The translations under genes and the position numbers were made by a program. From positions 1 through 58,057 of the IMG/VR virus record IMGVR_UViG_3300030103_002567: DNA of 58,057 nucleotides. The stretch is one strand, 5' to 3'. Positions 1 to 58,057 of this stretch are shown here, one piece after another. Origin of the DNA: a virus. Lineage: Duplodnaviria; Caudoviricetes. Below the pieces are notes generated by a model. The model searched no databases, was not told the DNA's origin, and saw only the letters and a program-made list of their open reading frames with translations. Within the stretch, counting starts at the first letter, position 1; each line of letters begins with the position of its first letter.

Positions 1-66
1 GCTAGATTCTAAGCGGTGCGCTATCTGCAACGGCATTGCAAAAACGGCAAAAGTTTACAAAGGGTG

Positions 67-92
67 CACAATAAAGCGAAGGGGGCAACGTT
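67..92 (+). promoter_or_regulatory. Copy of the bipartite early-promoter-like motif (CACAATAA-N11-CAACGTT), pointing inward from the left end
   Basis: CACAATAA AGCGAAGGGGG CAACGTT matches the 12 minus-strand copies at 52999-57909 in both boxes and spacing. Confidence 0.6.
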
Positions 93-159
93 TTACGAAA
101 CGTTTTAGTTTAGCAACGCAACGCTATAATATATATATTACCCAAAACGTCTATATGTC

Positions 160-720
160 TCACATATTTTTCAGCTCAATGTGCTTTACAAGGCTGGATG
201 TACTCTTGGGTTTCAGATGGGTCACATGGTCGGCAGCATCCATCTCGAACATTATGTATCTATTCTTGGGTTCTACCATGAACTCGGTTATCACCTCTCC
301 CTCACTGTCTACTCTACACAGACCATCCTTACATGAGAAATCGATAAACTCTAGATTCGCCAAAACTTTCGAGCCACCCACCTTTATATTAGACCCCCAT
401 AATCTATAGGGGGTACTCTTATAGATATACACTCTATCACTACTCATTGAGTCCTCGGTCATATACACCGATGTTATCGCACCATACACTCTACTCGGCT
501 CTATCGAGAACCTTAGGTTAAAGTCCTTATACATATCCATAGTGGTCATCCTCGAACAGGCGTTATAATATACTACTCCATCTATAGACTGAGGCTCATG
601 TTCAAGTCCTAATGAGAACCCCTTACCAATAATACCTACCCTCATAGAAGAGTAGTAATTCTTTGAACCATACTTAGGCTTCCTATTCTGAGCCTCGAAC
701 TCTATACCAAATCTTTTCAT
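160..720 (-). CDS. Hypothetical protein (186 aa)
   Basis: ATG-started ORF, tightly packed in the minus-strand block; no recognisable motif. Confidence 0.7.
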   Translation of the reverse strand: MKRFGIEFEAQNRKPKYGSKNYYSSMRVGIIGKGFSLGLEHEPQSIDGVVYYNACSRMTTMDMYKDFNLRFSIEPSRVYGAITSVYMTEDSMSSDRVYIYKSTPYRLWGSNIKVGGSKVLANLEFIDFSCKDGLCRVDSEGEVITEFMVEPKNRYIMFEMDAADHVTHLKPKSTSSLVKHIELKNM

Positions 721-721
721 A

Positions 722-898
722 TCAATCAGCGCATCTTTCGTAACTATAACTTGTGTTCTCGTCAGAGTTCTTGTTTAATATGCCAACCAGAGAGTGTACG
801 TCCTCGTGGCTATCCAAACTAAGAACCTCACCCCATGGGTCTAACATATACACAACAACATCCTTATCATCTAACTTCTTTAATATCTTATAGCTCAT
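722..898 (-). CDS. Small hypothetical protein (58 aa, MSYKILKKLDDKDVVVYMLDPWGEV...)
   Basis: Translated by hand; fills the gap between the M23 gene and 160..720, overlapping one and abutting the other. Confidence 0.7.
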   Translation of the reverse strand: MSYKILKKLDDKDVVVYMLDPWGEVLSLDSHEDVHSLVGILNKNSDENTSYSYERCAD

Positions 899-1538
899 AA
901 CTAAATCCTTTACGTTTTATCAAAATACTATCTCTTGAGTGCAGCACATCGTCAGGGTCTATGGGCACACCCAGAAACCGAGTCTCATAATGTAGATGTG
1001 GCCCTGTCGACCTGCCTGTAGAACCTATCACCCCTATAGGGTCGCCTGCAAGTAAGGTATCACCCTCCTCAACCAATAGACTCCAGTGGTGAGCATAGTA
1101 CGTCTCAAGTCCGTTATAATGTCTAACGACAACTAAGTTGCCGTAGCCTCCATTATACCCTAGACTTGAATACCTAACCACTCCATCGAATGAAGACACT
1201 GACGTGTCCCTATTACATCCCGAATAGTCTACACCGTAGTGCATCCTACCCCATCTCCATCCGTACCCACTTGACTTATGAGCAAGAACAGGAAATACAG
1301 CGCTATCGTAATGTATCACTATGGAGTCTACAGCACTGTCGTGCTCGTAGTGTATGTATGGACAGTCATCACCGTATAGCGTGTCCAAAAAAAGAGGAGG
1401 CTCTTCAACCTCAACGGTATCCAAAACCTCCTCCTCTTCACATAAAAAGAAATCCTCGTTGAATTTATCTCTGTTGCAAAATAGTATGGCTATATCAATT
1501 AACAATATCCCCACAGCTATGGTCAATATATTATTCAT
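888..1538 (-). CDS. M23 family (LytM-like) zinc peptidoglycan endopeptidase with an N-terminal membrane anchor
   Basis: SSGYGWRWGRMHYGVD (HxxxD), GGYGNLVVVRH, YAH, GSTGRSTGPHLHYE (HxH); hydrophobic N-terminus. Confidence 0.93.
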   Translation of the reverse strand: MNNILTIAVGILLIDIAILFCNRDKFNEDFFLCEEEEVLDTVEVEEPPLFLDTLYGDDCPYIHYEHDSAVDSIVIHYDSAVFPVLAHKSSGYGWRWGRMHYGVDYSGCNRDTSVSSFDGVVRYSSLGYNGGYGNLVVVRHYNGLETYYAHHWSLLVEEGDTLLAGDPIGVIGSTGRSTGPHLHYETRFLGVPIDPDDVLHSRDSILIKRKGFSYEL

Positions 1539-1770
1539 CCTCCCTATATATTATATATGATGGCAGCTTGCTGAGAGGACTGTATACTACCCTTATGGTG
1601 TCCCAGCCATTAGTCAGTGTATAGACAACATTATTGTCTATTAACTGAACTAAACTACGGTAGCCGTCTTGATAGGATTCCTTCATCAACTGCTCTTGTG
1701 TAAGTGTAAAATACGGATGTTGTCCGTAACAACAAGACAAACACATAAAAAATATTATAATAGCTTTCAC
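1531..1770 (-). CDS. Hypothetical secreted protein (79 aa)
   Basis: Signal-peptide-like N-terminus MKAIIIFFMCLSCCYGQ; overlaps the M23 start. Confidence 0.65.
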   Translation of the reverse strand: MKAIIIFFMCLSCCYGQHPYFTLTQEQLMKESYQDGYRSLVQLIDNNVVYTLTNGWDTIRVVYSPLSKLPSYIIYREDE

Positions 1771-1774
1771 TTTG

Positions 1775-1848
1775 TACTCCCATCAGGAATCGAACCTGAA
1801 ACCTACTGCTTAGAAGGCAGTTGCTCTATCCAGTTGAGCTATAGGAGC
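1775..1848 (-). tRNA. tRNA-Arg (anticodon UCU, reads AGA)
   Basis: Minus strand GCTCCTATAGCTCAACTGGATAGAGCA ACTGC CT-TCT-AA GCAGT AGGTT TCAGG TTCGATT CCTGA TGGGAGT A folds into a full cloverleaf; CCA not encoded. Confidence 0.96.
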
Positions 1849-1889
1849 ATACTCTAAGATTATACTATTATACTACATAAACAAGGATT

Positions 1890-2070
1890 TATGACTAAAG
1901 TCGTCATTTAGATGACGAGAATAGTGACGAGAATTGATATCTAACTAATTGATTATCAATACTAGTGACGACTTTGACGACTTTTTTCTTGATTTTTAAA
2001 AGAAATAAAAAAAGATATATAAGAATATATATATATAGAAAAAGCAGGGATGAACTTGTCAGACTCGTCA
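1890..2070. repeat. TGACGA iteron-like repeats around an AT-rich core (candidate replication origin)
   Basis: TGACGA at 1913, 1925, 1966, 1975; inverted TCGTCA at 1901, 2065; AT-rich stretch about 1981-2043; located at a strand switch. Confidence 0.55.
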
Positions 2071-2105
2071 CACACTGCTATATTAGTGGCATAAAATTAA
2101 ATGTA

Positions 2106-3719
2106 ATGAATGAGTCAGGATATACACCAAAAGATTTACACTTTGACCAGGAGGCAAGAGAACGCCTTATATCTGGCATAGAAAAGATTGCTAAGGCAGT
2201 CAAGTCCACAATGGGCCCTATGGGTAAGACAGTTATCATAGAGTCGCCTAACCACACACATGGAATCACAGTTACCAAAGATGGAGTCACCGTGGCTAAA
2301 GCCGTGGCATTACTAGACCCGATTGAGAATCTAGCTGTAAAGATGGTTAGAGAGGCTGCCGACAGGACAGCCCTGTCGTCAGGTGATGGAACTACCACCG
2401 CTATCGTATTAACGGAGTCTATTGTTATGGAAGGGTTAAAAATGATTGAGCCACACCATAATGTGTCTGAGGTTATACGATGTATAAACAGGGAGTGCGA
2501 GAAAGTAATAGAAAAGCTAAACGAACACTCTATAAGTATAAACGAAAAGAGATTAAAGGATGTAGCGACTATATCTGCCAATAACGACCCTGATATAGGA
2601 AGTATCATCCATGATACCTATAAGAAGGTTGGAATGAAGGACGGTATAGTTACTGTAGAGAAAAGCCAGACTACGGAGACTAGTTCTGATGTTACGGACG
2701 GAATCAAGATAGATAGAGGGTATACTTCACCCTTATTCATAAACAACCACAAAAAGGATGAGTGCGTTTTTGATAACGTAGACATTCTTGTTACTGACAG
2801 CTCTATTGACAACCTTGAGAAGATTGCTCCTGTTCTTAATGCATGCATCACAGAGGGACGTAAGCTATTGATTATAGGACCATGCTCTCAGAATACTATG
2901 AACGCCTTAGCGGCTAATGCTGTAAGAGGTAAGCTTCAGGTGTGTAATGTATTACCACCAGACTTTGGATTCCGTAAGCACGAGCTGATGAGCGACATTG
3001 CTCTATCTGTTGGGGCTAAGTACTTCTCTGAGCAGACTATAGACAGTATACAGTTCTGTACTGTAGCTGACCTAGGAAAGGCTGACAGGGTCATTGTAGA
3101 CAGAGATGGCACTGTTGTCATTGGAGGTAAGGGAGACCAAGAGGAGATTGCTAGTCGCATTGAGGAGCTGAAGTCTGCTAAGGATAACTCGAAGAAGAAA
3201 GCTGAGAAGGACTTCATCCAAAGACGTATTGCAGGACTTAGAGGTTCGATAGGTGTAATACGTGTAGGGGGTAACTCAGATGTTGAGCAGAAGGAGCTGT
3301 ACGACAGAGTGGACGACGCTGTGTGTGCTGTGCGCTCTGCGCTTGATGATGGGGTGCTGCCAGGCGGAGGGGTTGCTCTACATAACGAGAGCATAGACCT
3401 GTTAGAGGTTGGTGAAACTCAAGAGGAGACTGTGGCCAGGAAGATTTTATTAGAGGCCATAAAAGCTCCTATGCGTCAGATACTTGAGAATGCAGGGTTG
3501 GACCACAACGAGATAGTCTCTAAGATTCAGTGTACCGCCACAGGTAGAGAGGGTTACGACGTTAAGAACGGGGTGCATGGTGACATGATTGACATGGGTA
3601 TTATTGACCCGACCAAGGTTACTAAGAACGCTCTGCGTAATGCTGTCTCTGTTGCGACAACTATACTAGGTACGAATGCGATAATCACAATGGCTAGAAG
3701 TTATGAGACCAGTAAATAA
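2106..3719 (+). CDS. groEL: Phage-encoded chaperonin GroEL (Cpn60), about 537 aa
   Basis: AVKSTMGPMG, VTKDGVTVAK, GDGTTTA, VATISANND, DRVDDAVCAVRSA, GVLPGGG, GIIDPTKV; start moved to the ATG at 2106. Confidence 0.97.
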   Translation: MNESGYTPKDLHFDQEARERLISGIEKIAKAVKSTMGPMGKTVIIESPNHTHGITVTKDGVTVAKAVALLDPIENLAVKMVREAADRTALSSGDGTTTAIVLTESIVMEGLKMIEPHHNVSEVIRCINRECEKVIEKLNEHSISINEKRLKDVATISANNDPDIGSIIHDTYKKVGMKDGIVTVEKSQTTETSSDVTDGIKIDRGYTSPLFINNHKKDECVFDNVDILVTDSSIDNLEKIAPVLNACITEGRKLLIIGPCSQNTMNALAANAVRGKLQVCNVLPPDFGFRKHELMSDIALSVGAKYFSEQTIDSIQFCTVADLGKADRVIVDRDGTVVIGGKGDQEEIASRIEELKSAKDNSKKKAEKDFIQRRIAGLRGSIGVIRVGGNSDVEQKELYDRVDDAVCAVRSALDDGVLPGGGVALHNESIDLLEVGETQEETVARKILLEAIKAPMRQILENAGLDHNEIVSKIQCTATGREGYDVKNGVHGDMIDMGIIDPTKVTKNALRNAVSVATTILGTNAIITMARSYETSK

Positions 3720-3966
3720 ATATATTATAATCGAAAAGATAGAGGAGGAGCTCGTCAATAAGGAGGGGCTGATTCTATCTAAGGACGATGAGATTCACTA
3801 CAGATACAAGAAGGCTCGCGTGTTAGGCGTGGGCGAGAACGTGTCTGAGATTTCAAGTGGCGACCATATATACTACGACCAGTCGGGTGGGTACGACATG
3901 ATGATAGATGGCGAGAAGCATACCATCATACTTGACCGCGACGTTGTTGTCGTTCTTGATTCATAG
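3703..3966 (+). CDS. groES: Co-chaperonin GroES (Cpn10)
   Basis: MRPVNKYIIIE...GLIL...ARVLGVGENV..ISSGDHIYY...IDGEKHTIILDRDVV fits the Cpn10 pattern; overlaps the end of groEL. Confidence 0.88.
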   Translation: MRPVNKYIIIEKIEEELVNKEGLILSKDDEIHYRYKKARVLGVGENVSEISSGDHIYYDQSGGYDMMIDGEKHTIILDRDVVVVLDS

Positions 3967-4339
3967 ACTCAATGGCTCTACGCCTTCTACGTTTCATATA
4001 AGTTTCGTCATTCCGAAGTGCAGGGTCTACTTCCTGTACACTCTCTCCTGACAGCACGCTGTACAGGTTGCGAATCATGCGCTTACTATTCGGACTGACT
4101 TCATAGAGGCCCTTTATGGGGCCTCTTTTACTTAGGTTGACTATCCACCCGTTAGATACTAATCGAGCAAACCTATTCTTGTCCCATGAGAAAACCTTCT
4201 CGAACCTCTTAAAGTGTTCACGCCTAAACCTTCCTTCATCAAAAAGGAAGAGTAGCATTTCTAAATCTGGGTACGATAATTTATGCTTGTCGCAGATGTA
4301 CATGCGTACCGTGCGCCAATACTTGAGATAATTATTCAT
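3926..4339 (-). CDS. Putative winged-helix (MarR-like) DNA-binding protein
   Basis: LSYPDLEMLLFLF...RFARLVSNGWIV...LYEVSP resembles a wHTH; lone minus-strand gene; start taken at MNNYLK. Confidence 0.55.
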   Translation of the reverse strand: MNNYLKYWRTVRMYICDKHKLSYPDLEMLLFLFDEGRFRREHFKRFEKVFSWDKNRFARLVSNGWIVNLSKRGPIKGLYEVSPNSKRMIRNLYSVLSGESVQEVDPALRNDETYMKRRRRRAIESMNQERQQRRGQV

Positions 4340-4365
4340 TATATTTGATTGATAAATATACAAAG

Positions 4366-4608
4366 GTGAGTAAGACTTCCGACTACTATAAATCAAATCC
4401 TGAGGCTAGAGAGAAGAGGCTTGAGTACCAAAGGAGGTATAACAGGCAAAGAAGGGAGCGATTGAGAAGAAGCTTCCTTAATAAAGAGAATAGAAAAAGG
4501 GGTACTTACGGAAATGGCGACGGACTGGATGTTTCTCACAGAAGCGATGGTTCGACGTTTTTAGAAGATGAAGGAACAAACAGAGCAAGAAACAGAGGCA
4601 AGGCATGA
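4366..4608 (+). CDS. Small basic HNH-like protein
   Basis: GDGLDVSH...E...NRARN pattern of minimal phage HNH-like proteins; GTG start downstream of TATATTTG at 4340-4347. Confidence 0.55.
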   Translation: MSKTSDYYKSNPEAREKRLEYQRRYNRQRRERLRRSFLNKENRKRGTYGNGDGLDVSHRSDGSTFLEDEGTNRARNRGKA

Positions 4609-4922
4609 GTATATTGAATCCAAGATTTAGGAGAGGACCATTCTCTATGAGGTTTGCACAGTTCAACCCTTTGCAGAGTCAGTATACGCCACAGGCAAGC
4701 CTGACCATGAGAGGTAAAAGGGGTTTAACAACTACACTTAGCACCACCATGAGAAACACTCAGCCTGCTCCATTCTTAAAAGAAGGGTTTCAATATAAGC
4801 CTGCGCTTAGCTTTGGGGCTAACTTCAATAAAAGATTTAAAAAGGGTAACTTAAACCTTAATGTTAATGTAGACCCAAAGGGGCCACAGAAGGTCTCTGC
4901 GGGAGTTAGATACACGTTCTAA
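4605..4922 (+). CDS. Hypothetical basic protein (105 aa)
   Basis: ATGA overlap with the upstream gene; ends in beta-strand-like SAGVRYTF. Confidence 0.7.
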   Translation: MSILNPRFRRGPFSMRFAQFNPLQSQYTPQASLTMRGKRGLTTTLSTTMRNTQPAPFLKEGFQYKPALSFGANFNKRFKKGNLNLNVNVDPKGPQKVSAGVRYTF

Positions 4923-5089
4923 TGGCAAAAGGAAGAACAAAAAAGAAAGGAAATAAAATTTGTCCAGAGGGCATAGCCTGGGCAAAGAGGACGTTTGATA
5001 CATACCCATCAGCGTATGCGAACATGGCGGCCTCTAAGTATTGTAAAGACCCGAACTATGCTAAGGGTGCTAAAAAAGGTAAGAAATAA
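4922..5089 (+). CDS. Small basic protein (55 aa) with a YPSAYAN motif
   Basis: Hand translation MAKGRTKKKGNKICPEGIAWAKRTFDTYPSAYANMAASKYCKDPNYAKGAKKGKK; TAATG coupling on both sides. Confidence 0.8.
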   Translation: MAKGRTKKKGNKICPEGIAWAKRTFDTYPSAYANMAASKYCKDPNYAKGAKKGKK

Positions 5090-5271
5090 TGCCAACAGTA
5101 ACATATAAATGCGGAATGTCTGGAAGGGAAATGACTAAAACGTTTCCTTATAATGCGACTGGGAAAGCTCAAGCTGACTCTTTTGCTAAAGTGACAGGCG
5201 GGACTTTGGTCAACAATCCAAACTACGGTATGGAGGGCCAGTCAACTACTAAGAAAAACAAGTCTTATTAA
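5089..5271 (+). CDS. Small hypothetical protein (60 aa)
   Basis: TAATG coupling to the upstream gene. Confidence 0.75.
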   Translation: MPTVTYKCGMSGREMTKTFPYNATGKAQADSFAKVTGGTLVNNPNYGMEGQSTTKKNKSY

Positions 5272-5272
5272 T

Positions 5273-5434
5273 ATGGCTGATAAGAAAAGAGTTGCTGCCC
5301 CTAAAGGATTTCATTGGATGAAGGGCAGGGGTGGTAAACTCAAATTAATGAAGGACCCTTCATCTGGATATAAAAAGCATGCTGGTTCTTCCAAGTATGC
5401 TGATTTCCCAATTCAAAAAATACATAGGAAATAA
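5273..5434 (+). CDS. Small basic protein (53 aa, MADKKRVAAPKGFHWMK...)
   Basis: Hand translation; fills the gap and is TAATG-coupled to the next ORF. Confidence 0.75.
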   Translation: MADKKRVAAPKGFHWMKGRGGKLKLMKDPSSGYKKHAGSSKYADFPIQKIHRK

Positions 5435-5583
5435 TGGCAGGTTCAGTAAGATATGGCGATATAAACATAAGTGACGCTCAGGTTGATAGGCTTTTAACTG
5501 CTAAGCAGCAAACATTACCAAAAGACCTTCAGAAGAAAATAGTAAAGTCTAAATTGAAAGACAACAAACGTGGGAGAGCTTAA
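5434..5583 (+). CDS. Small basic protein (49 aa, MAGSVRYGDINISDAQ...)
   Basis: Hand translation; TAATG coupling. Confidence 0.7.
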   Translation: MAGSVRYGDINISDAQVDRLLTAKQQTLPKDLQKKIVKSKLKDNKRGRA

Positions 5584-5824
5584 AAAATGGAGAGACGAGA
5601 AATGGGTACGAATAGGGACGGATGGTTCTATACTGGGCGCTTGTGGTACGAGCAAGAACAAGAAGAACCCAGACCGTTGCCTACCCCTGAAGAAGGCTCA
5701 GAGCATGAGCAAGGCGGAGCGTGCTGCCACTGCAAGGAAAAAGAAGCGTGCGGGTGCGAGAGGGAAGACTGTGGTTGCGAACACTGCTGCAGGAAGAGTA
5801 ACTAAAAAATATACTAAGCGATGA
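5570..5824 (+). CDS. Basic protein of the LKKW.EKW / CLP type (possibly DUF5872-like)
   Basis: GELKKWRDEKWV...CLP...MSKAERAATARKKK; family name from memory, unverified. Confidence 0.65.
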   Translation: MGELKKWRDEKWVRIGTDGSILGACGTSKNKKNPDRCLPLKKAQSMSKAERAATARKKKRAGARGKTVVANTAAGRVTKKYTKR

Positions 5825-6270
5825 TAGATTACAATAGCATACCATTCAAGAACTCAGCCATTGATAAAATAGCTGGAACTCTCGGTAAAAAGAGAGATGT
5901 AGGACTTGGGGATACTCCTCAGGGTGGATACTCTAAGATTGTTACGGTCAAAGGCCCTCATACTTCTATTAGAAGGGAAACAAGATTAGAGCCTTCAGGA
6001 GATGTGTCTTTTAGTTTGTCCAAAGAGTTAAAGCATAAGAACAGGGTCAAAACAAAAGATGTGCAAATATCTGATGGTAGGGGCACAATAACCACGGTCA
6101 GGAAGACTGGCAAGGGTATTGTGACTAGAGAAATGAACATAAGGCCAGGCAGAGCAAGAAGGCTTCAAAGAAGATACACGAGAAGGGTTAACAGGATGCA
6201 TACAGACGGAGGCCCAGGGGCTACTCAAGTTCCTACTCAAGGAGGGGGTATGATATATAAATACGAATAA
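5821..6270 (+). CDS. Hypothetical Arg/Lys-rich protein (149 aa)
   Basis: ATGA overlap; strongly basic. Confidence 0.7.
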   Translation: MIDYNSIPFKNSAIDKIAGTLGKKRDVGLGDTPQGGYSKIVTVKGPHTSIRRETRLEPSGDVSFSLSKELKHKNRVKTKDVQISDGRGTITTVRKTGKGIVTREMNIRPGRARRLQRRYTRRVNRMHTDGGPGATQVPTQGGGMIYKYE

Positions 6271-6293
6271 TCCATAATTAGTATCTTTAAGAC

Positions 6294-6467
6294 ATGAAAA
6301 AATTAAACGAAATTTTAAAGTGGGCTACCAGCGATTTAGCGGTAGCAGTGTATGCTGCAATTATTGCAGGAGTTTTGTTAGCTAAGGGTGTTACTGTTAT
6401 TGGCGGTGCAGGCCTAGGCATCGCTGCCACAAAGTTGTGGTCTGCGACTAAATCTTTGATAAAATAA
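6294..6467 (+). CDS. Small membrane protein (57 aa)
   Basis: Hand translation MKKLNEILKWATSDLAVAVYAAIIAGVLLAKGVTVIGGAGLGIAATKLWSATKSLIK; TATCTTTA box just upstream at 6282-6289. Confidence 0.75.
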   Translation: MKKLNEILKWATSDLAVAVYAAIIAGVLLAKGVTVIGGAGLGIAATKLWSATKSLIK

Positions 6468-6471
6468 AAAT

Positions 6472-6969
6472 ATGCCAAAGTATAAATTACCAATGAGAGA
6501 TAGGGCCATTGACGTCCTTGGTGTTGTAGAGCCTCAATCAACAATGAAAGGTGGGAACAGACAATACTATACAATGGGTCGTGGAGCGGGCCAGGGTCAA
6601 TCGCCTGAGGGCCACTATAGATACTCTCAAAATATAGGGACTATAGGCTATAAAAATAAAAGGGGTAAAGGAAAGAAAATTAGCGTTACCGAAACAAACC
6701 TTTCCAAGGATGAGCAGTACCTGCCATCTGGTCAAATGAGATATGAGTATTCATTTGGGAAAGGAGGTAGAAGAACTAAAAGCTTTGTGGGAACCTATGA
6801 ACCAGACACTAGAGCTGGAGGTGACGACTACTATGTTGCTACAGGATTTGCATCCAAAAAGGATGAAAGAAAATACAAGAGATTTAGTAGAAAAGTAGAG
6901 CGATTTAACAAAAAGGCTGAGAAAAGAGGCTTGTCTCCTTTAAGCATTCCTGAGTTCAGACTTTTTTAA
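6472..6969 (+). CDS. Hypothetical basic protein (165 aa)
   Basis: ORF in the co-oriented cluster; TAATG-coupled to the next gene. Confidence 0.7.
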   Translation: MPKYKLPMRDRAIDVLGVVEPQSTMKGGNRQYYTMGRGAGQGQSPEGHYRYSQNIGTIGYKNKRGKGKKISVTETNLSKDEQYLPSGQMRYEYSFGKGGRRTKSFVGTYEPDTRAGGDDYYVATGFASKKDERKYKRFSRKVERFNKKAEKRGLSPLSIPEFRLF

Positions 6970-7259
6970 TGGCGGACAAGGCTTCAATGCCCTGTAATAA
7001 GCCTAGAAGGTCAGACCGAGCAGGGAAAAAGAAAATGGTCAAAGCGTGCGAAGGGGGCAAGGAGAAGCTAATCCACTTCGGGGCTAAGGGCTATGGGCAT
7101 AACTATTCTGCTGCGGCAAGAAAATCATTCAGGGCAAGGCATAAGTGTGGTACAGCTAAGAGCAAGCTTACTGCTCGCTACTGGGCGTGTAAGACATTAT
7201 GGGCTGGCAAGGGTGGTTCAACTAAATCATCCCCCAAAAGCAGGAAAGGAAAATACTAG
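6969..7259 (+). CDS. Basic protein of the FG..GY...RKSF.ARH...A.YWA...LW type (possibly DUF5754/DUF6321-like)
   Basis: LIHFGAKGY...ARKSFRARHKC...LTARYWACKTLW; family name from memory, unverified. Confidence 0.7.
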   Translation: MADKASMPCNKPRRSDRAGKKKMVKACEGGKEKLIHFGAKGYGHNYSAAARKSFRARHKCGTAKSKLTARYWACKTLWAGKGGSTKSSPKSRKGKY

Positions 7260-7282
7260 TATATTTACAAAAACATTTCTAA

Positions 7283-8125
7283 ATGGATAGGCAGAGAAGA
7301 TTTAATAGGAGAAACAACCCAAGAAGGGCCTTTAGAACAACCAATCTAAACAGGGTTACAGATGACCAGGGTAATATCATTGGCTATCAGTCCGTAACTA
7401 CTCAGTCTAGGAGAAAAGCCAAGGGCAAGTCATACAGAGAGAAAACATTAACTCCTGTGTTTGATGCTGCTGGAAACCAGGTTGGATTTGAAAGAAATGT
7501 TACAAGATATAGAAACGTCAACCAAAGCAGAAAAGATAGAGCTAGAGGTCGAGGAGTTGCATACACGCCAGGCGACGAGAAAGGAGCTGAGTACGTAGAA
7601 ACAAGAAGCAGAACAAGGCTAAGAGGAGATGCGAGGAATCTTCCTAAGACATCTAGAATGAACACTTCTATTGGTTCTAGAGCAAGGGCTTATGGCGCTA
7701 CAGGAGGATATGGAGGAGGTAGCTACACTCCAAAAAAAGAGGGCATGACTATGAAGGAGGCATTCTTCAGCATGAAGCCTGGGGATAGCATAGATGAAAG
7801 CGCACCATTGGCAGCTACTGGAATGGGCAGATACTCTAGAAATAGAAGAAAACTAGCCAAGCAGGGAGTTGAAGACTTTAATGCAAACAGAAGGCTTGCA
7901 GCTCACTTGAGGACAGAGGGCACTTTGCGACGTTCAAGAAAAATCGAAAGAAAGCTTCAGCGAAGCACTACAAATGTAAACCCATACACAGGCTCTTATA
8001 GAGGAGCTAGGTTTAACCCAGATGCTGGATTCAAGGGTATGGTTAACCTTCAAGGAGGTCCAGTAAGTACCAAAGGTAATGCTTATCAATACTCAAGAAC
8101 CACAGGAATTTACGGAGTAAGATAA
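7283..8125 (+). CDS. Highly Arg-rich hypothetical protein (280 aa)
   Basis: Long ORF with many AGA codons; TATATTTA box at 7260-7267. Confidence 0.75.
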   Translation: MDRQRRFNRRNNPRRAFRTTNLNRVTDDQGNIIGYQSVTTQSRRKAKGKSYREKTLTPVFDAAGNQVGFERNVTRYRNVNQSRKDRARGRGVAYTPGDEKGAEYVETRSRTRLRGDARNLPKTSRMNTSIGSRARAYGATGGYGGGSYTPKKEGMTMKEAFFSMKPGDSIDESAPLAATGMGRYSRNRRKLAKQGVEDFNANRRLAAHLRTEGTLRRSRKIERKLQRSTTNVNPYTGSYRGARFNPDAGFKGMVNLQGGPVSTKGNAYQYSRTTGIYGVR

Positions 8126-8283
8126 TGAAGTCGAGAGGATTAGGCGATAGCATAGAGAAGTTTACTAAGGTTACGGGAATAAAAAAGGTTGTCGAGAAAG
8201 CTTCGGAGGTTACAGGTAAGCCGTGTGGATGCGGTGAGCGAAGGGACACCTTGAACAGGCTGTTTCCGTATGATAGAAAATAG
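8125..8283 (+). CDS. Small protein (52 aa) with GLGD...TGIK...CGC..R...LN motif
   Basis: Hand translation MKSRGLGDSIEKFTKVTGIKKVVEKASEVTGKPCGCGERRDTLNRLFPYDRK; TAATG coupling. Confidence 0.8.
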   Translation: MKSRGLGDSIEKFTKVTGIKKVVEKASEVTGKPCGCGERRDTLNRLFPYDRK

Positions 8284-8284
8284 T

Positions 8285-8292
8285 TAAATTTG
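8285..8292 (+). promoter_or_regulatory. Bacteroidota sigma-A -7 box TAAATTTG
   Basis: Matches the TAnnTTTG consensus, 5 nt before the ATG at 8297. Confidence 0.55.
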
Positions 8293-8296
8293 CATT

Positions 8297-8797
8297 ATGG
8301 CACATCAAAAATTACAGACAGAAAGAGCGTATAGCGTAATACTTAACGGAGCGAATCAAGTTGCTATTCCAGACCCAGCGCTACAATATGCGTCTGGTGT
8401 TACAGAAGCCTACACAGGCTCAGCTCTAACTCCTAACAATCCAATGCAGGACAACGACGCAACATTTATAACTTCAGGCGCTGAGGTTGGAGACTTCATA
8501 ATAAACACTACCGCAGGAGCAGAGGCTATAACTAAGGTTAGAGAGGTTATAAGTGAGACGGTTCTAAATTTAGATGACAATATATTTTCAGCTAATCAAA
8601 ACTATATTATATACAAGAGGTCTGAAAATTCATCATGTGTTCTATATGTTGGGGGAGCAGGTGATGTTTCTGTAAGAACAATAGGTGGGGACGAGGTTGT
8701 CTTCAAAGCTATTCCAGCAGGCACATTTATACCAGTTCAAGTAACTCACGTTGGTTTATCAGGTCACACCGCCACTGACATCATAGCACTTAGGTAA
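8297..8797 (+). CDS. Putative virion structural (spike/fibre base-like) protein
   Basis: C-terminal LYVGGAGDVSV...F.AIPAGTFIPVQV...TATDIIAL motif plus an inserted D..ATF beta module. Confidence 0.6.
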   Translation: MAHQKLQTERAYSVILNGANQVAIPDPALQYASGVTEAYTGSALTPNNPMQDNDATFITSGAEVGDFIINTTAGAEAITKVREVISETVLNLDDNIFSANQNYIIYKRSENSSCVLYVGGAGDVSVRTIGGDEVVFKAIPAGTFIPVQVTHVGLSGHTATDIIALR

Positions 8798-9642
8798 TGA
8801 TAGCCATATTTAATGGCATATCAGTTGGGCGACCTTGCATCCCAATGGATGGAGCCTCATTGTTGCTTGATGAGTATGGTGCAAACATAACTGCAGCATA
8901 TTCACTAAGAAAGCTACGTACTGCTTACACAGGTTCGGCTATTAGAATTAGAAGGTTTAGCGATAATACAGAGCAAGACATAGGATTTGATTCGGATGGT
9001 AACTTAGACACTACAGCAATAACATCTTTTGTTGGTTCAAACTCTGCCGCTGTTGTGACTTGGTATGAGCAAAGCGGTCAAGCAAGTAATTGGAATCTAA
9101 CCAACTCAACAACAACAGCACAGCCACGCATCACAGACTCAAGTGGGAATATATATACTTTAAATGGCAAGCCTGCAATCCAAGACACAAGTGGACCGCA
9201 AAGGCTAAGTTTCAATACAACGTTTGGAAATGCACCTTCAGCAATAAATCAGCCTTTTCATACTTTCAGTTTAGTGAAATACAGTAACACGTCTGACAAA
9301 GTTTTATTTGATGGTGAGTCGGGAGATGTTAGAATCTCTGCATATTATGGTGGAGTGTATAGAATAGGCGCAGGCACAAATGTAAACACAGGCACAACAC
9401 AGAGCAACACTCAAGTTCTTGTTGATGCAAGTTTTAACGGCACAAGCTCCTACCTGCTTGAAAATAATGTAAGTCAAGGCACAAGTCTAAACATTGGCAC
9501 AAACAATATGAGCAGACTTTACTTAATGGGTAAGTCAAGGGTGCTTGGTCAGACTCAAGAATTTATCATATATGGTGCAGATGTTACAACAGATAGGGCT
9601 AACATTGCCACAAACATTAACACATACTATTCAATTTATTAA
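8797..9642 (+). CDS. Putative receptor-binding/fibre protein with a ConA/LamG-like beta-sandwich
   Basis: AAYSLRKLRTAYTGSAIRIRR..DNTEQDIGFD, VVTWYEQSG, QEFIIY...IATNINTYYSIY; Ser/Thr/Asn-rich. Confidence 0.65.
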   Translation: MIAIFNGISVGRPCIPMDGASLLLDEYGANITAAYSLRKLRTAYTGSAIRIRRFSDNTEQDIGFDSDGNLDTTAITSFVGSNSAAVVTWYEQSGQASNWNLTNSTTTAQPRITDSSGNIYTLNGKPAIQDTSGPQRLSFNTTFGNAPSAINQPFHTFSLVKYSNTSDKVLFDGESGDVRISAYYGGVYRIGAGTNVNTGTTQSNTQVLVDASFNGTSSYLLENNVSQGTSLNIGTNNMSRLYLMGKSRVLGQTQEFIIYGADVTTDRANIATNINTYYSIY

Positions 9643-9644
9643 TT

Positions 9645-9926
9645 ATGCATCTATACTATCCATTCCCTGACGAACAAGCTGTCATTGAGGCAAGTTTAGA
9701 TATATATGACTTGAACGCACCTCCAAGAGATGAGCGTGTAACGTTATATTCTTTTGATTGGTTTCCCAATTCAGGTAATTCAACCTATGTTCTCGCATGG
9801 GAGGATGAGGAGCAAACATTTGATACAGGAGATATACTAGATGGAATTACAGGACTTACAGAAGAAGAAGCCATTGACGCAGGCTATCAATTGGGTGAAG
9901 AGCATAGTGGCAGAGCCAACGCTTAA
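9645..9926 (+). CDS. Acidic hypothetical protein (possible fibre chaperone)
   Basis: Directly follows the fibre gene; acidic. Confidence 0.55.
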   Translation: MHLYYPFPDEQAVIEASLDIYDLNAPPRDERVTLYSFDWFPNSGNSTYVLAWEDEEQTFDTGDILDGITGLTEEEAIDAGYQLGEEHSGRANA

Positions 9927-10635
9927 CTTGAGGGAAGCAGTTCCATATATGTTCTGCATATTCCTTGCGTTCATGCTACTAAACAAGTGTGAGCAGGAGA
10001 AGGGGTATCAGCAGGAGATAAAGAGAATTGAAAATAATAACGTTGCCCTACTAGACACTATCCGAAACTACATGGATGACGATGGCTTATATGCTGCTGA
10101 TATCAGGGCACTGAACCTAAAGCTGGATGAGTTAGGCGATAGTATAGCAGTCGATAGGTCTCAACCACCTGTAACCATAACCAATCAGACAACAGAGATA
10201 CGAGAGACTATTGAAGTCCCTGCGTTTATATACGACACAATTACTATAGTAAACACCGATACATTCTATAAGCAGATATACGTGGAGCGCACGGACACGT
10301 TCGGAAAGAGCAATAGGTCCATAGAGGTGACTATACCTACTGATGGCGTAGTAGTGGCGGATGCTATAATAAACCTAGAGCAGGACATATGGGTTGAGAA
10401 CACGATTGAGCAGAACAATAAGACGGGTGAGGTGTTCTTTAGAATGAGAACTGACTACCCAGGAGTTACGTTCAATAATGCAAGTGCTATACTAGTAGAC
10501 CCGAAGCAACTTGTAAAGGTACGCAAATCTTTTGGTGTTGGTTTTCAGACGGGTATAGGCATCACAACAACGGGTCAAACAAGGCATTACATAGGTGTGG
10601 GTATCCACTATTCGCCTAAGTTTTTACAATGGTAA
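9841..10635 (+). CDS. Membrane-anchored coiled-coil protein with C-terminal amphipathic beta strands (spanin-like candidate)
   Basis: TM segment YMFCIFLAFMLL, coiled coil, C-terminal FGVGFQTGIG...YIGVGIHY; next to the holin. Confidence 0.5.
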   Translation: MELQDLQKKKPLTQAINWVKSIVAEPTLNLREAVPYMFCIFLAFMLLNKCEQEKGYQQEIKRIENNNVALLDTIRNYMDDDGLYAADIRALNLKLDELGDSIAVDRSQPPVTITNQTTEIRETIEVPAFIYDTITIVNTDTFYKQIYVERTDTFGKSNRSIEVTIPTDGVVVADAIINLEQDIWVENTIEQNNKTGEVFFRMRTDYPGVTFNNASAILVDPKQLVKVRKSFGVGFQTGIGITTTGQTRHYIGVGIHYSPKFLQW

Positions 10636-10656
10636 AAAAGTATTAATTTTAAGGGC

Positions 10657-10917
10657 ATGAAACTGATAACGAAAGAGACCGTTGTCGGCATGCCAATGTC
10701 AACCTTTGTATGGATAATGGGAATTATATTCTCAGTATTCTTGGCATACTTTGAATTGAAAGCTGAAATAGACGAGGCCAAGAAGATGCCTCCACAAGAA
10801 ATATCCGCTGAAGAGATTAAAGTTTCTCTTGACGGAATTCAAAAACAGCTTGACTTAATGAATACTAAAATCGACAGACTTGATGAGAGACTTTACGAAC
10901 TCAATTCTGCAGAGTAA
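10657..10917 (+). CDS. Single-TM coiled-coil membrane protein
   Basis: TM FVWIMGIIFSVFLAYF followed by a heptad-like tail KIDRLDERLY. Confidence 0.7.
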   Translation: MKLITKETVVGMPMSTFVWIMGIIFSVFLAYFELKAEIDEAKKMPPQEISAEEIKVSLDGIQKQLDLMNTKIDRLDERLYELNSAE

Positions 10918-11158
10918 AGGTTGGGAGATATTTCGTGCTGGCTGGAGACCAACTATAGGTTGGGTGTGTGGGCTGGCACTTTTTTACAACTTTATTGCTA
11001 GAGATATTATTGTTATCTTCACGGAACGATATGGCGAACCTGCACAGATGGAACATCTGATTACAATACTTGTAACGATGCTTGGTCTAGGCGGGATGAG
11101 GACATACGAAAAAATTAAACAAAATGAAATTAAAGAAAGAACAACTAGAATCGATTAA
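10880..11158 (+). CDS. Holin of the 3TM / GTA-holin type (short form)
   Basis: GWRPTIGWVCGLAL.YNFI and L..MLGLGGMRTYEK signatures. Confidence 0.85.
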   Translation: MMRDFTNSILQSKGWEIFRAGWRPTIGWVCGLALFYNFIARDIIVIFTERYGEPAQMEHLITILVTMLGLGGMRTYEKIKQNEIKERTTRID

Positions 11159-11360
11159 GGAATTAAGGTCTAGAATGGCAAGGCTAACTGATACTATTGC
11201 TAGACTAGAGATGCACAAGCACCAAGTGATTCAGGAATCTGTTGCTACGGGCAAAGCGCTTCAAGCATTAGAGGATAGCATTACGACTGAGCACGGGGCA
11301 GATGTATCTGTTAATTTAGAAACAGGAGAAATAAATAAAAAGAATGGGAAAGATATCTGA
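11124..11360 (+). CDS. Small coiled-coil protein
   Basis: Heptad pattern ending in VNLETGEI. Confidence 0.7.
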   Translation: MKLKKEQLESIKELRSRMARLTDTIARLEMHKHQVIQESVATGKALQALEDSITTEHGADVSVNLETGEINKKNGKDI

Positions 11361-11898
11361 TACTTCAAAGTACGCTACAGTAACACCTGCAACGGGAGAC
11401 CTTATTGTTGGGACTGACGTAAGCGATTCTAACAATACGAAAACATTCAAGGTAGGTGAGATTGCTGGGCTAACTGGCGAGCACATGGAGTATTTTGATG
11501 GAACATCTGCTGCTGTTACTACGATAAGCAACACTTCTGACTTTTTTGTGCTAAACACAACAACAGCTAGCAATCTTTCAAACGGCAACCTAACTCACGC
11601 CAATAACAAGATAACATACACGGGAGCAGAGACAAAAACATTTAAGTTTGAGGCAACTTGCAGTGGAAGCTCAAGTAACAACAATGAAATACATTTTGCT
11701 TTTTTCAAAAACACTTCCATAATAACATCTAGCGAGCAGGACTCAGTAACATCTAGTGGGGGTAAGGCTGTGTCTACTCCTTTCCAATGCTTGGTTAGTT
11801 TGGCGAAGGATGATTTTGTTCAGGTTAGGGTAAAAAATGCTACGGGGGCAAACGACTTTACACTAGCCCATCTAAATGTTATTGCAACAGAAGTGTAA
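11344..11898 (+). CDS. Putative virion structural/fibre protein (184 aa)
   Basis: N-terminal KIS..Y....P...D.IVGTD....TKTF segment typical of fibre anchors; C1q/TNF-like C-terminus (LVSLAKDDFVQVRV). Confidence 0.55.
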   Translation: MGKISDTSKYATVTPATGDLIVGTDVSDSNNTKTFKVGEIAGLTGEHMEYFDGTSAAVTTISNTSDFFVLNTTTASNLSNGNLTHANNKITYTGAETKTFKFEATCSGSSSNNNEIHFAFFKNTSIITSSEQDSVTSSGGKAVSTPFQCLVSLAKDDFVQVRVKNATGANDFTLAHLNVIATEV

Positions 11899-12116
11899 TG
11901 CAAATCAGAAAAATTTCAATAGGAGCTGATTACAAGAACAGTGCTATGCACTATATCGTAGGGCAGGATGTTCTTGGAGGGGCTCACAAGATTCACTTAA
12001 TAAAAGAAGAGCAGGGTACATTTAAGGTTTGGATTGAGCAGAGAAACGAAGTGATGCTGTGGAAGTCCTTTGGCCCTAACATGCCTGTATCAGTAGAATA
12101 TAATATTAATTTTTAA
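11898..12116 (+). CDS. Hypothetical protein (72 aa, IRKISIGADYK..AMHY)
   Basis: TAATG coupling on both sides. Confidence 0.8.
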   Translation: MQIRKISIGADYKNSAMHYIVGQDVLGGAHKIHLIKEEQGTFKVWIEQRNEVMLWKSFGPNMPVSVEYNINF

Positions 12117-12640
12117 TGCAATCACCATATTGCTTCATCGTAAAGCCTGAGGGTGGCTTGCGATACAACAACGAGAATGAGTTTGGTCTTATCCTCAGCA
12201 ATACCCATGAAGACCATACAATCACTAATCGGAAAGCGTTAGTGGTAGAAACTCCTATTGGATACAAGGGAGATGTAAAGAAGGGGGATACCCTGATAGT
12301 TCATCACAACGTATTTAGAACTTACAACGACATGAAGGGTAGGCATCGAAGTGGCAGGAGCTACTTGAAGGATGACCTATTCCTGATTGACCCTGACCAA
12401 TTCTTTATGTACTCCCATAAGGGAGGCTGGAAGTGTCCAGGGAAGTATTGCTTCGTAAAACCTACAGGAGAGCACCTAACAGGAGAGATGAAGTACATAA
12501 ATAAAGAGCTAGAGGAGTTAGGTATACAATCTGGCGATTTAGTATCTTTTACTCCAGACAGTGAATACGAGTTTGAAATTGAAGGGGAAAAGCTATATAG
12601 AATGTTCACCAATAACATTTCTATTAAATGGAAAAAGTAG
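12116..12640 (+). CDS. Tandem GroES-like (double Cpn10-fold) protein
   Basis: Two GroES-like halves: FIVKP...LIL...ALVVETP...VKKGDTLIVHH and CFVKP...GIQSGDLVSF..EFEIEGEKLYRM...I. Confidence 0.65.
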   Translation: MQSPYCFIVKPEGGLRYNNENEFGLILSNTHEDHTITNRKALVVETPIGYKGDVKKGDTLIVHHNVFRTYNDMKGRHRSGRSYLKDDLFLIDPDQFFMYSHKGGWKCPGKYCFVKPTGEHLTGEMKYINKELEELGIQSGDLVSFTPDSEYEFEIEGEKLYRMFTNNISIKWKK

Positions 12641-12807
12641 AGAGGTGGCTTGATTGCGGATGTAAGCTCGTAAAAGTAAAAAGTAAATACAGATGGCAGA
12701 GATGTCCAAAGGCAGTAGAGATATATGAGCAATTCCAAAAAACAAAAGACCCTTCCTGGGATAGGAAGTACAGTGAACACTTCAAAGATAAAGTCAGAAA
12801 TTATTGA
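12628..12807 (+). CDS. Small hypothetical protein (59 aa, MEKVERWLDCGCK...)
   Basis: Hand translation; fills the gap between the GroES-like gene and the putative terminase small subunit. Confidence 0.5.
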   Translation: MEKVERWLDCGCKLVKVKSKYRWQRCPKAVEIYEQFQKTKDPSWDRKYSEHFKDKVRNY

Positions 12808-13042
12808 GGCAGGATACAAGGCTGTAAATCAATTAATAAAGGTTGCTCAAGAGGAGATAATAAAGCCCGACCCTGAGGACGAGCTTGCTGCTGACAGGTT
12901 GAAGAACGCTGCCGCCACAAAAAAATTAGCCATATTCGATGCTTTTGAGATACTATCAAGAATAGAATCTGAAAAAGAAACTTTAAATACTTCGGGAGGT
13001 AACACATCATTTACAGGATTTGCAGAACGAAACTCAAAATAA
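12773..13042 (+). CDS. Putative terminase small subunit
   Basis: Small helical protein overlapping the start of the large terminase; GTG start at 12773, alternative ATG at 12725. Confidence 0.55.
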   Translation: MNTSKIKSEIIEAGYKAVNQLIKVAQEEIIKPDPEDELAADRLKNAAATKKLAIFDAFEILSRIESEKETLNTSGGNTSFTGFAERNSK

Positions 13043-15263
13043 ATTATACGTAATATTAAACGACCATGTTCCAAAGACTGTTTTGGCTAAAAAGAACAAG
13101 GCTAAGTCTTGGGTTTACGGCTATGACAAGGTGCATGACATTGTCGTTATATCTAGAGATGGGACTATAGGAGACATCTATAATATCAATGGGTTGAACG
13201 TTGCACTACCTAGGCAGTCTAAAAATGCAATCAAGAGGTCTTCAAATGAGAGGAGTCAGTATTGGGAGAGGAGTGAATACCCCAAGAACCTAAAAAGAAT
13301 AAAAAGCATATTCCAGTGGAACGACATGTCTTCGGACTTCAAGTCGTCTTGGGTTGAATATATAGAGCAAGAGTTTGATAGGAGGGAGCATGGAGTTTGG
13401 TTTTACAACGCTGGGATTCCTACATATATTACAGGCTCACACTACATGTATTTGCAGTGGACTAAGATTGATGTTGGCTATCCTGATTATAGAGAAGCCA
13501 ATAGAATATTCTATATTTTTTGGGAGGCATGCAAGGCGGACAAGAGGTGCTTCGGAATGTGCTATTTAAAGATTAGGCGTTCAGGGTTTTCTTTTATGGG
13601 TGCGTCAGAGTCTGTTAATATGGCTACACTAGCTAAGGACTCTAGGATTGGTGTTTTATCCAAGACGGGTAACGATGCTAAGAAGCTATTCGTAGATAAG
13701 ATTGTGCCCATATCAAACAACTACCCGTTCTTTTTCAAACCTATTCAGGACGGTATGGACAGGCCTAAGACTGAGTTAGCGTATCGTGTTCCTGCATCTA
13801 AGATTACTAAGAAGAATATGCATCAGCTCGGTGACGATGATATAGATGGGTTGGACACAACTATAGACTGGAAGAACACAGCCGACAACAGTTATGATGG
13901 TGAGAAGCTTAAGCTATTGGTGCATGACGAGAGTGGCAAGTGGGAGAAACCTGAGAACATCCTGAACAACTGGCGTGTAACCAAGACTTGCCTAAGGTTG
14001 GGTAGCAGGGTTATAGGTAAGTGTATGATGGGCTCAACGTGTAATGCTCTAAACAAAGGAGGTAATAATTTCAAGAAACTATACGAGGACTCCAACCCAT
14101 CCAAGAGAAACGCCAATGGGCAAACTAAGAGTGGTCTATACTCATTATTCATTCCTATGGAGTGGAACTTCGAGGGATATATAGACAGGCACGGAATGCC
14201 TGTGTTTGCATCTCCCAAAACTTCTGTGGAGGGCGTGGACGGAGAGATGATAGATATGGGAGCTGTTGACTACTGGAATAACGAGATTGAGTCTTTGAAA
14301 GCTGATAGCAATGCGATGAATGAGTTCTATCGACAGTTCCCTAGGACAGAGTCTCACGCCTTCAGGGACGAGAGTAAGTCGTCTATATTCAACCTTACTA
14401 AAATATATCAGCAGGTAGACTATAATGATAATATGGTTCAGGCTCACACGCTAACCAGAGGTAGATTTTTCTGGAGTAACGGGCCTGACAGCAAGGTGGT
14501 GTGGAGTCCTGACAGGAACGGCAGGTTCTTGGTTTCTTGGCTTCCAAAGTCTAGTCTCCAGAACAATGTACTTGTAAGGAATGGGAGAAAGTACCCTGGC
14601 AATGAGCACATAGGCTCTTTTGGCTGTGACCCTTACGACATATCAGGAACTGTTGGCGGAGGCTCATCTAACGGTGCGCTTCACGGGATGACTAAGATGC
14701 ATATGGATGATGCACCAACCAATGAGTTCTTCTTAGAATATATAGCTAGGCCTCAGACAGCGGAGATGTTTTTCGAGGATGTGCTTATGGCTTGTGTATT
14801 CTATGGGATGCCAATACTTGTAGAGAACAATAAGCCGAGACTACTATATCATTTCAAGAACAGAGGGTATAGGTCATTCTCTATCAACAGGCCCGACAAA
14901 CCCTCTAACAAGCTCTCTAAGACCGAGAAAGAGCTTGGGGGTATACCTAACTCATCTGAGGATGTAAAGCAGTCTCATGCGTCAGCTATAGAGTCTTACA
15001 TAGAGAAGCATGTGGGGATAGATATGGACGGTTCTTTTAGAGAAGTTGGGGATATAGGCTCTATGTATTTTAATAACACCCTTTTGGACTGGGCTAAGTT
15101 TGATATAAACAATCGTACAAAGTACGATGCATCGATAAGTTCAGGGTTGGCTATTATGGCCAATCAAAAGCACCTTTATCAACCTCAAAAAGAAAGTTCA
15201 AAAATATCAATTAAATTTGCAAGATATAATAACAAGGGCAACACCAGTCAATTACGCCAATGA
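13020..15263 (+). CDS. terL: Terminase large subunit
   Basis: Walker A variant KIRRSGFS, Walker B LLVHDESGK, nuclease FGCDPYD and C-terminal D (KYDASISSG); precedes the portal. Confidence 0.92.
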   Translation: MQNETQNKLYVILNDHVPKTVLAKKNKAKSWVYGYDKVHDIVVISRDGTIGDIYNINGLNVALPRQSKNAIKRSSNERSQYWERSEYPKNLKRIKSIFQWNDMSSDFKSSWVEYIEQEFDRREHGVWFYNAGIPTYITGSHYMYLQWTKIDVGYPDYREANRIFYIFWEACKADKRCFGMCYLKIRRSGFSFMGASESVNMATLAKDSRIGVLSKTGNDAKKLFVDKIVPISNNYPFFFKPIQDGMDRPKTELAYRVPASKITKKNMHQLGDDDIDGLDTTIDWKNTADNSYDGEKLKLLVHDESGKWEKPENILNNWRVTKTCLRLGSRVIGKCMMGSTCNALNKGGNNFKKLYEDSNPSKRNANGQTKSGLYSLFIPMEWNFEGYIDRHGMPVFASPKTSVEGVDGEMIDMGAVDYWNNEIESLKADSNAMNEFYRQFPRTESHAFRDESKSSIFNLTKIYQQVDYNDNMVQAHTLTRGRFFWSNGPDSKVVWSPDRNGRFLVSWLPKSSLQNNVLVRNGRKYPGNEHIGSFGCDPYDISGTVGGGSSNGALHGMTKMHMDDAPTNEFFLEYIARPQTAEMFFEDVLMACVFYGMPILVENNKPRLLYHFKNRGYRSFSINRPDKPSNKLSKTEKELGGIPNSSEDVKQSHASAIESYIEKHVGIDMDGSFREVGDIGSMYFNNTLLDWAKFDINNRTKYDASISSGLAIMANQKHLYQPQKESSKISIKFARYNNKGNTSQLRQ

Positions 15264-17752
15264 AAGAAGTTAATATTAACATAGTCAAGAGAACATTTCC
15301 GAGTCAATTTGTAACCGATGAAGAAAAGGCTCTCCCTGAATTTGGCTTAAAGGTTGGTCAGGCAATACAGCACGAGTGGTTTAGAAGAGACGGGGGGTCT
15401 TGTAGATTTTATAATCAATTAGGTCAGTATCATAAACTAAGATTGTACGCAAGAGGTGAGCAGCCTGTGGGTAAGTACAAGAACGAGCTAGCTATAGATG
15501 GAGACCTAAGCTATCTAAACCTAGACTGGACACCAGTGCCTATCATTCCTAAGTTCGTTGACATTGTGGTAAATGGAATGTCAAGTCGATACTTCGACGT
15601 AAAGGCATATGCTCAAGACCCCGTATCCTCTGAGAGAAGAAATCTTTTCAAGGATATGGTAGAGGCCGATATGGCTGCAAGAGAGCTTCTTTTACAAGTA
15701 AAGGAAGACTTTGGCGTTGAAACATTTAATATACCTGAGGAAGAGCTACCAGGAAGCGACGAGGAGCTATCAATCTATATGCAGTTAAATTATAAGCCTG
15801 CAGTGGAGATGACAGCAGAGGAGGCAATCAAGACTGTTATGCTCGATAATAATTACGAGGATACAAGAAAAAGACTTGACTACGACCTCACTGTGCTAGG
15901 TAAGGCTATCGTTAAGCATGAGTTTAATCCAGGCGATGGCGTTAGTATCAAGTATGTTGACCCTGCGAATGTGATACATAGCTACACTGAAGACCCACAC
16001 TTCCAAGATTGTTTCTATTGGGGAGAGGTTAAGACCGTTCCTATTACGGAGCTAATAAAGATTAATCCGTCACTAGGCCCAGAGGACCTTGAAAAAATAT
16101 CAAAGTACAGCCAAAGCTGGTATGACTATTACAATGTAACACAGTTCTACAATGACGATGTGTTCAAGAGAGACACAGCCACTTTACTGTATTTCAACTA
16201 CAAGACAACCAACACATTCAAGTACAAAAAGAAAGTATCTGACAACGGCATCGAAAAAGTTATAGAGAAGCCATCTAGCTTCAACCCTCCACAGGAAATG
16301 GTAGATGAGGGTCGCTTTGAGGTTATCGAGAAAACTATTGATGTGTGGTATGAGGGGGTGATGGTTATGGGTACTGACATCGTGTTAAGATGGAATCTAA
16401 TGCAGAATATGGTTAGGCCAAAGTCTGCCTCTCAGCATGCAATGCCAAACTATGTATGTGTAGCTCCAAGGCTCTATAAAGGGAATGTGGAGTCTTTGGT
16501 AAGAAGAATGATTCCTTTCGCTGACCTCATCCAGATTACACACCTCAAGCTTCAGCAGGTTATGAATCGAATGACTCCAGATGGGGTATTCATTGATGCT
16601 GATGGCCTTAACGAGGTAGACTTAGGAACAGGGGCGGCATACAATCCTGAAGATGCACTTAGGCTATACTTCCAGACAGGTTCTGTTGTTGGCCGCTCTT
16701 ACACACAAGATGGAGAGTTCAACAATGCTAGAATTCCTATCCAACCTATTTCAGGTCACTCTGGGCAGGGCAAGATGTCTTCTCTGATAGGTAGCTACAA
16801 CTATTACCTGGACATGATAAGAAGTGTTACGGGTCTCAATGAGGCTAGAGATGGCTCAACGCCTGACCCCAACGCACTTGTAGGTGTTCAGAAAATGGCG
16901 GCACTAAACTCTAACACTGCCACTAGGCATATCCTTGATGGTAGCTTATCTATTATCAAGAGGCTTTCAGAGAGCCTTATGCTAAGAATATCTGATATAC
17001 TTGAATATGCTCCATTCAGAGAGGAGTTCGCAATGCAAATAGGTAAGCACAGTGTTTCTATGCTTGAAGACATTCAGGACTTATACCTAAGTGATTTTGG
17101 CATATTTATTAGCATCGCTCCAGATGAAGAGCAAAGAGCTATGTTGGAGCAGAACATACAAATAGCATTAAGCTCTGGAGACATCACTCTTGAGGATGCG
17201 ATTGATATTCGAGAGATAAAGAATATTAAGCTAGCCAATCAGGTTATTAAAATCAGGAGAGCAGTTCGAGAGAAGAATAGACAGAATCCTGAAATCATGA
17301 AACTTCAGATGAATCAGCAGGGGCAAATGCAGTCACAGCAACTAGCAGGACAGATAGCTGCACAGAAAATGCAGGTTCAGTCTCAGTTGAACATGCAGGA
17401 GGAACAGGCTAAGCTGCAGCTTGAAATGCAGAAAATGCAAATGGAGGCTGAGGTTAAGAGTAAACTCATGGCTGAGCAGTTTGAGTATGATATGCAGCTC
17501 AAGGGCAAGGATGATGAAAACCTAAAGAGCAGAGATGATGCAAAGGAAAAGGCTAAAGACAAAAGAGTCGATAGACAGAACACTCAGCAGTCTCAGCTTA
17601 TAGACCAAAGGAAGAAGGATTTACCACCAAAAGACTTTGAAAAGCAAAAGGAGGTTGATGAAACGCCACAGGCTCCCACTCCTGCGCAGTCAATGTTGTC
17701 CGCAATGAATCAAGCAGATGGCTTTGACTTCCGCCAATTCGGGCCTCGATAA
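15260..17752 (+). CDS. Portal protein
   Basis: 830 aa after terL; IIPKFVDIVVNG, YYLDMIRSVTGLNEARDG, Q-rich C-terminal coiled coil typical of podovirus portals. Confidence 0.88.
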   Translation: MKEVNINIVKRTFPSQFVTDEEKALPEFGLKVGQAIQHEWFRRDGGSCRFYNQLGQYHKLRLYARGEQPVGKYKNELAIDGDLSYLNLDWTPVPIIPKFVDIVVNGMSSRYFDVKAYAQDPVSSERRNLFKDMVEADMAARELLLQVKEDFGVETFNIPEEELPGSDEELSIYMQLNYKPAVEMTAEEAIKTVMLDNNYEDTRKRLDYDLTVLGKAIVKHEFNPGDGVSIKYVDPANVIHSYTEDPHFQDCFYWGEVKTVPITELIKINPSLGPEDLEKISKYSQSWYDYYNVTQFYNDDVFKRDTATLLYFNYKTTNTFKYKKKVSDNGIEKVIEKPSSFNPPQEMVDEGRFEVIEKTIDVWYEGVMVMGTDIVLRWNLMQNMVRPKSASQHAMPNYVCVAPRLYKGNVESLVRRMIPFADLIQITHLKLQQVMNRMTPDGVFIDADGLNEVDLGTGAAYNPEDALRLYFQTGSVVGRSYTQDGEFNNARIPIQPISGHSGQGKMSSLIGSYNYYLDMIRSVTGLNEARDGSTPDPNALVGVQKMAALNSNTATRHILDGSLSIIKRLSESLMLRISDILEYAPFREEFAMQIGKHSVSMLEDIQDLYLSDFGIFISIAPDEEQRAMLEQNIQIALSSGDITLEDAIDIREIKNIKLANQVIKIRRAVREKNRQNPEIMKLQMNQQGQMQSQQLAGQIAAQKMQVQSQLNMQEEQAKLQLEMQKMQMEAEVKSKLMAEQFEYDMQLKGKDDENLKSRDDAKEKAKDKRVDRQNTQQSQLIDQRKKDLPPKDFEKQKEVDETPQAPTPAQSMLSAMNQADGFDFRQFGPR

Positions 17753-17759
17753 AATATAG

Positions 17760-17767
17760 TATATTTG
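17760..17767 (+). promoter_or_regulatory. Bacteroidota sigma-A -7 box TATATTTG
   Basis: Exact TAnnTTTG upstream of the scaffold/capsid genes. Confidence 0.65.
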
Positions 17768-17782
17768 CAAAAATAAAATTAA

Positions 17783-18802
17783 ATGGAAATTAAAGTAAAA
17801 GACTTAGGAGTTGTAGAAGAAAAATCCTCTCAACAAATTGAAGAGGAGCTTTTGAAGAAACATGAAGACCAGCAACAACAGGAAGCCGAACCAGTTGTCA
17901 CTGTTCAAACTCCTGAGTTAAAAGAAGAAGATGTTCTTTCATATTTAGGAAAAAGATACGGCAAAGAGATAAACTCCTTTGATGAATTAAATTCTGAAAG
18001 GTCTAAAAGTGAAGAGTTGCCAGAGGATGTTGCTGCATACTACAAGTTCAAAAAAGAAACTGGCAGGGGTCTTGAAGACTTCGTGGAATACAGCAAAAAG
18101 GTAGAAGACATCCCTGAGGACGATTTACTGAAGAAGTATTATTTAGAGACCGAGGAGGGTCTAGATAATGAGGATGTGGATTTAATTATTTCTGATAGGT
18201 TTGATAATAGTCACGATACTTTAACAGACCATGAGAAAAAGAAAAGGAGCATAGATAAAAAAAGAGAATTAGCTAAGGCAAAGAAGTTTTTAGAGGATAA
18301 GAGGAATGAGTACTTCACTAAGCTTGAGTCAAGTGATGTGAGTCCTAAAACGGAAAAGCCTAGCGAACAGGATGAAATAGCGAATAACCTTCATAAAGAG
18401 TTCCTTAAAAGAACTGATGAAGTTTTCGGAAGCGATTTCAAAGGTTTTGATTTCAACGTCGATGAAAAATCATTCACTTATAGCCCTGGTGATACTAACG
18501 AGGTAAAAGAGCAGCAGTCATCTTTATCAAATTTCTTAGAAAGATATATTGGTAATGACGGCAAAATCAACGACCCCGCTGGCTATCACAAAGCCCTTTC
18601 AGTAGCGATGAACCCTGAGCGTTTCGCTAAGTTCTTCTACGAAAAAGGGAAAGCCGATGCAATTGAAACTGATGCAAAGAGAGCCAAGAACATTAATATG
18701 GAACCTCGGCAAGCTCCTAGCTTCAATCAAGGCAGCGGATTAAAGGTAAGGTCTGTTGGAAAACAGATTGGTAAAGGTTTAAAAATAAAAAGTATAAAAT
18801 AA
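17783..18802 (+). CDS. Putative capsid scaffolding protein
   Basis: Highly charged, helical; lies between the portal and the major capsid gene. Confidence 0.7.
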   Translation: MEIKVKDLGVVEEKSSQQIEEELLKKHEDQQQQEAEPVVTVQTPELKEEDVLSYLGKRYGKEINSFDELNSERSKSEELPEDVAAYYKFKKETGRGLEDFVEYSKKVEDIPEDDLLKKYYLETEEGLDNEDVDLIISDRFDNSHDTLTDHEKKKRSIDKKRELAKAKKFLEDKRNEYFTKLESSDVSPKTEKPSEQDEIANNLHKEFLKRTDEVFGSDFKGFDFNVDEKSFTYSPGDTNEVKEQQSSLSNFLERYIGNDGKINDPAGYHKALSVAMNPERFAKFFYEKGKADAIETDAKRAKNINMEPRQAPSFNQGSGLKVRSVGKQIGKGLKIKSIK

Positions 18803-18803
18803 C

Positions 18804-20210
18804 ATGGCAGGTTCATTATCTGCTGCTGGCGTTAACTTACAACCCAGTGGCGAAAGAGTTGCTCTAGCGAGTAACTATCTTACATCATCAGATTTCAACT
18901 TCTTGAATCAGTATTTACCTGATACATATGAAGCTGAATTCGAACGGTATGGCAACAGAACAGTTGCTGCATTTTTAAGAATGGTTGGTGCAGAGATGCC
19001 AACTAATTCTGATTTAATCAAGTGGTCAGAGCACAGCAGACTTCACCCGAAGTATGTTAGCTGTACAACTCCTGCAAATGCTGGTGACGCAGTTGCAACA
19101 TTCACAATTGCAGATACTGGCGTTACAGACGGAGCTATCAGAGTTGGACAAACAGTTATGATTTCTAGCAACACTGCTGGGTCAACTGCTTCCAACAAAG
19201 CGATTGTTACTGGCGTTTCAGCACTTAGCCCTTCTTCGGCAAATACAGTATCAGTTGCTTACTACGAGTCTGGAGGGCAAGCAATGGCTGCTGCTGAGGT
19301 TTGTACCATCTTCGTTTATGGTTCTGAGTTCGCAAAAGGTCAAACTGGAATGGTTGGAACTGTTGAGGCTGAGCCACAAATCTTTGATAACAGCCCAATT
19401 ATCCTAAAAGACAAGTACTCCGTTAACGGTTCTGACTTGGCCCAAGTAGGATGGATTGAGGTTTCTACTGAGAATGGCGCATCAGGATATCTATGGTATC
19501 TAAAATCAGAGCACGAAACTAGACTTCGTTTCGAAGACTACATGGAGACTGCAATGATTGAGGCTGTTCCTATGGAAAACTCTACTAACGCTGCTTTGGC
19601 GAAAGGGACTAAAGGTATCTTCCACGAAGTAGAAAGTAGAGGAAATGAGTGGAACGGTGGCAACCCAACTACTCTTTCTGACTTTGACACTATCATTCAG
19701 AGATTAGACAAGCAAGGTTCTATCGAGGAGAACGTGTTGTTCATCAACCGTCAGTTCTCTTTCGACATTGACGATATGCTTGCTGCTCAGAACTCTTATG
19801 GAGCAGGTGGTACTTCTTACGGATTGTTCGACAACGACGAGCAAATGGCATTGAATCTTGGATTCAGTGGGTTCCGTAGAGGGTATGACTTCTATAAGAC
19901 TGACTGGAAATACTTGAACGATGCTTCTATGAGAGGCGGCATCACTGCTGGTAAAGTTAACGGACTTCTTGTTCCTGCTGGCTCTACTACTGTGTATGAC
20001 CAAATCCTTGGTAAGAATGCTGTTCGTCCATTCCTTCACGTTAGATATCGCGCTTCTGAAGCAGAAGATAGACGATACAAAACTTGGATTACTGGCTCTG
20101 CTGGCGCTGCTGGCATGTCAAGTGACCTTGATGCGATGGAGGTACACTTCCTCTCTGAAAGAGCGGTATGTGTAATGGGAGCTAACAACTTCTTCATCTT
20201 CAAGGACTAA
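18804..20210 (+). CDS. Major capsid protein
   Basis: 468 aa after the scaffold; optimised codon use (GCT, TTC, AAC); strong terminator follows. Confidence 0.88.
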   Translation: MAGSLSAAGVNLQPSGERVALASNYLTSSDFNFLNQYLPDTYEAEFERYGNRTVAAFLRMVGAEMPTNSDLIKWSEHSRLHPKYVSCTTPANAGDAVATFTIADTGVTDGAIRVGQTVMISSNTAGSTASNKAIVTGVSALSPSSANTVSVAYYESGGQAMAAAEVCTIFVYGSEFAKGQTGMVGTVEAEPQIFDNSPIILKDKYSVNGSDLAQVGWIEVSTENGASGYLWYLKSEHETRLRFEDYMETAMIEAVPMENSTNAALAKGTKGIFHEVESRGNEWNGGNPTTLSDFDTIIQRLDKQGSIEENVLFINRQFSFDIDDMLAAQNSYGAGGTSYGLFDNDEQMALNLGFSGFRRGYDFYKTDWKYLNDASMRGGITAGKVNGLLVPAGSTTVYDQILGKNAVRPFLHVRYRASEAEDRRYKTWITGSAGAAGMSSDLDAMEVHFLSERAVCVMGANNFFIFKD

Positions 20211-20222
20211 TCCTTAACTAAT

Positions 20223-20248
20223 GCGGGGGCTTCGGCCCCTGCTTTTTT
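20223..20248 (+). terminator. Intrinsic terminator after the major capsid gene
   Basis: GCGGGGGC-TTCG-GCCCCTGC followed by T6. Confidence 0.9.
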
Positions 20249-20260
20249 AAATTAAATCAA

Positions 20261-21001
20261 ATGAAAAAAAATAAAGTTATAGAGGACAAGGTGTACGTCC
20301 TAAAATCAAAAGCAGCACCAATAAGCTTTATATTGTCTTCACGACATACTCACAGGTCTCCGTTACTACACTTTGACGGTAAAATAAATAGACCTTTAAG
20401 GTATTCTTCAAATCAAAAGAGCCCATTCGAGGACGAGCAGGATGGTAATGTTATTCTCGAGCCAATCATTTTTGAAGATGGCTTTCTAAGAGTTCCTTCT
20501 ACTAATCCTGTATTACAACAATTCATGTCTTTGCATCCAGGGAATGGTAGATTGTTTGAGGAAATAAATGAAGAGCAGGATGCTCAAGATGATGTGGAAG
20601 TATTAAACTTAGAACTCGATGCCATGGTTTCGGCAAGAGAGTTAGACATATCAACTATGGAGCGAGTGGCTAGAATCGCATTAGGTAGAAATGTTGACCT
20701 GATGACTAGTGCAGAGCTAAAGAGAGATATTCTTCTTTTTGCTAAGCAATACCCATCTGACTTCTTAGACACTATTAACGACCCAGTTCTTGAGCTTCAA
20801 GACAAGGTTGCTAAGATGTTTGAGCAGAAGCTACTTACTCTTAGAAATAAGAATAGAGATATTTATTTCAACCTATCTAATAACAAAAAGAAGCTTTTAA
20901 CTGTTCCTTATGGAGAGGAGCCTAATTCGGCTGCTTTATCCTTCTTCTTGACAGAGGATGGTGAAGAAACATTAAAAACTCTTTCAAGTAAGCTGAAATA
21001 A
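20261..21001 (+). CDS. Hypothetical protein after the capsid gene (probably virion-associated)
   Basis: 246 aa; position directly downstream of the major capsid gene. Confidence 0.75.
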   Translation: MKKNKVIEDKVYVLKSKAAPISFILSSRHTHRSPLLHFDGKINRPLRYSSNQKSPFEDEQDGNVILEPIIFEDGFLRVPSTNPVLQQFMSLHPGNGRLFEEINEEQDAQDDVEVLNLELDAMVSARELDISTMERVARIALGRNVDLMTSAELKRDILLFAKQYPSDFLDTINDPVLELQDKVAKMFEQKLLTLRNKNRDIYFNLSNNKKKLLTVPYGEEPNSAALSFFLTEDGEETLKTLSSKLK

Positions 21002-21039
21002 TTGTATATTTAAACGTATAGTTCATAATTTGTGTTTAG

Positions 21040-21062
21040 AGAGCCCTTCGGGGCTCTTTTTT
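21040..21062 (+). terminator. Intrinsic terminator
   Basis: AGAGCCC-TTCG-GGGCTCT followed by a T tract. Confidence 0.88.
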
Positions 21063-21070
21063 ATTTTGCT

Positions 21071-21078
21071 TATATTTG
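21071..21078 (+). promoter_or_regulatory. Bacteroidota sigma-A -7 box TATATTTG
   Basis: Exact TAnnTTTG just after a terminator and upstream of the duplicated gene pair. Confidence 0.65.
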
Positions 21079-21113
21079 CATAGTATTTTTTTAATTACCA
21101 TAAAACTTAAAAC

Positions 21114-21374
21114 ATGGAAAAATATCTTAAACTACCTGGAAACGGCAGGATAATCAAGGCTACTAATGTTACAAAAGTATTAGTATCAGGCGGAACTACT
21201 ATAGATGTTCATTATAGAGGTGGCGCGAAGGTTACAATAAATCACGGAGTCGACCCAACAGCTAATATTCTAAAGCTAGAGGATGCAATTTCAACAGCTC
21301 TTGCTAGTAAATGGAACGAAGTTCTACATACTATAGAATCATTACCAGTGGCCCCTACAGGAGCACTAGCCTAA
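21114..21374 (+). CDS. Small protein, paralog A of a tandem duplicate (86 aa)
   Basis: MEKYLKLP...VTINH...LEDAISTALASKWNEVLH...VAPTG. Confidence 0.8.
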   Translation: MEKYLKLPGNGRIIKATNVTKVLVSGGTTIDVHYRGGAKVTINHGVDPTANILKLEDAISTALASKWNEVLHTIESLPVAPTGALA

Positions 21375-21410
21375 CAAACAATATTTTTTTAATTACCATA
21401 AATTATCATC

Positions 21411-21668
21411 ATGGAAAAATATCTTAAACTACCTTCAATATCAAGGTTACTCTTAGTAAACGGAATTATCAAGATTGTTAGAAGTACTACCACTCTTGTT
21501 GTTACTTATGAGGATAGCTCGACTGTAACTATAACTCACGCCGCAGCAGCAGACCCTAGACCTAACATTTCAGAATTAGAGGCTGCAATTACAGAGGTTC
21601 TTGCAACTAAGTGGGATGAGATTGTTCATCCCGTTACACTAAGTGTTGCGCCAACGGGCATATCGTAA
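21411..21668 (+). CDS. Small protein, paralog B of a tandem duplicate (85 aa)
   Basis: MEKYLKLP...VTITH...LEAAITEVLATKWDEIVH...VAPTG. Confidence 0.8.
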   Translation: MEKYLKLPSISRLLLVNGIIKIVRSTTTLVVTYEDSSTVTITHAAAADPRPNISELEAAITEVLATKWDEIVHPVTLSVAPTGIS

Positions 21669-21691
21669 GACATTATTGTCAATCATTAATT

Positions 21692-21716
21692 AGGGGTCGG
21701 TTTCGACCCCTTTTTT
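21692..21716 (+). terminator. Intrinsic terminator
   Basis: AGGGGTCG-GTTT-CGACCCCT followed by a T tract. Confidence 0.88.
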
Positions 21717-21735
21717 ATTTTGTATCTTTAGCGTT

Positions 21736-22662
21736 ATGATTAACGAAGTTAGAGAGACTGTACTCGCTATAGCGAACAAAGAGAACTTTGGATACATTGC
21801 TCCAACCGACTTTAACAGATATGCAGTTAGTGCACAGCTGGACATTTTCACACAGCTGATGTATGACTACAATCATCAAGTCAACAAGCAAAATAAAAGG
21901 ACAGCCATACTTGCGGCATCAGTGGCATCAAATGATGACTTCGCTGATTTAGCTAAAAGGAAGTTGCAGGTCATTGAAAAGTTCTCTACGTCAAAGCCAC
22001 TGTTTGATGGTTCTTACATTTTAACAATGCCTAGTGATTCGTATTTCCTAAATAATCTTCTTCACTATGGCGCACCAACTTTTACAGGGACTGCCACAAC
22101 AGCATCTCTGTCTTTTAATCTAGAAGATACATCGGCAACGTTCACTTCAGCTGTTGAGGGGGCCCCGATATTAAATACTGCAACTAGGCAGTTTGGTTAT
22201 GTGACTAGATTTGTGGACGCAAACAACATAGAGGTGTCTATAAGTGGAATGTTTGCATTAGGCAACGCATACGAAATATATCCTACGTCAAGCACAGAGA
22301 TTGAGCATCAAGAAAAAAACAAGGTAAACAAGTTGCTGTCCTCTAATCTTACAGCACCATCCACGACATTCCCAGTGTTCACCATAAGTGACTTCGGGGT
22401 TACAGTATATCCAAACACTCTGGCAGCTACGGGTATTATAGTGGCTAATTATATTAGATATCCTAAAGACCCTAAGTGGACTTACGTAGGTAATAACTTC
22501 AACCAATCAGCTGCGGATTATCAGGACTTTGAACTTCCAGATTCAGAAATGCCATTGCTTATATATAAAATATTAGAGTATGCGGGCATTCAGATAAGAG
22601 AAAGTGAATTAGCTCAGTATGCGCTTGGACAAACAACTTTAGAAACTCAAGAAGATAGATAA
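21736..22662 (+). CDS. Putative tail ring/adaptor protein
   Basis: NKEN.GYI.P.DFN..A..AQ and NYIRYPKDPKW...DFELP motifs; first gene of the tail module. Confidence 0.65.
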   Translation: MINEVRETVLAIANKENFGYIAPTDFNRYAVSAQLDIFTQLMYDYNHQVNKQNKRTAILAASVASNDDFADLAKRKLQVIEKFSTSKPLFDGSYILTMPSDSYFLNNLLHYGAPTFTGTATTASLSFNLEDTSATFTSAVEGAPILNTATRQFGYVTRFVDANNIEVSISGMFALGNAYEIYPTSSTEIEHQEKNKVNKLLSSNLTAPSTTFPVFTISDFGVTVYPNTLAATGIIVANYIRYPKDPKWTYVGNNFNQSAADYQDFELPDSEMPLLIYKILEYAGIQIRESELAQYALGQTTLETQEDR

Positions 22663-23585
22663 TGTCATACTTATCAGCATATCAATACTACGAAAACTCA
22701 GGGAACGCTCCTGAAGGAGCCAACTGGGGCTCATACCAATATGTCTCATTAAAAGACATTGTCAACAATTTCATGTTGATGTACGTGGGCAATAACGAAT
22801 TGCTTGCAAACATACCAAGACAGAGAGTCTTGTTTCACGCCAAGAGAGCTATTCAAGAACTTAACTACGATGCTTTCAAAGAAATCAAAGCGCTAGAGCT
22901 TGACGTGTGTGAGAACTTAAGATTTGTTTTACCTCATGATTATGTGAACTGGGTTAGAATATCACTATTTAAAGATGGGGCGTTATTCCCATTGACCGAG
23001 AACATTCAGGCCAACGGAGCGAAAGCCTATCTGCAAGACAACAATTGCAATATACTTTTTGATGAAAGTGGCAATATCTTGGAGGCAGAGTCATCTGGGG
23101 TAGATTTGGCAAGAATAAATTCTACAGCTAAGACTTTATATCTAAATGAGTCTAGCCCTTTCCATAACACTATGGGGTGCTGTATTGATGGCTCTTGGTA
23201 TTTTGACTATACCGTAGGAGCTAGATATGGACTAAACGCTGAGACGGCAAATGCCAACCCTACATTCAGAATAGATAAAAAGGCTGGCGTTATAAACTTC
23301 TCATCTGACATGTCTGGGCAGACGTGCTTATTAGAATATGTATCTGACGGAATGGAAGGTGGAGATGATTCTTTGGTTACAGTCAATAAGTTGTTTGAAG
23401 AGTATGTATATGCTTATATTAAGTATTCGCTTTTAAACAACAGAACAAATATTCAGAGCTATGTTATTGTCATGGCTAAAAGAGATAAGTCAGCATTGCT
23501 TAGAAATGCTAAAATAAGAATGAGCAACATACACCCTGGCAGACTTCTTATGAGCCTGAGGGGGCAACATAAAACAATTAAATGA
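22662..23585 (+). CDS. Putative tail ring/adaptor protein 2
   Basis: AKRAIQELNYD, LPHDYVNWVRIS, LEYVSDG; TAATG-coupled; precedes the muzzle gene. Confidence 0.65.
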   Translation: MSYLSAYQYYENSGNAPEGANWGSYQYVSLKDIVNNFMLMYVGNNELLANIPRQRVLFHAKRAIQELNYDAFKEIKALELDVCENLRFVLPHDYVNWVRISLFKDGALFPLTENIQANGAKAYLQDNNCNILFDESGNILEAESSGVDLARINSTAKTLYLNESSPFHNTMGCCIDGSWYFDYTVGARYGLNAETANANPTFRIDKKAGVINFSSDMSGQTCLLEYVSDGMEGGDDSLVTVNKLFEEYVYAYIKYSLLNNRTNIQSYVIVMAKRDKSALLRNAKIRMSNIHPGRLLMSLRGQHKTIK

Positions 23586-26500
23586 AGCTAATTAGAAGTT
23601 TTGAGAAGGGCTACATGAACAAGTCCTTCAATAACAGGATACTACCTAAGGGTGAATACTCTGATGCCACTAACGTATCGGTATCTTCTGACGACCAGGC
23701 TATTGGTCTTGTGGAAGAGGCTGATGGCAATAAGAGACTTTCTGCTATTAGATTTAATGGTGTTCGAGCTTCATTGTTCGCAGAGTGTATAGGAGCGCTT
23801 ACCGACGATGCTGAGGAAACTATATACTGGTTTGTACATGACCCAGGAGGGGTGAATGCTGCAGGAGCCACTGCACCTGCTCTAGACTATATTGTTTCAT
23901 ACAACATGGTTGAGCTAAGACTAGTATATCATGTAGTCAGCGCTAGCGTTCTTAACTTCAGCCTGAAACATAGAATAAATGGCGTAGATAAGATTGACGA
24001 CTTACTGTTCTTTACGGATAACCTTAATCCACCCAGAAAGATTAACGTCAACAGGAACTACGCATTCCCTACGGGCTCTCCACTAGTAGATGTAATAACT
24101 CAAGACGATGTTAATGTTATTGTCAAGCCACCTGCCTGCGCTCCAGGCGTAGTGCCATTCGACAACGGGAGTGAAGAAAACTTTATGGAGGATAAGTTTT
24201 TATCCTTTGCATACAGGTATAGATATCAGGACGGAGAGTATAGTGCACTGTCAGCCTTTTCTGAAGTGGCTTTTGATGCTAGGAAGTTCGAATTAGAGGG
24301 AGGTAACTATGACAACCTAGGGATGCTCAACAAATACAACTCAGCTAGAGTCACCGTAGACACAGGCCCTTCTAGGGTTATTGGCTTTGACGTTGTATTT
24401 AAGTTAAGTGATTCAACGATTATAAATGTTATTGAGCGAGTAGATAAGAACAAGTCTCTTATCGCTGACAATGTAGACTACACTCTAACGTTTGACAATA
24501 GTAAAATATATACTGTCCTTCCAACAGGAGAAATAAACAGGATATTCGACAACGTTCCACTCACGGCTAAGGCTCAGACCATTATGGGCAACAGGCTTAT
24601 CTATGGCAACTACGAGGAGGGGAGAGACCTTGTGGATGTGGATGACCAGCCTATAAGTTTAGACTACAATGTAGAGTTAAATTCAGAGCAAGTAAACTCT
24701 GACGAGGTTGAGGGTGTGACATCATCATTCACTTACACCTCATTGGGTGGAGGCTCCTCCACGGCAACTGCTACATTCTCTATACCTTCAAGCAGATTGG
24801 TGTCTGGAACGGAGATGGCTTTTGAGATAGCCTACGAGGGAGACTCATTCGCAGGGACGGATGCGCCATCTTCAAATCACCCATCAAGCGTAATAAACTT
24901 CTCCTTTAAACTTCATAGAGACTTCTCCTCTGTAGCTGATTTAGTTCTTGCACCAGATGGGTTAAGTACTGCCACAGGTACGGGGTCTTCAGGGTCACAC
25001 CCAATCGTTGCGCCAATAGCTTCAGGCTCATGTGACAGTCCATTGGGAACAGACAGGTATAATTGTGATATAAGAAACAACAACCCAGCCACTCACACGC
25101 TGCAAGGGACGGGAACATCGGCTGTGAATCAACCACTCAAACTGGAGTACTCAGGGTCAGACCTTAAAATAACTATCCTAGCAGTTCAAAGACAGAACAT
25201 ATCCACTACTAATGTATCATATGAATACATGGATATAACTAGGGCTACGGTAGACCTATCTATAGGTCAGGCCTTCAGAAGTCTTCACAGCAATAGGGAT
25301 TATGACGTAGGGATTGTATACCTAGATGAATACAACAGGTCATCAACTGTTCTTATCAGTAGAGCGAACACCGTGTATATCCCGCCTGAAAACTCAATAA
25401 CAAAGAACACGCTGAAGGTAAACATACCTACAACTCAAAAGCCCCCCAAGTGGGCTAAGAGCTATAAGTTTTTTGTCAAGCCGTCGGGTGGGGCATATGA
25501 GACTATATACTCAAACATATTCTATCAGCATCCTGAGACAAAGATTAATTACTTCAAACTAGAGGGTAACAACCAAACAAAGATGGCTGATGATGAGACA
25601 TTAATAATAAAGGCTGATGCTTCAGGGCCTTTAGATGTTTTAGAAGAAGCCACTGTTATAGATATTGAGGCGCAAGAAAGAAACTTCTTGCAGGATGCAG
25701 GGCTAGCGGGAACTCAGTTTGGAGGATTATATATGGCTATGGACCCTGGAGGGTTTGACACATCTACATCAATAGAGGTCAAGACTCAGGGCACAATTAA
25801 AAAGTCTACAGATAAAAGAGGCGTAGTTAATGACAACTATGACATTCCTGGGTTTGACGATGTGGTAACAGGAAGTACTGTTTGGGAGTCAACTCCTTAT
25901 GTCAGATATCCATTATTTAACGTAACAGACTCTTCGGGCGCTCCTGCAGACCCTGTTCAGGTAGAAAATTTCAATGTGCCTCAAGGTGCTAGAGTAAGAA
26001 TAGAGTTTGAGTTTAGAAGAAAACAAAAAACTAGCAACAAGGGGTCTAAACTTTACAAATTCGATAGGGAGTTTGTATCTAATGACGACTACAATAACCT
26101 CTACGACTTCTGGGTGGGAGAGTCTATATCTAATTATATAGATGACCCAGCTCAGTTCGATACATCTTCAAACGTGCCAACTAGGGTGGAGTACTTTAAC
26201 ACGGTGGCTGATGTTGCTACTGTAGATAGCAGGACAACACTAGAGCCTAAGACATTTGCAACGCCAGGGGATGAAGAAGTTTTAAGTTATCATGGGTTTG
26301 GGTCTAACGTGTCTGGATTTAATATCACTAATATATTGGATGACTTGGAAAGAAGCGCAGACAAGAACCTGATTCAGTTCTATAGAGTTCCTGCGAGTAT
26401 CGCAACCAATGCTCCATCAGAGGATGTTTATTGGCTTGCCATGAGGTCAGGTGCTATGGGGTATGATGGCATTCGGGGGGGCAACAAGTCGGTAGCAAAG

Positions 26501-28996
26501 ATTAAGATTGAAATATTCACGTCTAAATCTACTATGATTTTTGAGACTAGGCCGAAGGATATTAGCGACGAGTTATACTACGAGACTAGTCAGTGCTTTG
26601 ACATCATTGAAGATGCAGGCGACCTGTTTCATGCAGGTAATACGCAAAATCAAAGTGCATCACAAAAGGCTATATGCGACTTGACAGTATTTAATTGCTA
26701 CGCTTTCGGAAATGGAGCGGAGAGTTTCAGAGTGAGAGACCGAACTAGCACAAAAGAATTCCAAATAGGGGAGCGAGCGAACGCTGTGGCCAACCAAGAT
26801 TATAAGAACATACGACGATTCGCATCGCTAACCTATAGTGGCATATACAACGAAGACACTAACCTAAACAGGCTGAACGAGTTCAATCTGGGGCTTGCCA
26901 ACTTCAAGGACTTGGAGAAGATGTATGGTACAATAGAGGTTATTGATGGAAGGCAGACAGATATTCTTGTGTTGCAAGAAGACAGGGTGTCATATGTACT
27001 AGCTGGCAAGAACCTACTATCAGATGCTGCAGGGGGTGGAGATATTGCATCTATACCTGAAGTATTAGGAACTCAGATTGCAAGAATGGAGGAGTATGGC
27101 ATTAGCAAGAATCCTGAGAGTTACGATGTTTATGGGCCTGCTAAGTTCTTTACCGATGTTAAGAGAGGTTCTGTTATACAAATAAATGGCTCTTCATACA
27201 GTGACGAGCAAATGCTTATCTCATCTGAAAAGTTCATGACTGACTTCTTTAGAGATGAGTTCTCTACAATGGGTCAGTACACGCAGAAGCTTGGAGGTTA
27301 TGATGCCAATATTGATGAGTACATATTGTTTGCTAGCAAAAAAGCTTTACCAAGAGACCCTGTTATACAGCCTTGCGACTATGAGTACACAGAAGGAAGT
27401 GAACAGCCTGACTCAGCCAAGAGCCTAACCATAGACCTAGGCGAAGCAACAGGTACTGTTCAAGTAAACTTTGGCATAGACTCTATAGTTAGAAAGCAAA
27501 TGGAGGGCACTATCAAGTTGGCTTCTGAAAATAAAACTACAGGGCAGACAACGTCTACGAGTAATAACAAGCTCATAGATAATAACGCCACGTTTACATC
27601 CACTGTAGCGCCAGGAGACCAAGTGTTTAGAGGAAATGAATTGAGACCATACAATGTGAACTCTGTTGACTCCGACACTCAACTTACACTTAACGTATAC
27701 TCTAACAGTCAGTTCAAGGCCAACGAAAATTATATAATTAAGGGGGCTACAGAAGCTAAGACGGTTATAGACGAGTCTAAAGACTTCACTACACTTAGCG
27801 CTTCCTTGGCTAACTACAGGCTTAGAAATAAAACCAATGGCCAGGAGGTGGCTATAGATACAGTTGTGTCAGCCACTAAGATTGTTGTCCATGACCCTGT
27901 AATTACGGATGGTGTTGCTTACGATATTGTAGACACAACAAATGGAAGTGTCACTCCAACTATAACTTGGAATGGAGTTGTTCAGGGAGGAAGTGGAGCA
28001 GCTATATCTACTAGTAAAGCGTTCTCCTTTAACAAGACAACTAAAACGCCAACGGTAGCTGATTTAGACATTTCTGTTCCTGTAAACGACCTGGTTACAT
28101 ACAGGGTGTTTGTGCCTTGTCCTCAGAATGACCAAGTAGAGGTCAGGAGGTTTGTTATTACAACTCCTGCGCAGGCGGGGCTATTTACAGACTTTGGGCA
28201 TGGAACAGGAACAGGTGCAGATATCCCTTACAATGCCATAAACAGTGTTTTTGAGGTTGGCTCAAACAACATAGTTTCACACTATTCTGTTATTGAGGGA
28301 ACTAAAGGTGTAGACCCAGTACCTGATGATGGTGAGACTGTAACTATGGCGGTTCTAGAGCCACCATCTAATGGCAAACCATCAATATCATCTCCTCAGT
28401 TTAACTTTGTGCCTAATGGCATAGACCCTGCTCAGAATGGGCATAGAATGATGTTCTTGTTGTCTGCAACAGATTACAATGCAACGTCTAGTCAAGCAGA
28501 CCTGGTGGCGATGATGAGTGCCGCAGCCTCTGGAGGTGGGGTGACAGGTGGGGTATTGACACCATCTTCTTCCGCACTATTCTCAGGCACGACAGGCTCG
28601 TTTACTTATAACAACCCAACAAATCTTAAGCTGTATTTGATTTGGGATTTGAGAGACATATTTACCATGAGCTTAGGATTTAGTTCTAGCTCTGCATCAA
28701 ATGCGTGTATAGCTGGAGGCTCAACATATTATACTGACTCTAGGTACATTATACCTGGTAATACTCCTACTTCCATACCTGCTGGAGTTCAGTACAATCC
28801 TAGTAGGCTTGCTAAGAACATATGGACAAACACAGATTTGACAAGTGCGGCAGCTGATGGATTTTACAAGGATTTAGGTGTTACTCAACTTACAGGACAC
28901 GTTCTTGCTTTAGTACAGAATGGTGTATATTCGGATAGGAACATAGCTATGGCCCCTATAATTGATTCAAATAATACATCACTTTACGTATGCTAA
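23582..28996 (+). CDS. Tail muzzle/stabilization protein (P22 gp10-like / crAss muzzle-like) with inserted domains
   Basis: GYMNK...ILPKGEYSDATNV, LLFFTDNLNPPRKIN, FAYRYRYQDGEYSALS, GNRLIYGNY, LNEFN, YGISKNPES, FFTDVKRG. Confidence 0.75.
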   Translation: MKLIRSFEKGYMNKSFNNRILPKGEYSDATNVSVSSDDQAIGLVEEADGNKRLSAIRFNGVRASLFAECIGALTDDAEETIYWFVHDPGGVNAAGATAPALDYIVSYNMVELRLVYHVVSASVLNFSLKHRINGVDKIDDLLFFTDNLNPPRKINVNRNYAFPTGSPLVDVITQDDVNVIVKPPACAPGVVPFDNGSEENFMEDKFLSFAYRYRYQDGEYSALSAFSEVAFDARKFELEGGNYDNLGMLNKYNSARVTVDTGPSRVIGFDVVFKLSDSTIINVIERVDKNKSLIADNVDYTLTFDNSKIYTVLPTGEINRIFDNVPLTAKAQTIMGNRLIYGNYEEGRDLVDVDDQPISLDYNVELNSEQVNSDEVEGVTSSFTYTSLGGGSSTATATFSIPSSRLVSGTEMAFEIAYEGDSFAGTDAPSSNHPSSVINFSFKLHRDFSSVADLVLAPDGLSTATGTGSSGSHPIVAPIASGSCDSPLGTDRYNCDIRNNNPATHTLQGTGTSAVNQPLKLEYSGSDLKITILAVQRQNISTTNVSYEYMDITRATVDLSIGQAFRSLHSNRDYDVGIVYLDEYNRSSTVLISRANTVYIPPENSITKNTLKVNIPTTQKPPKWAKSYKFFVKPSGGAYETIYSNIFYQHPETKINYFKLEGNNQTKMADDETLIIKADASGPLDVLEEATVIDIEAQERNFLQDAGLAGTQFGGLYMAMDPGGFDTSTSIEVKTQGTIKKSTDKRGVVNDNYDIPGFDDVVTGSTVWESTPYVRYPLFNVTDSSGAPADPVQVENFNVPQGARVRIEFEFRRKQKTSNKGSKLYKFDREFVSNDDYNNLYDFWVGESISNYIDDPAQFDTSSNVPTRVEYFNTVADVATVDSRTTLEPKTFATPGDEEVLSYHGFGSNVSGFNITNILDDLERSADKNLIQFYRVPASIATNAPSEDVYWLAMRSGAMGYDGIRGGNKSVAKIKIEIFTSKSTMIFETRPKDISDELYYETSQCFDIIEDAGDLFHAGNTQNQSASQKAICDLTVFNCYAFGNGAESFRVRDRTSTKEFQIGERANAVANQDYKNIRRFASLTYSGIYNEDTNLNRLNEFNLGLANFKDLEKMYGTIEVIDGRQTDILVLQEDRVSYVLAGKNLLSDAAGGGDIASIPEVLGTQIARMEEYGISKNPESYDVYGPAKFFTDVKRGSVIQINGSSYSDEQMLISSEKFMTDFFRDEFSTMGQYTQKLGGYDANIDEYILFASKKALPRDPVIQPCDYEYTEGSEQPDSAKSLTIDLGEATGTVQVNFGIDSIVRKQMEGTIKLASENKTTGQTTSTSNNKLIDNNATFTSTVAPGDQVFRGNELRPYNVNSVDSDTQLTLNVYSNSQFKANENYIIKGATEAKTVIDESKDFTTLSASLANYRLRNKTNGQEVAIDTVVSATKIVVHDPVITDGVAYDIVDTTNGSVTPTITWNGVVQGGSGAAISTSKAFSFNKTTKTPTVADLDISVPVNDLVTYRVFVPCPQNDQVEVRRFVITTPAQAGLFTDFGHGTGTGADIPYNAINSVFEVGSNNIVSHYSVIEGTKGVDPVPDDGETVTMAVLEPPSNGKPSISSPQFNFVPNGIDPAQNGHRMMFLLSATDYNATSSQADLVAMMSAAASGGGVTGGVLTPSSSALFSGTTGSFTYNNPTNLKLYLIWDLRDIFTMSLGFSSSSASNACIAGGSTYYTDSRYIIPGNTPTSIPAGVQYNPSRLAKNIWTNTDLTSAAADGFYKDLGVTQLTGHVLALVQNGVYSDRNIAMAPIIDSNNTSLYVC

Positions 28997-29868
28997 TAAG
29001 AAAAGGAGACACAGGAGAAGAAGTAAGACAGATTCAGCGAGAACTCGACATTGAGGCTGATGGCATATTTGGCCCTGTAACGGAGGCTGAGGTCATGAGG
29101 TTTCAGCGAGAAGAAGATTTGGATGTCGATGGTATTGTAGGCCCTATAACATGGGCGATGCTGTTTGGCCTTACTACAGATAGGCAGGAGACAATAGGGG
29201 GCACTCACGATATAGTTATCAATAACCACTTTCTACCTAGAGGTGAATACTTGGATGGCCCTACAAAGAAGGAGTGGCTATTTATTCACCACACAGCAGG
29301 ATGGCAGAACCCATACAGAACTGTGAACAATTGGGCTAGAGATTCTAGGGGGCGAATTGCAACCGAGTTCCTTGTTGGAGGCCCATCAATATTCAATACA
29401 GATTTTGAGCACGACGGAGAGATTGTTAGATGTATTCCTGACGGTGGATATGCGTGGCATTTAGGAAAAAATGGGAAGCACAAAATGCATACAAACAGTG
29501 TAGGCATCGAGGTGTGCAACTTCGGATACCTAAAGAATGGCAAGACATACGCTGGGCATACTGTTCACGATGAACAGGTGGTTGAGCTTGACAAGCCATT
29601 CAAGGGATACAAGTTTTGGCATAAATACTCTGACGCTCAGATTGAGTCTCTTAGAGAGCTGATTCTTTATATAGCAGAGAGAGACAATATAAACGTCAGG
29701 GAGGGTCTTCCTGCCCTTATAAAAGAAAAAGGGGCTGATGCCTTCGAATGGAATCAGGACGCTTATTACGGGCTTGTTAAGGGCCTTTGGTCGCATTCTA
29801 ACACCAATAAGGGTAAGAGTGACATGTTCCCTCAAGAAGAATTACTAACCATGTTAACAGAACTATAA
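28990..29868 (+). CDS. N-acetylmuramoyl-L-alanine amidase (Amidase_2) with an N-terminal PG-binding domain (endolysin)
   Basis: DGIFGPVTE..V..FQ...L.VDGIVGP.TW (PG_binding_1); FIHHTAG, AWHLG, SVGIEVCN, WSH..KSD. Confidence 0.9.
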   Translation: MLIRKGDTGEEVRQIQRELDIEADGIFGPVTEAEVMRFQREEDLDVDGIVGPITWAMLFGLTTDRQETIGGTHDIVINNHFLPRGEYLDGPTKKEWLFIHHTAGWQNPYRTVNNWARDSRGRIATEFLVGGPSIFNTDFEHDGEIVRCIPDGGYAWHLGKNGKHKMHTNSVGIEVCNFGYLKNGKTYAGHTVHDEQVVELDKPFKGYKFWHKYSDAQIESLRELILYIAERDNINVREGLPALIKEKGADAFEWNQDAYYGLVKGLWSHSNTNKGKSDMFPQEELLTMLTEL

Positions 29869-30797
29869 TGCCATTTACAGCAGCATACTCGCCCAAGATA
29901 CAGGGATGGTCAACATTCTACTCATACAAGCCTGAAAAGGCCATAAGTATGAACAATGACTTCTTTACGTTTAAAGGAGGCAACCTGTACCTACACCACG
30001 ACAAGACCGTGAGGAGGGTTGATGATGCTGGGAATGTTACTGAAACTCAGTTTTCACCAAGTAAGTGCACATACTACGCTGAGCACCTAAACGAAGTATT
30101 TGTGAATCAACCTGCGGCTATAGACTTGCTGACTCCAGACCTAGGGTATGTTCAGGCTAGCATATCATCCACGTTTAATGATGGGCCGTTAGATAACAAG
30201 CTGTTTAAGACAATAGAGATAGAGGGCGACAGGCCATCACTAACGCTTACCACACAGGGTGACGTTGGGTTCGTTTCTGAGTACGTTACAAAAGAGAACA
30301 CACACTACGCATACATTAGGGGAGATGTAAGCGGGTCGTTTGACCTTAGATACACCAAAGGTGTGGGTGTTATTCCTCAGGACTCGGTGCTGCAATCTGG
30401 AGGGTATCCTCCGACGCAAACAGCCATAGAGACCTCTGGCTTGGAGCATATTTCAGCAACACATAGATACGTTTTCCCTCTTACTCACGAGTTTGATGGA
30501 ATGATAAATCAAGGATACTCAACAAGTGCAGCGGGAGGAGACCTTATTCATGGGCCTTTTGGTGTTTTTGGGCAGGTTGTTAACATCATAGATAGATTTG
30601 ACTTCAAGGCAATCGAAGTGGTAGAGCTAGACCCGTCGCAGCCTGGATTACTTCCAACAAATGGAGACTATCTTCGAGTTGTAAAAGACAATACTGTGGA
30701 ATCTTTAGGACTTAGAGGCACATATATGGACTTCACAATGGGATTTAGTGGGTCTATATTTACAATAGGGACTGAAGCTGTTAAGAGTTTCGCTTAA
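29868..30797 (+). CDS. Tail protein resembling the C-terminal part of muzzle/stabilization proteins
   Basis: GWSTFYSYKPE...NNDFFTFKGGNLYLH, FND.P..NK.FKTI..EG, ES.GLRG.YM. Confidence 0.6.
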   Translation: MPFTAAYSPKIQGWSTFYSYKPEKAISMNNDFFTFKGGNLYLHHDKTVRRVDDAGNVTETQFSPSKCTYYAEHLNEVFVNQPAAIDLLTPDLGYVQASISSTFNDGPLDNKLFKTIEIEGDRPSLTLTTQGDVGFVSEYVTKENTHYAYIRGDVSGSFDLRYTKGVGVIPQDSVLQSGGYPPTQTAIETSGLEHISATHRYVFPLTHEFDGMINQGYSTSAAGGDLIHGPFGVFGQVVNIIDRFDFKAIEVVELDPSQPGLLPTNGDYLRVVKDNTVESLGLRGTYMDFTMGFSGSIFTIGTEAVKSFA

Positions 30798-30829
30798 TTT
30801 TGGTATCTTTAATGGTAAAGTTATAGCCT

Positions 30830-31744
30830 ATGGACCCGTTTACACTTGCCGCAGGAGCGGTAAATATAGGAGGTATGATTGCTAGCACATTCGGTGCTAA
30901 AGCTCAGCAGAGAATAATCTCCAAAACCACCAAATCCCTAAAAGAAAGCGTTAAAGAACAAGAGTCATTAGCCAATATATTACGAACAGAAGAGCTAAGG
31001 ACTAGAACTGGCATTACTGATGAGGTTGCGGGTCGAATGTTAGCCGCTCAAGAAATGGGAACAAAAGGCCTCCAAGAGGCTGGAGCGAGAGCGGTGTTAG
31101 GGGGCGCAACTGCACAGGCTCAAGCCACTCTAGGCAATATGCTTGGGCTACGTCAGAATCTTATCGACCAGGAGCAGGCTAGACAGCAGGCTGTGGTTCA
31201 AGACAAGCAGAGAAGAGACCAAACTCTTGGAGCTATAGCTCAGCAGGAGGCAATAGGAGCTAGAGAGGCTCAAGCCGAAGCAGCAGCAGCCAAGGCTGGA
31301 ATGATTCAAAGCGCAGTAGGGGCGGGCTCTCAAATTGTTGGAGCAGCACTGAAAAATATACCGCTATATCAGAAGGGTCGCCAAGGTAGACTTGCTGAAA
31401 AAGCAATGACTAAGTTTGATGAAGCAGGAAGACCGCAAGAGGTTTTAGACGATTTGCAGTCTAGGGGGCTATATAGTCCTACAGCAGAGGGAGGATTTAA
31501 TCAAGCATCTTTCCTTGACGCTCTCAGCAAGACGGGCTCAAAGAAACTAAAAGAATTTCTTGACGCTGGAGAAGGTGATGCTCTAACTGGCCTTATAACA
31601 GGATATGGAGCGAAGGGTATTAATACATCTGATTTGTTTGGAGAGACTTCGGATGCTGAAGAAGGAGGAAAAGGTGATTTTGGGGAGTTCCTAAATGAAT
31701 TATACAAGCAATTTCAAGAAACAAAAACCGTAGGAGGAAGCTAA
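30830..31744 (+). CDS. Putative ejection (internal virion) protein 1
   Basis: MDPFTLAAGAVNIGG Gly/Ala-rich N-terminus and Q/A coiled coil; TATCTTTA box at 30804-30811. Confidence 0.6.
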   Translation: MDPFTLAAGAVNIGGMIASTFGAKAQQRIISKTTKSLKESVKEQESLANILRTEELRTRTGITDEVAGRMLAAQEMGTKGLQEAGARAVLGGATAQAQATLGNMLGLRQNLIDQEQARQQAVVQDKQRRDQTLGAIAQQEAIGAREAQAEAAAAKAGMIQSAVGAGSQIVGAALKNIPLYQKGRQGRLAEKAMTKFDEAGRPQEVLDDLQSRGLYSPTAEGGFNQASFLDALSKTGSKKLKEFLDAGEGDALTGLITGYGAKGINTSDLFGETSDAEEGGKGDFGEFLNELYKQFQETKTVGGS

Positions 31745-33876
31745 TGTCATATTACGGATATAAAAGAGGTACTACGCCAAGAGTAGACTATGGTGCGCTA
31801 GCTCAGCAGTTTAGCCTAGGGCTAATGCAGGAGAAAGCAAATAGAGACCAGCAGAAAGCTGACATTGCTAAGGCTCAGCGCAAGGAGTACGCCAACCTAG
31901 AGAGTAAATACTTAGGCCCTGAGCGTAGTTTGAATCAAGACATGATTAACGTGACTGAGCAGGCTAAGCAGGCATACCTTCAAAGTGTTCGCCTTATGCG
32001 TAGAGGGCTTATATCACCAAGTAATGCCAGAGTGGGTCAGCAAAGGCTAACAGACTCGTTTAAGCTTTTCGGTCAGAACTTCAAAATGAGAGCCGAGGAG
32101 TACGAGGAGATGGTTGTCAATAGAGAGGGAAGTATCAGCGATGACGTGATTCAAAATGAAAAGTTTCAGTTTGGAGACTCTAGGAAGTGGGTTCCTGTTG
32201 TCGATGGCTCTGACCTTACGAATATGCGAGTCGTACTTGCAAAGAGAGATGAAAATGGCAACCCAATACCTGGAACAGCCGTTGACATGGCATGGATGAA
32301 CAATCTAGGGAAAGACAAGCACGATGCGTTTGATATAGCAGAGGCAGCAGGGAAGATAGGAGAGTTATCTAGCACTATAAAGTCAATAAAAGAAAGCACA
32401 GCTATTCAAGTAACTGGCGGAGCGCAAGTGGTTATAACGTCTGAGGACTACTATAAGGTCGGAACAGATGTCAATGTATTTTTTGACGCTTATGAAAGCG
32501 CACTGAAAAATGAGCCAGGAGGGTTTGCGGCTCTTGAGGAGATAAGCCCAGACTTTTCAAACGGAACAGATTCATTAAGCACAGAGGCTATAGCATATTA
32601 CACTATGTACAAGGCCATAGAGGGCAAGTTCACTGAGTATGACGACAGAGATGTATCTCACATACTGGCTAATATTTCTGGCCTAAATTACACAGCCAAT
32701 ATGGACGTTTTTGACTCTAGAGATGAGGCTCAAGCGGCTTATGATGAGATGGCTAAAACAGATGAGACCCAAGCAGAAATTGAAAAGCTTGAGGCTGAGA
32801 TAGAGGAAAAAAGACAAGCCTCAAGAGCAGCACCATTCTTAGGAGCTGGCGTAGACATTTTGCAAAAAAGGTTAGATGGCTTAAGAGACGGTAGCATAAT
32901 GTTGCAAGACGCATTAGTCACTGAAATACAATATTACTACGACGACAAGGGCGATGTTCAGCCGCTTATCACCGACGACATGAAAGACATCGCCAAGATA
33001 GATTTCATTCAAAGAACTCAGGGTACAAAAAACTGGGTTCAGAGCGGAACTAAATTTATTAAGCCTAGTACCCGTGGTGGTAGCAGTAACCAAATATCAA
33101 CAAACATCCCAATGTTTACACACTGGGCGAACGCTCACCTAGGAACAACTCAGCAAATCACTGAAAGGGGGTTAAGTGGCCTTGGGTTAAACCTTAATGT
33201 AAATACGGCAAGAAGAGGTACTGATGGTACATTAACTCTAGGAGGCAAGGACTACGGTTACATATCAGGAACTGTTGAAGAGTTGACAGATATTATTATT
33301 GGAGAAATGAAGGCTGCTAAGCAGCTTACTCAAGGAGCAACAGATGATTGGGACAACGACGAGCCTGGTGTAAGAGAAAGATATCGACGTGTTATTAGGC
33401 AGGGGTTAGCTGATGGGACATTTAGCACTGACTTATCTAACTTAAATAGCTACTCTATTCAGCCTGCTGGCACAACTACGTCAGCTGTAGGCTCAGGAGG
33501 GGTTGGCGTTAGCACTAATCTCGTTGCATATGGCGGACCTTTCTCAAGTCAAGTTGGCTATATTGGGGCGTTTGCTGACATAGTCTCAGCCACAAGTCCT
33601 AATAATACTGCCAGAGCGACTCTTCAAAACCAGATTGAAAAATTTGGAGGCAACTTATTGCAGTGGGCAAATGGCGAAACAGGAACTATAAATTCATCTG
33701 GGCGCAGCATCGCTAACACAATAAAGTCTCAAACTAGCGTTCAATACGCAAGCGGTGGAGACATACTAGTAGTAAGAATTGGTGGGGACTCAATTCAGTT
33801 GAGAACGGATGATGCTAACCAAATGAAAGATGATTTCGAAGACTTTATGAATGGTGTTTTATCTAGAATACAATGA
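31744..33876 (+). CDS. Putative ejection (internal virion) protein 2 (710 aa)
   Basis: Helical/coiled-coil; lies between ejection protein 1 and the giant protein. Confidence 0.55.
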   Translation: MSYYGYKRGTTPRVDYGALAQQFSLGLMQEKANRDQQKADIAKAQRKEYANLESKYLGPERSLNQDMINVTEQAKQAYLQSVRLMRRGLISPSNARVGQQRLTDSFKLFGQNFKMRAEEYEEMVVNREGSISDDVIQNEKFQFGDSRKWVPVVDGSDLTNMRVVLAKRDENGNPIPGTAVDMAWMNNLGKDKHDAFDIAEAAGKIGELSSTIKSIKESTAIQVTGGAQVVITSEDYYKVGTDVNVFFDAYESALKNEPGGFAALEEISPDFSNGTDSLSTEAIAYYTMYKAIEGKFTEYDDRDVSHILANISGLNYTANMDVFDSRDEAQAAYDEMAKTDETQAEIEKLEAEIEEKRQASRAAPFLGAGVDILQKRLDGLRDGSIMLQDALVTEIQYYYDDKGDVQPLITDDMKDIAKIDFIQRTQGTKNWVQSGTKFIKPSTRGGSSNQISTNIPMFTHWANAHLGTTQQITERGLSGLGLNLNVNTARRGTDGTLTLGGKDYGYISGTVEELTDIIIGEMKAAKQLTQGATDDWDNDEPGVRERYRRVIRQGLADGTFSTDLSNLNSYSIQPAGTTTSAVGSGGVGVSTNLVAYGGPFSSQVGYIGAFADIVSATSPNNTARATLQNQIEKFGGNLLQWANGETGTINSSGRSIANTIKSQTSVQYASGGDILVVRIGGDSIQLRTDDANQMKDDFEDFMNGVLSRIQ

Positions 33877-36800
33877 TAGAAAAGAACTCAATATTTGAAA
33901 ATGAAATGTTCCCTGGGGATGATGTTGTGCCTGGTGATGAAACCACAGGAGGGGAAACAGGGGGTGAAGTAAATATTTCTGTAGCAATGGAGTCGGTAGC
34001 TCCTATGGGGCGAGTTGGCTTGCCTAACGATATATCTGGGCTACCAGACTCAAGTAAACTAATACTTGTTGGTGAGCAGATTCCATTCTATGACGGAGAG
34101 CTGGCCAAAAATCTCATATTTGGGAACGTAGGCTTAGAAGACTTAACAAGTAGAGATGTTAATATATCAGTAGCCACAGAGGAGGGTCTACTTTCGGGTG
34201 AAACTAAAGACATAAAAATACCCGCCAGTGAATGGGGTCCTACAATGCAGACCACTATCAATGCCGCTTCTGAAGCAACGGGAATACCTGTGGGTGTTTT
34301 CACAAGAAATTTAGGGCTAGAGGGGGGAGCTAAATCAGCAACTACTGAGGGTGTAAATGTAATGACATACAACAAGGATGACATCAATTCTATGTACGTG
34401 TCGTTGCCAGACCCTATCACTGCAACAATAGCGGCTCAAAATGCCAATAACCTGATTCAAACTTCTTTTGGAGAAGGTCAGGAGTTCAAGGTATACCCTT
34501 CCGTATCAAGGGGGTTTAGCGGAGAGCAGATAATGTCAAAAACATCTGAAGAGATGTTCAACGACCTTTACACCTTTATGCCATTCATGCCAAACAATCA
34601 GAAGCAGGAGGTGATAGATATGTTTTTGCAGGCTTCAGACACTGACAAGATAACCATATATAAAGAGCTATTTAGTCTGGAGTCATATAGCGAGACTACA
34701 GACATGTATGAGAGTCTTGACGACTTTGCTTATCCACTTCACAGCGCTGTTGTCGAAGCGGGTGTAAGGTTTGACCAGCAAATGTCTACCGAGCTAAACA
34801 CCATGAAGGGGGCAATAGAAAAGGGCCTTCCAGTAAATGAGAAAAGCCTATTGTACAACATATATGGCATGTACGATTTTGAGCCCATTCTCCCTCCCGA
34901 CCAAGTATCTCAAGGGCTAGACCCTGAGAGTGCAGGGTATCCTACTCAGCCCATGCTTATTCCAGACCAAGAGGCGGGAACTACCCCTACTGGGCAACCT
35001 GGGCAGGTAACTAAGGAGGAGGTGAAGGAAATGGTTGTTAGACCAGAATCTGCTCAAGAGCAAGGTTCGGGCACCCCATCTTTTTTACCTAAAGACCTCA
35101 ATGGGTATTCGATAGATGAGGTTGAATATATGAAGGCCAGAAGGGAGTTCATATCTGACTTTCTTACTCCAATGTACGGAGAGCAGTGGAGGAAAGCATT
35201 TAACAATGAGACTAAGACAATGACCGCTTTGGCTCAGTTAGATAAAGATGCAAAGGCTTCTGGTAAAACAAGAGAAGAGGTTCTTAATGAGTATGTTGGC
35301 TTTGTTCTACCAAGCATAGACCCTGAGCAATTTGGTGATGGGAAGTCTGCAATTCCAAGTTTCAATGTGCCTGGCTTAAAAAGCTATAGCCCTTCTAGAG
35401 AGTACTATTTAAGAAATCTAGATGAAGGTGTGATTCAGGACCTTAGAAAAAACATGAACATGTACCAAACCTTAGTAACATCTGAGGGGGGTATATTCAG
35501 AAAGAGAGACCTATCAACTGACGAGGCTTATGAATTAGCCAAGTCAACCACAGCGGGGATACAGGGTTTTGATATAAATGAAGATGGAGTAGTTGAAGAC
35601 AGTGAGATAAGAGTAGCGATATCATCCTACCAAGATGCTTATGTCAGTGAGCTAAACTACTTAAAGTTTCAAATAGAGAACAACACCAACTTAGCGATAG
35701 CATCGGTTGTCATGACTGATAACGTAGACCTGGTTGACAAGGGGCTTTTAGTACCGTTGGAAGTTGGGGGTGTTAAGTACAATGTAACTCCAAGGCAATT
35801 GCAGATGTTTGGCTACTTTAGTCAGCAAGCAGACAATTACTCAAAAAGACTATTAACGATAGGAGATGTTCCTGGTGGGAACATTATGACCGACCTAATG
35901 AATATCAGGTACAAAGACCAGATGGCGTTGGACGAATGGGCAAGAGAGAACCCTGCCTTAGCTTTATTTTCTTTTGCTATGGAGGGTATTACGGCAGGCT
36001 CGTTTGGAACTGTAGGGGGCGCTATGTCAGCAATGAATAGTGGAACGGCTCTACTTGTTGATGTATTAGACTTTTTAACTCTTGACAATATTGACGGGCT
36101 TGAAGGTCTGCGTAATAGCCTTTACGCTGACGCGAAGGGGTTTGCTGACCTTAGTAAAAGAGAGGCTGAGGCAACTCCTTACCAGGGCATGGGTAAATAC
36201 ATGACTAATTATTTCGGGCAATATGCGGCACTAACAGACAAAGCTGGTAATGACCTAGGACTTGTTGTGGATAGTAGAGGGTATTTAGTGGATGCCGAAA
36301 CAGCAGCTGAATGGAGGAATCAATTTAGCGATGAGCAGTACAAGGAGATTTTATCTACTTCTGAGTATGAGAGGTCTGCGGTAGGTATATTCACTACAGG
36401 CCTTAGAACAGGTACAGAAATAGCAATGGCTATTGGCATACCTACAGCAACGTATCCTATAATATTTAGCCAGTCCTACGGAAGAACATATGGTGAGCTT
36501 ATTGACATGGGTGTAACTGAGAATGCCGCAGCCGCTACAGCAATATTTACCTCTCTTCTTACGGTGGGTAGTGCCAAAGTGTTAGGGGTTGAGGGTCTCA
36601 TAAAAGGAGACAATTTAATTGCCAAAGGGGTGCAAAAAGTATTAGGCCAATATGGTGACGATGTCATAGCTAACATCAACAGGCTTGATGCTAAAACAAT
36701 AGCAGGAATAAGCACAGAAATAATGGCTCACTATGGTATAAGCGTTACTGCTGAAACTACACAGGAGCTTTTTGACCAAATACAAAAGAATTTTGCTAAG

Positions 36801-39800
36801 TTCTTACTGACTGGAGAGGGAGATATTTTAGTAGATTCAGAGCAAGCGCTTGACATTACAATCCTATCCACCATTTTTGGCGCAGGGGGTGCTAAATTAA
36901 CGCAACCAGACAGGAGTAATGTATTCTATGATTACTTTGTGTCTTTGGCTAAAACACCCAACAAGCTGCAGTCGTTACTAGAAAGAGGGGTTCAAGAAGG
37001 GAGTATAACTCAAGAGCAGGCAAATGTCGCCATGATTGATGCCGAGAATGTTATTAAGTCAGGCAAGGGACTTGAGTTTGTTCAGACAGATGTTAGATAT
37101 GAGCTTATTCTTTCTCAGATGCAGATTAACAATGATATGGCTGAAGTGGCTAAGATGGAAGACTCTGAGCTGAAAAATGAAAAGATGGCTGAGCTTGAAC
37201 AAGCTCAAGAGAATCTTAACGAAAGAAAAGCGGATGCTTTAGAGTATAACACTCTAAGAGAGTACACTTTTGACGACCCTAGCATCTTGCCGTCTACTAT
37301 TTCTGACCGTGCCACAAAGGTGAACGAGGACGGGTCTGTAACAGTGGTGGCCACCTTAGCAGAGATATTCTTTAATCAAGGCAACCAAATAAACTTAACT
37401 GTTAAGTCTCCTAGACAAAGTGATATGGAGATTGCAGAAGGAGCTGAAGCTGCTCGTTCGTATACTGCAAGAAGCAGTACAGGTGCTAAAATTGAGGTTG
37501 AGGGTGGTAACGCCAAGGTGACTGTTCAGGAGAGCCTAAGAGTAGAGGGTGGTGCAATAGTTGATGTGTACAACAAGGATGATAAACTAATATTTACGGT
37601 CAAGGCTGATGCTGATGGGGTGGCGAACATTCCTCTGGAGACGCTTAATGACGGGTCATATTCTGTTCGTGTTGTTGGACAATACGACCTAGACCTTAAA
37701 ATTCTTGAAGATATAGCTGAGGATGTTAAAACCGATGTTGTGCCTCAAGGTAAAACAGAGGCTCAAATAGCGTCAGACTATCAGGCTGCATCGAATCAAA
37801 GAGCTGTTGATATGGCATCTGCCACAGGAGTGCCTGTAGTGGAGCTTACCGATGCGGAGTACAATACTATAGTTCCAGCTATGATGGCTGAGCAGGGAGT
37901 AGATGCTCCTACAAAATACAAGCCAGAAGAGACATCTGCTATGGTTATAGGTGGGACAATATATATCAATGAAAATAAGCTCCCTTCAATGCCTACAGCA
38001 AGACTGATGGAGGAGTTTGCTCACTATGCTTTGACAACTGGTAATGCTTTGACGGGGGCCGATGGCAATCCCGTGAGTGTGAATTTTGATGGTCTGATTG
38101 ATATTCTTAGCGGAGACCCTGCGTTTGATAATATAATGTCACCAGAAAATGTTCAGCGAATTCAAGAGCTGTATGACGAGGGTAATGTTTCTAGTGAAAC
38201 AATAGCTGCATTTTTAGGAGACCTAGCGACATCTTTTGAGACGCTTAGCACAGAGACAAAGTCAACAGTCTTTAGTAAGCTTATAAAACCATTTAGGGAT
38301 TTAGTATCTCCTAATACCACCACTGTGGGAGTGGATGGGAGTATAGAAATTAAGGACGACTCAGCTATCCCTATAAGAACTGATGAAGACATAAAAGGCG
38401 CTATTCAGAATATAGCAGACATGATAAGCAATGGTGGCATTATACCAGCTGCTGATTTTGCTGCAGAGACGCTACCGACTACAGAAGGGACAGGCCCTCA
38501 GGCTGATGCCAGTATCGACAATACAGGAAGGCTTAACAATGAGATAAACCAAGGTAGAATCAATTCTGAAAACATAGATGAGATTCAGAATGCACTATCT
38601 GAAGACTTAAGAGATAGCAGTGATTTAACTACTCTTAGAGAGAATTTCGCAGCTGATGCCCTAAGAGACCCTGCAAATGTTGACACATACTTCGAGGCAT
38701 ATAAAGAAAGCAAGGCAGGGATTGAGGCGGAGCAAGATGCTGTCGCTACCCCTGAAGAAAGAGCAGAGGCTTCAAGGAACGCAGACATAGCTCTGGCTAA
38801 TCTTAAGGATGGCAATGTTCAGGGGGCAATCGAGGCCGCCAACGAGGCTCTAGATTTAAACCCCAATAGTGCCAATGGACAGGCGATGCTAGATATTGGT
38901 ACAGCTGCTGTCATAAGGGATATGCAAGACAACGGAGCTAGCAACAGTGAGATAGCAGAAGAGCTTTCAAATCCAAAGTATGACAGGTCAGACGTTGCTA
39001 AAAGAGCGATAGATGAAATGTCTGGTAAAGCATCCGATACGACTCCTCAGGATACTGACCAAGAGGCAATGCCTGAGCAGGAGCCTCAACAACCTGAGCA
39101 GGACCCTGAACAGTTTGAGGAGACTCCTGAACCAGCAGGCGATGTTTCTGTGCTTAGAACTAGAGAGTTGCTAGCCCAGCTAAACAACCCTGAGTTCTTG
39201 GATAATATATCTAATCCTATTACAAAGCAGTTTTTGATGGATGTCATAAGGGACTTCACTAATGTTCCAAATGATAAGCTAGCTCAGATGGGAGAACAAA
39301 GAATGGCTGAGCTAAACGGAGCACTTGCTCAAGCACTAGATGGGGATTTCCACCCTATATACGGCACACACATATCATCTATGGCATTTATAAGTGCTAA
39401 GCAGATAGAGTCTGTAGTTGATAATCTTCCTAAGCTTACTGCCGACAAGTTGCTTCTTGTAAGAACAGAGCTTGCGACCCTTGTATCGTCAACTACTAAG
39501 CAGATAATGGGCGCGAACGATGCCAATCAGATGCTAGACAAGATGAGGCGAATGCGTGCTACATTGATTGATATAGCTGTTGGTAACGGAGGCAAGACAG
39601 ACTTCAAAGATGCGTTCATCCAGCCTTTTATAACGAGCACCTCAAAATTCTTAGAGAACTACTACAGAATGAGAGACGATGCTGAGGCGGCTATGAAGCC
39701 TATCTTAAGACGCAAAGGGGCTTGGAGTCTTTTATCTAGCAACAAAGAGGTAATGTCAAGAATGAGAATTATGCTTTCTCTTCTTCAGCAAGAATACTTG

Positions 39801-42800
39801 GCAAACCCAGAATCAAAACAAGTTGCAACAGCACTTGAGTATGTTGAGTCTACTATAGAAAACTTCGGAGATAACGCTAGGTTAAACAAACACGACTTGA
39901 GACTTCTGCAGAAGTTAAGAGATGAGCTCAAGACAACAGAAAACAGGACAGGGGTGTTTGATACTGATGCCACTTTTGAGCAACAGCTTTCAGAATTCCT
40001 GAACAAAAAAGAGATGGAGGCTTTCCTTGGAATGTCTGAGCAGTTCAATAAGCTTGGCGACTATCATGACTTCATCAGTACGGTTATTGAGGGTGAAGCG
40101 CCAGGCGGATTTGTTTCTTATGTTCATCACAGTGCTTTGATTAACCCTAAGCCTGAGCTAAGTAACGATGCTTCTGGCAGGATGCAGGAGATTTATAACA
40201 ACTCTGCGCCTAAGCAAGCTAAGGCAGAGATGGAAAGAACCGAGGGAACGCCTAGTTTAATATTTGACCCGCTATACTCTTTTGGGGTGGCATCAAAAGA
40301 ATTGGCAGCCTATGCATTTATGCATTCTGCTGTAGAAAGAAACAACCAAATACAAAATCAGTTCAACAAAGATGGGTATGGAACTGATGGTATTATTCGC
40401 TCCGTCAAGCAGTATATGAATTCATATGTCAATACTGTTCTTAACAAGGTGTCAGCCGCTGACATGACTACTGGCCCACTATCTAATCTGAAAGCCATAG
40501 CATACAGAGGAGCACTAACAAACGTTAATAGGGGGGCTGACTTTGTAGGTAACGCTGCCCTCGGACTTATTTATGCCGACGTTGCGTTAAGTGGCGCTAG
40601 GCATCATGCAGTAATTAGGTCCTCAAATGGCATGAGCATGGAGAACGTATTGCTGAACATACAGTCTGGTATGATGGAGAGGTTGCTAGGTAGAACAAGT
40701 ACAGGTACTACAAGGGGGCAATACGGAAATAAGCTTTCTAATGACATTTTGAATGCTCAGTCTGGATATAGAAACATTATGGAGACTATCCTAAAGATTG
40801 GGACTTCTCCTCTTAGAATAGGTTCAGACGTAATAGGAAAGGTAGCTGACAGGATTATTACCGCTCCAGAGGACTCAATGAAGTATAGCTTATACCTTGG
40901 GTCTTTTGCTAAGGAGTTTAAAAAGCTTACTGGGGAATCACCAGATTTTGCTAGAATATCTGCAAACGACACGGAGTACATGACCGAGTACGCCAGCGCC
41001 ATTGAGCAGTCTAGATTAGCGGCTGATGAATTCGGAACTGCATTCATGACTAATATCACATCAATGGCAGACCTCCGATTAAGAACATCTGCTATAGATG
41101 AGACATTAAAGAATGGAGGTCCGTTGGCTCAGGCTTACGCTAAGATGGCAGACAGTGAAGCATTCAGAGGGATTATGTATGTGTTTAGCTCATTCCAAAT
41201 GAATGATGCTGACACTCAAAGGAAAGCTCTTTCAGATATGGTGAGAGATGGTAAGGTGAGTCCATTCGATGCTGCAAGATTATATGCAGCTGTGCACGGA
41301 AGACAAATAGCTTACTACTCATCAATACCGTTTTTCCAGTCAATGTTGAGAGACCTATATGATGATGAGGATAGAATCCCTAGTCGTGATGAGGTCTTAG
41401 GGATTGGTCCAGGTGGTGGAGATAGATACTGGTGGAGAAGCGGAGACCTTGATGTCTACTATGACGAAGCAAAGAATGGGCTTGAAAGAGGACTGTTTAG
41501 CTCTTTAGGTATATTTGATGCCAACGGGCTTACTGCTCAATTTGGTAGCTTGGCCTATGAGAAGACCATGGGGTGGATGGGATTCGGAGATGTAGAGACG
41601 GGTCTTGAATATACTGATAGACTTGGATACGCAAATCAAATATTAAGGTCAATGATGTTTGATGGAGCTGGTAATGAGTTCAAGAATACAGGAGACTTTT
41701 TCACGTCAGCCGTATCCTTGATGTCTGGCCCATACGGATACTTTACAAATATGATGACTCAAGGGATAGATGCTTACTATCATATAAAAGAAATTGGCAA
41801 GAATAGAGATGTAAGTGATGCTCAGCAAAACAGAGACCTAGAGATGTACACTAGGCAGCTTAATCAAGCTACGGCATTTTTCTCAGGCGGCATTGTTGAA
41901 TATGATACTCCTGAGGGCGGATACAAGGCTGAGTTTTCATTCGGTAACCCGTTCGATATAAGCAATGGATACATAGGATTCCCTGGTGGCATAACTCTTT
42001 TTAATACCAACCAGAGACAATACTTTAGAGACCTAACGTCTCAGGAGTTCTACGAACAGTACGACTATCAACAAGACTTTGTATCAAATCTTTATCGTTT
42101 TCAAAACACGCTCAATGATGAGCCAGTAATTAGCTACAGGGAACAGATTAAAAGAGATTACGCTGATGAGAGCCAAGCCATGGGGAAAACAACCATAACT
42201 AGAGGGTACTTGGTTGACGATAATATAGACTACAGATATACTTCAGAAATAAAGCTAGACCCCGAAGTTTATGATGAAGAGGCGGCAATAGCTTTTGCTG
42301 AAAGAGAAGGTGCTGTTTGGAATGCAGAATCGTACTCTTTATATACCAAATCAAAAGCTCAAAGTAAAGAGTTAAGGGATGCTATTAAAAATAACTATGT
42401 TCAAGAGCTACCACCACCCAAAACAAAAGGTGCTCACTGGTATGATATTGTTGAGGGAAGATGGTCGGGCCAAAACGGAGTGGCTGTTCAAAGAAACCTT
42501 GCTTTTAACGAGAACAAATCGAACATCGTAAACGCTGATGGCTCAACTAGGGAAGGGGTGTACTATAGGGAATATATTCAGCCGTTTGCCGACGTGGCAT
42601 ATACCCACTTTGCTCCAGCTCAGACTTATATAGTTAACGGCCCGCACGGAGGAGTTCCTGAAGACTCAAAGGGAAATCCCATACTTACTCAAAGAAGCTC
42701 TTATGCTGCCACTGTGCCAGTATACTTTACTTACGAGCAGCTTAACGCACTGAAGCTAGAGGAGTGGAACTTCTACAATGAACTAGACGGCAGATACACT

Positions 42801-43271
42801 ATGACTGTCGGAGAGGTTAAGAGCCTTTGGACGGACAGCAAAGTTCTAAATAGTGTCAATAAGCAGAAGCCTGTGTCTGACTATGGCTCTAGCCTTCTTA
42901 ACTACTCTGATGAGCACTTTAACACGGCTCTTGAGGACTTAGGGAATACATCTCTAGCGATGCCCGCCTTGCTACAGAACAAGGCTGACAATGAAACATT
43001 AACCATGGATGAGGTAAAGTCCCTAACGCCATATGGCTATATGCTTCATGACTATGCCGATACGGAAAGTGCTGAAGTTAGAGCTGATGGTGAGCTTAGT
43101 CTTGAAATGTACGAGTTCCTTTACGGAGACCCTGATAGAGGAGAAGACTTCTGGAAGAGCCCTCACTCAAACCTAACTGAGCTTGGAACTTTCTCAGGAG
43201 AATGGAATGAGTTAGTGCCACCTGTAGCTCCTTATGTAGGCCAACACAGTATCGGAAATACCTTAGACTAA
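33873..43271 (+). CDS. Giant multidomain (polyvalent) putative ejection protein (3132 aa)
   Basis: Last gene of the virion arm; EF-hand-like loop, Ig-like segment, IYIN...EEFAH zincin-like motif, TPR-like repeat, hydrophobic segments. Confidence 0.75.
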   Translation: MIEKNSIFENEMFPGDDVVPGDETTGGETGGEVNISVAMESVAPMGRVGLPNDISGLPDSSKLILVGEQIPFYDGELAKNLIFGNVGLEDLTSRDVNISVATEEGLLSGETKDIKIPASEWGPTMQTTINAASEATGIPVGVFTRNLGLEGGAKSATTEGVNVMTYNKDDINSMYVSLPDPITATIAAQNANNLIQTSFGEGQEFKVYPSVSRGFSGEQIMSKTSEEMFNDLYTFMPFMPNNQKQEVIDMFLQASDTDKITIYKELFSLESYSETTDMYESLDDFAYPLHSAVVEAGVRFDQQMSTELNTMKGAIEKGLPVNEKSLLYNIYGMYDFEPILPPDQVSQGLDPESAGYPTQPMLIPDQEAGTTPTGQPGQVTKEEVKEMVVRPESAQEQGSGTPSFLPKDLNGYSIDEVEYMKARREFISDFLTPMYGEQWRKAFNNETKTMTALAQLDKDAKASGKTREEVLNEYVGFVLPSIDPEQFGDGKSAIPSFNVPGLKSYSPSREYYLRNLDEGVIQDLRKNMNMYQTLVTSEGGIFRKRDLSTDEAYELAKSTTAGIQGFDINEDGVVEDSEIRVAISSYQDAYVSELNYLKFQIENNTNLAIASVVMTDNVDLVDKGLLVPLEVGGVKYNVTPRQLQMFGYFSQQADNYSKRLLTIGDVPGGNIMTDLMNIRYKDQMALDEWARENPALALFSFAMEGITAGSFGTVGGAMSAMNSGTALLVDVLDFLTLDNIDGLEGLRNSLYADAKGFADLSKREAEATPYQGMGKYMTNYFGQYAALTDKAGNDLGLVVDSRGYLVDAETAAEWRNQFSDEQYKEILSTSEYERSAVGIFTTGLRTGTEIAMAIGIPTATYPIIFSQSYGRTYGELIDMGVTENAAAATAIFTSLLTVGSAKVLGVEGLIKGDNLIAKGVQKVLGQYGDDVIANINRLDAKTIAGISTEIMAHYGISVTAETTQELFDQIQKNFAKFLLTGEGDILVDSEQALDITILSTIFGAGGAKLTQPDRSNVFYDYFVSLAKTPNKLQSLLERGVQEGSITQEQANVAMIDAENVIKSGKGLEFVQTDVRYELILSQMQINNDMAEVAKMEDSELKNEKMAELEQAQENLNERKADALEYNTLREYTFDDPSILPSTISDRATKVNEDGSVTVVATLAEIFFNQGNQINLTVKSPRQSDMEIAEGAEAARSYTARSSTGAKIEVEGGNAKVTVQESLRVEGGAIVDVYNKDDKLIFTVKADADGVANIPLETLNDGSYSVRVVGQYDLDLKILEDIAEDVKTDVVPQGKTEAQIASDYQAASNQRAVDMASATGVPVVELTDAEYNTIVPAMMAEQGVDAPTKYKPEETSAMVIGGTIYINENKLPSMPTARLMEEFAHYALTTGNALTGADGNPVSVNFDGLIDILSGDPAFDNIMSPENVQRIQELYDEGNVSSETIAAFLGDLATSFETLSTETKSTVFSKLIKPFRDLVSPNTTTVGVDGSIEIKDDSAIPIRTDEDIKGAIQNIADMISNGGIIPAADFAAETLPTTEGTGPQADASIDNTGRLNNEINQGRINSENIDEIQNALSEDLRDSSDLTTLRENFAADALRDPANVDTYFEAYKESKAGIEAEQDAVATPEERAEASRNADIALANLKDGNVQGAIEAANEALDLNPNSANGQAMLDIGTAAVIRDMQDNGASNSEIAEELSNPKYDRSDVAKRAIDEMSGKASDTTPQDTDQEAMPEQEPQQPEQDPEQFEETPEPAGDVSVLRTRELLAQLNNPEFLDNISNPITKQFLMDVIRDFTNVPNDKLAQMGEQRMAELNGALAQALDGDFHPIYGTHISSMAFISAKQIESVVDNLPKLTADKLLLVRTELATLVSSTTKQIMGANDANQMLDKMRRMRATLIDIAVGNGGKTDFKDAFIQPFITSTSKFLENYYRMRDDAEAAMKPILRRKGAWSLLSSNKEVMSRMRIMLSLLQQEYLANPESKQVATALEYVESTIENFGDNARLNKHDLRLLQKLRDELKTTENRTGVFDTDATFEQQLSEFLNKKEMEAFLGMSEQFNKLGDYHDFISTVIEGEAPGGFVSYVHHSALINPKPELSNDASGRMQEIYNNSAPKQAKAEMERTEGTPSLIFDPLYSFGVASKELAAYAFMHSAVERNNQIQNQFNKDGYGTDGIIRSVKQYMNSYVNTVLNKVSAADMTTGPLSNLKAIAYRGALTNVNRGADFVGNAALGLIYADVALSGARHHAVIRSSNGMSMENVLLNIQSGMMERLLGRTSTGTTRGQYGNKLSNDILNAQSGYRNIMETILKIGTSPLRIGSDVIGKVADRIITAPEDSMKYSLYLGSFAKEFKKLTGESPDFARISANDTEYMTEYASAIEQSRLAADEFGTAFMTNITSMADLRLRTSAIDETLKNGGPLAQAYAKMADSEAFRGIMYVFSSFQMNDADTQRKALSDMVRDGKVSPFDAARLYAAVHGRQIAYYSSIPFFQSMLRDLYDDEDRIPSRDEVLGIGPGGGDRYWWRSGDLDVYYDEAKNGLERGLFSSLGIFDANGLTAQFGSLAYEKTMGWMGFGDVETGLEYTDRLGYANQILRSMMFDGAGNEFKNTGDFFTSAVSLMSGPYGYFTNMMTQGIDAYYHIKEIGKNRDVSDAQQNRDLEMYTRQLNQATAFFSGGIVEYDTPEGGYKAEFSFGNPFDISNGYIGFPGGITLFNTNQRQYFRDLTSQEFYEQYDYQQDFVSNLYRFQNTLNDEPVISYREQIKRDYADESQAMGKTTITRGYLVDDNIDYRYTSEIKLDPEVYDEEAAIAFAEREGAVWNAESYSLYTKSKAQSKELRDAIKNNYVQELPPPKTKGAHWYDIVEGRWSGQNGVAVQRNLAFNENKSNIVNADGSTREGVYYREYIQPFADVAYTHFAPAQTYIVNGPHGGVPEDSKGNPILTQRSSYAATVPVYFTYEQLNALKLEEWNFYNELDGRYTMTVGEVKSLWTDSKVLNSVNKQKPVSDYGSSLLNYSDEHFNTALEDLGNTSLAMPALLQNKADNETLTMDEVKSLTPYGYMLHDYADTESAEVRADGELSLEMYEFLYGDPDRGEDFWKSPHSNLTELGTFSGEWNELVPPVAPYVGQHSIGNTLD

Positions 43272-43984
43272 TCACCCATCATAACATTGATGGCAGTGTG
43301 CCCTCCAATGACAACGCCACAGGCGATGGCAGGCTTCTTATAGTTGCGAGCATAGGCTTGGGAATAACTTTCCCTATCTATGCCACATCCCACCTGCATA
43401 GCGAAAATATTTTTATCCTGACCACACATATGCTCGACATAGCACTGTGTATGTATATGCCCTTGTACGCAACTAATCATATCGTTCTTCACCCTAGTAC
43501 GGGCGGTTCCTCCCTCCCCGTGCACGTATTGTACGCCATCAATTACAAATCGTGGCTGCCAATCCCAGTTAGTGCCAAGCACTTCATTGTAGGATTTAAT
43601 CCAAGCCTTGGGTATGTTAGATGAGAAGGCCTTGCGGGCTATGAGCCTGTCATGGTTGCCCACACAAACCGTCGCCTTCTTAAACGCCTTGCTCCACTGC
43701 TGAACTTTCTCTATCGCAAAGTCAAGCTCCATCCCACCTGATAGACCATTGGGGTCTGTCTCATGGTATGAGGCATAGTGATTATCGATGATGTCCCCGC
43801 AGAAGTGGACTGCGTTGCAGTTAAATTTTTGATAAGTCTCTACACAGAAGTCAAGGTATCCTGGTAGACAGAAAGGTTCATGGATATCGCCCACGATTAG
43901 CAAACGCTTCTCGTTACTTGTAAGGTTGTTATAGGCGGCTAACTTTTGCCCCCTAAGTCTAGGTCTAACTTCAGTCATTTTCAA
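43268..43984 (-). CDS. Calcineurin-like metallophosphoesterase
   Basis: GDIHEP, GDIID, GNHD, HG and GHIH motifs. Confidence 0.9.
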   Translation of the reverse strand: MKMTEVRPRLRGQKLAAYNNLTSNEKRLLIVGDIHEPFCLPGYLDFCVETYQKFNCNAVHFCGDIIDNHYASYHETDPNGLSGGMELDFAIEKVQQWSKAFKKATVCVGNHDRLIARKAFSSNIPKAWIKSYNEVLGTNWDWQPRFVIDGVQYVHGEGGTARTRVKNDMISCVQGHIHTQCYVEHMCGQDKNIFAMQVGCGIDRESYSQAYARNYKKPAIACGVVIGGHTAINVMMGD

Positions 43985-44135
43985 TGGATTTCAGTATGTC
44001 GGTAATCTTAGCACAGAGCACCTCAACCGCCTCACAGTCTTCGTCCGCCCAGGCTTCGTACAGCTCGTTGACAAGGTCATGAAGCTCTTCCATCGTTGTC
44101 AATATGTGTAGAAACCTGTGTGCGTGTCGTATCAT
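43971..44135 (-). CDS. Small acidic protein (54 aa, MIRHAHRFLH...)
   Basis: Hand translation; TAATG coupling with 44135..44377. Confidence 0.65.
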   Translation of the reverse strand: MIRHAHRFLHILTTMEELHDLVNELYEAWADEDCEAVEVLCAKITDILKSIEND

Positions 44136-44377
44136 TACTTATCCATTGCCCTAACCATAGTATCGCCTAAAGTTTTGTCCACCCTACCAACGCCCCTGTA
44201 TATTTTCCTGGACGCAACCTTGACGCTTCTGATTTCTTCTTTTGTGGAATCGAGGCCTAGATTTGTATACATGATACAATCCATTTCTAACAGCGCATCT
44301 ATCTTTTGCCTGTCAGACCAAGTCTTATATCCGACTATCTTGTCAATTTTAGACTCTATGTTCTGATTCATTACCAC
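44135..44377 (-). CDS. Hypothetical protein (80 aa)
   Basis: ORF in the co-oriented operon. Confidence 0.7.
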   Translation of the reverse strand: MVMNQNIESKIDKIVGYKTWSDRQKIDALLEMDCIMYTNLGLDSTKEEIRSVKVASRKIYRGVGRVDKTLGDTMVRAMDK

Positions 44378-44804
44378 AATTTATTGACTTATTGTCAAAA
44401 GATTCCAGCAACTTTTCAACAAACACTATTTTTTTGCCTATTGTTGTGAACGATTCTAATGATTCTAGTATACTTATGGCCCTGTTTCTTGAGCTTGTCA
44501 CCTGCTCACTTTGAACTATACTATCTGTATGGCCATAGTCGCTTACATAGGTCTCGTCAGTAGCCAATAAACTTTTGTGTGTTTCCATGCCATGTATCAC
44601 TGTGGCGTGATGCCTATTGAACAGCCTTGCTATCTCAGAAAGATTAGCGCCATACCTGTAGTATAGAATATTATACGACATACATCTGACTCGAACCAGC
44701 TCATGCTTCCTTGTCTTGCTTAATAGACTTTCTACACTAAGATTGTTTACTTCAGCAATCTGATTCCTCACTGCTTCGAATGTCTCTGTCCTGGTCGATT
44801 TCAT
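44349..44804 (-). CDS. DnaA C-terminal (domain IV)-like HTH protein
   Basis: LLSKTRKHELVRVR....Y...ANLSEIARLFNRHHATVIHG matches the Bac_DnaA_C signature. Confidence 0.8.
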   Translation of the reverse strand: MKSTRTETFEAVRNQIAEVNNLSVESLLSKTRKHELVRVRCMSYNILYYRYGANLSEIARLFNRHHATVIHGMETHKSLLATDETYVSDYGHTDSIVQSEQVTSSRNRAISILESLESFTTIGKKIVFVEKLLESFDNKSINCGNESEHRV

Positions 44805-45081
44805 ATATAATTTTATTTAGGTTAAAGTAATCAAGGTATTCATCTGATGAAATCTCATCGATGTCCATTATAAAGAACGGGTCAGTCCCATCATTATAAT
44901 ATTCCATCTCCATAAACACATCATTGTCGTCATCATTTCTAACAAGAAATCCTACCTTCTCAGGGTCTTCGGTGACATCAAAGTGACCGATGTTCGAAGC
45001 TACAAGTTTCATAGCAGAAACCCTAACCTTTCTTGGAAACTTAATCATTTTCTCTACAATGAAATCACTAATCTCTACCAT
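44752..45081 (-). CDS. Acidic hypothetical protein
   Basis: Start taken at MVEISDF to avoid a long overlap with the VRR-NUC gene. Confidence 0.65.
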   Translation of the reverse strand: MVEISDFIVEKMIKFPRKVRVSAMKLVASNIGHFDVTEDPEKVGFLVRNDDDNDVFMEMEYYNDGTDPFFIMDIDEISSDEYLDYFNLNKIIYEIDQDRDIRSSEESDC

Positions 45082-45310
45082 AAACTTCTGTTCGGCACCC
45101 GTGGCTTTCGAGTTCTTTGAGTCTGTATTCTTGGAGTTTTGAAAGTCTTCCATTTTTTGTTTTGATTTCAGAAAATAATATATCCGCACCAGGAGGTATT
45201 GCAATGAGGTCAGGAATCCCATTCTTATTTGTTTTTATTAGTTTAATAACATAGTACCCTTCGGCTTCGAGTTCTTTAATTCGTTTGGATTGTATTTGCT
45301 GTTCTCGCAT
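45068..45310 (-). CDS. VRR-NUC domain nuclease (resolvase-like)
   Basis: E..IQ...GIPDL...FSEIK...GRLSKLQ. Confidence 0.85.
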   Translation of the reverse strand: MREQQIQSKRIKELEAEGYYVIKLIKTNKNGIPDLIAIPPGADILFSEIKTKNGRLSKLQEYRLKELESHGCRTEVYGRD

Positions 45311-45321
45311 CCTTTAAGATA

Positions 45322-45711
45322 CTAGAATTTAAGCTTAGTTATATCCCAAAATATACCCAAACTATTCAATGCATCCTTAACATTCTTGTCCGTATCATGC
45401 CACGCCCCTTTCATGTAGTAACACTTAACATTGCAGAGGTGTAGCTGAATTGGGGCGCTGCCCAGTTGGTTGTGTACGATGTACATGGCAATGGCCTTTG
45501 GCGTATGCCAAGAGTCAACCAGCCTTTCTAGTAACAACCTCTGACCAGTAGGTATGCCTGAGCTTTTTACATCCTTCAGCTCCATGAATATGATAGCTTC
45601 GTTGTTAAACTCTAGTACAGCATCAATATCTGTAGGGTGTAGCTTACCGTTCTGTAGCCCAGTGAAATCAATGGGCTGATTTATATGGTCTACGTTCCTA
45701 ATCAGCGTCAT
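45322..45711 (-). CDS. PD-(D/E)XK-like protein
   Basis: PTDIDAVLE...IFMELK...GQR. Confidence 0.6.
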   Translation of the reverse strand: MTLIRNVDHINQPIDFTGLQNGKLHPTDIDAVLEFNNEAIIFMELKDVKSSGIPTGQRLLLERLVDSWHTPKAIAMYIVHNQLGSAPIQLHLCNVKCYYMKGAWHDTDKNVKDALNSLGIFWDITKLKF

Positions 45712-45985
45712 CAGCAGGGGTTAGCATCTCAAGTAGTTCTTCAACCTCATCTCTTGACGTGCCATTGAAATCGTTAACCCAAACAGGCGTACCCTCTCCA
45801 ACGTAAGCACCCCATACGTTATACTCTAGATACTCAACAGCCTCCTCGTGAGACATGCCCTCCTCAATAAGTATATCAACCATCTTAACCTTAGAATATA
45901 CTACCCTTGGGATAGCCATCCACTCCTCACTCAATCCAATTATGGCATCATTGAATCCATCTGCAAATAACGTTTGGTCTTTCAT
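45698..45985 (-). CDS. Phage hypothetical protein (ADGF..AIIG...EEAVEY..YN..GAYVGE.TP)
   Basis: ATGA coupling to the helicase; recurrent phage motif. Confidence 0.75.
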   Translation of the reverse strand: MKDQTLFADGFNDAIIGLSEEWMAIPRVVYSKVKMVDILIEEGMSHEEAVEYLEYNVWGAYVGEGTPVWVNDFNGTSRDEVEELLEMLTPADDAD

Positions 45986-47208
45986 AGGAAATCCTTTTTA
46001 AAATGTTTCAGCGTATAATCTTTCTTGTTGATTACGGCCTTGTAAATACGGGTCTCAATACCCCCTTCAGCGAACACCCAATATACATCATTCTTTTTTC
46101 TATCCTTGGTGGTCATTCTATCTCTAGACTGCCAGTACGATGTCGCACTGAAGTCAATGTTGTAGTACACTAGAGCGTCAGCCTCACGAAGACTGATGCC
46201 CTCTCTACCGCTTACAATCTGCAACGCAATATTCTTGTCACTGCCATTGAAGTCGTCGAGCTCAGTGCATAGGCTATCTCCAAAGACAGCCTTCAATGCA
46301 TTCAGCTCTTCCTTGAACTTGTAGAAGATACCTATCTTCTTACCCTTGAACCGCTCCTTGATAAACTCAGCCTTGCTGTAGTCAAGGACCATACTATTCC
46401 CACTTTCAAACTTAACGGTTCCGCTATACATTTGGTGTAGCTTACCCATCAACTTAACTGCAGTATCCGCAAGGACAACCTCCTCCTTGCCCTCCAGGAC
46501 TAGGTCCTTTTTTAGTTGCTTTGCCATGGCGTAGGTGTGGTCGCACATCTTAACAAACAACGCTCGCTCATGTGTATCAACCACGAACCCAGCATCCTTC
46601 TGAGAGAAGCTGATTGTGTATGGCTGCATCCTCTTCATGATAGACTCCTTGCCCTTGCTGTAGTCATTGATGGTGTGAGTGCCTATCTTCTTCTGACTCT
46701 TGTAGACCATTTGGTCAGCGAATCTGTAGAAGTTCTTGTAGAAATGGAACGGGTTGTTTGGAATACCATACACCTGATGATACATCTGAGAGTAAGACTC
46801 AGGAGTTGGTGTCCCTGATAATAGGATGACCTTTGCGCCTGTAGTTCGCAGTAGCTTTGACACGTCCTTAGCTCTCTTGCTTGGCTTAGGGAAAGCACCC
46901 ATCCCATGCGCCTCATCACACACGATAACGTCCCACTTAATCTTTGGAATCTTATGTAGGCTCTCGTAGTTTATAGTGGTCATGGCATACTCAGGAGCAA
47001 GCAGATTGTAGTCGCCCTCGATTGAGCTGATAGCCTTCTTCTTTGTTATGAACAGCACGTTCTGTGCGCCCAGACGTTGGCATATGCCCAGACTAGTGAG
47101 CGTCTTACCTGTACGAACCTCCATGGCTAGGTATACAAACCCATACCTCCTGATGATAGACGTACCGCGCTCAATTATTTGCTCCTGATAATCTCTAAAC
47201 TGTATCAT
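45982..47208 (-). CDS. SF2 (SNF2-like) helicase
   Basis: Q motif RDYQ, Walker A MEVRTGKT, DEAH, LSGTP, SGREGISL, QSRDR. Confidence 0.9.
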   Translation of the reverse strand: MIQFRDYQEQIIERGTSIIRRYGFVYLAMEVRTGKTLTSLGICQRLGAQNVLFITKKKAISSIEGDYNLLAPEYAMTTINYESLHKIPKIKWDVIVCDEAHGMGAFPKPSKRAKDVSKLLRTTGAKVILLSGTPTPESYSQMYHQVYGIPNNPFHFYKNFYRFADQMVYKSQKKIGTHTINDYSKGKESIMKRMQPYTISFSQKDAGFVVDTHERALFVKMCDHTYAMAKQLKKDLVLEGKEEVVLADTAVKLMGKLHQMYSGTVKFESGNSMVLDYSKAEFIKERFKGKKIGIFYKFKEELNALKAVFGDSLCTELDDFNGSDKNIALQIVSGREGISLREADALVYYNIDFSATSYWQSRDRMTTKDRKKNDVYWVFAEGGIETRIYKAVINKKDYTLKHFKKDFL

Positions 47209-49589
47209 TAGAATGGCACATCATCGTTAAAAAATCTAAACCATCTACCACTAGCATCCTTGCCCTCTTCAGGAGCCTTGCCATACTTGAACGTGCCATA
47301 GGCAGATATCCACTTGTAGAACTTGATTCTACTTACAGTCATCTTGGCCTTAGGTGCGAAGTCAGGATACTCGTCCGTGAACTTGCCATACATCTCCTGA
47401 GCATGTATCCTGCCCTTTCTCTCAAGAATCTCAGCTGCATCACTACCCTCGATAAGCCCACACCACTCAATGAACTCATGACAGGTCTCAGCACTAAGCT
47501 TACGCACTGCAAGGTTGACGAACTCACTCTTGATTAATCCCTCCACCATGTACAGCTGAAGACATCCAATCATGTAGTTGTCAAACGAGCACCACTCATC
47601 ATCATCCCAATCGCCAAACATCATACGCCCGAACTCATCGAACGGTGTGAAGTCCTTGTTGTAGAACTGATGTAGCTCCAGCTCCCACTTACGTCGCTCA
47701 AAGGAGTTACCCTTACCCTTGATGGCATAGTTAGTAGTGATTGAAATCTTAGGAGACTTATTAAATGGTATCTTGATTGCATCCTTGTTCTTCTTCTCTA
47801 GTGTGAGCCCCTCCGTAACTACAGAGAACAGCCGCTCAAAGTTAAACGCCTTGCGTACATCATCGAAGCATAGTATCTGAGTGTCTGCTGATACTAACTG
47901 ATACGCAAACGAACTCTCGAACGTGAATGACTTGCCATCGATAGTGACTAGCTTCTTCATATGCGACAGGGCATTCATAAGCAGTCCCTTACCAGTGCCT
48001 CCCTCAGGATTATCTGATATAACCTCATCATTCAGGATAACAGCAGGGCAATACGACATATTCTTGTGGCCATGCATCAGGTATCCTATCGTGGACTCCA
48101 TTGACTGTATTCTTTTTTGGTCACTTGCACATATGTTTGTTATAAACGTCCTGAAATCACAGGCAGTAGGCTCACACATCGTGAAGTTCCTGTCAATGAC
48201 GTGGTCCTTCCATACGTAACCACCCAAGTCAAGGTAGTCAATAGGTATCACCTCAGTAGGAGTAATCTTTACAGCGCAGTTGCGGTAGTACAGATAGCTC
48301 ACATGCTTTTCATCCTCGATGAAGTACACATCAATAGATGCAAGCAACGTCAGGAACTCCTCCCTGAAGTATCGCACGTTGTCAGCGAAGTAGTTGTACA
48401 GTGTGGCATCCTCCAACTCAAGCAAGTAGTTAAGGACGAAGTCCTTTATCTCCTTCTCAGAGGTGTGGTCAATCAAGTTGTTGGTCACCCTGACAAAGAC
48501 GTAGTTCTTACTACCCTCAGGGTTGTACTTGTAGAACCCATGCTCCTCCAAGAAGTTCTTGAATGACAGGTGCATTATCTTGATGCGCCCCTTGTCATCC
48601 TTTGTCCAGAACTTCATGTTGCTCTGCTCCTCCTCGATGCGACTAACCACAGAGTCAACCACACCAGGTGACATCTCTGAAGTCTCAACCTCAGCACGTA
48701 TCTCCTTGCGAGACATACCTGCCTTGACCATGTCACGTATCTTACCCACCTTATCTTGGTCCTCATACGACCTAGTGTTGAACTTGTCTACGTGACGATA
48801 AGCAGAAGCGACAGTGGCCTTTATCTCCTCTGAAGAGAAGTCCTCAGCTTCATACCTAGTCAATACATACTCAGCCAATGAACGCTGAATACCAAAGTCA
48901 TTGAACGCAGCTGCGAGAATATAGATGTTATGATTACGTTGACCCTCCACCATAGGATACTTACGCTCCCACCACGACAGTAAGATGTCTACTATCTTAC
49001 CCTCGTTTGTGATTGGTATTGTAACGTCACCAGTGATTACCTCCTTGTGCTCATCCTCAGCTATGGAATCCCATACTGAGCTGTTCTCATTGATGTGAAG
49101 CAATGGGTCATAACTTTCATAGCACACCCGACTCACGTTCTTGCAGGACACATCGAAGTGGTCCGACTTGAAGTAAGACTTGAGCGAGTTGAAATAGTTG
49201 ACGTGGTTGTGAGGCTCTGCAGGTATCTTTACAATGACCTTGAGGCCATTGCCTGAAGGAGAAACAAATACGGAATAAACGAACTTGTTCTTCTTCATCT
49301 GCTCCTTGTCCTGAAGCATATCTTTTTGTCTTTCGTATCCATCGAAATCAAGTCCGATGAATCCACTGTGCTCGACTAATGCTGAATCTGACCTGCGAGA
49401 GAACTTACCACTGAAACAGATAGCAGGTAGCCCTTGCTTCAGCTCATTGCGTCTTGTCTTATCTTTTTCTGACCGTATCTTCTTAATTAAATCTTTGGAC
49501 GCACCATCTCTTATTCTGTGTAAGATGTAGTTTATGTCTTTGTAAAAAGGTTGGTCGGTATCTTTTATGTTTCGGAATATAGTTATCAT
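47208..49589 (-). CDS. Primase-helicase (BT4734/VirE-N PrimPol-like + PriCT + D5-like P-loop)
   Basis: LK..LP.....GKF..R, HSGFIGLDFD, F.SPSGNGLK, D.SCKN.SR, GQRNH (PriCT), EGGTGKG, FDD. Confidence 0.88.
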   Translation of the reverse strand: MITIFRNIKDTDQPFYKDINYILHRIRDGASKDLIKKIRSEKDKTRRNELKQGLPAICFSGKFSRRSDSALVEHSGFIGLDFDGYERQKDMLQDKEQMKKNKFVYSVFVSPSGNGLKVIVKIPAEPHNHVNYFNSLKSYFKSDHFDVSCKNVSRVCYESYDPLLHINENSSVWDSIAEDEHKEVITGDVTIPITNEGKIVDILLSWWERKYPMVEGQRNHNIYILAAAFNDFGIQRSLAEYVLTRYEAEDFSSEEIKATVASAYRHVDKFNTRSYEDQDKVGKIRDMVKAGMSRKEIRAEVETSEMSPGVVDSVVSRIEEEQSNMKFWTKDDKGRIKIMHLSFKNFLEEHGFYKYNPEGSKNYVFVRVTNNLIDHTSEKEIKDFVLNYLLELEDATLYNYFADNVRYFREEFLTLLASIDVYFIEDEKHVSYLYYRNCAVKITPTEVIPIDYLDLGGYVWKDHVIDRNFTMCEPTACDFRTFITNICASDQKRIQSMESTIGYLMHGHKNMSYCPAVILNDEVISDNPEGGTGKGLLMNALSHMKKLVTIDGKSFTFESSFAYQLVSADTQILCFDDVRKAFNFERLFSVVTEGLTLEKKNKDAIKIPFNKSPKISITTNYAIKGKGNSFERRKWELELHQFYNKDFTPFDEFGRMMFGDWDDDEWCSFDNYMIGCLQLYMVEGLIKSEFVNLAVRKLSAETCHEFIEWCGLIEGSDAAEILERKGRIHAQEMYGKFTDEYPDFAPKAKMTVSRIKFYKWISAYGTFKYGKAPEEGKDASGRWFRFFNDDVPF

Positions 49590-49610
49590 TTGATTTCATT
49601 TACCGCCCAA

Positions 49611-49648
49611 AAAATAGTAGAGGAGGGGGCGAACCCCCTACCATCTAC
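49611..49648 (-). terminator. Intrinsic terminator after the SSB-like gene
   Basis: Minus strand GTAGATGGTAGGGGG-TTCG-CCCCCTCCTCTAC followed by TATTTTTT. Confidence 0.75.
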
Positions 49649-49664
49649 AGACAAAGCACAAACC

Positions 49665-49889
49665 TTAGAATTCCTCCTTCTTTTTGGGCTCGTAGGTGTC
49701 CAGCTCCACGTAATAGCTACCACCTTTTGATTGGTTGATGTTGAGGTTGACCCATCCGTTCTTTGTTCTATCCTTGATGAACTGAACGGCATCTTCAGCC
49801 TTGAGGCTGAGGTTCCCAACTACAAAGTCAGGGGCATTGTCCCTACGCTTGAAGCTGAAACCGTCTGCGAAAATTTTCTCTTTATTCAT
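49665..49889 (-). CDS. Putative single-stranded DNA-binding protein (short OB-fold)
   Basis: NAPDFV.G.LS..., WVNL.I..SK.G..Y.ELDT, tail ending EEF; next to the exonuclease and annealase. Confidence 0.55.
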   Translation of the reverse strand: MNKEKIFADGFSFKRRDNAPDFVVGNLSLKAEDAVQFIKDRTKNGWVNLNINQSKGGSYYVELDTYEPKKKEEF

Positions 49890-49900
49890 ATTAAATTAAT

Positions 49901-50638
49901 TTAAAGTTCCTCCACAATATAATGATTCTCGATTGATTCGGTGGAGGATTCCCCGAAGAATCGATTGTATATATCTGATGCCTCCTTCACCTTCTGCTCA
50001 CCAGACCGCAGAAACTCATCCGAACAATGGAACATGCCCATCGCCAATGTATTCTTGTCAATAACCCAGAACTCCATAGGCTTACCAAACAATGTTTGGT
50101 AAATGTACGCCTGACTATCGTAGTTGAATTTATATGCAGAGTTCCTGAAACTACCGATTGATGACGTTGTCTTCAAGTCGATAATCTTATCACTAGATAT
50201 GATATCAGCCTTGCCCTTCCATGATAGCCCACATATATCCCCAACAGCAGGTTGCTCGTATACATTCCCCTCCTCATAGATGCCATCAAAGAAATCAAAG
50301 TTACCCTTCATAGCATCCACCATCGCATCCACCTGAGCCTGTTCATGACATAGCATAGCCATGCCACCATCCTTAGTGGCTTCCTTGTATACCTTAGTAG
50401 ACCTTGTAGTGGCATCAACACACTGTATCTCCTTAGCCTTCTCAGGCTCTAGTACAGACCAGTGAAAGTATCTACCCATGAGTAGAGCCTTGCTATCTGA
50501 ACTTCCCTTGCGAAACATGTTTGGATTGTTAAGTAACGCTGATATATCTGAGTTGGATAGCCATTGCTTACCGAACTCACCGTAGTACATCTCATCATCC
50601 TTCAGCTTGGACAGTATACTATTATCTCCTCTAGACAT
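49901..50638 (-). CDS. RecE/ExoVIII-like PD-(D/E)XK exonuclease (DUF3799-like)
   Basis: LSNSDI, G..FH..VLEP, KGKAD...IIDLKTT, Y..QAYIY. Confidence 0.85.
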   Translation of the reverse strand: MSRGDNSILSKLKDDEMYYGEFGKQWLSNSDISALLNNPNMFRKGSSDSKALLMGRYFHWSVLEPEKAKEIQCVDATTRSTKVYKEATKDGGMAMLCHEQAQVDAMVDAMKGNFDFFDGIYEEGNVYEQPAVGDICGLSWKGKADIISSDKIIDLKTTSSIGSFRNSAYKFNYDSQAYIYQTLFGKPMEFWVIDKNTLAMGMFHCSDEFLRSGEQKVKEASDIYNRFFGESSTESIENHYIVEEL

Positions 50639-51200
50639 TCTTCTTCAATTCTTTGATTACAGACTGCGATAACTTAGAGTACTTCGTTTCAAGAGTAACT
50701 ACCAAGTCATCAAACTTACCTTTGTTGGCCTGAACATACTTGACCACCTTGTCCCAGTTCTCATCACCAACCTTCAGCGTAGGCTTCTTGGCAGGTTTCT
50801 TTGGGGCAGGTTGACTGCTAGGCAGGTCTTCACCTGTCCACAACTGCAACCCTAGACCATGCATGGCAATCGCCTTAGCTGTTGACCTTTGGATTGTCTT
50901 GTTGACATCGAACGCAGTCATCGTTTCTACGCTCAGCGCTCGGTTACGATAATCCATGACAGGCAACATATCAATATGCTCTAGCCCATCGATAGTGATA
51001 CCCACCTTGACGTATGCCGTACTGCCATCACTGAAGAAGTTCAACCCAGTGTGCTCATGTTCGTACACTGTACGCTGTGCATTAGGATAATGCTTCTTGA
51101 CTAGTGACCAAGCATCGGCCCACGACACATAGTCGAGCTGACCTTTACGCTTGATGCGGTCTTTGAAATCTATACTACTTAACTTTTGGAAAACGCTCAT
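50631..51200 (-). CDS. Sak3/DUF1071-like single-strand annealing protein
   Basis: LDYVSWADAW...YP.A, LPVMDYRN, FDVNKTIQR...KAIAMHGLGL.LW.GED. Confidence 0.85.
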   Translation of the reverse strand: MSVFQKLSSIDFKDRIKRKGQLDYVSWADAWSLVKKHYPNAQRTVYEHEHTGLNFFSDGSTAYVKVGITIDGLEHIDMLPVMDYRNRALSVETMTAFDVNKTIQRSTAKAIAMHGLGLQLWTGEDLPSSQPAPKKPAKKPTLKVGDENWDKVVKYVQANKGKFDDLVVTLETKYSKLSQSVIKELKKNV

Positions 51201-51495
51201 AATACTTATTTAATTTTGATTTAGCTGATTTAATAACGACCTCTGACTCACTATTATTGTGCAGTCGAGTATACTTATCCAAATATAATTGTTTAACTCC
51301 TTCTACCCAACCCAACTCGCCTAAAACCTCCATCTCAGACTCGCCAACAGGCCTTATCTTACTGTACTCAGATATCGAACATATAATTATATCTCCTTCC
51401 TTTGTTCTACGCACCTTGTAGCCCATAAAGAATGCACTGTCACTTGTTTTTATGCCATGTTTGGTGCTCATGGCTTCTTCGTATACCGCTACCAT
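51175..51495 (-). CDS. Hypothetical protein
   Basis: ORF in the co-oriented operon. Confidence 0.65.
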   Translation of the reverse strand: MVAVYEEAMSTKHGIKTSDSAFFMGYKVRRTKEGDIIICSISEYSKIRPVGESEMEVLGELGWVEGVKQLYLDKYTRLHNNSESEVVIKSAKSKLNKYYERFPKVK

Positions 51496-51848
51496 TCGAA
51501 AGGATAATACTGTCCATCTTCAAGGTTTAATACGGTCTTATCGCAAGGGTCTACAACCCTCTCCATCCATATGTAACCCCCACCTCTCCAATCAAAAAGG
51601 TAACATCCAGTAGCGCAGTTGTGAACCATCGTGTCTCCTCGATATATGGAATACCCATCAGCAGTAACGTCGATAGGAACTTTCCTGTAAAAGTGATAGT
51701 CCTCATCTCTTACGATACTATCAGGAGGGAATGTGTAACGCTTACGCTTTGTTATGTGACTCTTGTGGGCAGTAATCGGCAATGCCAATTCATACTTCAC
51801 TAGATGGCAACTGCTCAATAGCAGTGCAATTATTAATAACTTCTTCAT
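51489..51848 (-). CDS. Putative lipoprotein
   Basis: MKKLLIIALLLSS-C lipobox. Confidence 0.7.
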   Translation of the reverse strand: MKKLLIIALLLSSCHLVKYELALPITAHKSHITKRKRYTFPPDSIVRDEDYHFYRKVPIDVTADGYSIYRGDTMVHNCATGCYLFDWRGGGYIWMERVVDPCDKTVLNLEDGQYYPFEW

Positions 51849-52048
51849 ACTTTACTATATTGAATTACTGTGAAAAAATCCTCTCTGCTCAACTCTAATA
51901 CAAAATCAAGTGAGCATTGAGTTAACGTGAATGGCTCCCCTTCACCTTCTATCGGGCGTATCAACCCCTCGCCATCGATGATACAATTAACTGACTTTAG
52001 GTACATCTTTTTCTTTTTTGATTTTAGCGTACACCATAGCACCTTCAT
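51845..52048 (-). CDS. Hypothetical protein
   Basis: ATGA overlap with the next gene; exact start uncertain. Confidence 0.55.
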   Translation of the reverse strand: MKVLWCTLKSKKKKMYLKSVNCIIDGEGLIRPIEGEGEPFTLTQCSLDFVLELSREDFFTVIQYSKV

Positions 52049-52102
52049 GCACCAGAGGGTGTACTACCTTAATAAACTCTATATACTTTTTTACATCCAT
52101 TA

Positions 52103-52312
52103 CTATTTGATTTTAAATTGCCATTTACTTGCCAATAGAATCGCATTAAGTTCATCTTTGACGGTGCTTATATTATCTCTTACCTCCATACGTGTATCGT
52201 AATCCATGCCATCCATTAGTTGATACATATCAATCAACTGCCCTTTAATAACGGCAACATACTGCACTATATTGCGTAACCGTTGCTCTTTTTGTTCCTT
52301 ACTTAACTCCAT
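52103..52312 (-). CDS. Hypothetical helical protein
   Basis: Start taken at MELSKEQ after an A-rich leader. Confidence 0.65.
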   Translation of the reverse strand: MELSKEQKEQRLRNIVQYVAVIKGQLIDMYQLMDGMDYDTRMEVRDNISTVKDELNAILLASKWQFKIK

Positions 52313-52328
52313 TGCTTTAATTTTTAGT

Positions 52329-52676
52329 TTAGAAACAACCCTGTTCAGGGCATGTTTCATTGTGATTGTTAACCCATGATGAATGGTATTTCTCATTCAG
52401 CGTAGGCGATATGAATGGCTTATCACTGAACGCTAGGTCTATGCCTAGGAGACGGTCTTTTTCGACGTCACCAGTCAACCCCTCGACCTCATTCATTTCG
52501 GCTAGTAGTTGATAGAAATCTTTATTACCGAAAACCCCATACCCATCGTATGCATCTTCCATCCACACGTTACCCTTGTTATCTCGCATATATGTCATTT
52601 GTGGCTTATAACCATCAGACCATGTATTTCTGATACTTCTTCTCGTATCATTTGTAATCCAGCTAAAACATCCCAT
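52329..52676 (-). CDS. Phage hypothetical protein (MG.FSW...Y.GYG.FG.KD...CP.QG.F)
   Basis: Recurrent phage early-gene motif; A-rich leader. Confidence 0.8.
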   Translation of the reverse strand: MGCFSWITNDTRRSIRNTWSDGYKPQMTYMRDNKGNVWMEDAYDGYGVFGNKDFYQLLAEMNEVEGLTGDVEKDRLLGIDLAFSDKPFISPTLNEKYHSSWVNNHNETCPEQGCF

Positions 52677-52681
52677 AATTT

Positions 52682-52990
52682 CTATTTTAAAATTTTAATT
52701 AAATACTCCTTGAGTATATCCTCAAGATACCCACGCTCGACCTCCTCTAGGAAATCAACAATCCATTCCTGCTGATAGTGACCACCCTCTAGGTAAGGGT
52801 TAGAACTATCTAGCACACGATACTGCAACCCCTCATCGTAGTAGAACTGCTGAAGTACATCGAAGTCTACTATCGTGGTTTCCCACTTTATGTTCTGTGC
52901 ATCGCCATTCCTTGTGAATTCAACCTCCAGGTCGACACAGTAATTTGGCTTATCTATTTCTTTGATTTCTTCAATGTGTAACTTTCTCAT
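52682..52990 (-). CDS. Acidic hypothetical protein
   Basis: Directly downstream of the promoter motif at 52999-53024. Confidence 0.75.
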   Translation of the reverse strand: MRKLHIEEIKEIDKPNYCVDLEVEFTRNGDAQNIKWETTIVDFDVLQQFYYDEGLQYRVLDSSNPYLEGGHYQQEWIVDFLEEVERGYLEDILKEYLIKILK

Positions 52991-53027
52991 ATCTATATAA
53001 CGTTTAATTATTCTGTTTATTGTGTTG

Positions 53028-53381
53028 TTAATCTAAGTCGCTATCCATGTCTGCTATTCTAATCTTCATCATCCTTTCGGTATCTGTGTTCTCTCGAATG
53101 AATCTTACTACTGCATCGTAGGTAGACGATAGTTTGTCTTTTGATGTGAAACATTGAGGTTTACTTATCATCTCTCCAAACTCAGCCTTACCTCCTTGTA
53201 TGGTGAAAACATACCCTAAACTTTCTATCTTCTGCACTACAGGTATCAACCAATCCCAAGAGGTGTGAAACTTTAGGTCTAGATAGCACTTGTTCTCTCC
53301 TAACACACCTTCGTAATCGAACCATCCATCTCGCCCAAGAGACATGCCCATAAACTCTGCTATTAACTTATTTTCTTTCAT
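53028..53381 (-). CDS. Phage protein of the N.LIAEFMG...FH.SWDWL.PVV.KI type (ABA-sandwich-like)
   Basis: Recognisable recurrent motif; ATGA coupling. Confidence 0.7.
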   Translation of the reverse strand: MKENKLIAEFMGMSLGRDGWFDYEGVLGENKCYLDLKFHTSWDWLIPVVQKIESLGYVFTIQGGKAEFGEMISKPQCFTSKDKLSSTYDAVVRFIRENTDTERMMKIRIADMDSDLD

Positions 53382-53809
53382 GATTCCTTCTTTTCAATTC
53401 CTTCTTGACTACACACCTCGTCGATGACACCGAAGATGACCTCCATTACATACTCATTGTTCAATGCTCTGCGAATGACATCCATCGCATCCTCATCACA
53501 GCAATCGTAGTTTTGTAAGACATCATCAATGTGCCAAAGGTTTGCCGTTTGAAAGCCCCTATCGGCTAACTCGTTCCGCAAATCCTCTGTGCTTAATTCT
53601 TTCATTCGCCCTCCAAGAATTGGGGTTTCCTCCAATTGGTCTGAAATAATTTGCTGATTTCGAAGAGACAAATCTTGAATCAGCATAACCTCTTCATCTC
53701 CATACAAGTCATCCATAGCCTCTTGCTTATCGCCATAGATGACTACCTCTCCAGTAGTAAAGCGTAGCATATTGTCTAACGCTCTGTTGTAAATAATATA
53801 ATCTTTCAT
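53378..53809 (-). CDS. Acidic two-domain early protein
   Basis: Start MKDYIIY after the promoter motif; C-terminal W.IDDV...DEDA domain. Confidence 0.75.
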   Translation of the reverse strand: MKDYIIYNRALDNMLRFTTGEVVIYGDKQEAMDDLYGDEEVMLIQDLSLRNQQIISDQLEETPILGGRMKELSTEDLRNELADRGFQTANLWHIDDVLQNYDCCDEDAMDVIRRALNNEYVMEVIFGVIDEVCSQEGIEKKES

Positions 53810-53822
53810 AATTGTATAACGT

Positions 53823-53909
53823 TTAATCTTCAATTGTATTGCCCACATGATAAAGTATTCCGAAAATTATCGCTAGGCATACCACCATCAGTATAATTTT
53901 TGATATCAT
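53823..53909 (-). CDS. Possible 28 aa membrane peptide (MISKIILMVVCLAIIFGILYHVGNTIED)
   Basis: ATGA overlap with the upstream stop; single hydrophobic helix. Confidence 0.45.
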   Translation of the reverse strand: MISKIILMVVCLAIIFGILYHVGNTIED

Positions 53910-54238
53910 AGTAGGTCGTTTATGTAGTCAGTAGAAGCGCCCTCGAAGTCCCCATCCCTTGCAATATCTCCTAATATGTTTTCCAGTAGGTCGCAATCTA
54001 CATTGTCGCCTATATATCTATTAAATAGCGTCTCTAACTCCTCGGGCAATCTGTATTCAATGAAATCCTTAATGTCATCATCATCAAGTTCTTCCTCCTC
54101 TTGACCTAGTGTCCGACGTGCTTTGTTTTTTTCCTCATGCTCTTCAATGAAATCATCTTTGAGTGCTTCAATGGCATCCAATACATCGCTTTCATTTAGC
54201 ATATCTCTAATCTCTTCTTTTGATAAATCGTAATTCAT
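53906..54238 (-). CDS. Very acidic early protein (DNA-mimic candidate)
   Basis: Runs such as QEEEELDDDDIKD; very high D/E content. Confidence 0.75.
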   Translation of the reverse strand: MNYDLSKEEIRDMLNESDVLDAIEALKDDFIEEHEEKNKARRTLGQEEEELDDDDIKDFIEYRLPEELETLFNRYIGDNVDCDLLENILGDIARDGDFEGASTDYINDLL

Positions 54239-54280
54239 AATTTCTATTGTTTAATTGTTTAACGTTTAGTTTTTAAGTTT

Positions 54281-54336
54281 ATTAAGACGCTGAGCGTACA
54301 CCCAGCGTTTCGCCTATTGAAGGCTCATCAGTTAAT
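54281..54336 (-). ncRNA. Type I hammerhead ribozyme
   Basis: ATTAA CTGATGA GCCT-TCAAT-AGGC GAAA CGCTGGG-TGTACG-CTCAGCG TC/TTAAT: complete catalytic core, three stems, GUC cleavage triplet. Confidence 0.92.
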
Positions 54337-54564
54337 CTATCCGAACATCATTTCAATCCATCTTTTATGCTCTTTCTTATTGCGCCAACCATTTTGTTTC
54401 GCTTTCTTGTACATAAGTTCATATATAAGGTTATGAACTTCGTCACTTGATAGGACTTCTTTAAGCATAGATTCAGCATCTTTATGGCTCATACGTGTGT
54501 GGTCATAGTCCACCAATACATCATCCATAATGCAGTCAATATCGATTATATCTTGAATTTTCAT
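54337..54564 (-). CDS. Early protein (75 aa), paralogous to the C-terminal domain of 53378..53809
   Basis: DDVL.DYD....DA...L...L..D.V...I pattern; stop codon abuts the ribozyme. Confidence 0.75.
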   Translation of the reverse strand: MKIQDIIDIDCIMDDVLVDYDHTRMSHKDAESMLKEVLSSDEVHNLIYELMYKKAKQNGWRNKKEHKRWIEMMFG

Positions 54565-54584
54565 AATGTTTAATTTGATTGTGT

Positions 54585-54707
54585 CTACATTGTAGACATC
54601 CAGTAATCGGGCATATCTCCACTAAATACCATGTAGAAAATTTTTGCCACCCCATATAATACAGGCGAACCCATAGCCATACCGATAATTATATAAATTG
54701 TGTTCAT
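54585..54707 (-). CDS. Small membrane peptide (40 aa, MNTIYIIIGMAMGSPVLYGVAKIFY...)
   Basis: Hand translation; A-rich leader; hydrophobic. Confidence 0.55.
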   Translation of the reverse strand: MNTIYIIIGMAMGSPVLYGVAKIFYMVFSGDMPDYWMSTM

Positions 54708-54719
54708 GTGTTGTTTAAT

Positions 54720-55016
54720 TTATCTGCTTACTACACTAGCAACCTTTGACGTTCCTGTGTTTATCATTCTTACTACATCCTCCCATTGCTCATCATCTGC
54801 GAACCATTCCAATTCGAAACGCTCGAAATCCATTTGCCAATTGGAAAGGGAGAACCCGTTCCCATGCAATCTAAAATCCCCTTGCTTATCTTTCTTAAAT
54901 GTAAGATGGTGTACATTATCGCACATACAGCCAATGGTCTTAAAAATTACCTCCCTTGCGCTTTCCTTGACCTCAATAGTCGGCGGGTCAAATATTAATT
55001 CTCTATACTTTCTCAT
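54720..55016 (-). CDS. Hypothetical early protein (98 aa)
   Basis: Downstream of the motif at 55036-55061. Confidence 0.75.
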   Translation of the reverse strand: MRKYRELIFDPPTIEVKESAREVIFKTIGCMCDNVHHLTFKKDKQGDFRLHGNGFSLSNWQMDFERFELEWFADDEQWEDVVRMINTGTSKVASVVSR

Positions 55017-55062
55017 GTGTTCTATTTTATATATTAACGTTTAAGATTTTGGTTTATTGTGT

Positions 55063-55449
55063 TTAATCAATGTTTAATTCGTTGCACAATTCAAGACCAT
55101 ACCAATACACTAAATGATTCACTAGCGTTTCGGTATCAAAGTCTGTTCCTCTGTATCTAAGGCGCATCGCCTCTCTGCCAAGTCCATGCTTTTTTAACCA
55201 TTCAATCGAGCGATAATATCCTATTATGTCGGGATAATCTTCAATTTCTCCGAAATGTTCACGTTCAAAATCTTTGCAGATATTTACGGCTTCAAGTTCG
55301 CCTAATCCATGCTCTTTTAACCATTGGCTACTTTGGTAATATCCTATTATGTAGTAATCTTCATTGAACATTTCATGATGGGTTGTCAATCCATCCTTTT
55401 GACTTTCATTGATATGCTCTAGTAGTTCTGTTTTAATTGAATTTTTCAT
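55063..55449 (-). CDS. Early protein with an internal duplication (IIGYY...WLK.HGLG twice)
   Basis: Downstream of the motif at 55469-55494; repeat visible in both DNA and protein. Confidence 0.75.
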   Translation of the reverse strand: MKNSIKTELLEHINESQKDGLTTHHEMFNEDYYIIGYYQSSQWLKEHGLGELEAVNICKDFEREHFGEIEDYPDIIGYYRSIEWLKKHGLGREAMRLRYRGTDFDTETLVNHLVYWYGLELCNELNID

Positions 55450-55478
55450 GCTGTTTGTTTTATATATTAACGTTTAGT

Positions 55479-55694
55479 TTATTCTTTTATTGTGTCCTTT
55501 AATAAAAAATATTTTATACCTCCGCAGTAGATAGCCATTAATAGAATACCTAAGGCGCTAAAAATTAGGCTGTTTAGTTCTGCTGTATTTTCGCATGTAT
55601 CTACCCTCAATCCAGTAAGGAAAAAGAATACAAGGCATACATTTTTCAAGGCTCCGAAAAATTTAGCCGTTGCGCGTGTTATCTTATTATTCAT
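55479..55694 (-). CDS. Two-TM membrane protein (71 aa)
   Basis: Two hydrophobic segments. Confidence 0.65.
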   Translation of the reverse strand: MNNKITRATAKFFGALKNVCLVFFFLTGLRVDTCENTAELNSLIFSALGILLMAIYCGGIKYFLLKDTIKE

Positions 55695-55699
55695 AGCCC

Positions 55700-55867
55700 T
55701 TATATTTTATATCCAACGCAATAAACATCGTTATACTCGTTCAACATCTGCATTAATTTTTTATATGCTTTTGTTGCGGTTGGACGTTTACAAAATTGAG
55801 TCTTGAATAGGTATTCTCTACCGTCTTTTGTCTTATAGTAAAATATATATAGTTGTCTACTTTCCAT
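55700..55867 (-). CDS. Small basic early protein (55 aa, MESRQLYIFYYKTKDG...)
   Basis: Hand translation; downstream of the motif at 55887-55912. Confidence 0.7.
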   Translation of the reverse strand: MESRQLYIFYYKTKDGREYLFKTQFCKRPTATKAYKKLMQMLNEYNDVYCVGYKI

Positions 55868-55963
55868 TGTTTCTATTTTATATTATAACGTATAGTTTTT
55901 AATCTTATTGTGTGCGTGAGTGTGAACACCCCCCCGCAGGGGGGCGCACAAACAAACAAACAT

Positions 55964-56671
55964 CTAATGTTTAAGGATATATATATCCTTTTTCTTTTTA
56001 CCGCCAAACGTGCCACTACATAGACCACATTCAAGACAGGTTTTTTTCTTTCCACTTTCAGCGGACGCAGGGCAATTGAAACCCTCCGAAATTTCCTCAT
56101 CGCTTACAATGAATGAGCGGTAACCCCTAGCCCTAGCCTCTACCATATCTGCGAGGGTGTGTGTTGAGGCCATGAAGCGCGTTTCACTTACTTTGTGCCA
56201 TTGGTGCGTATATCCTGTAACCTTTGCCCTCACGTCATTAGCCAATCTAAAAAGCGCGTCACGTATTGGGGCTTCAAGCGTTACGGCTTCGCCATACGTC
56301 CCGAAGCGAATTAATTTAGGACTAACCTTGTTTTTTGCGAAGTCAATAAATTTCTTGAATTCCTTCGCGTTGAATTCTTTTAACGTGCCGTTATCTAGTT
56401 GTTTTTTAAGGCTTCTAAGTTTAGATTTCAACCCCCTTAGTTGGTCATGTTTGTGAGTATAGCACCCCCCAGACTTGCCGTTGTTTTGGTTGTAACTAAA
56501 GGGGCAATCCATACAATTTTCAGCATCAAGTGTCAAATCATATTTTTTTACCTGCTTTATGCTAAAGTGGTATGTCTGCAATACCAACCCGATACCAATT
56601 TTAGAATTTTGTGAGACTTTCAAGTCTAGCGAATGGATAACTTTCCCGTCTATGTATGCATAAATTTTCAT
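55964..56671 (-). CDS. Cys-rich putative Fe-S / radical-SAM-like protein (gp88-related)
   Basis: NSKIG, C..CPF....GGCY, IRFGTYGE, GYTHQW, FMAS, CPAS...TC..CGLC. Confidence 0.65.
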   Translation of the reverse strand: MKIYAYIDGKVIHSLDLKVSQNSKIGIGLVLQTYHFSIKQVKKYDLTLDAENCMDCPFSYNQNNGKSGGCYTHKHDQLRGLKSKLRSLKKQLDNGTLKEFNAKEFKKFIDFAKNKVSPKLIRFGTYGEAVTLEAPIRDALFRLANDVRAKVTGYTHQWHKVSETRFMASTHTLADMVEARARGYRSFIVSDEEISEGFNCPASAESGKKKTCLECGLCSGTFGGKKKKDIYILKH

Positions 56672-56708
56672 GATGTTATAACGCTTTATGTTTTACTTTA
56701 TTGTGCTA

Positions 56709-56975
56709 TTATCCAAAAATTGATTTCGGCATAGAGGTTTCAAGTTCCCATATCTTTTCAACGTGTTGAAACCACTTGTAAGTATCTTCAATATCCTTTA
56801 CATAACTTTCGAAATATTCAAGTTCTACTTCTTCTGCTTCCTGTATGTGTTCGTGCATCCCGTCTAGTTGATACACCATCCAGTCATGATATCTGTCTAA
56901 ATCAATACCCTCGTATATTTTACGGCATCTAGACTGTAACTGCCACATTCTTTCTATTTGTTGTTTGCGTTCCAT
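56709..56975 (-). CDS. Acidic helical early protein (88 aa)
   Basis: Downstream of the motif at 56984-57010. Confidence 0.75.
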   Translation of the reverse strand: MERKQQIERMWQLQSRCRKIYEGIDLDRYHDWMVYQLDGMHEHIQEAEEVELEYFESYVKDIEDTYKWFQHVEKIWELETSMPKSIFG

Positions 56976-57019
56976 ATCTATATAACGTTTAGTTGTTTTA
57001 CTTTATTGTGTGTTTTTTG

Positions 57020-57197
57020 AAAAAATCCTCAGCGTTAACGACTACCTGAGGGGTCACCGTGCGCTAACTAGTATAGCGCCTTCCTGTTATCTACTCAAAA
57101 TACCTTTTTACTCTGCAGTCGTTACCTATACTTTTCTAAAGGTCTTAGGGTGTTATATAGTGGATAGGTCAATATTGCCATATTTCCAATGCACCCC
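57020..57197 (-). ncRNA. Candidate structured small RNA (~180 nt)
   Basis: Own promoter motif at 57205-57230, no credible ORF, several stems, terminal CCTCAG/CTGAGG hairpin with a U tract. Confidence 0.55.
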
Positions 57198-57217
57198 GTA
57201 AAAGAACGTTTCTTGTT

Positions 57218-57514
57218 TTATTTTATTGTGTCAAGTTTCACAAAATTTTCATCCCAATTGTCACAAAGAAAAACCAACTCTTCAGACGTGTCCGCCTTGG
57301 CTACAATATTAAACCCGTTAGCGGTTAGTAGATTGAAGGCTTGTTTGTCTGCACCCCCTGCGCTATATGAGAAAGGTACTGTAATGCTTTCGGTTTTATC
57401 TCCTGCCCACCTGCCAGGCTCGAAAATTTTAACCCTTGCGCCTCTATGGTTAGTAGGTCCTAAAAACTTCACTTTGATTTGTCTTAGTGTTTGAACGTCT
57501 GCTAAATTTTTCAT
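57218..57514 (-). CDS. Phage early protein (I.VKFLGPTN.RGARVK type)
   Basis: Recurrent phage motif; downstream of the motif at 57533-57558. Confidence 0.75.
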   Translation of the reverse strand: MKNLADVQTLRQIKVKFLGPTNHRGARVKIFEPGRWAGDKTESITVPFSYSAGGADKQAFNLLTANGFNIVAKADTSEELVFLCDNWDENFVKLDTIK

Positions 57515-57550
57515 GATTTCCTTTTATATATTAACGTTTAGTTTTCTAGT

Positions 57551-57781
57551 TTATTGTGCGTTTTTTTCAGCGAATGAATCCAAGAATACCCGAGCAATCC
57601 AAAACAATTGCCCAATCATTGTAATGAGCCCAATGTTAACCCATAGTTCAAATTTTGCATCAATCCCTTTTGCGTTCCCAATGTTTAGGAAGGCTACTAA
57701 TACCGCAAGGGAAAAGAAGGTCGCCATCAATTGATTAAGGCTTGTTCGGAGTGTTCTAAGTTTTAAGTTTTTCATGTTCAT
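57551..57781 (-). CDS. Two-TM membrane protein, first early gene
   Basis: Two hydrophobic helices; downstream of the motif at 57805-57831. Confidence 0.7.
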   Translation of the reverse strand: MNMKNLKLRTLRTSLNQLMATFFSLAVLVAFLNIGNAKGIDAKFELWVNIGLITMIGQLFWIARVFLDSFAEKNAQ

Positions 57782-57985
57782 TGTTTGTTTGTTTACACTA
57801 TTAAAACGTTGGAGTGTGTGGTCTTATTGTGCTAGTATGATATTTTTTTTCACTTGCCTTAACTGCCGTCGTTCCCTATAATAACGTACAAACAGGGGGC
57901 GGTATTGTATAGAATTATAAAAAAAAGTGAATTTATTTTACCCTATTTCGTACGGGTGCGGGTGCGCGTTGGGGGTTGTGCCCTC

Positions 57986-58046
57986 TCTCGTTGCGTATTA
58001 TTTTGAAACGGGGGGGGTGGGGGTGGTGTCTCGTTGCGTATTATTT
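57986..58046. repeat. 18 bp direct repeat TCTCGTTGCGTATTATTT (two copies) separated by G runs
   Basis: Exact copies at 57986-58003 and 58029-58046. Confidence 0.85.
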
Positions 58047-58057
58047 AGAGGGGGGCG

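Follow-up and report, generated by a model that had tools for sequence, protein, structure and literature searches.

The window, by which we mean the whole 58,057-nucleotide stretch analysed here, represents a complete podophage genome (about 58 kb) of a Pervagoviridae/Elemovirus-like group. Phages of this group have hosts of the Flavobacteria type. The genome carries a group I chaperonin system of three genes: groEL (2106..3719, plus strand; 537 aa), a single-domain groES (3703..3966, plus strand; 87 aa) and a tandem Cpn10, or Cpn20-like, gene (12116..12640, plus strand; 174 aa).

Chaperonin operon and packaging-gene cassette

GroEL and the 87-aa GroES are ordinary members of their families. 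The GroEL protein matched Pfam PF00118 (E 1.5e-57, 195.9 bits, cut-off 34.3) and phrog_5725 (E 6e-135), and it passed the NCBIfam GroEL subfamily cut-offs (NF009487, 499 bits versus 352); the cut-off of the equivalog TIGR02348 was missed (482 versus 582). Both the GDGTTT and GGG motifs were seen in the alignment, whereas the C-terminus lacks GGM repeats and ends in ...ITMARSYETSK, in agreement with the preliminary description of a GroEL with ATP-binding motifs and without a GGM tail. The closest solved sequence is an ancestral Fibrobacteres-Chlorobi-Bacteroidetes GroEL (1.9e-121). GroES, with the loop E-G-L-I-L-S-K-D-D-E, matched PF00166 (E 7.1e-10, 39.2 bits, cut-off 21.1) and phrog_3188 (1.8e-13), and in an alignment of 18 sequences G22 is invariant and the C-terminal R-D-V-V-V-V-L is conserved at 90% or more. 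The groES start at 3703 falls within the final groEL codons, giving an overlap of 17 nt and thus the groEL-then-groES order that had been noted before. A G+C-rich hairpin (4105..4126, plus strand; 9 pairs, 6 of them G-C) followed by a T-rich tail is located about 140 nt past groES. It is a possible but weak candidate for the terminator of the groEL-groES unit, since positions 1-16000 hold about as many terminator-like sites as chance predicts (12, with 11.1 expected).

The tandem gene lies 8 kb from groEL-groES within a conserved cassette of packaging genes. Its start overlaps the stop codon of orf72 (11898..12116, plus strand) in the sequence TAATG. This conserved small ORF adjoins the tandem gene in 79 of 80 IMG/VR loci and corresponds to gp088 in phi38:1 and gp31 in elemo. 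It belongs to no known family, with no match in Pfam, PHROG, NCBIfam or Atlas, and it is not Cpn10-like, as judged from hhalign comparisons with GroES and with either tandem half (probability at most 0.5%). The preliminary description placed the tandem gene just upstream of the terminase, but another conserved ORF of 105 aa, orf105 (12725..13042, plus strand), is situated in between and overlaps the terminase start. Searches of Pfam, PHROG and NCBIfam gave no family match for orf105, and only its position marks it as a candidate small terminase. It immediately precedes the large terminase gene, TerL (13020..15263, plus strand; phrog_6681, 6.9e-180), in 79 of 80 IMG/VR loci, and the portal gene (15260-17752; phrog_6547, 8.9e-155) follows. 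The whole order orf72-tandem-orf105-TerL is kept in the same proportion of loci (79/80).

The combination of groEL, groES and tandem gene is not peculiar to this phage, but spans a large phage family and is found again in Elemovirus, Cellulophaga phage phi38:1, MW202828.1 and metagenome contigs. All three genes are annotated in the isolates elemo (Elemovirus), MW202828.1 and phi38:1; the GroEL of phi38:1, gp054, has been seen by mass spectrometry (PMC13288928) and the phi38:1 GroES is covered in the available part of PMC5649160. The tandem gene was present in 12 IMG/VR records, of which nine contained both GroEL and the single GroES, three contained neither, and none contained only one of the two. 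One of the three operon-less records is a contig with just 8,978 nt of sequence ahead of the tandem gene, whereas a syntenic complete relative has its groEL-groES operon about 10 kb upstream; the other two are fragments of roughly 50%.

Two fused co-chaperonin domains

The 174-aa protein matched phrog_13932, "co-chaperonin GroES", in two stretches (E 4.1e-19). The Pfam Cpn10 family gave no match for the window's own protein, but PF00166 matched 24 of 69 diverse members of the tandem family at E <= 0.01. A set of 703 homologues was found, and a separate count gave 850 clusters at 50% identity. An AlphaFold2 model (pLDDT 80.8, pTM 0.74) consists of two barrels, and its best solved matches are the plastid tandem co-chaperonin chains 7ekq_R/S in the PDB, on which residues 1-173 of the model superimpose with Z 10.6 over 151 aligned residues (rmsd 3.1-3.6 A; 3.1 A for 7ekq_R). 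Foldseek returned the identical top match (E 6.2e-4). As modelled, the protein joins two Cpn10-type barrels head to tail, in an arrangement like that of plastid Cpn20/CPN23. The earlier recognition of a second, double-domain GroES-like protein is thereby upheld, with a Cpn10 fold recovered for the whole chain, and firmly so for the C-domain.

The C-domain (residues 105-174; 12428..12640, plus strand) has a clear GroES fold, superimposing on GroES chains with Z 9.3-9.4 and rmsd 1.6-1.7 A over 68 residues, and it aligns with the phage GroES in hhalign at 95.3% probability (E 2.2e-8). The position of its mobile loop holds just 4 residues, so that the window protein has one long loop per chain. 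Across the tandem family, this loop is at most 5 aa long in 9 of 69 members and at least 12 aa long in 59.

The N-domain (residues 1-104; 12116..12427, plus strand) is a divergent GroES-like barrel. Modelled alone (pLDDT 66), it is only weakly Cpn10-like, although co-chaperonins rank first among its VIA matches (T4 gp31, Z 4.6; Hsp10, 4.0; 7ekq_S, 3.9; GroES, 3.6); Foldseek gave no match for the isolated domain at E < 0.1. In hhalign, the domain aligns with the phage GroES at 40% probability (E 2.9e-4) with the loops in register. Its long loop covers residues 12-38, of which 19-36 have pLDDT < 50, and contains G-L-I-L at 24-27, a stretch that together with the following serine aligns to the loop of the single GroES. 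The pattern G-hydrophobic-triplet-S..E-D also resembles the loop motif of the single GroES.

The most conserved motif of the tandem family, V-H-H-N-V-F-R (62-68), is likewise located in the N-domain. H63, H64 and N65 are conserved at 96-99% in 69 sequences and R39 is near-invariant in the same range, also among the strongest-conserved positions; this conservation corresponds to no known GroES feature. Furthermore, E32, H34 and R39 of the "mobile" loop are invariant among close relatives; flexible loops are not usually so constrained, and a different activity could be indicated. One explanation would be a role other than that of a chaperonin lid, with a GroES fold recruited for head assembly or DNA packaging, or for capping another ring, for instance a host ClpP, in the manner of the plastid Cpn11/20/23 in 7ekq. 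The conserved cassette, the specific site suggested by H-H-N and R39, the weak GroES likeness of the N-domain and the origin of the top structural match in a ClpP complex rather than a chaperonin complex are all in line with such a role. We nevertheless find it distinctly unlikely, given the strict co-occurrence with GroEL and GroES, the loop of GroES type bearing a hydrophobic triplet at the canonical position, the second long loop at the same C-domain position in 59 of 69 relatives, and the absence of the phi38:1 homolog gp089 from the genes labelled structural in its record.

A possible mixed lid and its alternatives

We consider that the tandem protein is probably a lid subunit of the phage's own GroEL system. 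It would be expressed from the late packaging and head block, dock on the phage GroEL through the N-domain loop and help to fold virion proteins. Three tandem chains and one single GroES would complete one ring of seven domains (3x2+1), the way in which chloroplasts resolve the even/odd symmetry problem. According to the available text of the sources, CPN11, CPN20 and CPN23 hetero-oligomerise to seven GroES-like domains (10.1101/432013; PMC5780408). With the C-domain loop deleted, the lid of the window phage would be left with just four long loops. We hold the mixed 3+1 composition tentatively, somewhat short of an even chance, and the explanation as a whole, with its lid subunit, late expression, docking loop and mixed ring, is a possibility that we rate just under evens.

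In support of the mixed lid, a complex prediction for three tandem chains and one GroES scored 0.63 versus 0.15 for the best control. Of 157 solved complexes 116 attained that mark, compared with 2 of 215 mismatched pairs, a calibration that refers to pairs of single chains while the modelled assembly has four. Three runs shared at least 91% of contacts, with partner pLDDT of at least 77. In the predicted complex, GroES pairs strands with two tandem copies: its N-strand (1-9) with the C-terminal strand (168-173) of the first and its C-strand (81-86) with the N-strand (1-8) of the second. The score may reflect solved GroES rings and 7ekq memorized by the predictor, and the prediction does not distinguish one mixed ring from a pair of separate rings.

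The latter arrangement would consist of a GroES heptamer and a tandem homo-oligomer, similar to the Cpn20 tetramer, each capping the phage GroEL and differing in time or substrate, for example with one lid acting early or generally and the other late on capsid and tail proteins. The co-occurrence of the three genes fits this equally well. Moreover, groES overlaps groEL, whereas the tandem gene is placed among late packaging genes, and in elemo the two loci are on opposite strands, so that their timing may differ; the hairpin past groES adds a weak indication. Plastid and apicoplast Cpn20 also function as homo-oligomers, as described for plants and Plasmodium in the text available from PMC5780408 and PMC3542282, and a single GroES partner is therefore not required by precedent. 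However, seven domains are impossible from a homo-oligomer of two-domain chains, the window tandem chain has one long loop only, and the single GroES is predicted with confidence between two tandem chains, with the reservation about memorized rings given above. Separate lids thus seem to us rather unlikely.

Another alternative is a lid for the host GroEL, as in T4 gp31, with the phage GroEL using the single GroES only. It is consistent with the structural match to gp31 (C-domain, Z 7.5; N-domain, Z 4.6, where gp31 ranks first) and with co-chaperonins found alone on many virioplankton contigs, as reported in the accessible part of PMC5649160. Against it stand the IMG/VR records, 0 of 12 with just GroEL or just GroES and the three operon-less ones being truncated or fragments, as well as the resemblance of the N-domain loop to that of the phage's own GroES. 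Likewise, the helix-I groove of GroEL is L-A-A-N in 6 of 7 aligned sequences (the window and six relatives) but L-V-V-N in the closest solved GroEL of bacterial type, a remodelling that suggests dedicated lids in a private pairing. A host-directed lid is in our opinion very improbable. The mixed lid matches the evidence at least as well as the two-lid and host-GroEL ideas of the preliminary description.

Relation to known chaperonin systems

The plastid Cpn20/Cpn21/CPN23 proteins (Chlamydomonas chains in 7ekq) also have two Cpn10 barrels head to tail per chain, and occur beside a single-domain Cpn10/CPN11 and a dedicated Cpn60; that one domain of CPN20 lacks the roof hairpin is counted as a further shared feature. 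The seven-domain mixed ring has been observed for the plastid proteins and is predicted for the phage. The phage protein differs in being viral and without a transit peptide, in its highly divergent N-domain with the H-H-N motif and, in the window phage, in the loss of the second domain's long loop. A search of the PDB with the tandem-family profile did not recover the 7ekq chains at E <= 10, and with no detectable sequence link an independent fusion is likely. The Cpn20 type is termed "chloroplast-specific" in the available text of a review (PMC5780408).

Virioplankton groEL-groES operons with a roof-less GroES have been known since 2017 (Marine et al., PMC5649160). According to the accessible text, they share the reversed gene order, the roof-less GroES and the tie to Cellulophaga-type podophages with the present system; that text mentions no second or tandem co-chaperonin, and the words "tandem" and "Cpn20" appear 0 times in the paper. 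Elemovirus gp30/gp43/gp44 (NC_055853) are the same three genes with the same pre-terminase cassette, and phi38:1 gp089 and the "chaperonin Cpn10" of Calle are annotated tandem homologs; the annotated homologs are 30-50% identical to the window protein. "Chaperonin cpn10" is listed as a Pervagoviridae core protein in the text available from PMC8776804. The tandem gene is thus already known under the name cpn10 or GroES, while its two-domain build and the consequence for lid symmetry are undescribed in the homolog records and the available text of the literature searched. Two lid units fused in one phage protein represent a design otherwise described for chloroplasts.

T4 gp31 and RB49 CocO are likewise phage lids with a GroES fold and no roof hairpin, and are needed for capsid folding. 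T4 gp31 is, however, a single-domain protein that acts on the host GroEL, whereas the window phage encodes its own. A phage-encoded GroEL homolog is also represented by gp146 of the jumbo phage EL (PDB 6tmt), which works without a co-chaperonin (cited in the accessible text of PMC5649160) and is distant from the window GroEL (4.3e-32, versus 1.9e-121 for the bacterial-type GroEL).

Architecture of the tandem protein

The preliminary description of this virus proposed a chaperonin system with GroEL, GroES and a second, double-domain GroES-like protein. This was confirmed by family matches and by an AlphaFold2 model of the double-domain protein, here called the tandem protein (174 aa, positions 12116-12640, plus strand). 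The tandem protein matches the family phrog_13932, "co-chaperonin GroES," over two stretches, and has no match to the Pfam family PF00166 at E ≤ 0.1. Among 69 diverse tandem relatives, 24 match PF00166 at E ≤ 0.01; one subfamily exceeds the cut-off with 25.2 bits, and sub-threshold matches were obtained for four relatives. When a profile of the tandem family was searched against the PDB sequences, GroES (E 0.3) was the sole match, and none of the chains from the Chlamydomonas ClpP/Cpn11-20-23 complex (PDB 7ekq) was retrieved. We also considered an internal repeat at the sequence level. A BLASTP comparison of the N- and C-terminal halves gave nothing and hhalign returned a probability of 9.5%, such that a duplication is unrecognizable by sequence.

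The model was built from an alignment of 35 rows and has a mean pLDDT of 80.8 and a pTM of 0.74, with pLDDT values below 50 solely at residues 19-36. In a Foldseek search with the whole model against all solved structures, the top match was 7ekq_R, a tandem co-chaperonin chain of the 7ekq complex (E 6.2e-4). The 7ekq tandem chain was also the best match by VIA-align (Z 10.6, 151 residues, rmsd 3.1-3.6 Å), with residues 1-173 of the model aligned onto residues 11-194 of 7ekq_R. Since both barrels superpose simultaneously on this chain, their mutual arrangement in the model is that of neighboring units in a lid ring.

The C-domain (residues 105-174) on its own superposes on GroES chains with Z 9.3-9.4 and rmsd 1.6-1.7 Å over 68 residues, and on T4 gp31 with Z 7.5. 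It also aligns over its full length with the single-GroES alignment of the phage group (hhalign probability 95.3%, E 2.2e-8). For the N-domain (residues 1-104), the hhalign comparison to phage GroES gave an E of 2.9e-4 with a probability of only 40%, the loops being in register. Folded alone, this domain has a pLDDT of 66 and no Foldseek match at E < 0.1. Co-chaperonins nevertheless account for four of its five top VIA matches among 48,161 chains, all with weak Z scores (T4 gp31, 4.6; human Hsp10, 4.0; 7ekq_S, a further tandem chain of the complex, 3.9; GroES, 3.6), and when modeled as part of the full-length protein it overlays the first domain of 7ekq_R. The models thus portray the tandem protein as a two-domain Cpn10-fold protein, firmly so for the C-domain and the overall tandem build and with moderate confidence for the N-domain taken alone. 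The claim of two GroES-like halves in the 174-aa protein is borne out in that the Cpn10 fold was recovered for the whole chain, with the Z score of 10.6 to 7ekq_R, and for the C-domain.

The two domains differ in their loops. The N-domain contains a 27-residue segment, located between P11 and R39, which includes the motif G-L-I-L-S, and at the matching place the single GroES has its mobile loop, E-G-L-I-L-S-K-D-D-E, with the glycine and the hydrophobic triplet present. The loop in the N-domain is 25-32 residues long in all 69 family sequences. In the C-domain, the loop at the mobile-loop position is only 4 aa long in the window, as compared to at least 12 residues, variable and often with a hydrophobic run, in 59 of the 69; loops of at most five residues were observed in nine sequences, including that of the window, and a loop of nine residues in one. 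The motif G-L-I-L and the low model confidence at residues 19-36 hint that the N-domain may bind GroEL via its mobile loop.

Conservation across the tandem family is highest at V-H-H-N-V-F-R (residues 62-68; window positions 12299-12319), and part of the loop in the N-domain is unusually conserved in a similar manner. Across the 69 tandem sequences, which are 27-56% identical, H63, H64 and N65 are conserved in 96-99% and R39 in 97%. To our knowledge, no known GroES feature explains the conservation of V-H-H-N-V-F-R and R39. The motif could be a metal site, a substrate site or an interface.

The GroEL and single GroES that accompany the tandem gene

The GroEL of the window (537 aa, positions 2106-3719, plus strand) matches Pfam PF00118 (E 1.5e-57; 195.9 bits, cut-off 34.3) and phrog_5725 (E 6e-135). 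It lies above the cut-offs of the NCBIfam subfamilies NF009487 and NF000592 and below that of the equivalog TIGR02348 (482 versus 582). Judged by its sequence, it is unambiguously a group I chaperonin. Among the PDB sequences, the top match is an ancestral GroEL of the Fibrobacteres-Chlorobi-Bacteroidetes (E 1.9e-121), and the protein is thus far nearer to the bacterial GroELs than to the phage EL chaperonin (E 4.3e-32), which works independently of a co-chaperonin. The ATP site of GroEL is defined by the motifs GDGTTT and GGG, both of which can be recognized when the protein is aligned to the nearest solved GroEL; the earlier observation of intact ATP-binding motifs therefore stands. So does that of a missing Gly-Gly-Met tail, which is typical of GroEL and not universal: the protein ends in ITMARSYETSK, and the tail is absent from the relatives too.

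The loop of GroES docks on helices H and I of GroEL (PMC5780408). In the GroEL of the window, these helices (residues ~240-275) contain K-I-A-P-V-L and M-N-A-L-A-A-N-A-V-R-G, the corresponding stretches of the nearest solved GroEL of bacterial type being L-L-P-I-L and L-A-T-L-V-V-N-K-L-R-G. The helix I sequence L-A-A-N is found in six of the seven GroELs of the group that were compared, the Flavobacterium phage elemo having L-Y-A-N. We infer that the change in the groove may reflect co-adaptation with the phage lids.

A search of genome contigs for a bacterial GroEL/GroES outgroup returned a single contig, WLWP01000006.1 (61,607 bases), from a metagenome-assembled genome labeled Pseudomonadales. 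It encodes a GroEL that is 57% identical to the phage GroEL, is as long as the genomes of these phages, and is probably a related phage contig that was binned into a bacterial genome.

The single GroES (87 aa, positions 3703-3966, plus strand) begins 17 nt ahead of the groEL stop, in agreement with the groEL-groES order reported initially. It matches PF00166 with 39.2 bits (cut-off 21.1) and remains under every NCBIfam cut-off for GroES. In an alignment of 18 sequences, G22 is invariant and the edge R-D-V-V-V-V-L is at least 90% conserved. As for the roof beta-hairpin region, the 87-aa protein matches positions 3-92 of the 93-position Pfam profile. Operons with the order GroEL-GroES have been reported as abundant in the virioplankton and linked to Cellulophaga podophages (Marine et al., 2017; PMC5649160), and the GroES in these contigs is described there as roof-less.

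Homologs of the tandem protein are numerous. We identified 703 in a collection clustered at 90% and, among representatives at 50% identity, 850 clusters at E ≤ 1e-3; IMG/VR contains at least 596 loci. The neighbors of the tandem protein in the Atlas are 94-100% viral; for the more distant subfamilies P0277, P0189 and P0208, the locus search gave no viral contig. The tandem gene is restricted to the Pervagoviridae/Elemovirus-like lineage; 287 phage records in GenBank have a GroEL-like gene, and 77 of these contain the tandem gene.

Because GroEL is usually located more than 10 kb from the tandem gene, whole records were searched for it. Both GroEL and a single GroES were identified in nine of 12 tandem-bearing IMG/VR records, neither in three and just one of them in none. 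The nine comprise the record of the window (G000), G001-G004 and G006, as well as G007, G008 (100% complete, 70 kb) and G009, the last three with the order groEL-groES. The tandem protein of G009 is only about 30% identical to that of the window. Two of the three records with neither gene are 52% (G010) and 48% (G011) complete. In the third, G005, the absence is attributed to truncation, since the contig starts 8,978 nt ahead of the tandem gene and, in the syntenic and complete G002, the operon is situated about 10 kb ahead of that gene.

A possible mixed lid

The Cpn20 protein of the plastids consists of two head-to-tail GroES-like domains and has been termed chloroplast-specific, and how an even number of domains fits a seven-fold ring is a symmetry question that is still discussed (PMC5780408). 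One solution is provided by CPN11, CPN20 and CPN23, which hetero-oligomerize to give seven GroES-like domains (10.1101/432013). The phage tandem protein resembles the plastid Cpn20 type in that two Cpn10 domains are arranged head to tail in one chain, but differs by the lack of a long loop in the C-domain, with its 4 aa in the window. Whereas Cpn20 and most of the tandem relatives have two long loops, the protein of the window has one per chain.

Two-domain chains alone cannot fill a seven-fold ring, while three such chains and one single GroES can, and we therefore predicted a complex of three tandem copies and one GroES, in which GroES was the partner scored; the input was a tandem-family alignment and the single-GroES alignment. 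The score was 0.63 (individual runs 0.64, 0.60 and 0.63), as compared to 0.15 for the best of three controls. It passes a mark that 116 of the 157 solved complexes and 2 of the 215 mismatched pairs attained in a calibration on single-chain pairs with other alignments. The runs share at least 91% of the contacts, and the partner pLDDT is at least 77. In the predicted complex, GroES contributes both of its terminal strands: residues 1-9 at its N-terminus pair with the C-terminal strand of one tandem copy (168-173), and residues 81-86 at its C-terminus pair with the N-terminal strand of a second copy (1-8). As modeled, this is the edge pairing expected within a lid ring, with a single GroES bridging two tandem chains. 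The edge residues M1, S3, P4 and F7 of the tandem protein are conserved in close relatives.

Such a pass denotes likeness rather than binding, and does not discriminate between one mixed ring and two kinds of ring; it may also reflect a memory of the solved GroES rings and of 7ekq. The mechanism put forward in the preliminary description, in which two different lids run substrate-specific folding cages or one lid serves the host GroEL, is one of several readings of these data. The best-supported reading is that the tandem protein would serve the phage's own GroEL as a Cpn20-like lid subunit and may well share the lid with the single GroES. The folding substrates are probably the capsid or other large virion proteins.

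A bolder hypothesis, which we consider possible and somewhat short of likely, is that phages of Flavobacteria-type hosts have independently arrived at the symmetry solution of the chloroplast. The lid would then be obligately mixed, with three two-domain chains and one GroES, and would act on a private GroEL with a remodeled groove, with only four long loops in the virus studied here. If true, this would represent a minimal three-gene system for studying how many loops, and which asymmetry, a GroEL cage needs.

The genes as such have been annotated before. The GenBank names of the tandem homologs are "chaperonin cpn10" or "co-chaperonin GroES," and "chaperonin cpn10" is listed among the eight core and three signature proteins of the Pervagoviridae (Bartlau et al., 2021; PMC8776804). 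The GroEL of the Cellulophaga phage phi38:1 (gp054) was seen by mass spectrometry in infected cells (PMC13288928), and a Maribacter phage is reported to encode "both GroEL and GroES homologs" (PMC11590407). The words "tandem" and "Cpn20" are absent from Marine et al. (2017), and we found no description of a phage tandem lid in the CC-licensed PMC and bioRxiv papers, a scope in which subscription papers could be missed. As far as searched, the two-domain architecture, the constant company of GroEL and GroES and the size of the viral family are unpublished.

Tandem Cpn10 lids have been treated as a plastid specialty, and the same build is here found in a very large viral family, accompanied by its own GroEL and single GroES in the records that could be judged. 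The label "cpn10/GroES" conceals a protein of two domains, which is encoded by a core gene of the Pervagoviridae, and the record is hereby corrected. The family includes cultured phage-host pairs, such as Cellulophaga phi38:1 and the Flavobacterium elemo phages, in which stoichiometry, loop number and substrate are testable.

Gene neighborhood and genome setting

The tandem gene belongs to a cassette, orf72 - tandem - (variable insert) - orf105 - terminase, that is almost invariant in the 80 loci kept of the at least 596 in IMG/VR. In the window, orf72 and orf105 are located at positions 11898-12116 and 12725-13042 (plus strand). The genes for orf72, orf105 and the large terminase are each present in 79 of the 80 loci, the lone miss for orf105 and the terminase being a locus of 1.6 kb. 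The cassette is also found in phi38:1 (gp088-gp089-gp090) and elemo (gp31-gp30-gp29). The stop of orf72 overlaps the tandem start (TAATG), and orf72 is a constant companion in 79 of the 80 loci, phi38:1 and elemo. A role for orf72 as a third GroES unit was rejected, as hhalign gave at most 0.5% against GroES and both tandem halves, and no match was found in Pfam, PHROG, NCBIfam or the Atlas. The orf105 gene overlaps the terminase start, and its position makes it a candidate for the small terminase. The annotated terminases of elemo and phi38:1 are about 130 aa longer, with no separate ORF, such that either gene model may be incorrect.

The window is a linear sequence of 58,057 bases with an estimated CheckV completeness of 100% and no exact terminal repeat. 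Nearly all genes between 2.1 and 43.3 kb are on the plus strand. PHROG matches identify the large terminase (13020-15263; E 6.9e-180), the portal (15260-17752), several virion structural proteins, a holin, an endolysin-like protein and replication genes. The nearest GenBank records are the uncultured podovirus MW202828.1 (~60 kb), 68 Flavobacterium "elemo" phages (genus Elemovirus), seven Cellulophaga phage records (phi38:1, phi40:1, Calle), the family of phi38:1 being the Pervagoviridae, and one Maribacter phage. Scans for promoters (44 versus 35.6 expected, with a tool that does not cover Bacteroidota-type promoters) and terminators (12 versus 11.1 expected) were at chance level.

Several other ORFs merit mention. 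Twelve successive small ORFs (52-280 aa) at positions 4345-8283 on the plus strand all encode strongly basic proteins (K+R 12-30%, net charge +5 to +38). Three of them were scanned and gave neither a Pfam nor a PHROG family. The twelve may be virion proteins that are internal, are ejected or condense DNA. An ORF of 1804 aa (23582-28996) matches a virion structural protein family in PHROG, and one of 3132 aa (33873-43271, plus strand) has no PHROG match at E ≤ 0.001. Finally, a lone minus-strand ORF of 156 aa (3926-4396; phrog_17028) is convergent with groES and contains a strong hairpin (4105-4126); its counterpart in MW202828.1 is annotated as "repressor protein."

What the first reader, a model, noticed from the sequence alone, without database searches (positions are those of the whole stretch)
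54261..54339. Hammerhead ribozyme fused to a promoter element between two early genes
Seen: on the coding strand, immediately after the TAG of 54337-54564: stem I ATTAA/TTAAT, core CTGATGA, stem II GCCT/AGGC, GAAA, stem III CGCTGGG/CTCAGCG and a GUC triplet, predicting cleavage between 54286 and 54285. The 3' strand of stem I is also the upstream box of the local promoter copy, which here reads CTTAATAA instead of CACAATAA, so one sequence serves both roles. Known: hammerheads self-cleave to give 2',3'-cyclic phosphate and 5'-OH ends. Inference: the phage cuts its early polycistronic mRNA without proteins, where a terminator would be expected, giving the downstream genes a 5'-OH transcript with a ~47 nt leader and possibly different stability. 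With the promoter array and the sRNA this suggests an RNA-based early regulatory system.
Basis: partly seen in the sequence, partly recalled or inferred. Interest (0 to 1): 0.9.

Follow-up and report, generated by a model that had tools for sequence, protein, structure and literature searches.

The report
Hammerhead ribozyme inserted in phage promoter
A genuine self-cutting hammerhead RNA lies between two small genes of this marine phage, but it is an ordinary member of a very common phage ribozyme type that arrived with a small gene as an insertion into a promoter-like element.

Summary

- **Not chance.** A descriptor scan finds one in the window and none in 300 shuffles.
- **Family match.** A covariance model built from 34 other viral hammerheads, without the window, scores it 57.1 bits, E 6e-14. 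Their helices covary.
- **Rfam.** It falls below Rfam's gathering scores. So do at least 18 other members of the subclass.
- **The "promoter fusion" is an insertion scar.** A related contig joins 54280 directly to 54578, giving a canonical upstream box. So the 75-aa gene plus ribozyme is a 297-nt insert. A metagenome contig carries the same gene inside a ribozyme-gene array.
- **Cost to the ribozyme.** The junction removed the closing G-C pair of stem I. Stem I is now the weakest of 128 sampled, so activity is uncertain.
- **Relatives.** The three related phage records found (82%, 35% and 39% complete) lack the ribozyme.

No RNA data exist for this stretch, so cleavage is untested. Phage hammerheads between genes are known (PMC3088659), and this scan has noted them often on other DNA. 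This is a new member of a known kind.

The parts
54278..54338 (-). Complete type I hammerhead ribozyme (A-1 to the two A after stem I)
   Evidence: Model R1, built without this sequence: 57.1 bits, E 6.2e-14, full length 1-55; next best in the window 10.8 bits. Descriptor: 1 hit, 0 in 300 shuffles.
54332..54336 (-). Stem I, 5' strand AUUAA; G54337 is the sixth position and is mismatched
   Evidence: the non-standard pair is marked in the model alignment.
54325..54331 (-). Catalytic core CUGAUGA (C3-A9)
54312..54324 (-). Stem II (4 bp, G10.1-C11.1 next to the core) with loop UCAAU
   Evidence: The same 25-nt core plus stem II occurs in 16 IMG/VR contigs.
54308..54311 (-). Core GAAA (G12-A15.1)
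54287..54307 (-). Stem III hairpin and U16.1
   Evidence: Predicted in the minimum-energy and centroid folds.
54285..54286 (-). Predicted cleavage site: after C17 (54286), before U (54285)
   Evidence: Position in the hammerhead consensus. Cleavage itself was not tested.
54281..54285 (-). Stem I, 3' strand UUAAU; also the last bases of the insert and the stand-in for the first part of the upstream box
54281..54577 (-). 297-nt insert: short leader, 75-aa gene and hammerhead. The ends are ambiguous by 3 nt (AAT at both ends).
   Evidence: A 1786-nt contig of run X6 joins 54280 to 54578 with no letters between; 3 letters fit either side (tables 5 and 8).
54337..54564 (-). 75-aa ORF upstream of the ribozyme; its stop codon abuts stem I
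   Evidence: Four homologues at 82-92% identity over the BLASTP-aligned part. In L140 the homologue has a hammerhead on both sides.
54578..54583 (-). CACAAT: the severed first part of the original upstream box, now 297 nt upstream
54249..54280 (-). Remainder of the promoter-like element (AAAC...ACGTT at 54265-54261, then an A/T-rich part)
   Evidence: Taken from 54286, the copy scores 29.6 bits on a matrix of 21 canonical copies, rank 5 of 116,038 positions. It is close to a canonical copy in L019.
54239..54285 (-). 47-nt leader that the downstream fragment would carry after cleavage
53906..54238 (-). 110-aa very acidic ORF downstream of the ribozyme
   Evidence: pI 4.05, 37 D+E of 110. The orthologue in L018 is 85% identical.

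Best explanation
The element is a true type I hammerhead self-cleaving ribozyme. It belongs to a subclass that is very common in phage contigs, with these features: an A, then a six-pair stem I closed by G-C, the canonical core, a four-pair stem II with loop UNAAU, a variable stem III, GUC or GUA, and an A after stem I.

It did not evolve in place. It arrived with a 75-aa gene as one 297-nt unit, equal to one period of a ribozyme-gene array of the kind seen in related marine contigs. The unit landed in the middle of the upstream box (CACAAT|AAAC) of one of this phage's gene-by-gene promoter-like elements, at a 3-nt AAT shared by both partners.

Inferred working: transcripts that start at the upstream elements run through the 75-aa gene. 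The ribozyme folds as it is made and cuts itself between C54286 and U54285. That leaves the upstream message with a 2',3'-cyclic phosphate and the 110-aa gene's message with a 5'-OH and a 47-nt leader. The downstream gene would thus keep a defined 5' end although its own upstream box was damaged.

Shown: the motif, its family membership, the covariation, the insertion and the donor-like array. Inferred: transcription through the site, cleavage in vivo, and any effect on stability or translation. The junction cost the ribozyme its closing G-C pair, so it may be slower than its relatives.
For: - **Motif and significance.** (1 hit; 0 in 300 shuffles).
- **Same core and stem II elsewhere.** The exact 25-nt core plus stem II occurs in 16 IMG/VR contigs. 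They carry 7 distinct ribozymes whose stems I and III differ completely yet pair.
- **Broader pattern.** Of these, 143 have stems I and III plus UH, and 128 are distinct including the window.
- **Covariation.** On 34 of these (31 distinct rows), 99.8% of cells pair. 13 of 16 pairs show compensatory changes, against 29-37% paired when partners are slid. Stem II was not selected for pairing, and is 100% paired.
- **Model score.** R1, built without the window: 57.1 bits, E 6.2e-14.
- **Insertion.** An X6 contig joins 54280 to 54578. L018 has a canonical box and no ribozyme before the orthologous gene.
- **Donor-like array.** In L140 the 75-aa homologue (79% identical) lies between hammerheads, with two more downstream scoring 60.4 and 60.1 bits.
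- **Junction position.** The window and L140 agree through the gene's 3' end and the ribozyme, with a compensatory change in stem II. They diverge right after UUAAU.
- **Typical context.** In the family, the upstream stop overlaps or lies within 30 nt of the ribozyme in 102 of 115 cases. The median distance from cut to ATG is 26 nt.
- **Literature.** Clustered phage hammerheads flanking genes cleave in vitro and in E. coli, and a halovirus transcript 5' end maps within 3 nt of a hammerhead site (PMC3088659, passages).
Against: - **No RNA evidence.** No listed run that holds this stretch is RNA, so neither transcription nor cleavage is shown.
- **Weak stem I.** It is five A-U pairs plus a G.A mismatch. 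Its predicted pairing probability is 0.07, the lowest of 128 (median 0.92). The hammerhead fold lies 1.6 kcal/mol above the minimum-energy fold.
- **Rare closing pair.** Only 1 of 127 relatives has a G.A closing pair.
- **Rfam.** Gathering scores are not reached (25.3 of 56.3; 15.7 of 34).
- **Relatives.** The three related records lack any hammerhead (G001 82% complete, G002 35%, G003 39%). The ribozyme is therefore dispensable in this phage group.
- **One contig.** The insertion rests on one Logan contig that is only about 87% identical over the 110-aa gene.
- **Selection bias.** The sequences counted for covariation passed my filter of at least 3 pairs in stems I and III, although 143 of 147 passed.
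Confidence: 0.7

Rival explanations
1. Relic ribozyme. The sequence is a hammerhead by descent, but the insertion junction destroyed the closing pair of stem I. It no longer cleaves to any useful extent, and the 110-aa gene is expressed from its own, still largely intact, promoter-like element.
For: - Stem I has the lowest predicted pairing probability of 128 (0.07).
- A G.A closing pair occurs in only 1 of 127 relatives.
- The promoter-like element still scores 29.6 bits, rank 5 of 116,038.
- Relatives do without the ribozyme.
Against: - Every core nucleotide and every pair next to the core is intact.
- Identical copies occur in contigs from other samples: X5 record 1 and L139.
- Rfam's RAGATH-1 hammerhead consensus also has a five-pair A/U-rich stem I.
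- Nearest-neighbour energies ignore the tertiary contacts that drive natural hammerheads (PMC3088659).
Confidence: 0.2
2. The overlap is a selected dual-use sequence in which one stretch is both stem I and the promoter's upstream box, as part of an RNA-based early control system.
For: - The chimeric stretch keeps 8 of 10 positions of the box and 5 of 6 pairs of stem I.
- The copy remains a strong match to the element.
Against: - An uninterrupted canonical box exists at this very site in a relative, and before the orthologous gene in L018.
- A scan of IMG/VR for a hammerhead fused to the element in this register gave 4 chance hits, none a hammerhead.
- The typical 3' end of this ribozyme type already resembles the box by chance. 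L010 shares 7 of 10 positions.
- Both elements lost conserved positions at the joint.
Confidence: 0.08
3. One ribozyme, many targets. The hammerhead or its arms act in trans on sites repeated before the other early genes. This idea came from earlier notes of this scan on other phages.
For: Only the analogy with notes e1-3293241, e1-6200246 and e1-6240230.
Against: The substrate side (end of stem III, GUC, stem I 3' strand; 12 nt) has 46 matches with up to 3 mismatches, against 51.9 expected. The only exact one is the cis site. The repeated boxes have A, not U, at the position of U16.1.
Confidence: 0.01
4. Chance resemblance to a hammerhead.
For: Below Rfam gathering scores.
Against: 0 hits in 300 shuffles. 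57.1 bits on an independent model. An orthologous ribozyme with a compensatory change in L140. Other members of the subclass also fall below Rfam's thresholds.
Confidence: 0.01

Closest known systems
Clustered type I/II/III hammerhead ribozymes flanking single genes in phages and prophages (Perreault et al. 2011, PMC3088659; passages read)
   Same: Canonical core, three helices, and a position between small phage genes on the sense strand. Arrays of several ribozymes occur in relatives (L140, L010, L091). The proposed role is cutting long phage transcripts into gene-length messages.
   Different: Here a single copy lies in a phage that otherwise marks each gene with a promoter-like element. 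The copy can be traced to a 297-nt insertion whose junction removed the closing pair of stem I. I could not see that paper's alignments (supplements closed), so I cannot say whether this exact subclass is in them.
Rfam RF00163 Hammerhead_1 (type I) and clan CL00010
   Same: Same topology (stem I open), same core, and a similar A-rich loop II in the consensus.
   Different: Score 15.7 bits against a gathering score of 34. Stem III here is much longer than in the model. At least 18 other hammerheads of the subclass in 12 loci also miss every gathering score.
Rfam RF03152 RAGATH-1 hammerhead
   Same: Best Rfam match (25.3 bits, E 0.029 on 301 nt). Five-pair A/U-rich stem I in the consensus.
   Different: Below the gathering score of 56.3. 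The model's extra 5' hairpin and its reduced stem II are not matched; stem II here is a regular four-pair helix. Not a member. The original description is recalled, not read: one search listed only papers that cite the name.
Hammerheads just upstream of ORFs in RNA viruses, proposed to help translation initiation (PMC13725137; passages read)
   Same: Type I hammerhead with a long helix III filling a short gap between ORFs, with the cut a few to tens of nt before the next start codon.
   Different: Those are eukaryotic RNA viruses. Here the genome is a DNA phage, probably of Flavobacteriia. No translation data exist for it.
Promoter-stem-loop cassettes (PeSL) that mediate modular shuffling in T4-type phages
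   Same: Short conserved intergenic elements that flank small early genes and act as joints of gene-sized mosaic units.
   Different: Here the conserved joint of the donor array is a ribozyme. Integration used only a 3-nt match. No circular intermediates were looked for.

Membership tests
Hammerhead ribozyme, type I | Conserved core C3 U4 G5 A6 N7 G8 A9, G12 A13 A14, A15.1-U16.1, H17 | tested here: met
   All present: CUGAUGA 54331-54325, GAAA 54311-54308, U54287, C54286.
Hammerhead ribozyme, type I | Three helices around the core with stem I open, and standard pairs next to the core (10.1-11.1, 1.1-2.1, 15.1-16.1; criteria quoted from PMC3088659) | tested here: met
   G54324-C54312, A54332-U54285, A54308-U54287. 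Stem II has 4 pairs, stem III 9, stem I 5.
Hammerhead ribozyme, type I | Helices supported by covariation in relatives | tested here: met
   13 of 16 pairs show compensatory changes, with 99.8% of cells paired, on 31 distinct rows. The orthologous L140 ribozyme has a compensatory change in stem II. Caveat: the rows passed a filter of at least 3 pairs in stems I and III; 143 of 147 passed.
Hammerhead ribozyme, type I | Reaches the Rfam gathering score (RF00163) | tested here: not met
   15.7 bits against 34; no hit at gathering. The same holds for at least 18 other members in 12 loci, so this reflects the model's coverage.
Hammerhead ribozyme, type I | Tertiary contact between stem I and loop II needed for fast cleavage at low Mg2+ | tested here: inconclusive
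   The subclass features are present: loop UNAAU, an A before stem I and an A after it. The sixth pair of stem I is G.A instead of G-C. The contact itself cannot be computed here.
Hammerhead ribozyme, type I | Site-specific self-cleavage giving 2',3'-cyclic phosphate and 5'-OH ends | not testable with these tools
   No RNA run holds the stretch.
Phage subclass modelled here (R1) | A, six-pair stem I closed by G-C, four-pair stem II, loop UNAAU, A after stem I | tested here: met
   57.1 bits, full-length alignment. One deviation: the closing pair is G.A, seen in 1 of 127 others; G-C 121, A-U 5.
RAGATH-1 hammerhead (RF03152) | Gathering score; extra 5' hairpin; reduced stem II | tested here: not met
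   25.3 bits against 56.3. The 5' hairpin region aligns poorly, and stem II is a regular helix.
Repeated promoter-like element CACAATAA-N13-ACGTT of this phage group | Upstream box CACAATAA | tested here: not met
   Reads CTTAATAA, so 2 of 8 positions differ. It is the only copy in the listing without C at the third position.
Repeated promoter-like element CACAATAA-N13-ACGTT of this phage group | 13-nt spacing, ACGTT box and A/T-rich tail before the ATG | tested here: met
   29.6 bits on a matrix of 21 canonical copies, rank 5 of 116,038 positions.
Repeated promoter-like element CACAATAA-N13-ACGTT of this phage group | Initiates transcription | not testable with these tools
   No RNA data. No RNA polymerase or sigma factor was recognised in the 3132-aa protein.
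Intrinsic terminator | G+C-rich hairpin followed by a U run | tested here: not met
   0 terminator-like sites in 53800-55200. Stem III is followed by UCUUAAUAAAC.

The most novel reading that the evidence does not exclude
Ribozyme-gene units are mobile cassettes in phages of marine Flavobacteriia. One period of a hammerhead-gene array leaves the array, for instance as a circle made by recombination between neighbouring ribozyme copies. It then integrates elsewhere at a few matching bases. Because it brings its own 5'-end-forming ribozyme, the genes around the landing site keep defined message ends even when a promoter is hit. In this phage group, ribozymes and gene-by-gene promoters would then be interchangeable ways of punctuating early transcripts. 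What fits: the insert is exactly one array period. Joining its last bases to its first restores a perfect six-pair stem I followed by AA. AAT stands at both ends. L140 uses hammerheads where the window uses promoter-like elements.
Probability: 0.12. Interest if true: 0.6.

Novelty: new member of a known kind. Interest (0 to 1): 0.35.

Why it matters
Phage hammerheads have been catalogued since 2011, but their function is still called unproven in the reviews I read (PMC6765202). This case adds three modest but usable points.

- **A natural before-and-after pair.** The same site exists with and without the ribozyme cassette, resolved to the base. This shows that ribozyme-gene units move between phages, and it shows what a landing costs both partners.
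- **A gap in Rfam.** The whole subclass escapes Rfam 15's gathering thresholds, so phage annotation pipelines will miss it. In the GenBank record of a cultured relative, a spurious ORF is annotated over it.
- **A testable system.** The cultured Flavobacterium phage vB_FspP_elemoA_7-9A carries the same type of ribozyme. Cleavage and its effect on message stability or translation could be tested in a real host that largely lacks Shine-Dalgarno-led initiation (that last point is recalled).

Tried and rejected
- **Close phage relatives in GenBank.** Megablast of 53000-56000 against GenBank phages found no match.
- **Ribozyme against GenBank phages.** blastn of the 61-nt ribozyme gave 5 records, all E of 2 or more, inside unrelated coding genes. 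These are chance hits.
- **Relatives of the 75-aa protein in IMG/VR.** Peptide patterns found none.
- **Stem III plus stem I pattern in IMG/VR.** 0 hits.
- **Empty-site pattern in IMG/VR.** It found only the L019 record again, as L143.
- **Hammerhead-box fusion pattern.** 4 hits, none with a hammerhead core and none matched by R1.
- **RNA evidence.** No RNA holder is listed among the 20 runs. Only DNA contigs could be laid, so nothing can be said on expression or ends.
- **Parts without cover.** In one search these say nothing. The second joint, 54283 to 55053, has a side of only 24 letters, and I did not rely on it.
- **The 3132-aa protein.** No PHROG, Pfam or PDB-sequence match, so the idea of an injected RNA polymerase stays open.
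- **The 75-aa and 110-aa proteins.** Pfam gave nothing above cut-off.
- **Trans-target model.** Rejected.
- **Terminator reading.** Rejected.
- **Sigma-70-type promoter scan.** 4 sites against 6.2 expected, so it is uninformative.
- **Not seen.** Dataset S1 and Figure S5 of PMC3088659 may already hold this subclass and its tertiary contact. One search for RAGATH-1 listed no paper that describes the motif. What I say of it beyond the Rfam model is recalled.

Full report
**What is there.** The window is a whole IMG/VR virus record of 58,057 nt, rated 100% complete by CheckV. On the minus strand, directly after the TAG of ORF 54337-54564, the sequence has every element of a type I hammerhead:
- stem I, AUUAA (54336-54332) with UUAAU (54285-54281)
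- core CUGAUGA (54331-54325)
- stem II, GCCU with AGGC, loop UCAAU (54324-54312)
- GAAA (54311-54308)
- stem III, 7-9 pairs (54307-54288)
- U54287 and C54286

The predicted cut lies between 54286 and 54285, 47 nt before the ATG of ORF 53906-54238.

**Is it more than chance?** A descriptor requiring the core, GAAA, UH and three helices finds exactly this one site on both strands of the window. It finds none in 300 dinucleotide-preserving shuffles, with loose (4/3/3 pairs) or strict (5/4/4) settings.

Rfam at gathering thresholds reports only a tRNA at 1775-1848. With permissive thresholds on 301 nt, the site matches RAGATH-1-hammerhead at 25.3 bits (gathering 56.3, E 0.029) and Hammerhead_1 at 15.7 bits (gathering 34, E 0.57). 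That shortfall is a property of the models, not of this site:
- 12 loci that together hold at least 18 complete hammerheads of the same subclass give no match at gathering thresholds (the count comes).
- Their sub-threshold scores are alike: 25.9-30.1 bits for RAGATH-1-hammerhead and 19.9 for Hammerhead_1.

**Comparative evidence.** The exact 25 nt from CUGAUGA to GAAAC occur in 16 IMG/VR contigs. These hold 7 distinct ribozymes whose stems I and III are entirely different from the window's, yet complementary.

Of 147 matches, 143 have stems I and III plus UH, and 128 are distinct including the window. Among the 127 others:
- an A precedes stem I in 126
- the sixth pair of stem I is G-C in 121, A-U in 5 and G.A in 1
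- an A follows stem I in all 127
- H17 is C in 116 and A in 11

On a gap-free alignment of 34 of them (31 distinct rows), 99.8% of cells pair. 13 of 16 pairs carry compensatory changes. Sliding the partners by 1-3 columns drops pairing to 29-37%. These rows had passed my filter for stems I and III. Stem II had not been filtered, and it is 100% paired, with 3 of 4 pairs covarying.

A covariance model built from these 34 sequences, without the window, scores the window site at 57.1 bits, E 6.2e-14, over its full length. The next best hit in the window scores 10.8 bits. I take the identity as settled.

**The phage and its relatives.** PHROGs name a large terminase, a portal, a GroEL-like chaperonin and a large virion protein. 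The terminase is 70% identical to that of an uncultured podovirus. It is 45% identical to those of the Flavobacterium phages vB_FspP_elemo, and 15 Cellulophaga phage records are among the 89 with a match. The host is therefore probably a member of the Flavobacteriia.

Three related IMG/VR records were found through neighbouring genes. None has a hammerhead: G001 is 82% complete, G002 35% and G003 39% (loci searched with filters off).

In L018 the orthologue of the 110-aa gene (85% identical) is preceded by a canonical copy of the repeated element and follows a different gene. The ribozyme is therefore not a conserved feature of this phage group.

**The repeated element.** About ten minus-strand ORFs between 53000 and 57850 are preceded by CACAATAA, 13 nt, ACGTT and an A/T-rich stretch that ends 13-28 nt later at the ATG. 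The same element heads the small genes of L018 and L019. Its position, fixed spacing and conservation next to changing genes fit a promoter. No transcript data exist, and I recognised no polymerase or sigma factor, so "promoter" and "early" remain assumptions.

The copy next to the ribozyme reads CTTAATAA. It is otherwise a strong match, at 29.6 bits on a matrix of 21 canonical copies, rank 5 of 116,038 positions.

**Why the two elements overlap.** I laid DNA contigs from four runs of four studies on 53000-55500. One 1786-nt contig of run X6 aligns to 53805-54280 and then continues without a gap at 54578-54712. It skips 297 nt, and 3 letters fit either side (tables 5 and 8). In that relative, CACAAT is followed directly by AAAC, which makes a canonical box.

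In the window, the leader, the 75-aa gene and the ribozyme (54577-54281) sit inside that box. CACAAT is left behind at 54583-54578, and the ribozyme's UUAAU stands in for it.

The insert is one period of a ribozyme-gene array. Its first bases (CAA...) are what follows stem I in the family, so placing its end before its start restores a six-pair stem I with G-C and AA.

A search with an alignment of the 75-aa protein and four homologues found the metagenome contig L140. There the homologue (79% identical) has a hammerhead immediately upstream and another downstream, with a third one gene further on, about 260 nt apart (60.4 and 60.1 bits). L140 shares other small genes with the window, judged by eye from the ORF lists.

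The window and L140 align through the 3' end of the gene and the ribozyme, with a compensatory change in stem II. They part exactly after UUAAU.

No other hammerhead fused to the element in this register exists in IMG/VR: 4 pattern hits, none a hammerhead.

The simplest account is a one-off insertion at a 3-nt match, not a designed dual-use sequence. The insertion direction is favoured because the uninterrupted site is the canonical form that all other copies share. It rests on one contig that is only about 87% identical over the 110-aa gene.

**Does it work?** This is inference. The ribozyme lies in the sense strand of a tight run of genes. No terminator-like site occurs between 53800 and 55200. 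The 75-aa gene has no complete element of its own, so transcripts from the elements at 55061 or further upstream should run through it.

The context is typical of the family. The upstream stop overlaps the ribozyme in 76 of 115 cases and lies within 30 nt in 26 more. The distance from cut to ATG has a median of 26 nt and is 60 nt or less in 83 of 111 cases. Phage and prophage hammerheads in such arrangements cleave in vitro and in E. coli, and a halovirus transcript 5' end maps within 3 nt of a hammerhead site (PMC3088659, passages).

Against this, stem I here is five A-U pairs plus a G.A mismatch:
- Its predicted pairing probability is 0.07, the lowest of 128 (median 0.92).
- The hammerhead fold lies 1.6 kcal/mol above the minimum-energy fold.
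- The minimum-energy fold forms stems II and III but not stem I.

Such energies ignore tertiary contacts, so I put cleavage in vivo at roughly 60-70%. A trans-acting role, suggested by earlier notes of this scan on other phages, finds no support: 46 near-matches to the substrate side against 51.9 expected.

**Comparison with what is known.** Hammerheads between phage genes, often several in a row, were described in 2011. Processing of long transcripts was proposed then (PMC3088659). A 2019 review still calls the function undefined (PMC6765202). Methods to map the resulting ends exist (PMC8782182). Ribozymes just upstream of ORFs in RNA viruses have been linked to translation (PMC13725137).

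This scan has noted phage hammerheads many times on other DNA: 719 notes in at least 612 genomes hold the search words. The present case is a new member of a known kind. I could not open supplements, so I cannot say whether this subclass is already in the published alignments.

**What is worth keeping.**
- The base-resolved empty and filled sites, with a donor-like array.
- The gap in Rfam's coverage of the subclass.
- A cultured relative with the same type of ribozyme: MT497017.1 17288-17348, minus strand, 55.4 bits. It lies between two small genes, and a plus-strand hypothetical ORF is annotated across it.

Noticed in passing
L010, L140, L091, L050, L146, L022, L021, L053, L055, L039, L078, L097: Rfam 15 at gathering thresholds reports none of the at least 18 complete hammerheads in these 12 loci. 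Their best sub-threshold scores are 26-30 bits for RAGATH-1-hammerhead and about 20 for Hammerhead_1. The subclass is invisible to standard annotation.
   Followed up: partly
L146 1504-1584 (MT497017.1 17288-17348, minus strand): The cultured Flavobacterium phage vB_FspP_elemoA_7-9A has a hammerhead of the same subclass (55.4 bits) between two small minus-strand genes. The record annotates a plus-strand hypothetical ORF (elemo79Aphanotate_43) across it and no RNA feature.
   Followed up: partly
L140 1-600: Three hammerheads about 260 nt apart, one before each of three small genes. The second and third share stem III and the following leader almost exactly. ORF 342-557 reads through stem I and the core of the third ribozyme and stops inside loop II.
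   Followed up: partly
L010 169-830 (G004 6770-7438): Three hammerheads within about 700 nt, two of them followed by the same roughly 25-nt A/U-rich leader before the ATG.
   Followed up: no
window 53906-54238 (-): The gene just downstream of the ribozyme encodes a very acidic 110-aa protein (pI 4.05, 37 D+E). It could be a DNA mimic or anti-restriction protein. Perreault et al. noted ardA directly downstream of hammerheads. Its only Pfam hit, EcoR124_C, is below the cut-off.
   Followed up: no
window 55925-55950 (-); L018 2735-2755: A G+C-rich hairpin (a run of C, a 3-nt loop, a run of G) stands just upstream of one copy of the promoter-like element. It is conserved in the relative L018. Its role is unknown.
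   Followed up: no
window 57020-57230 (-): One copy of the promoter-like element is followed by about 180 nt without a sizeable ORF and then a hairpin with a U run.
   Followed up: no
window 53000-55500, contigs of runs X6 and X8: Relatives differ from the window by whole-gene replacements whose joints lie at or near the promoter-like elements. Examples: 53385 to 53805 with 143 other letters, and 54712 to 55468. A roughly 110-nt internal difference lies in the 128-aa gene at 55137-55250, which holds an internal repeat.
   Followed up: no
L141 1258-1397: Another homologue of the 75-aa gene, with a longer N-terminus, is preceded not by a ribozyme but by a stretch containing TATATTTG. This resembles the TAnnTTTG -7 box of Bacteroidota promoters (that motif is recalled). 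The contig ends 4 nt after the gene.
   Followed up: no
window 57986-58049: Two 21-nt direct repeats 43 nt apart, and C-rich tracts, lie at the right end of the record. They are possibly related to the genome terminus.
   Followed up: no
window 67 (+): The only plus-strand position with a sizeable score on the promoter-element matrix (14.5 bits) lies at the left end of the record.
   Followed up: no
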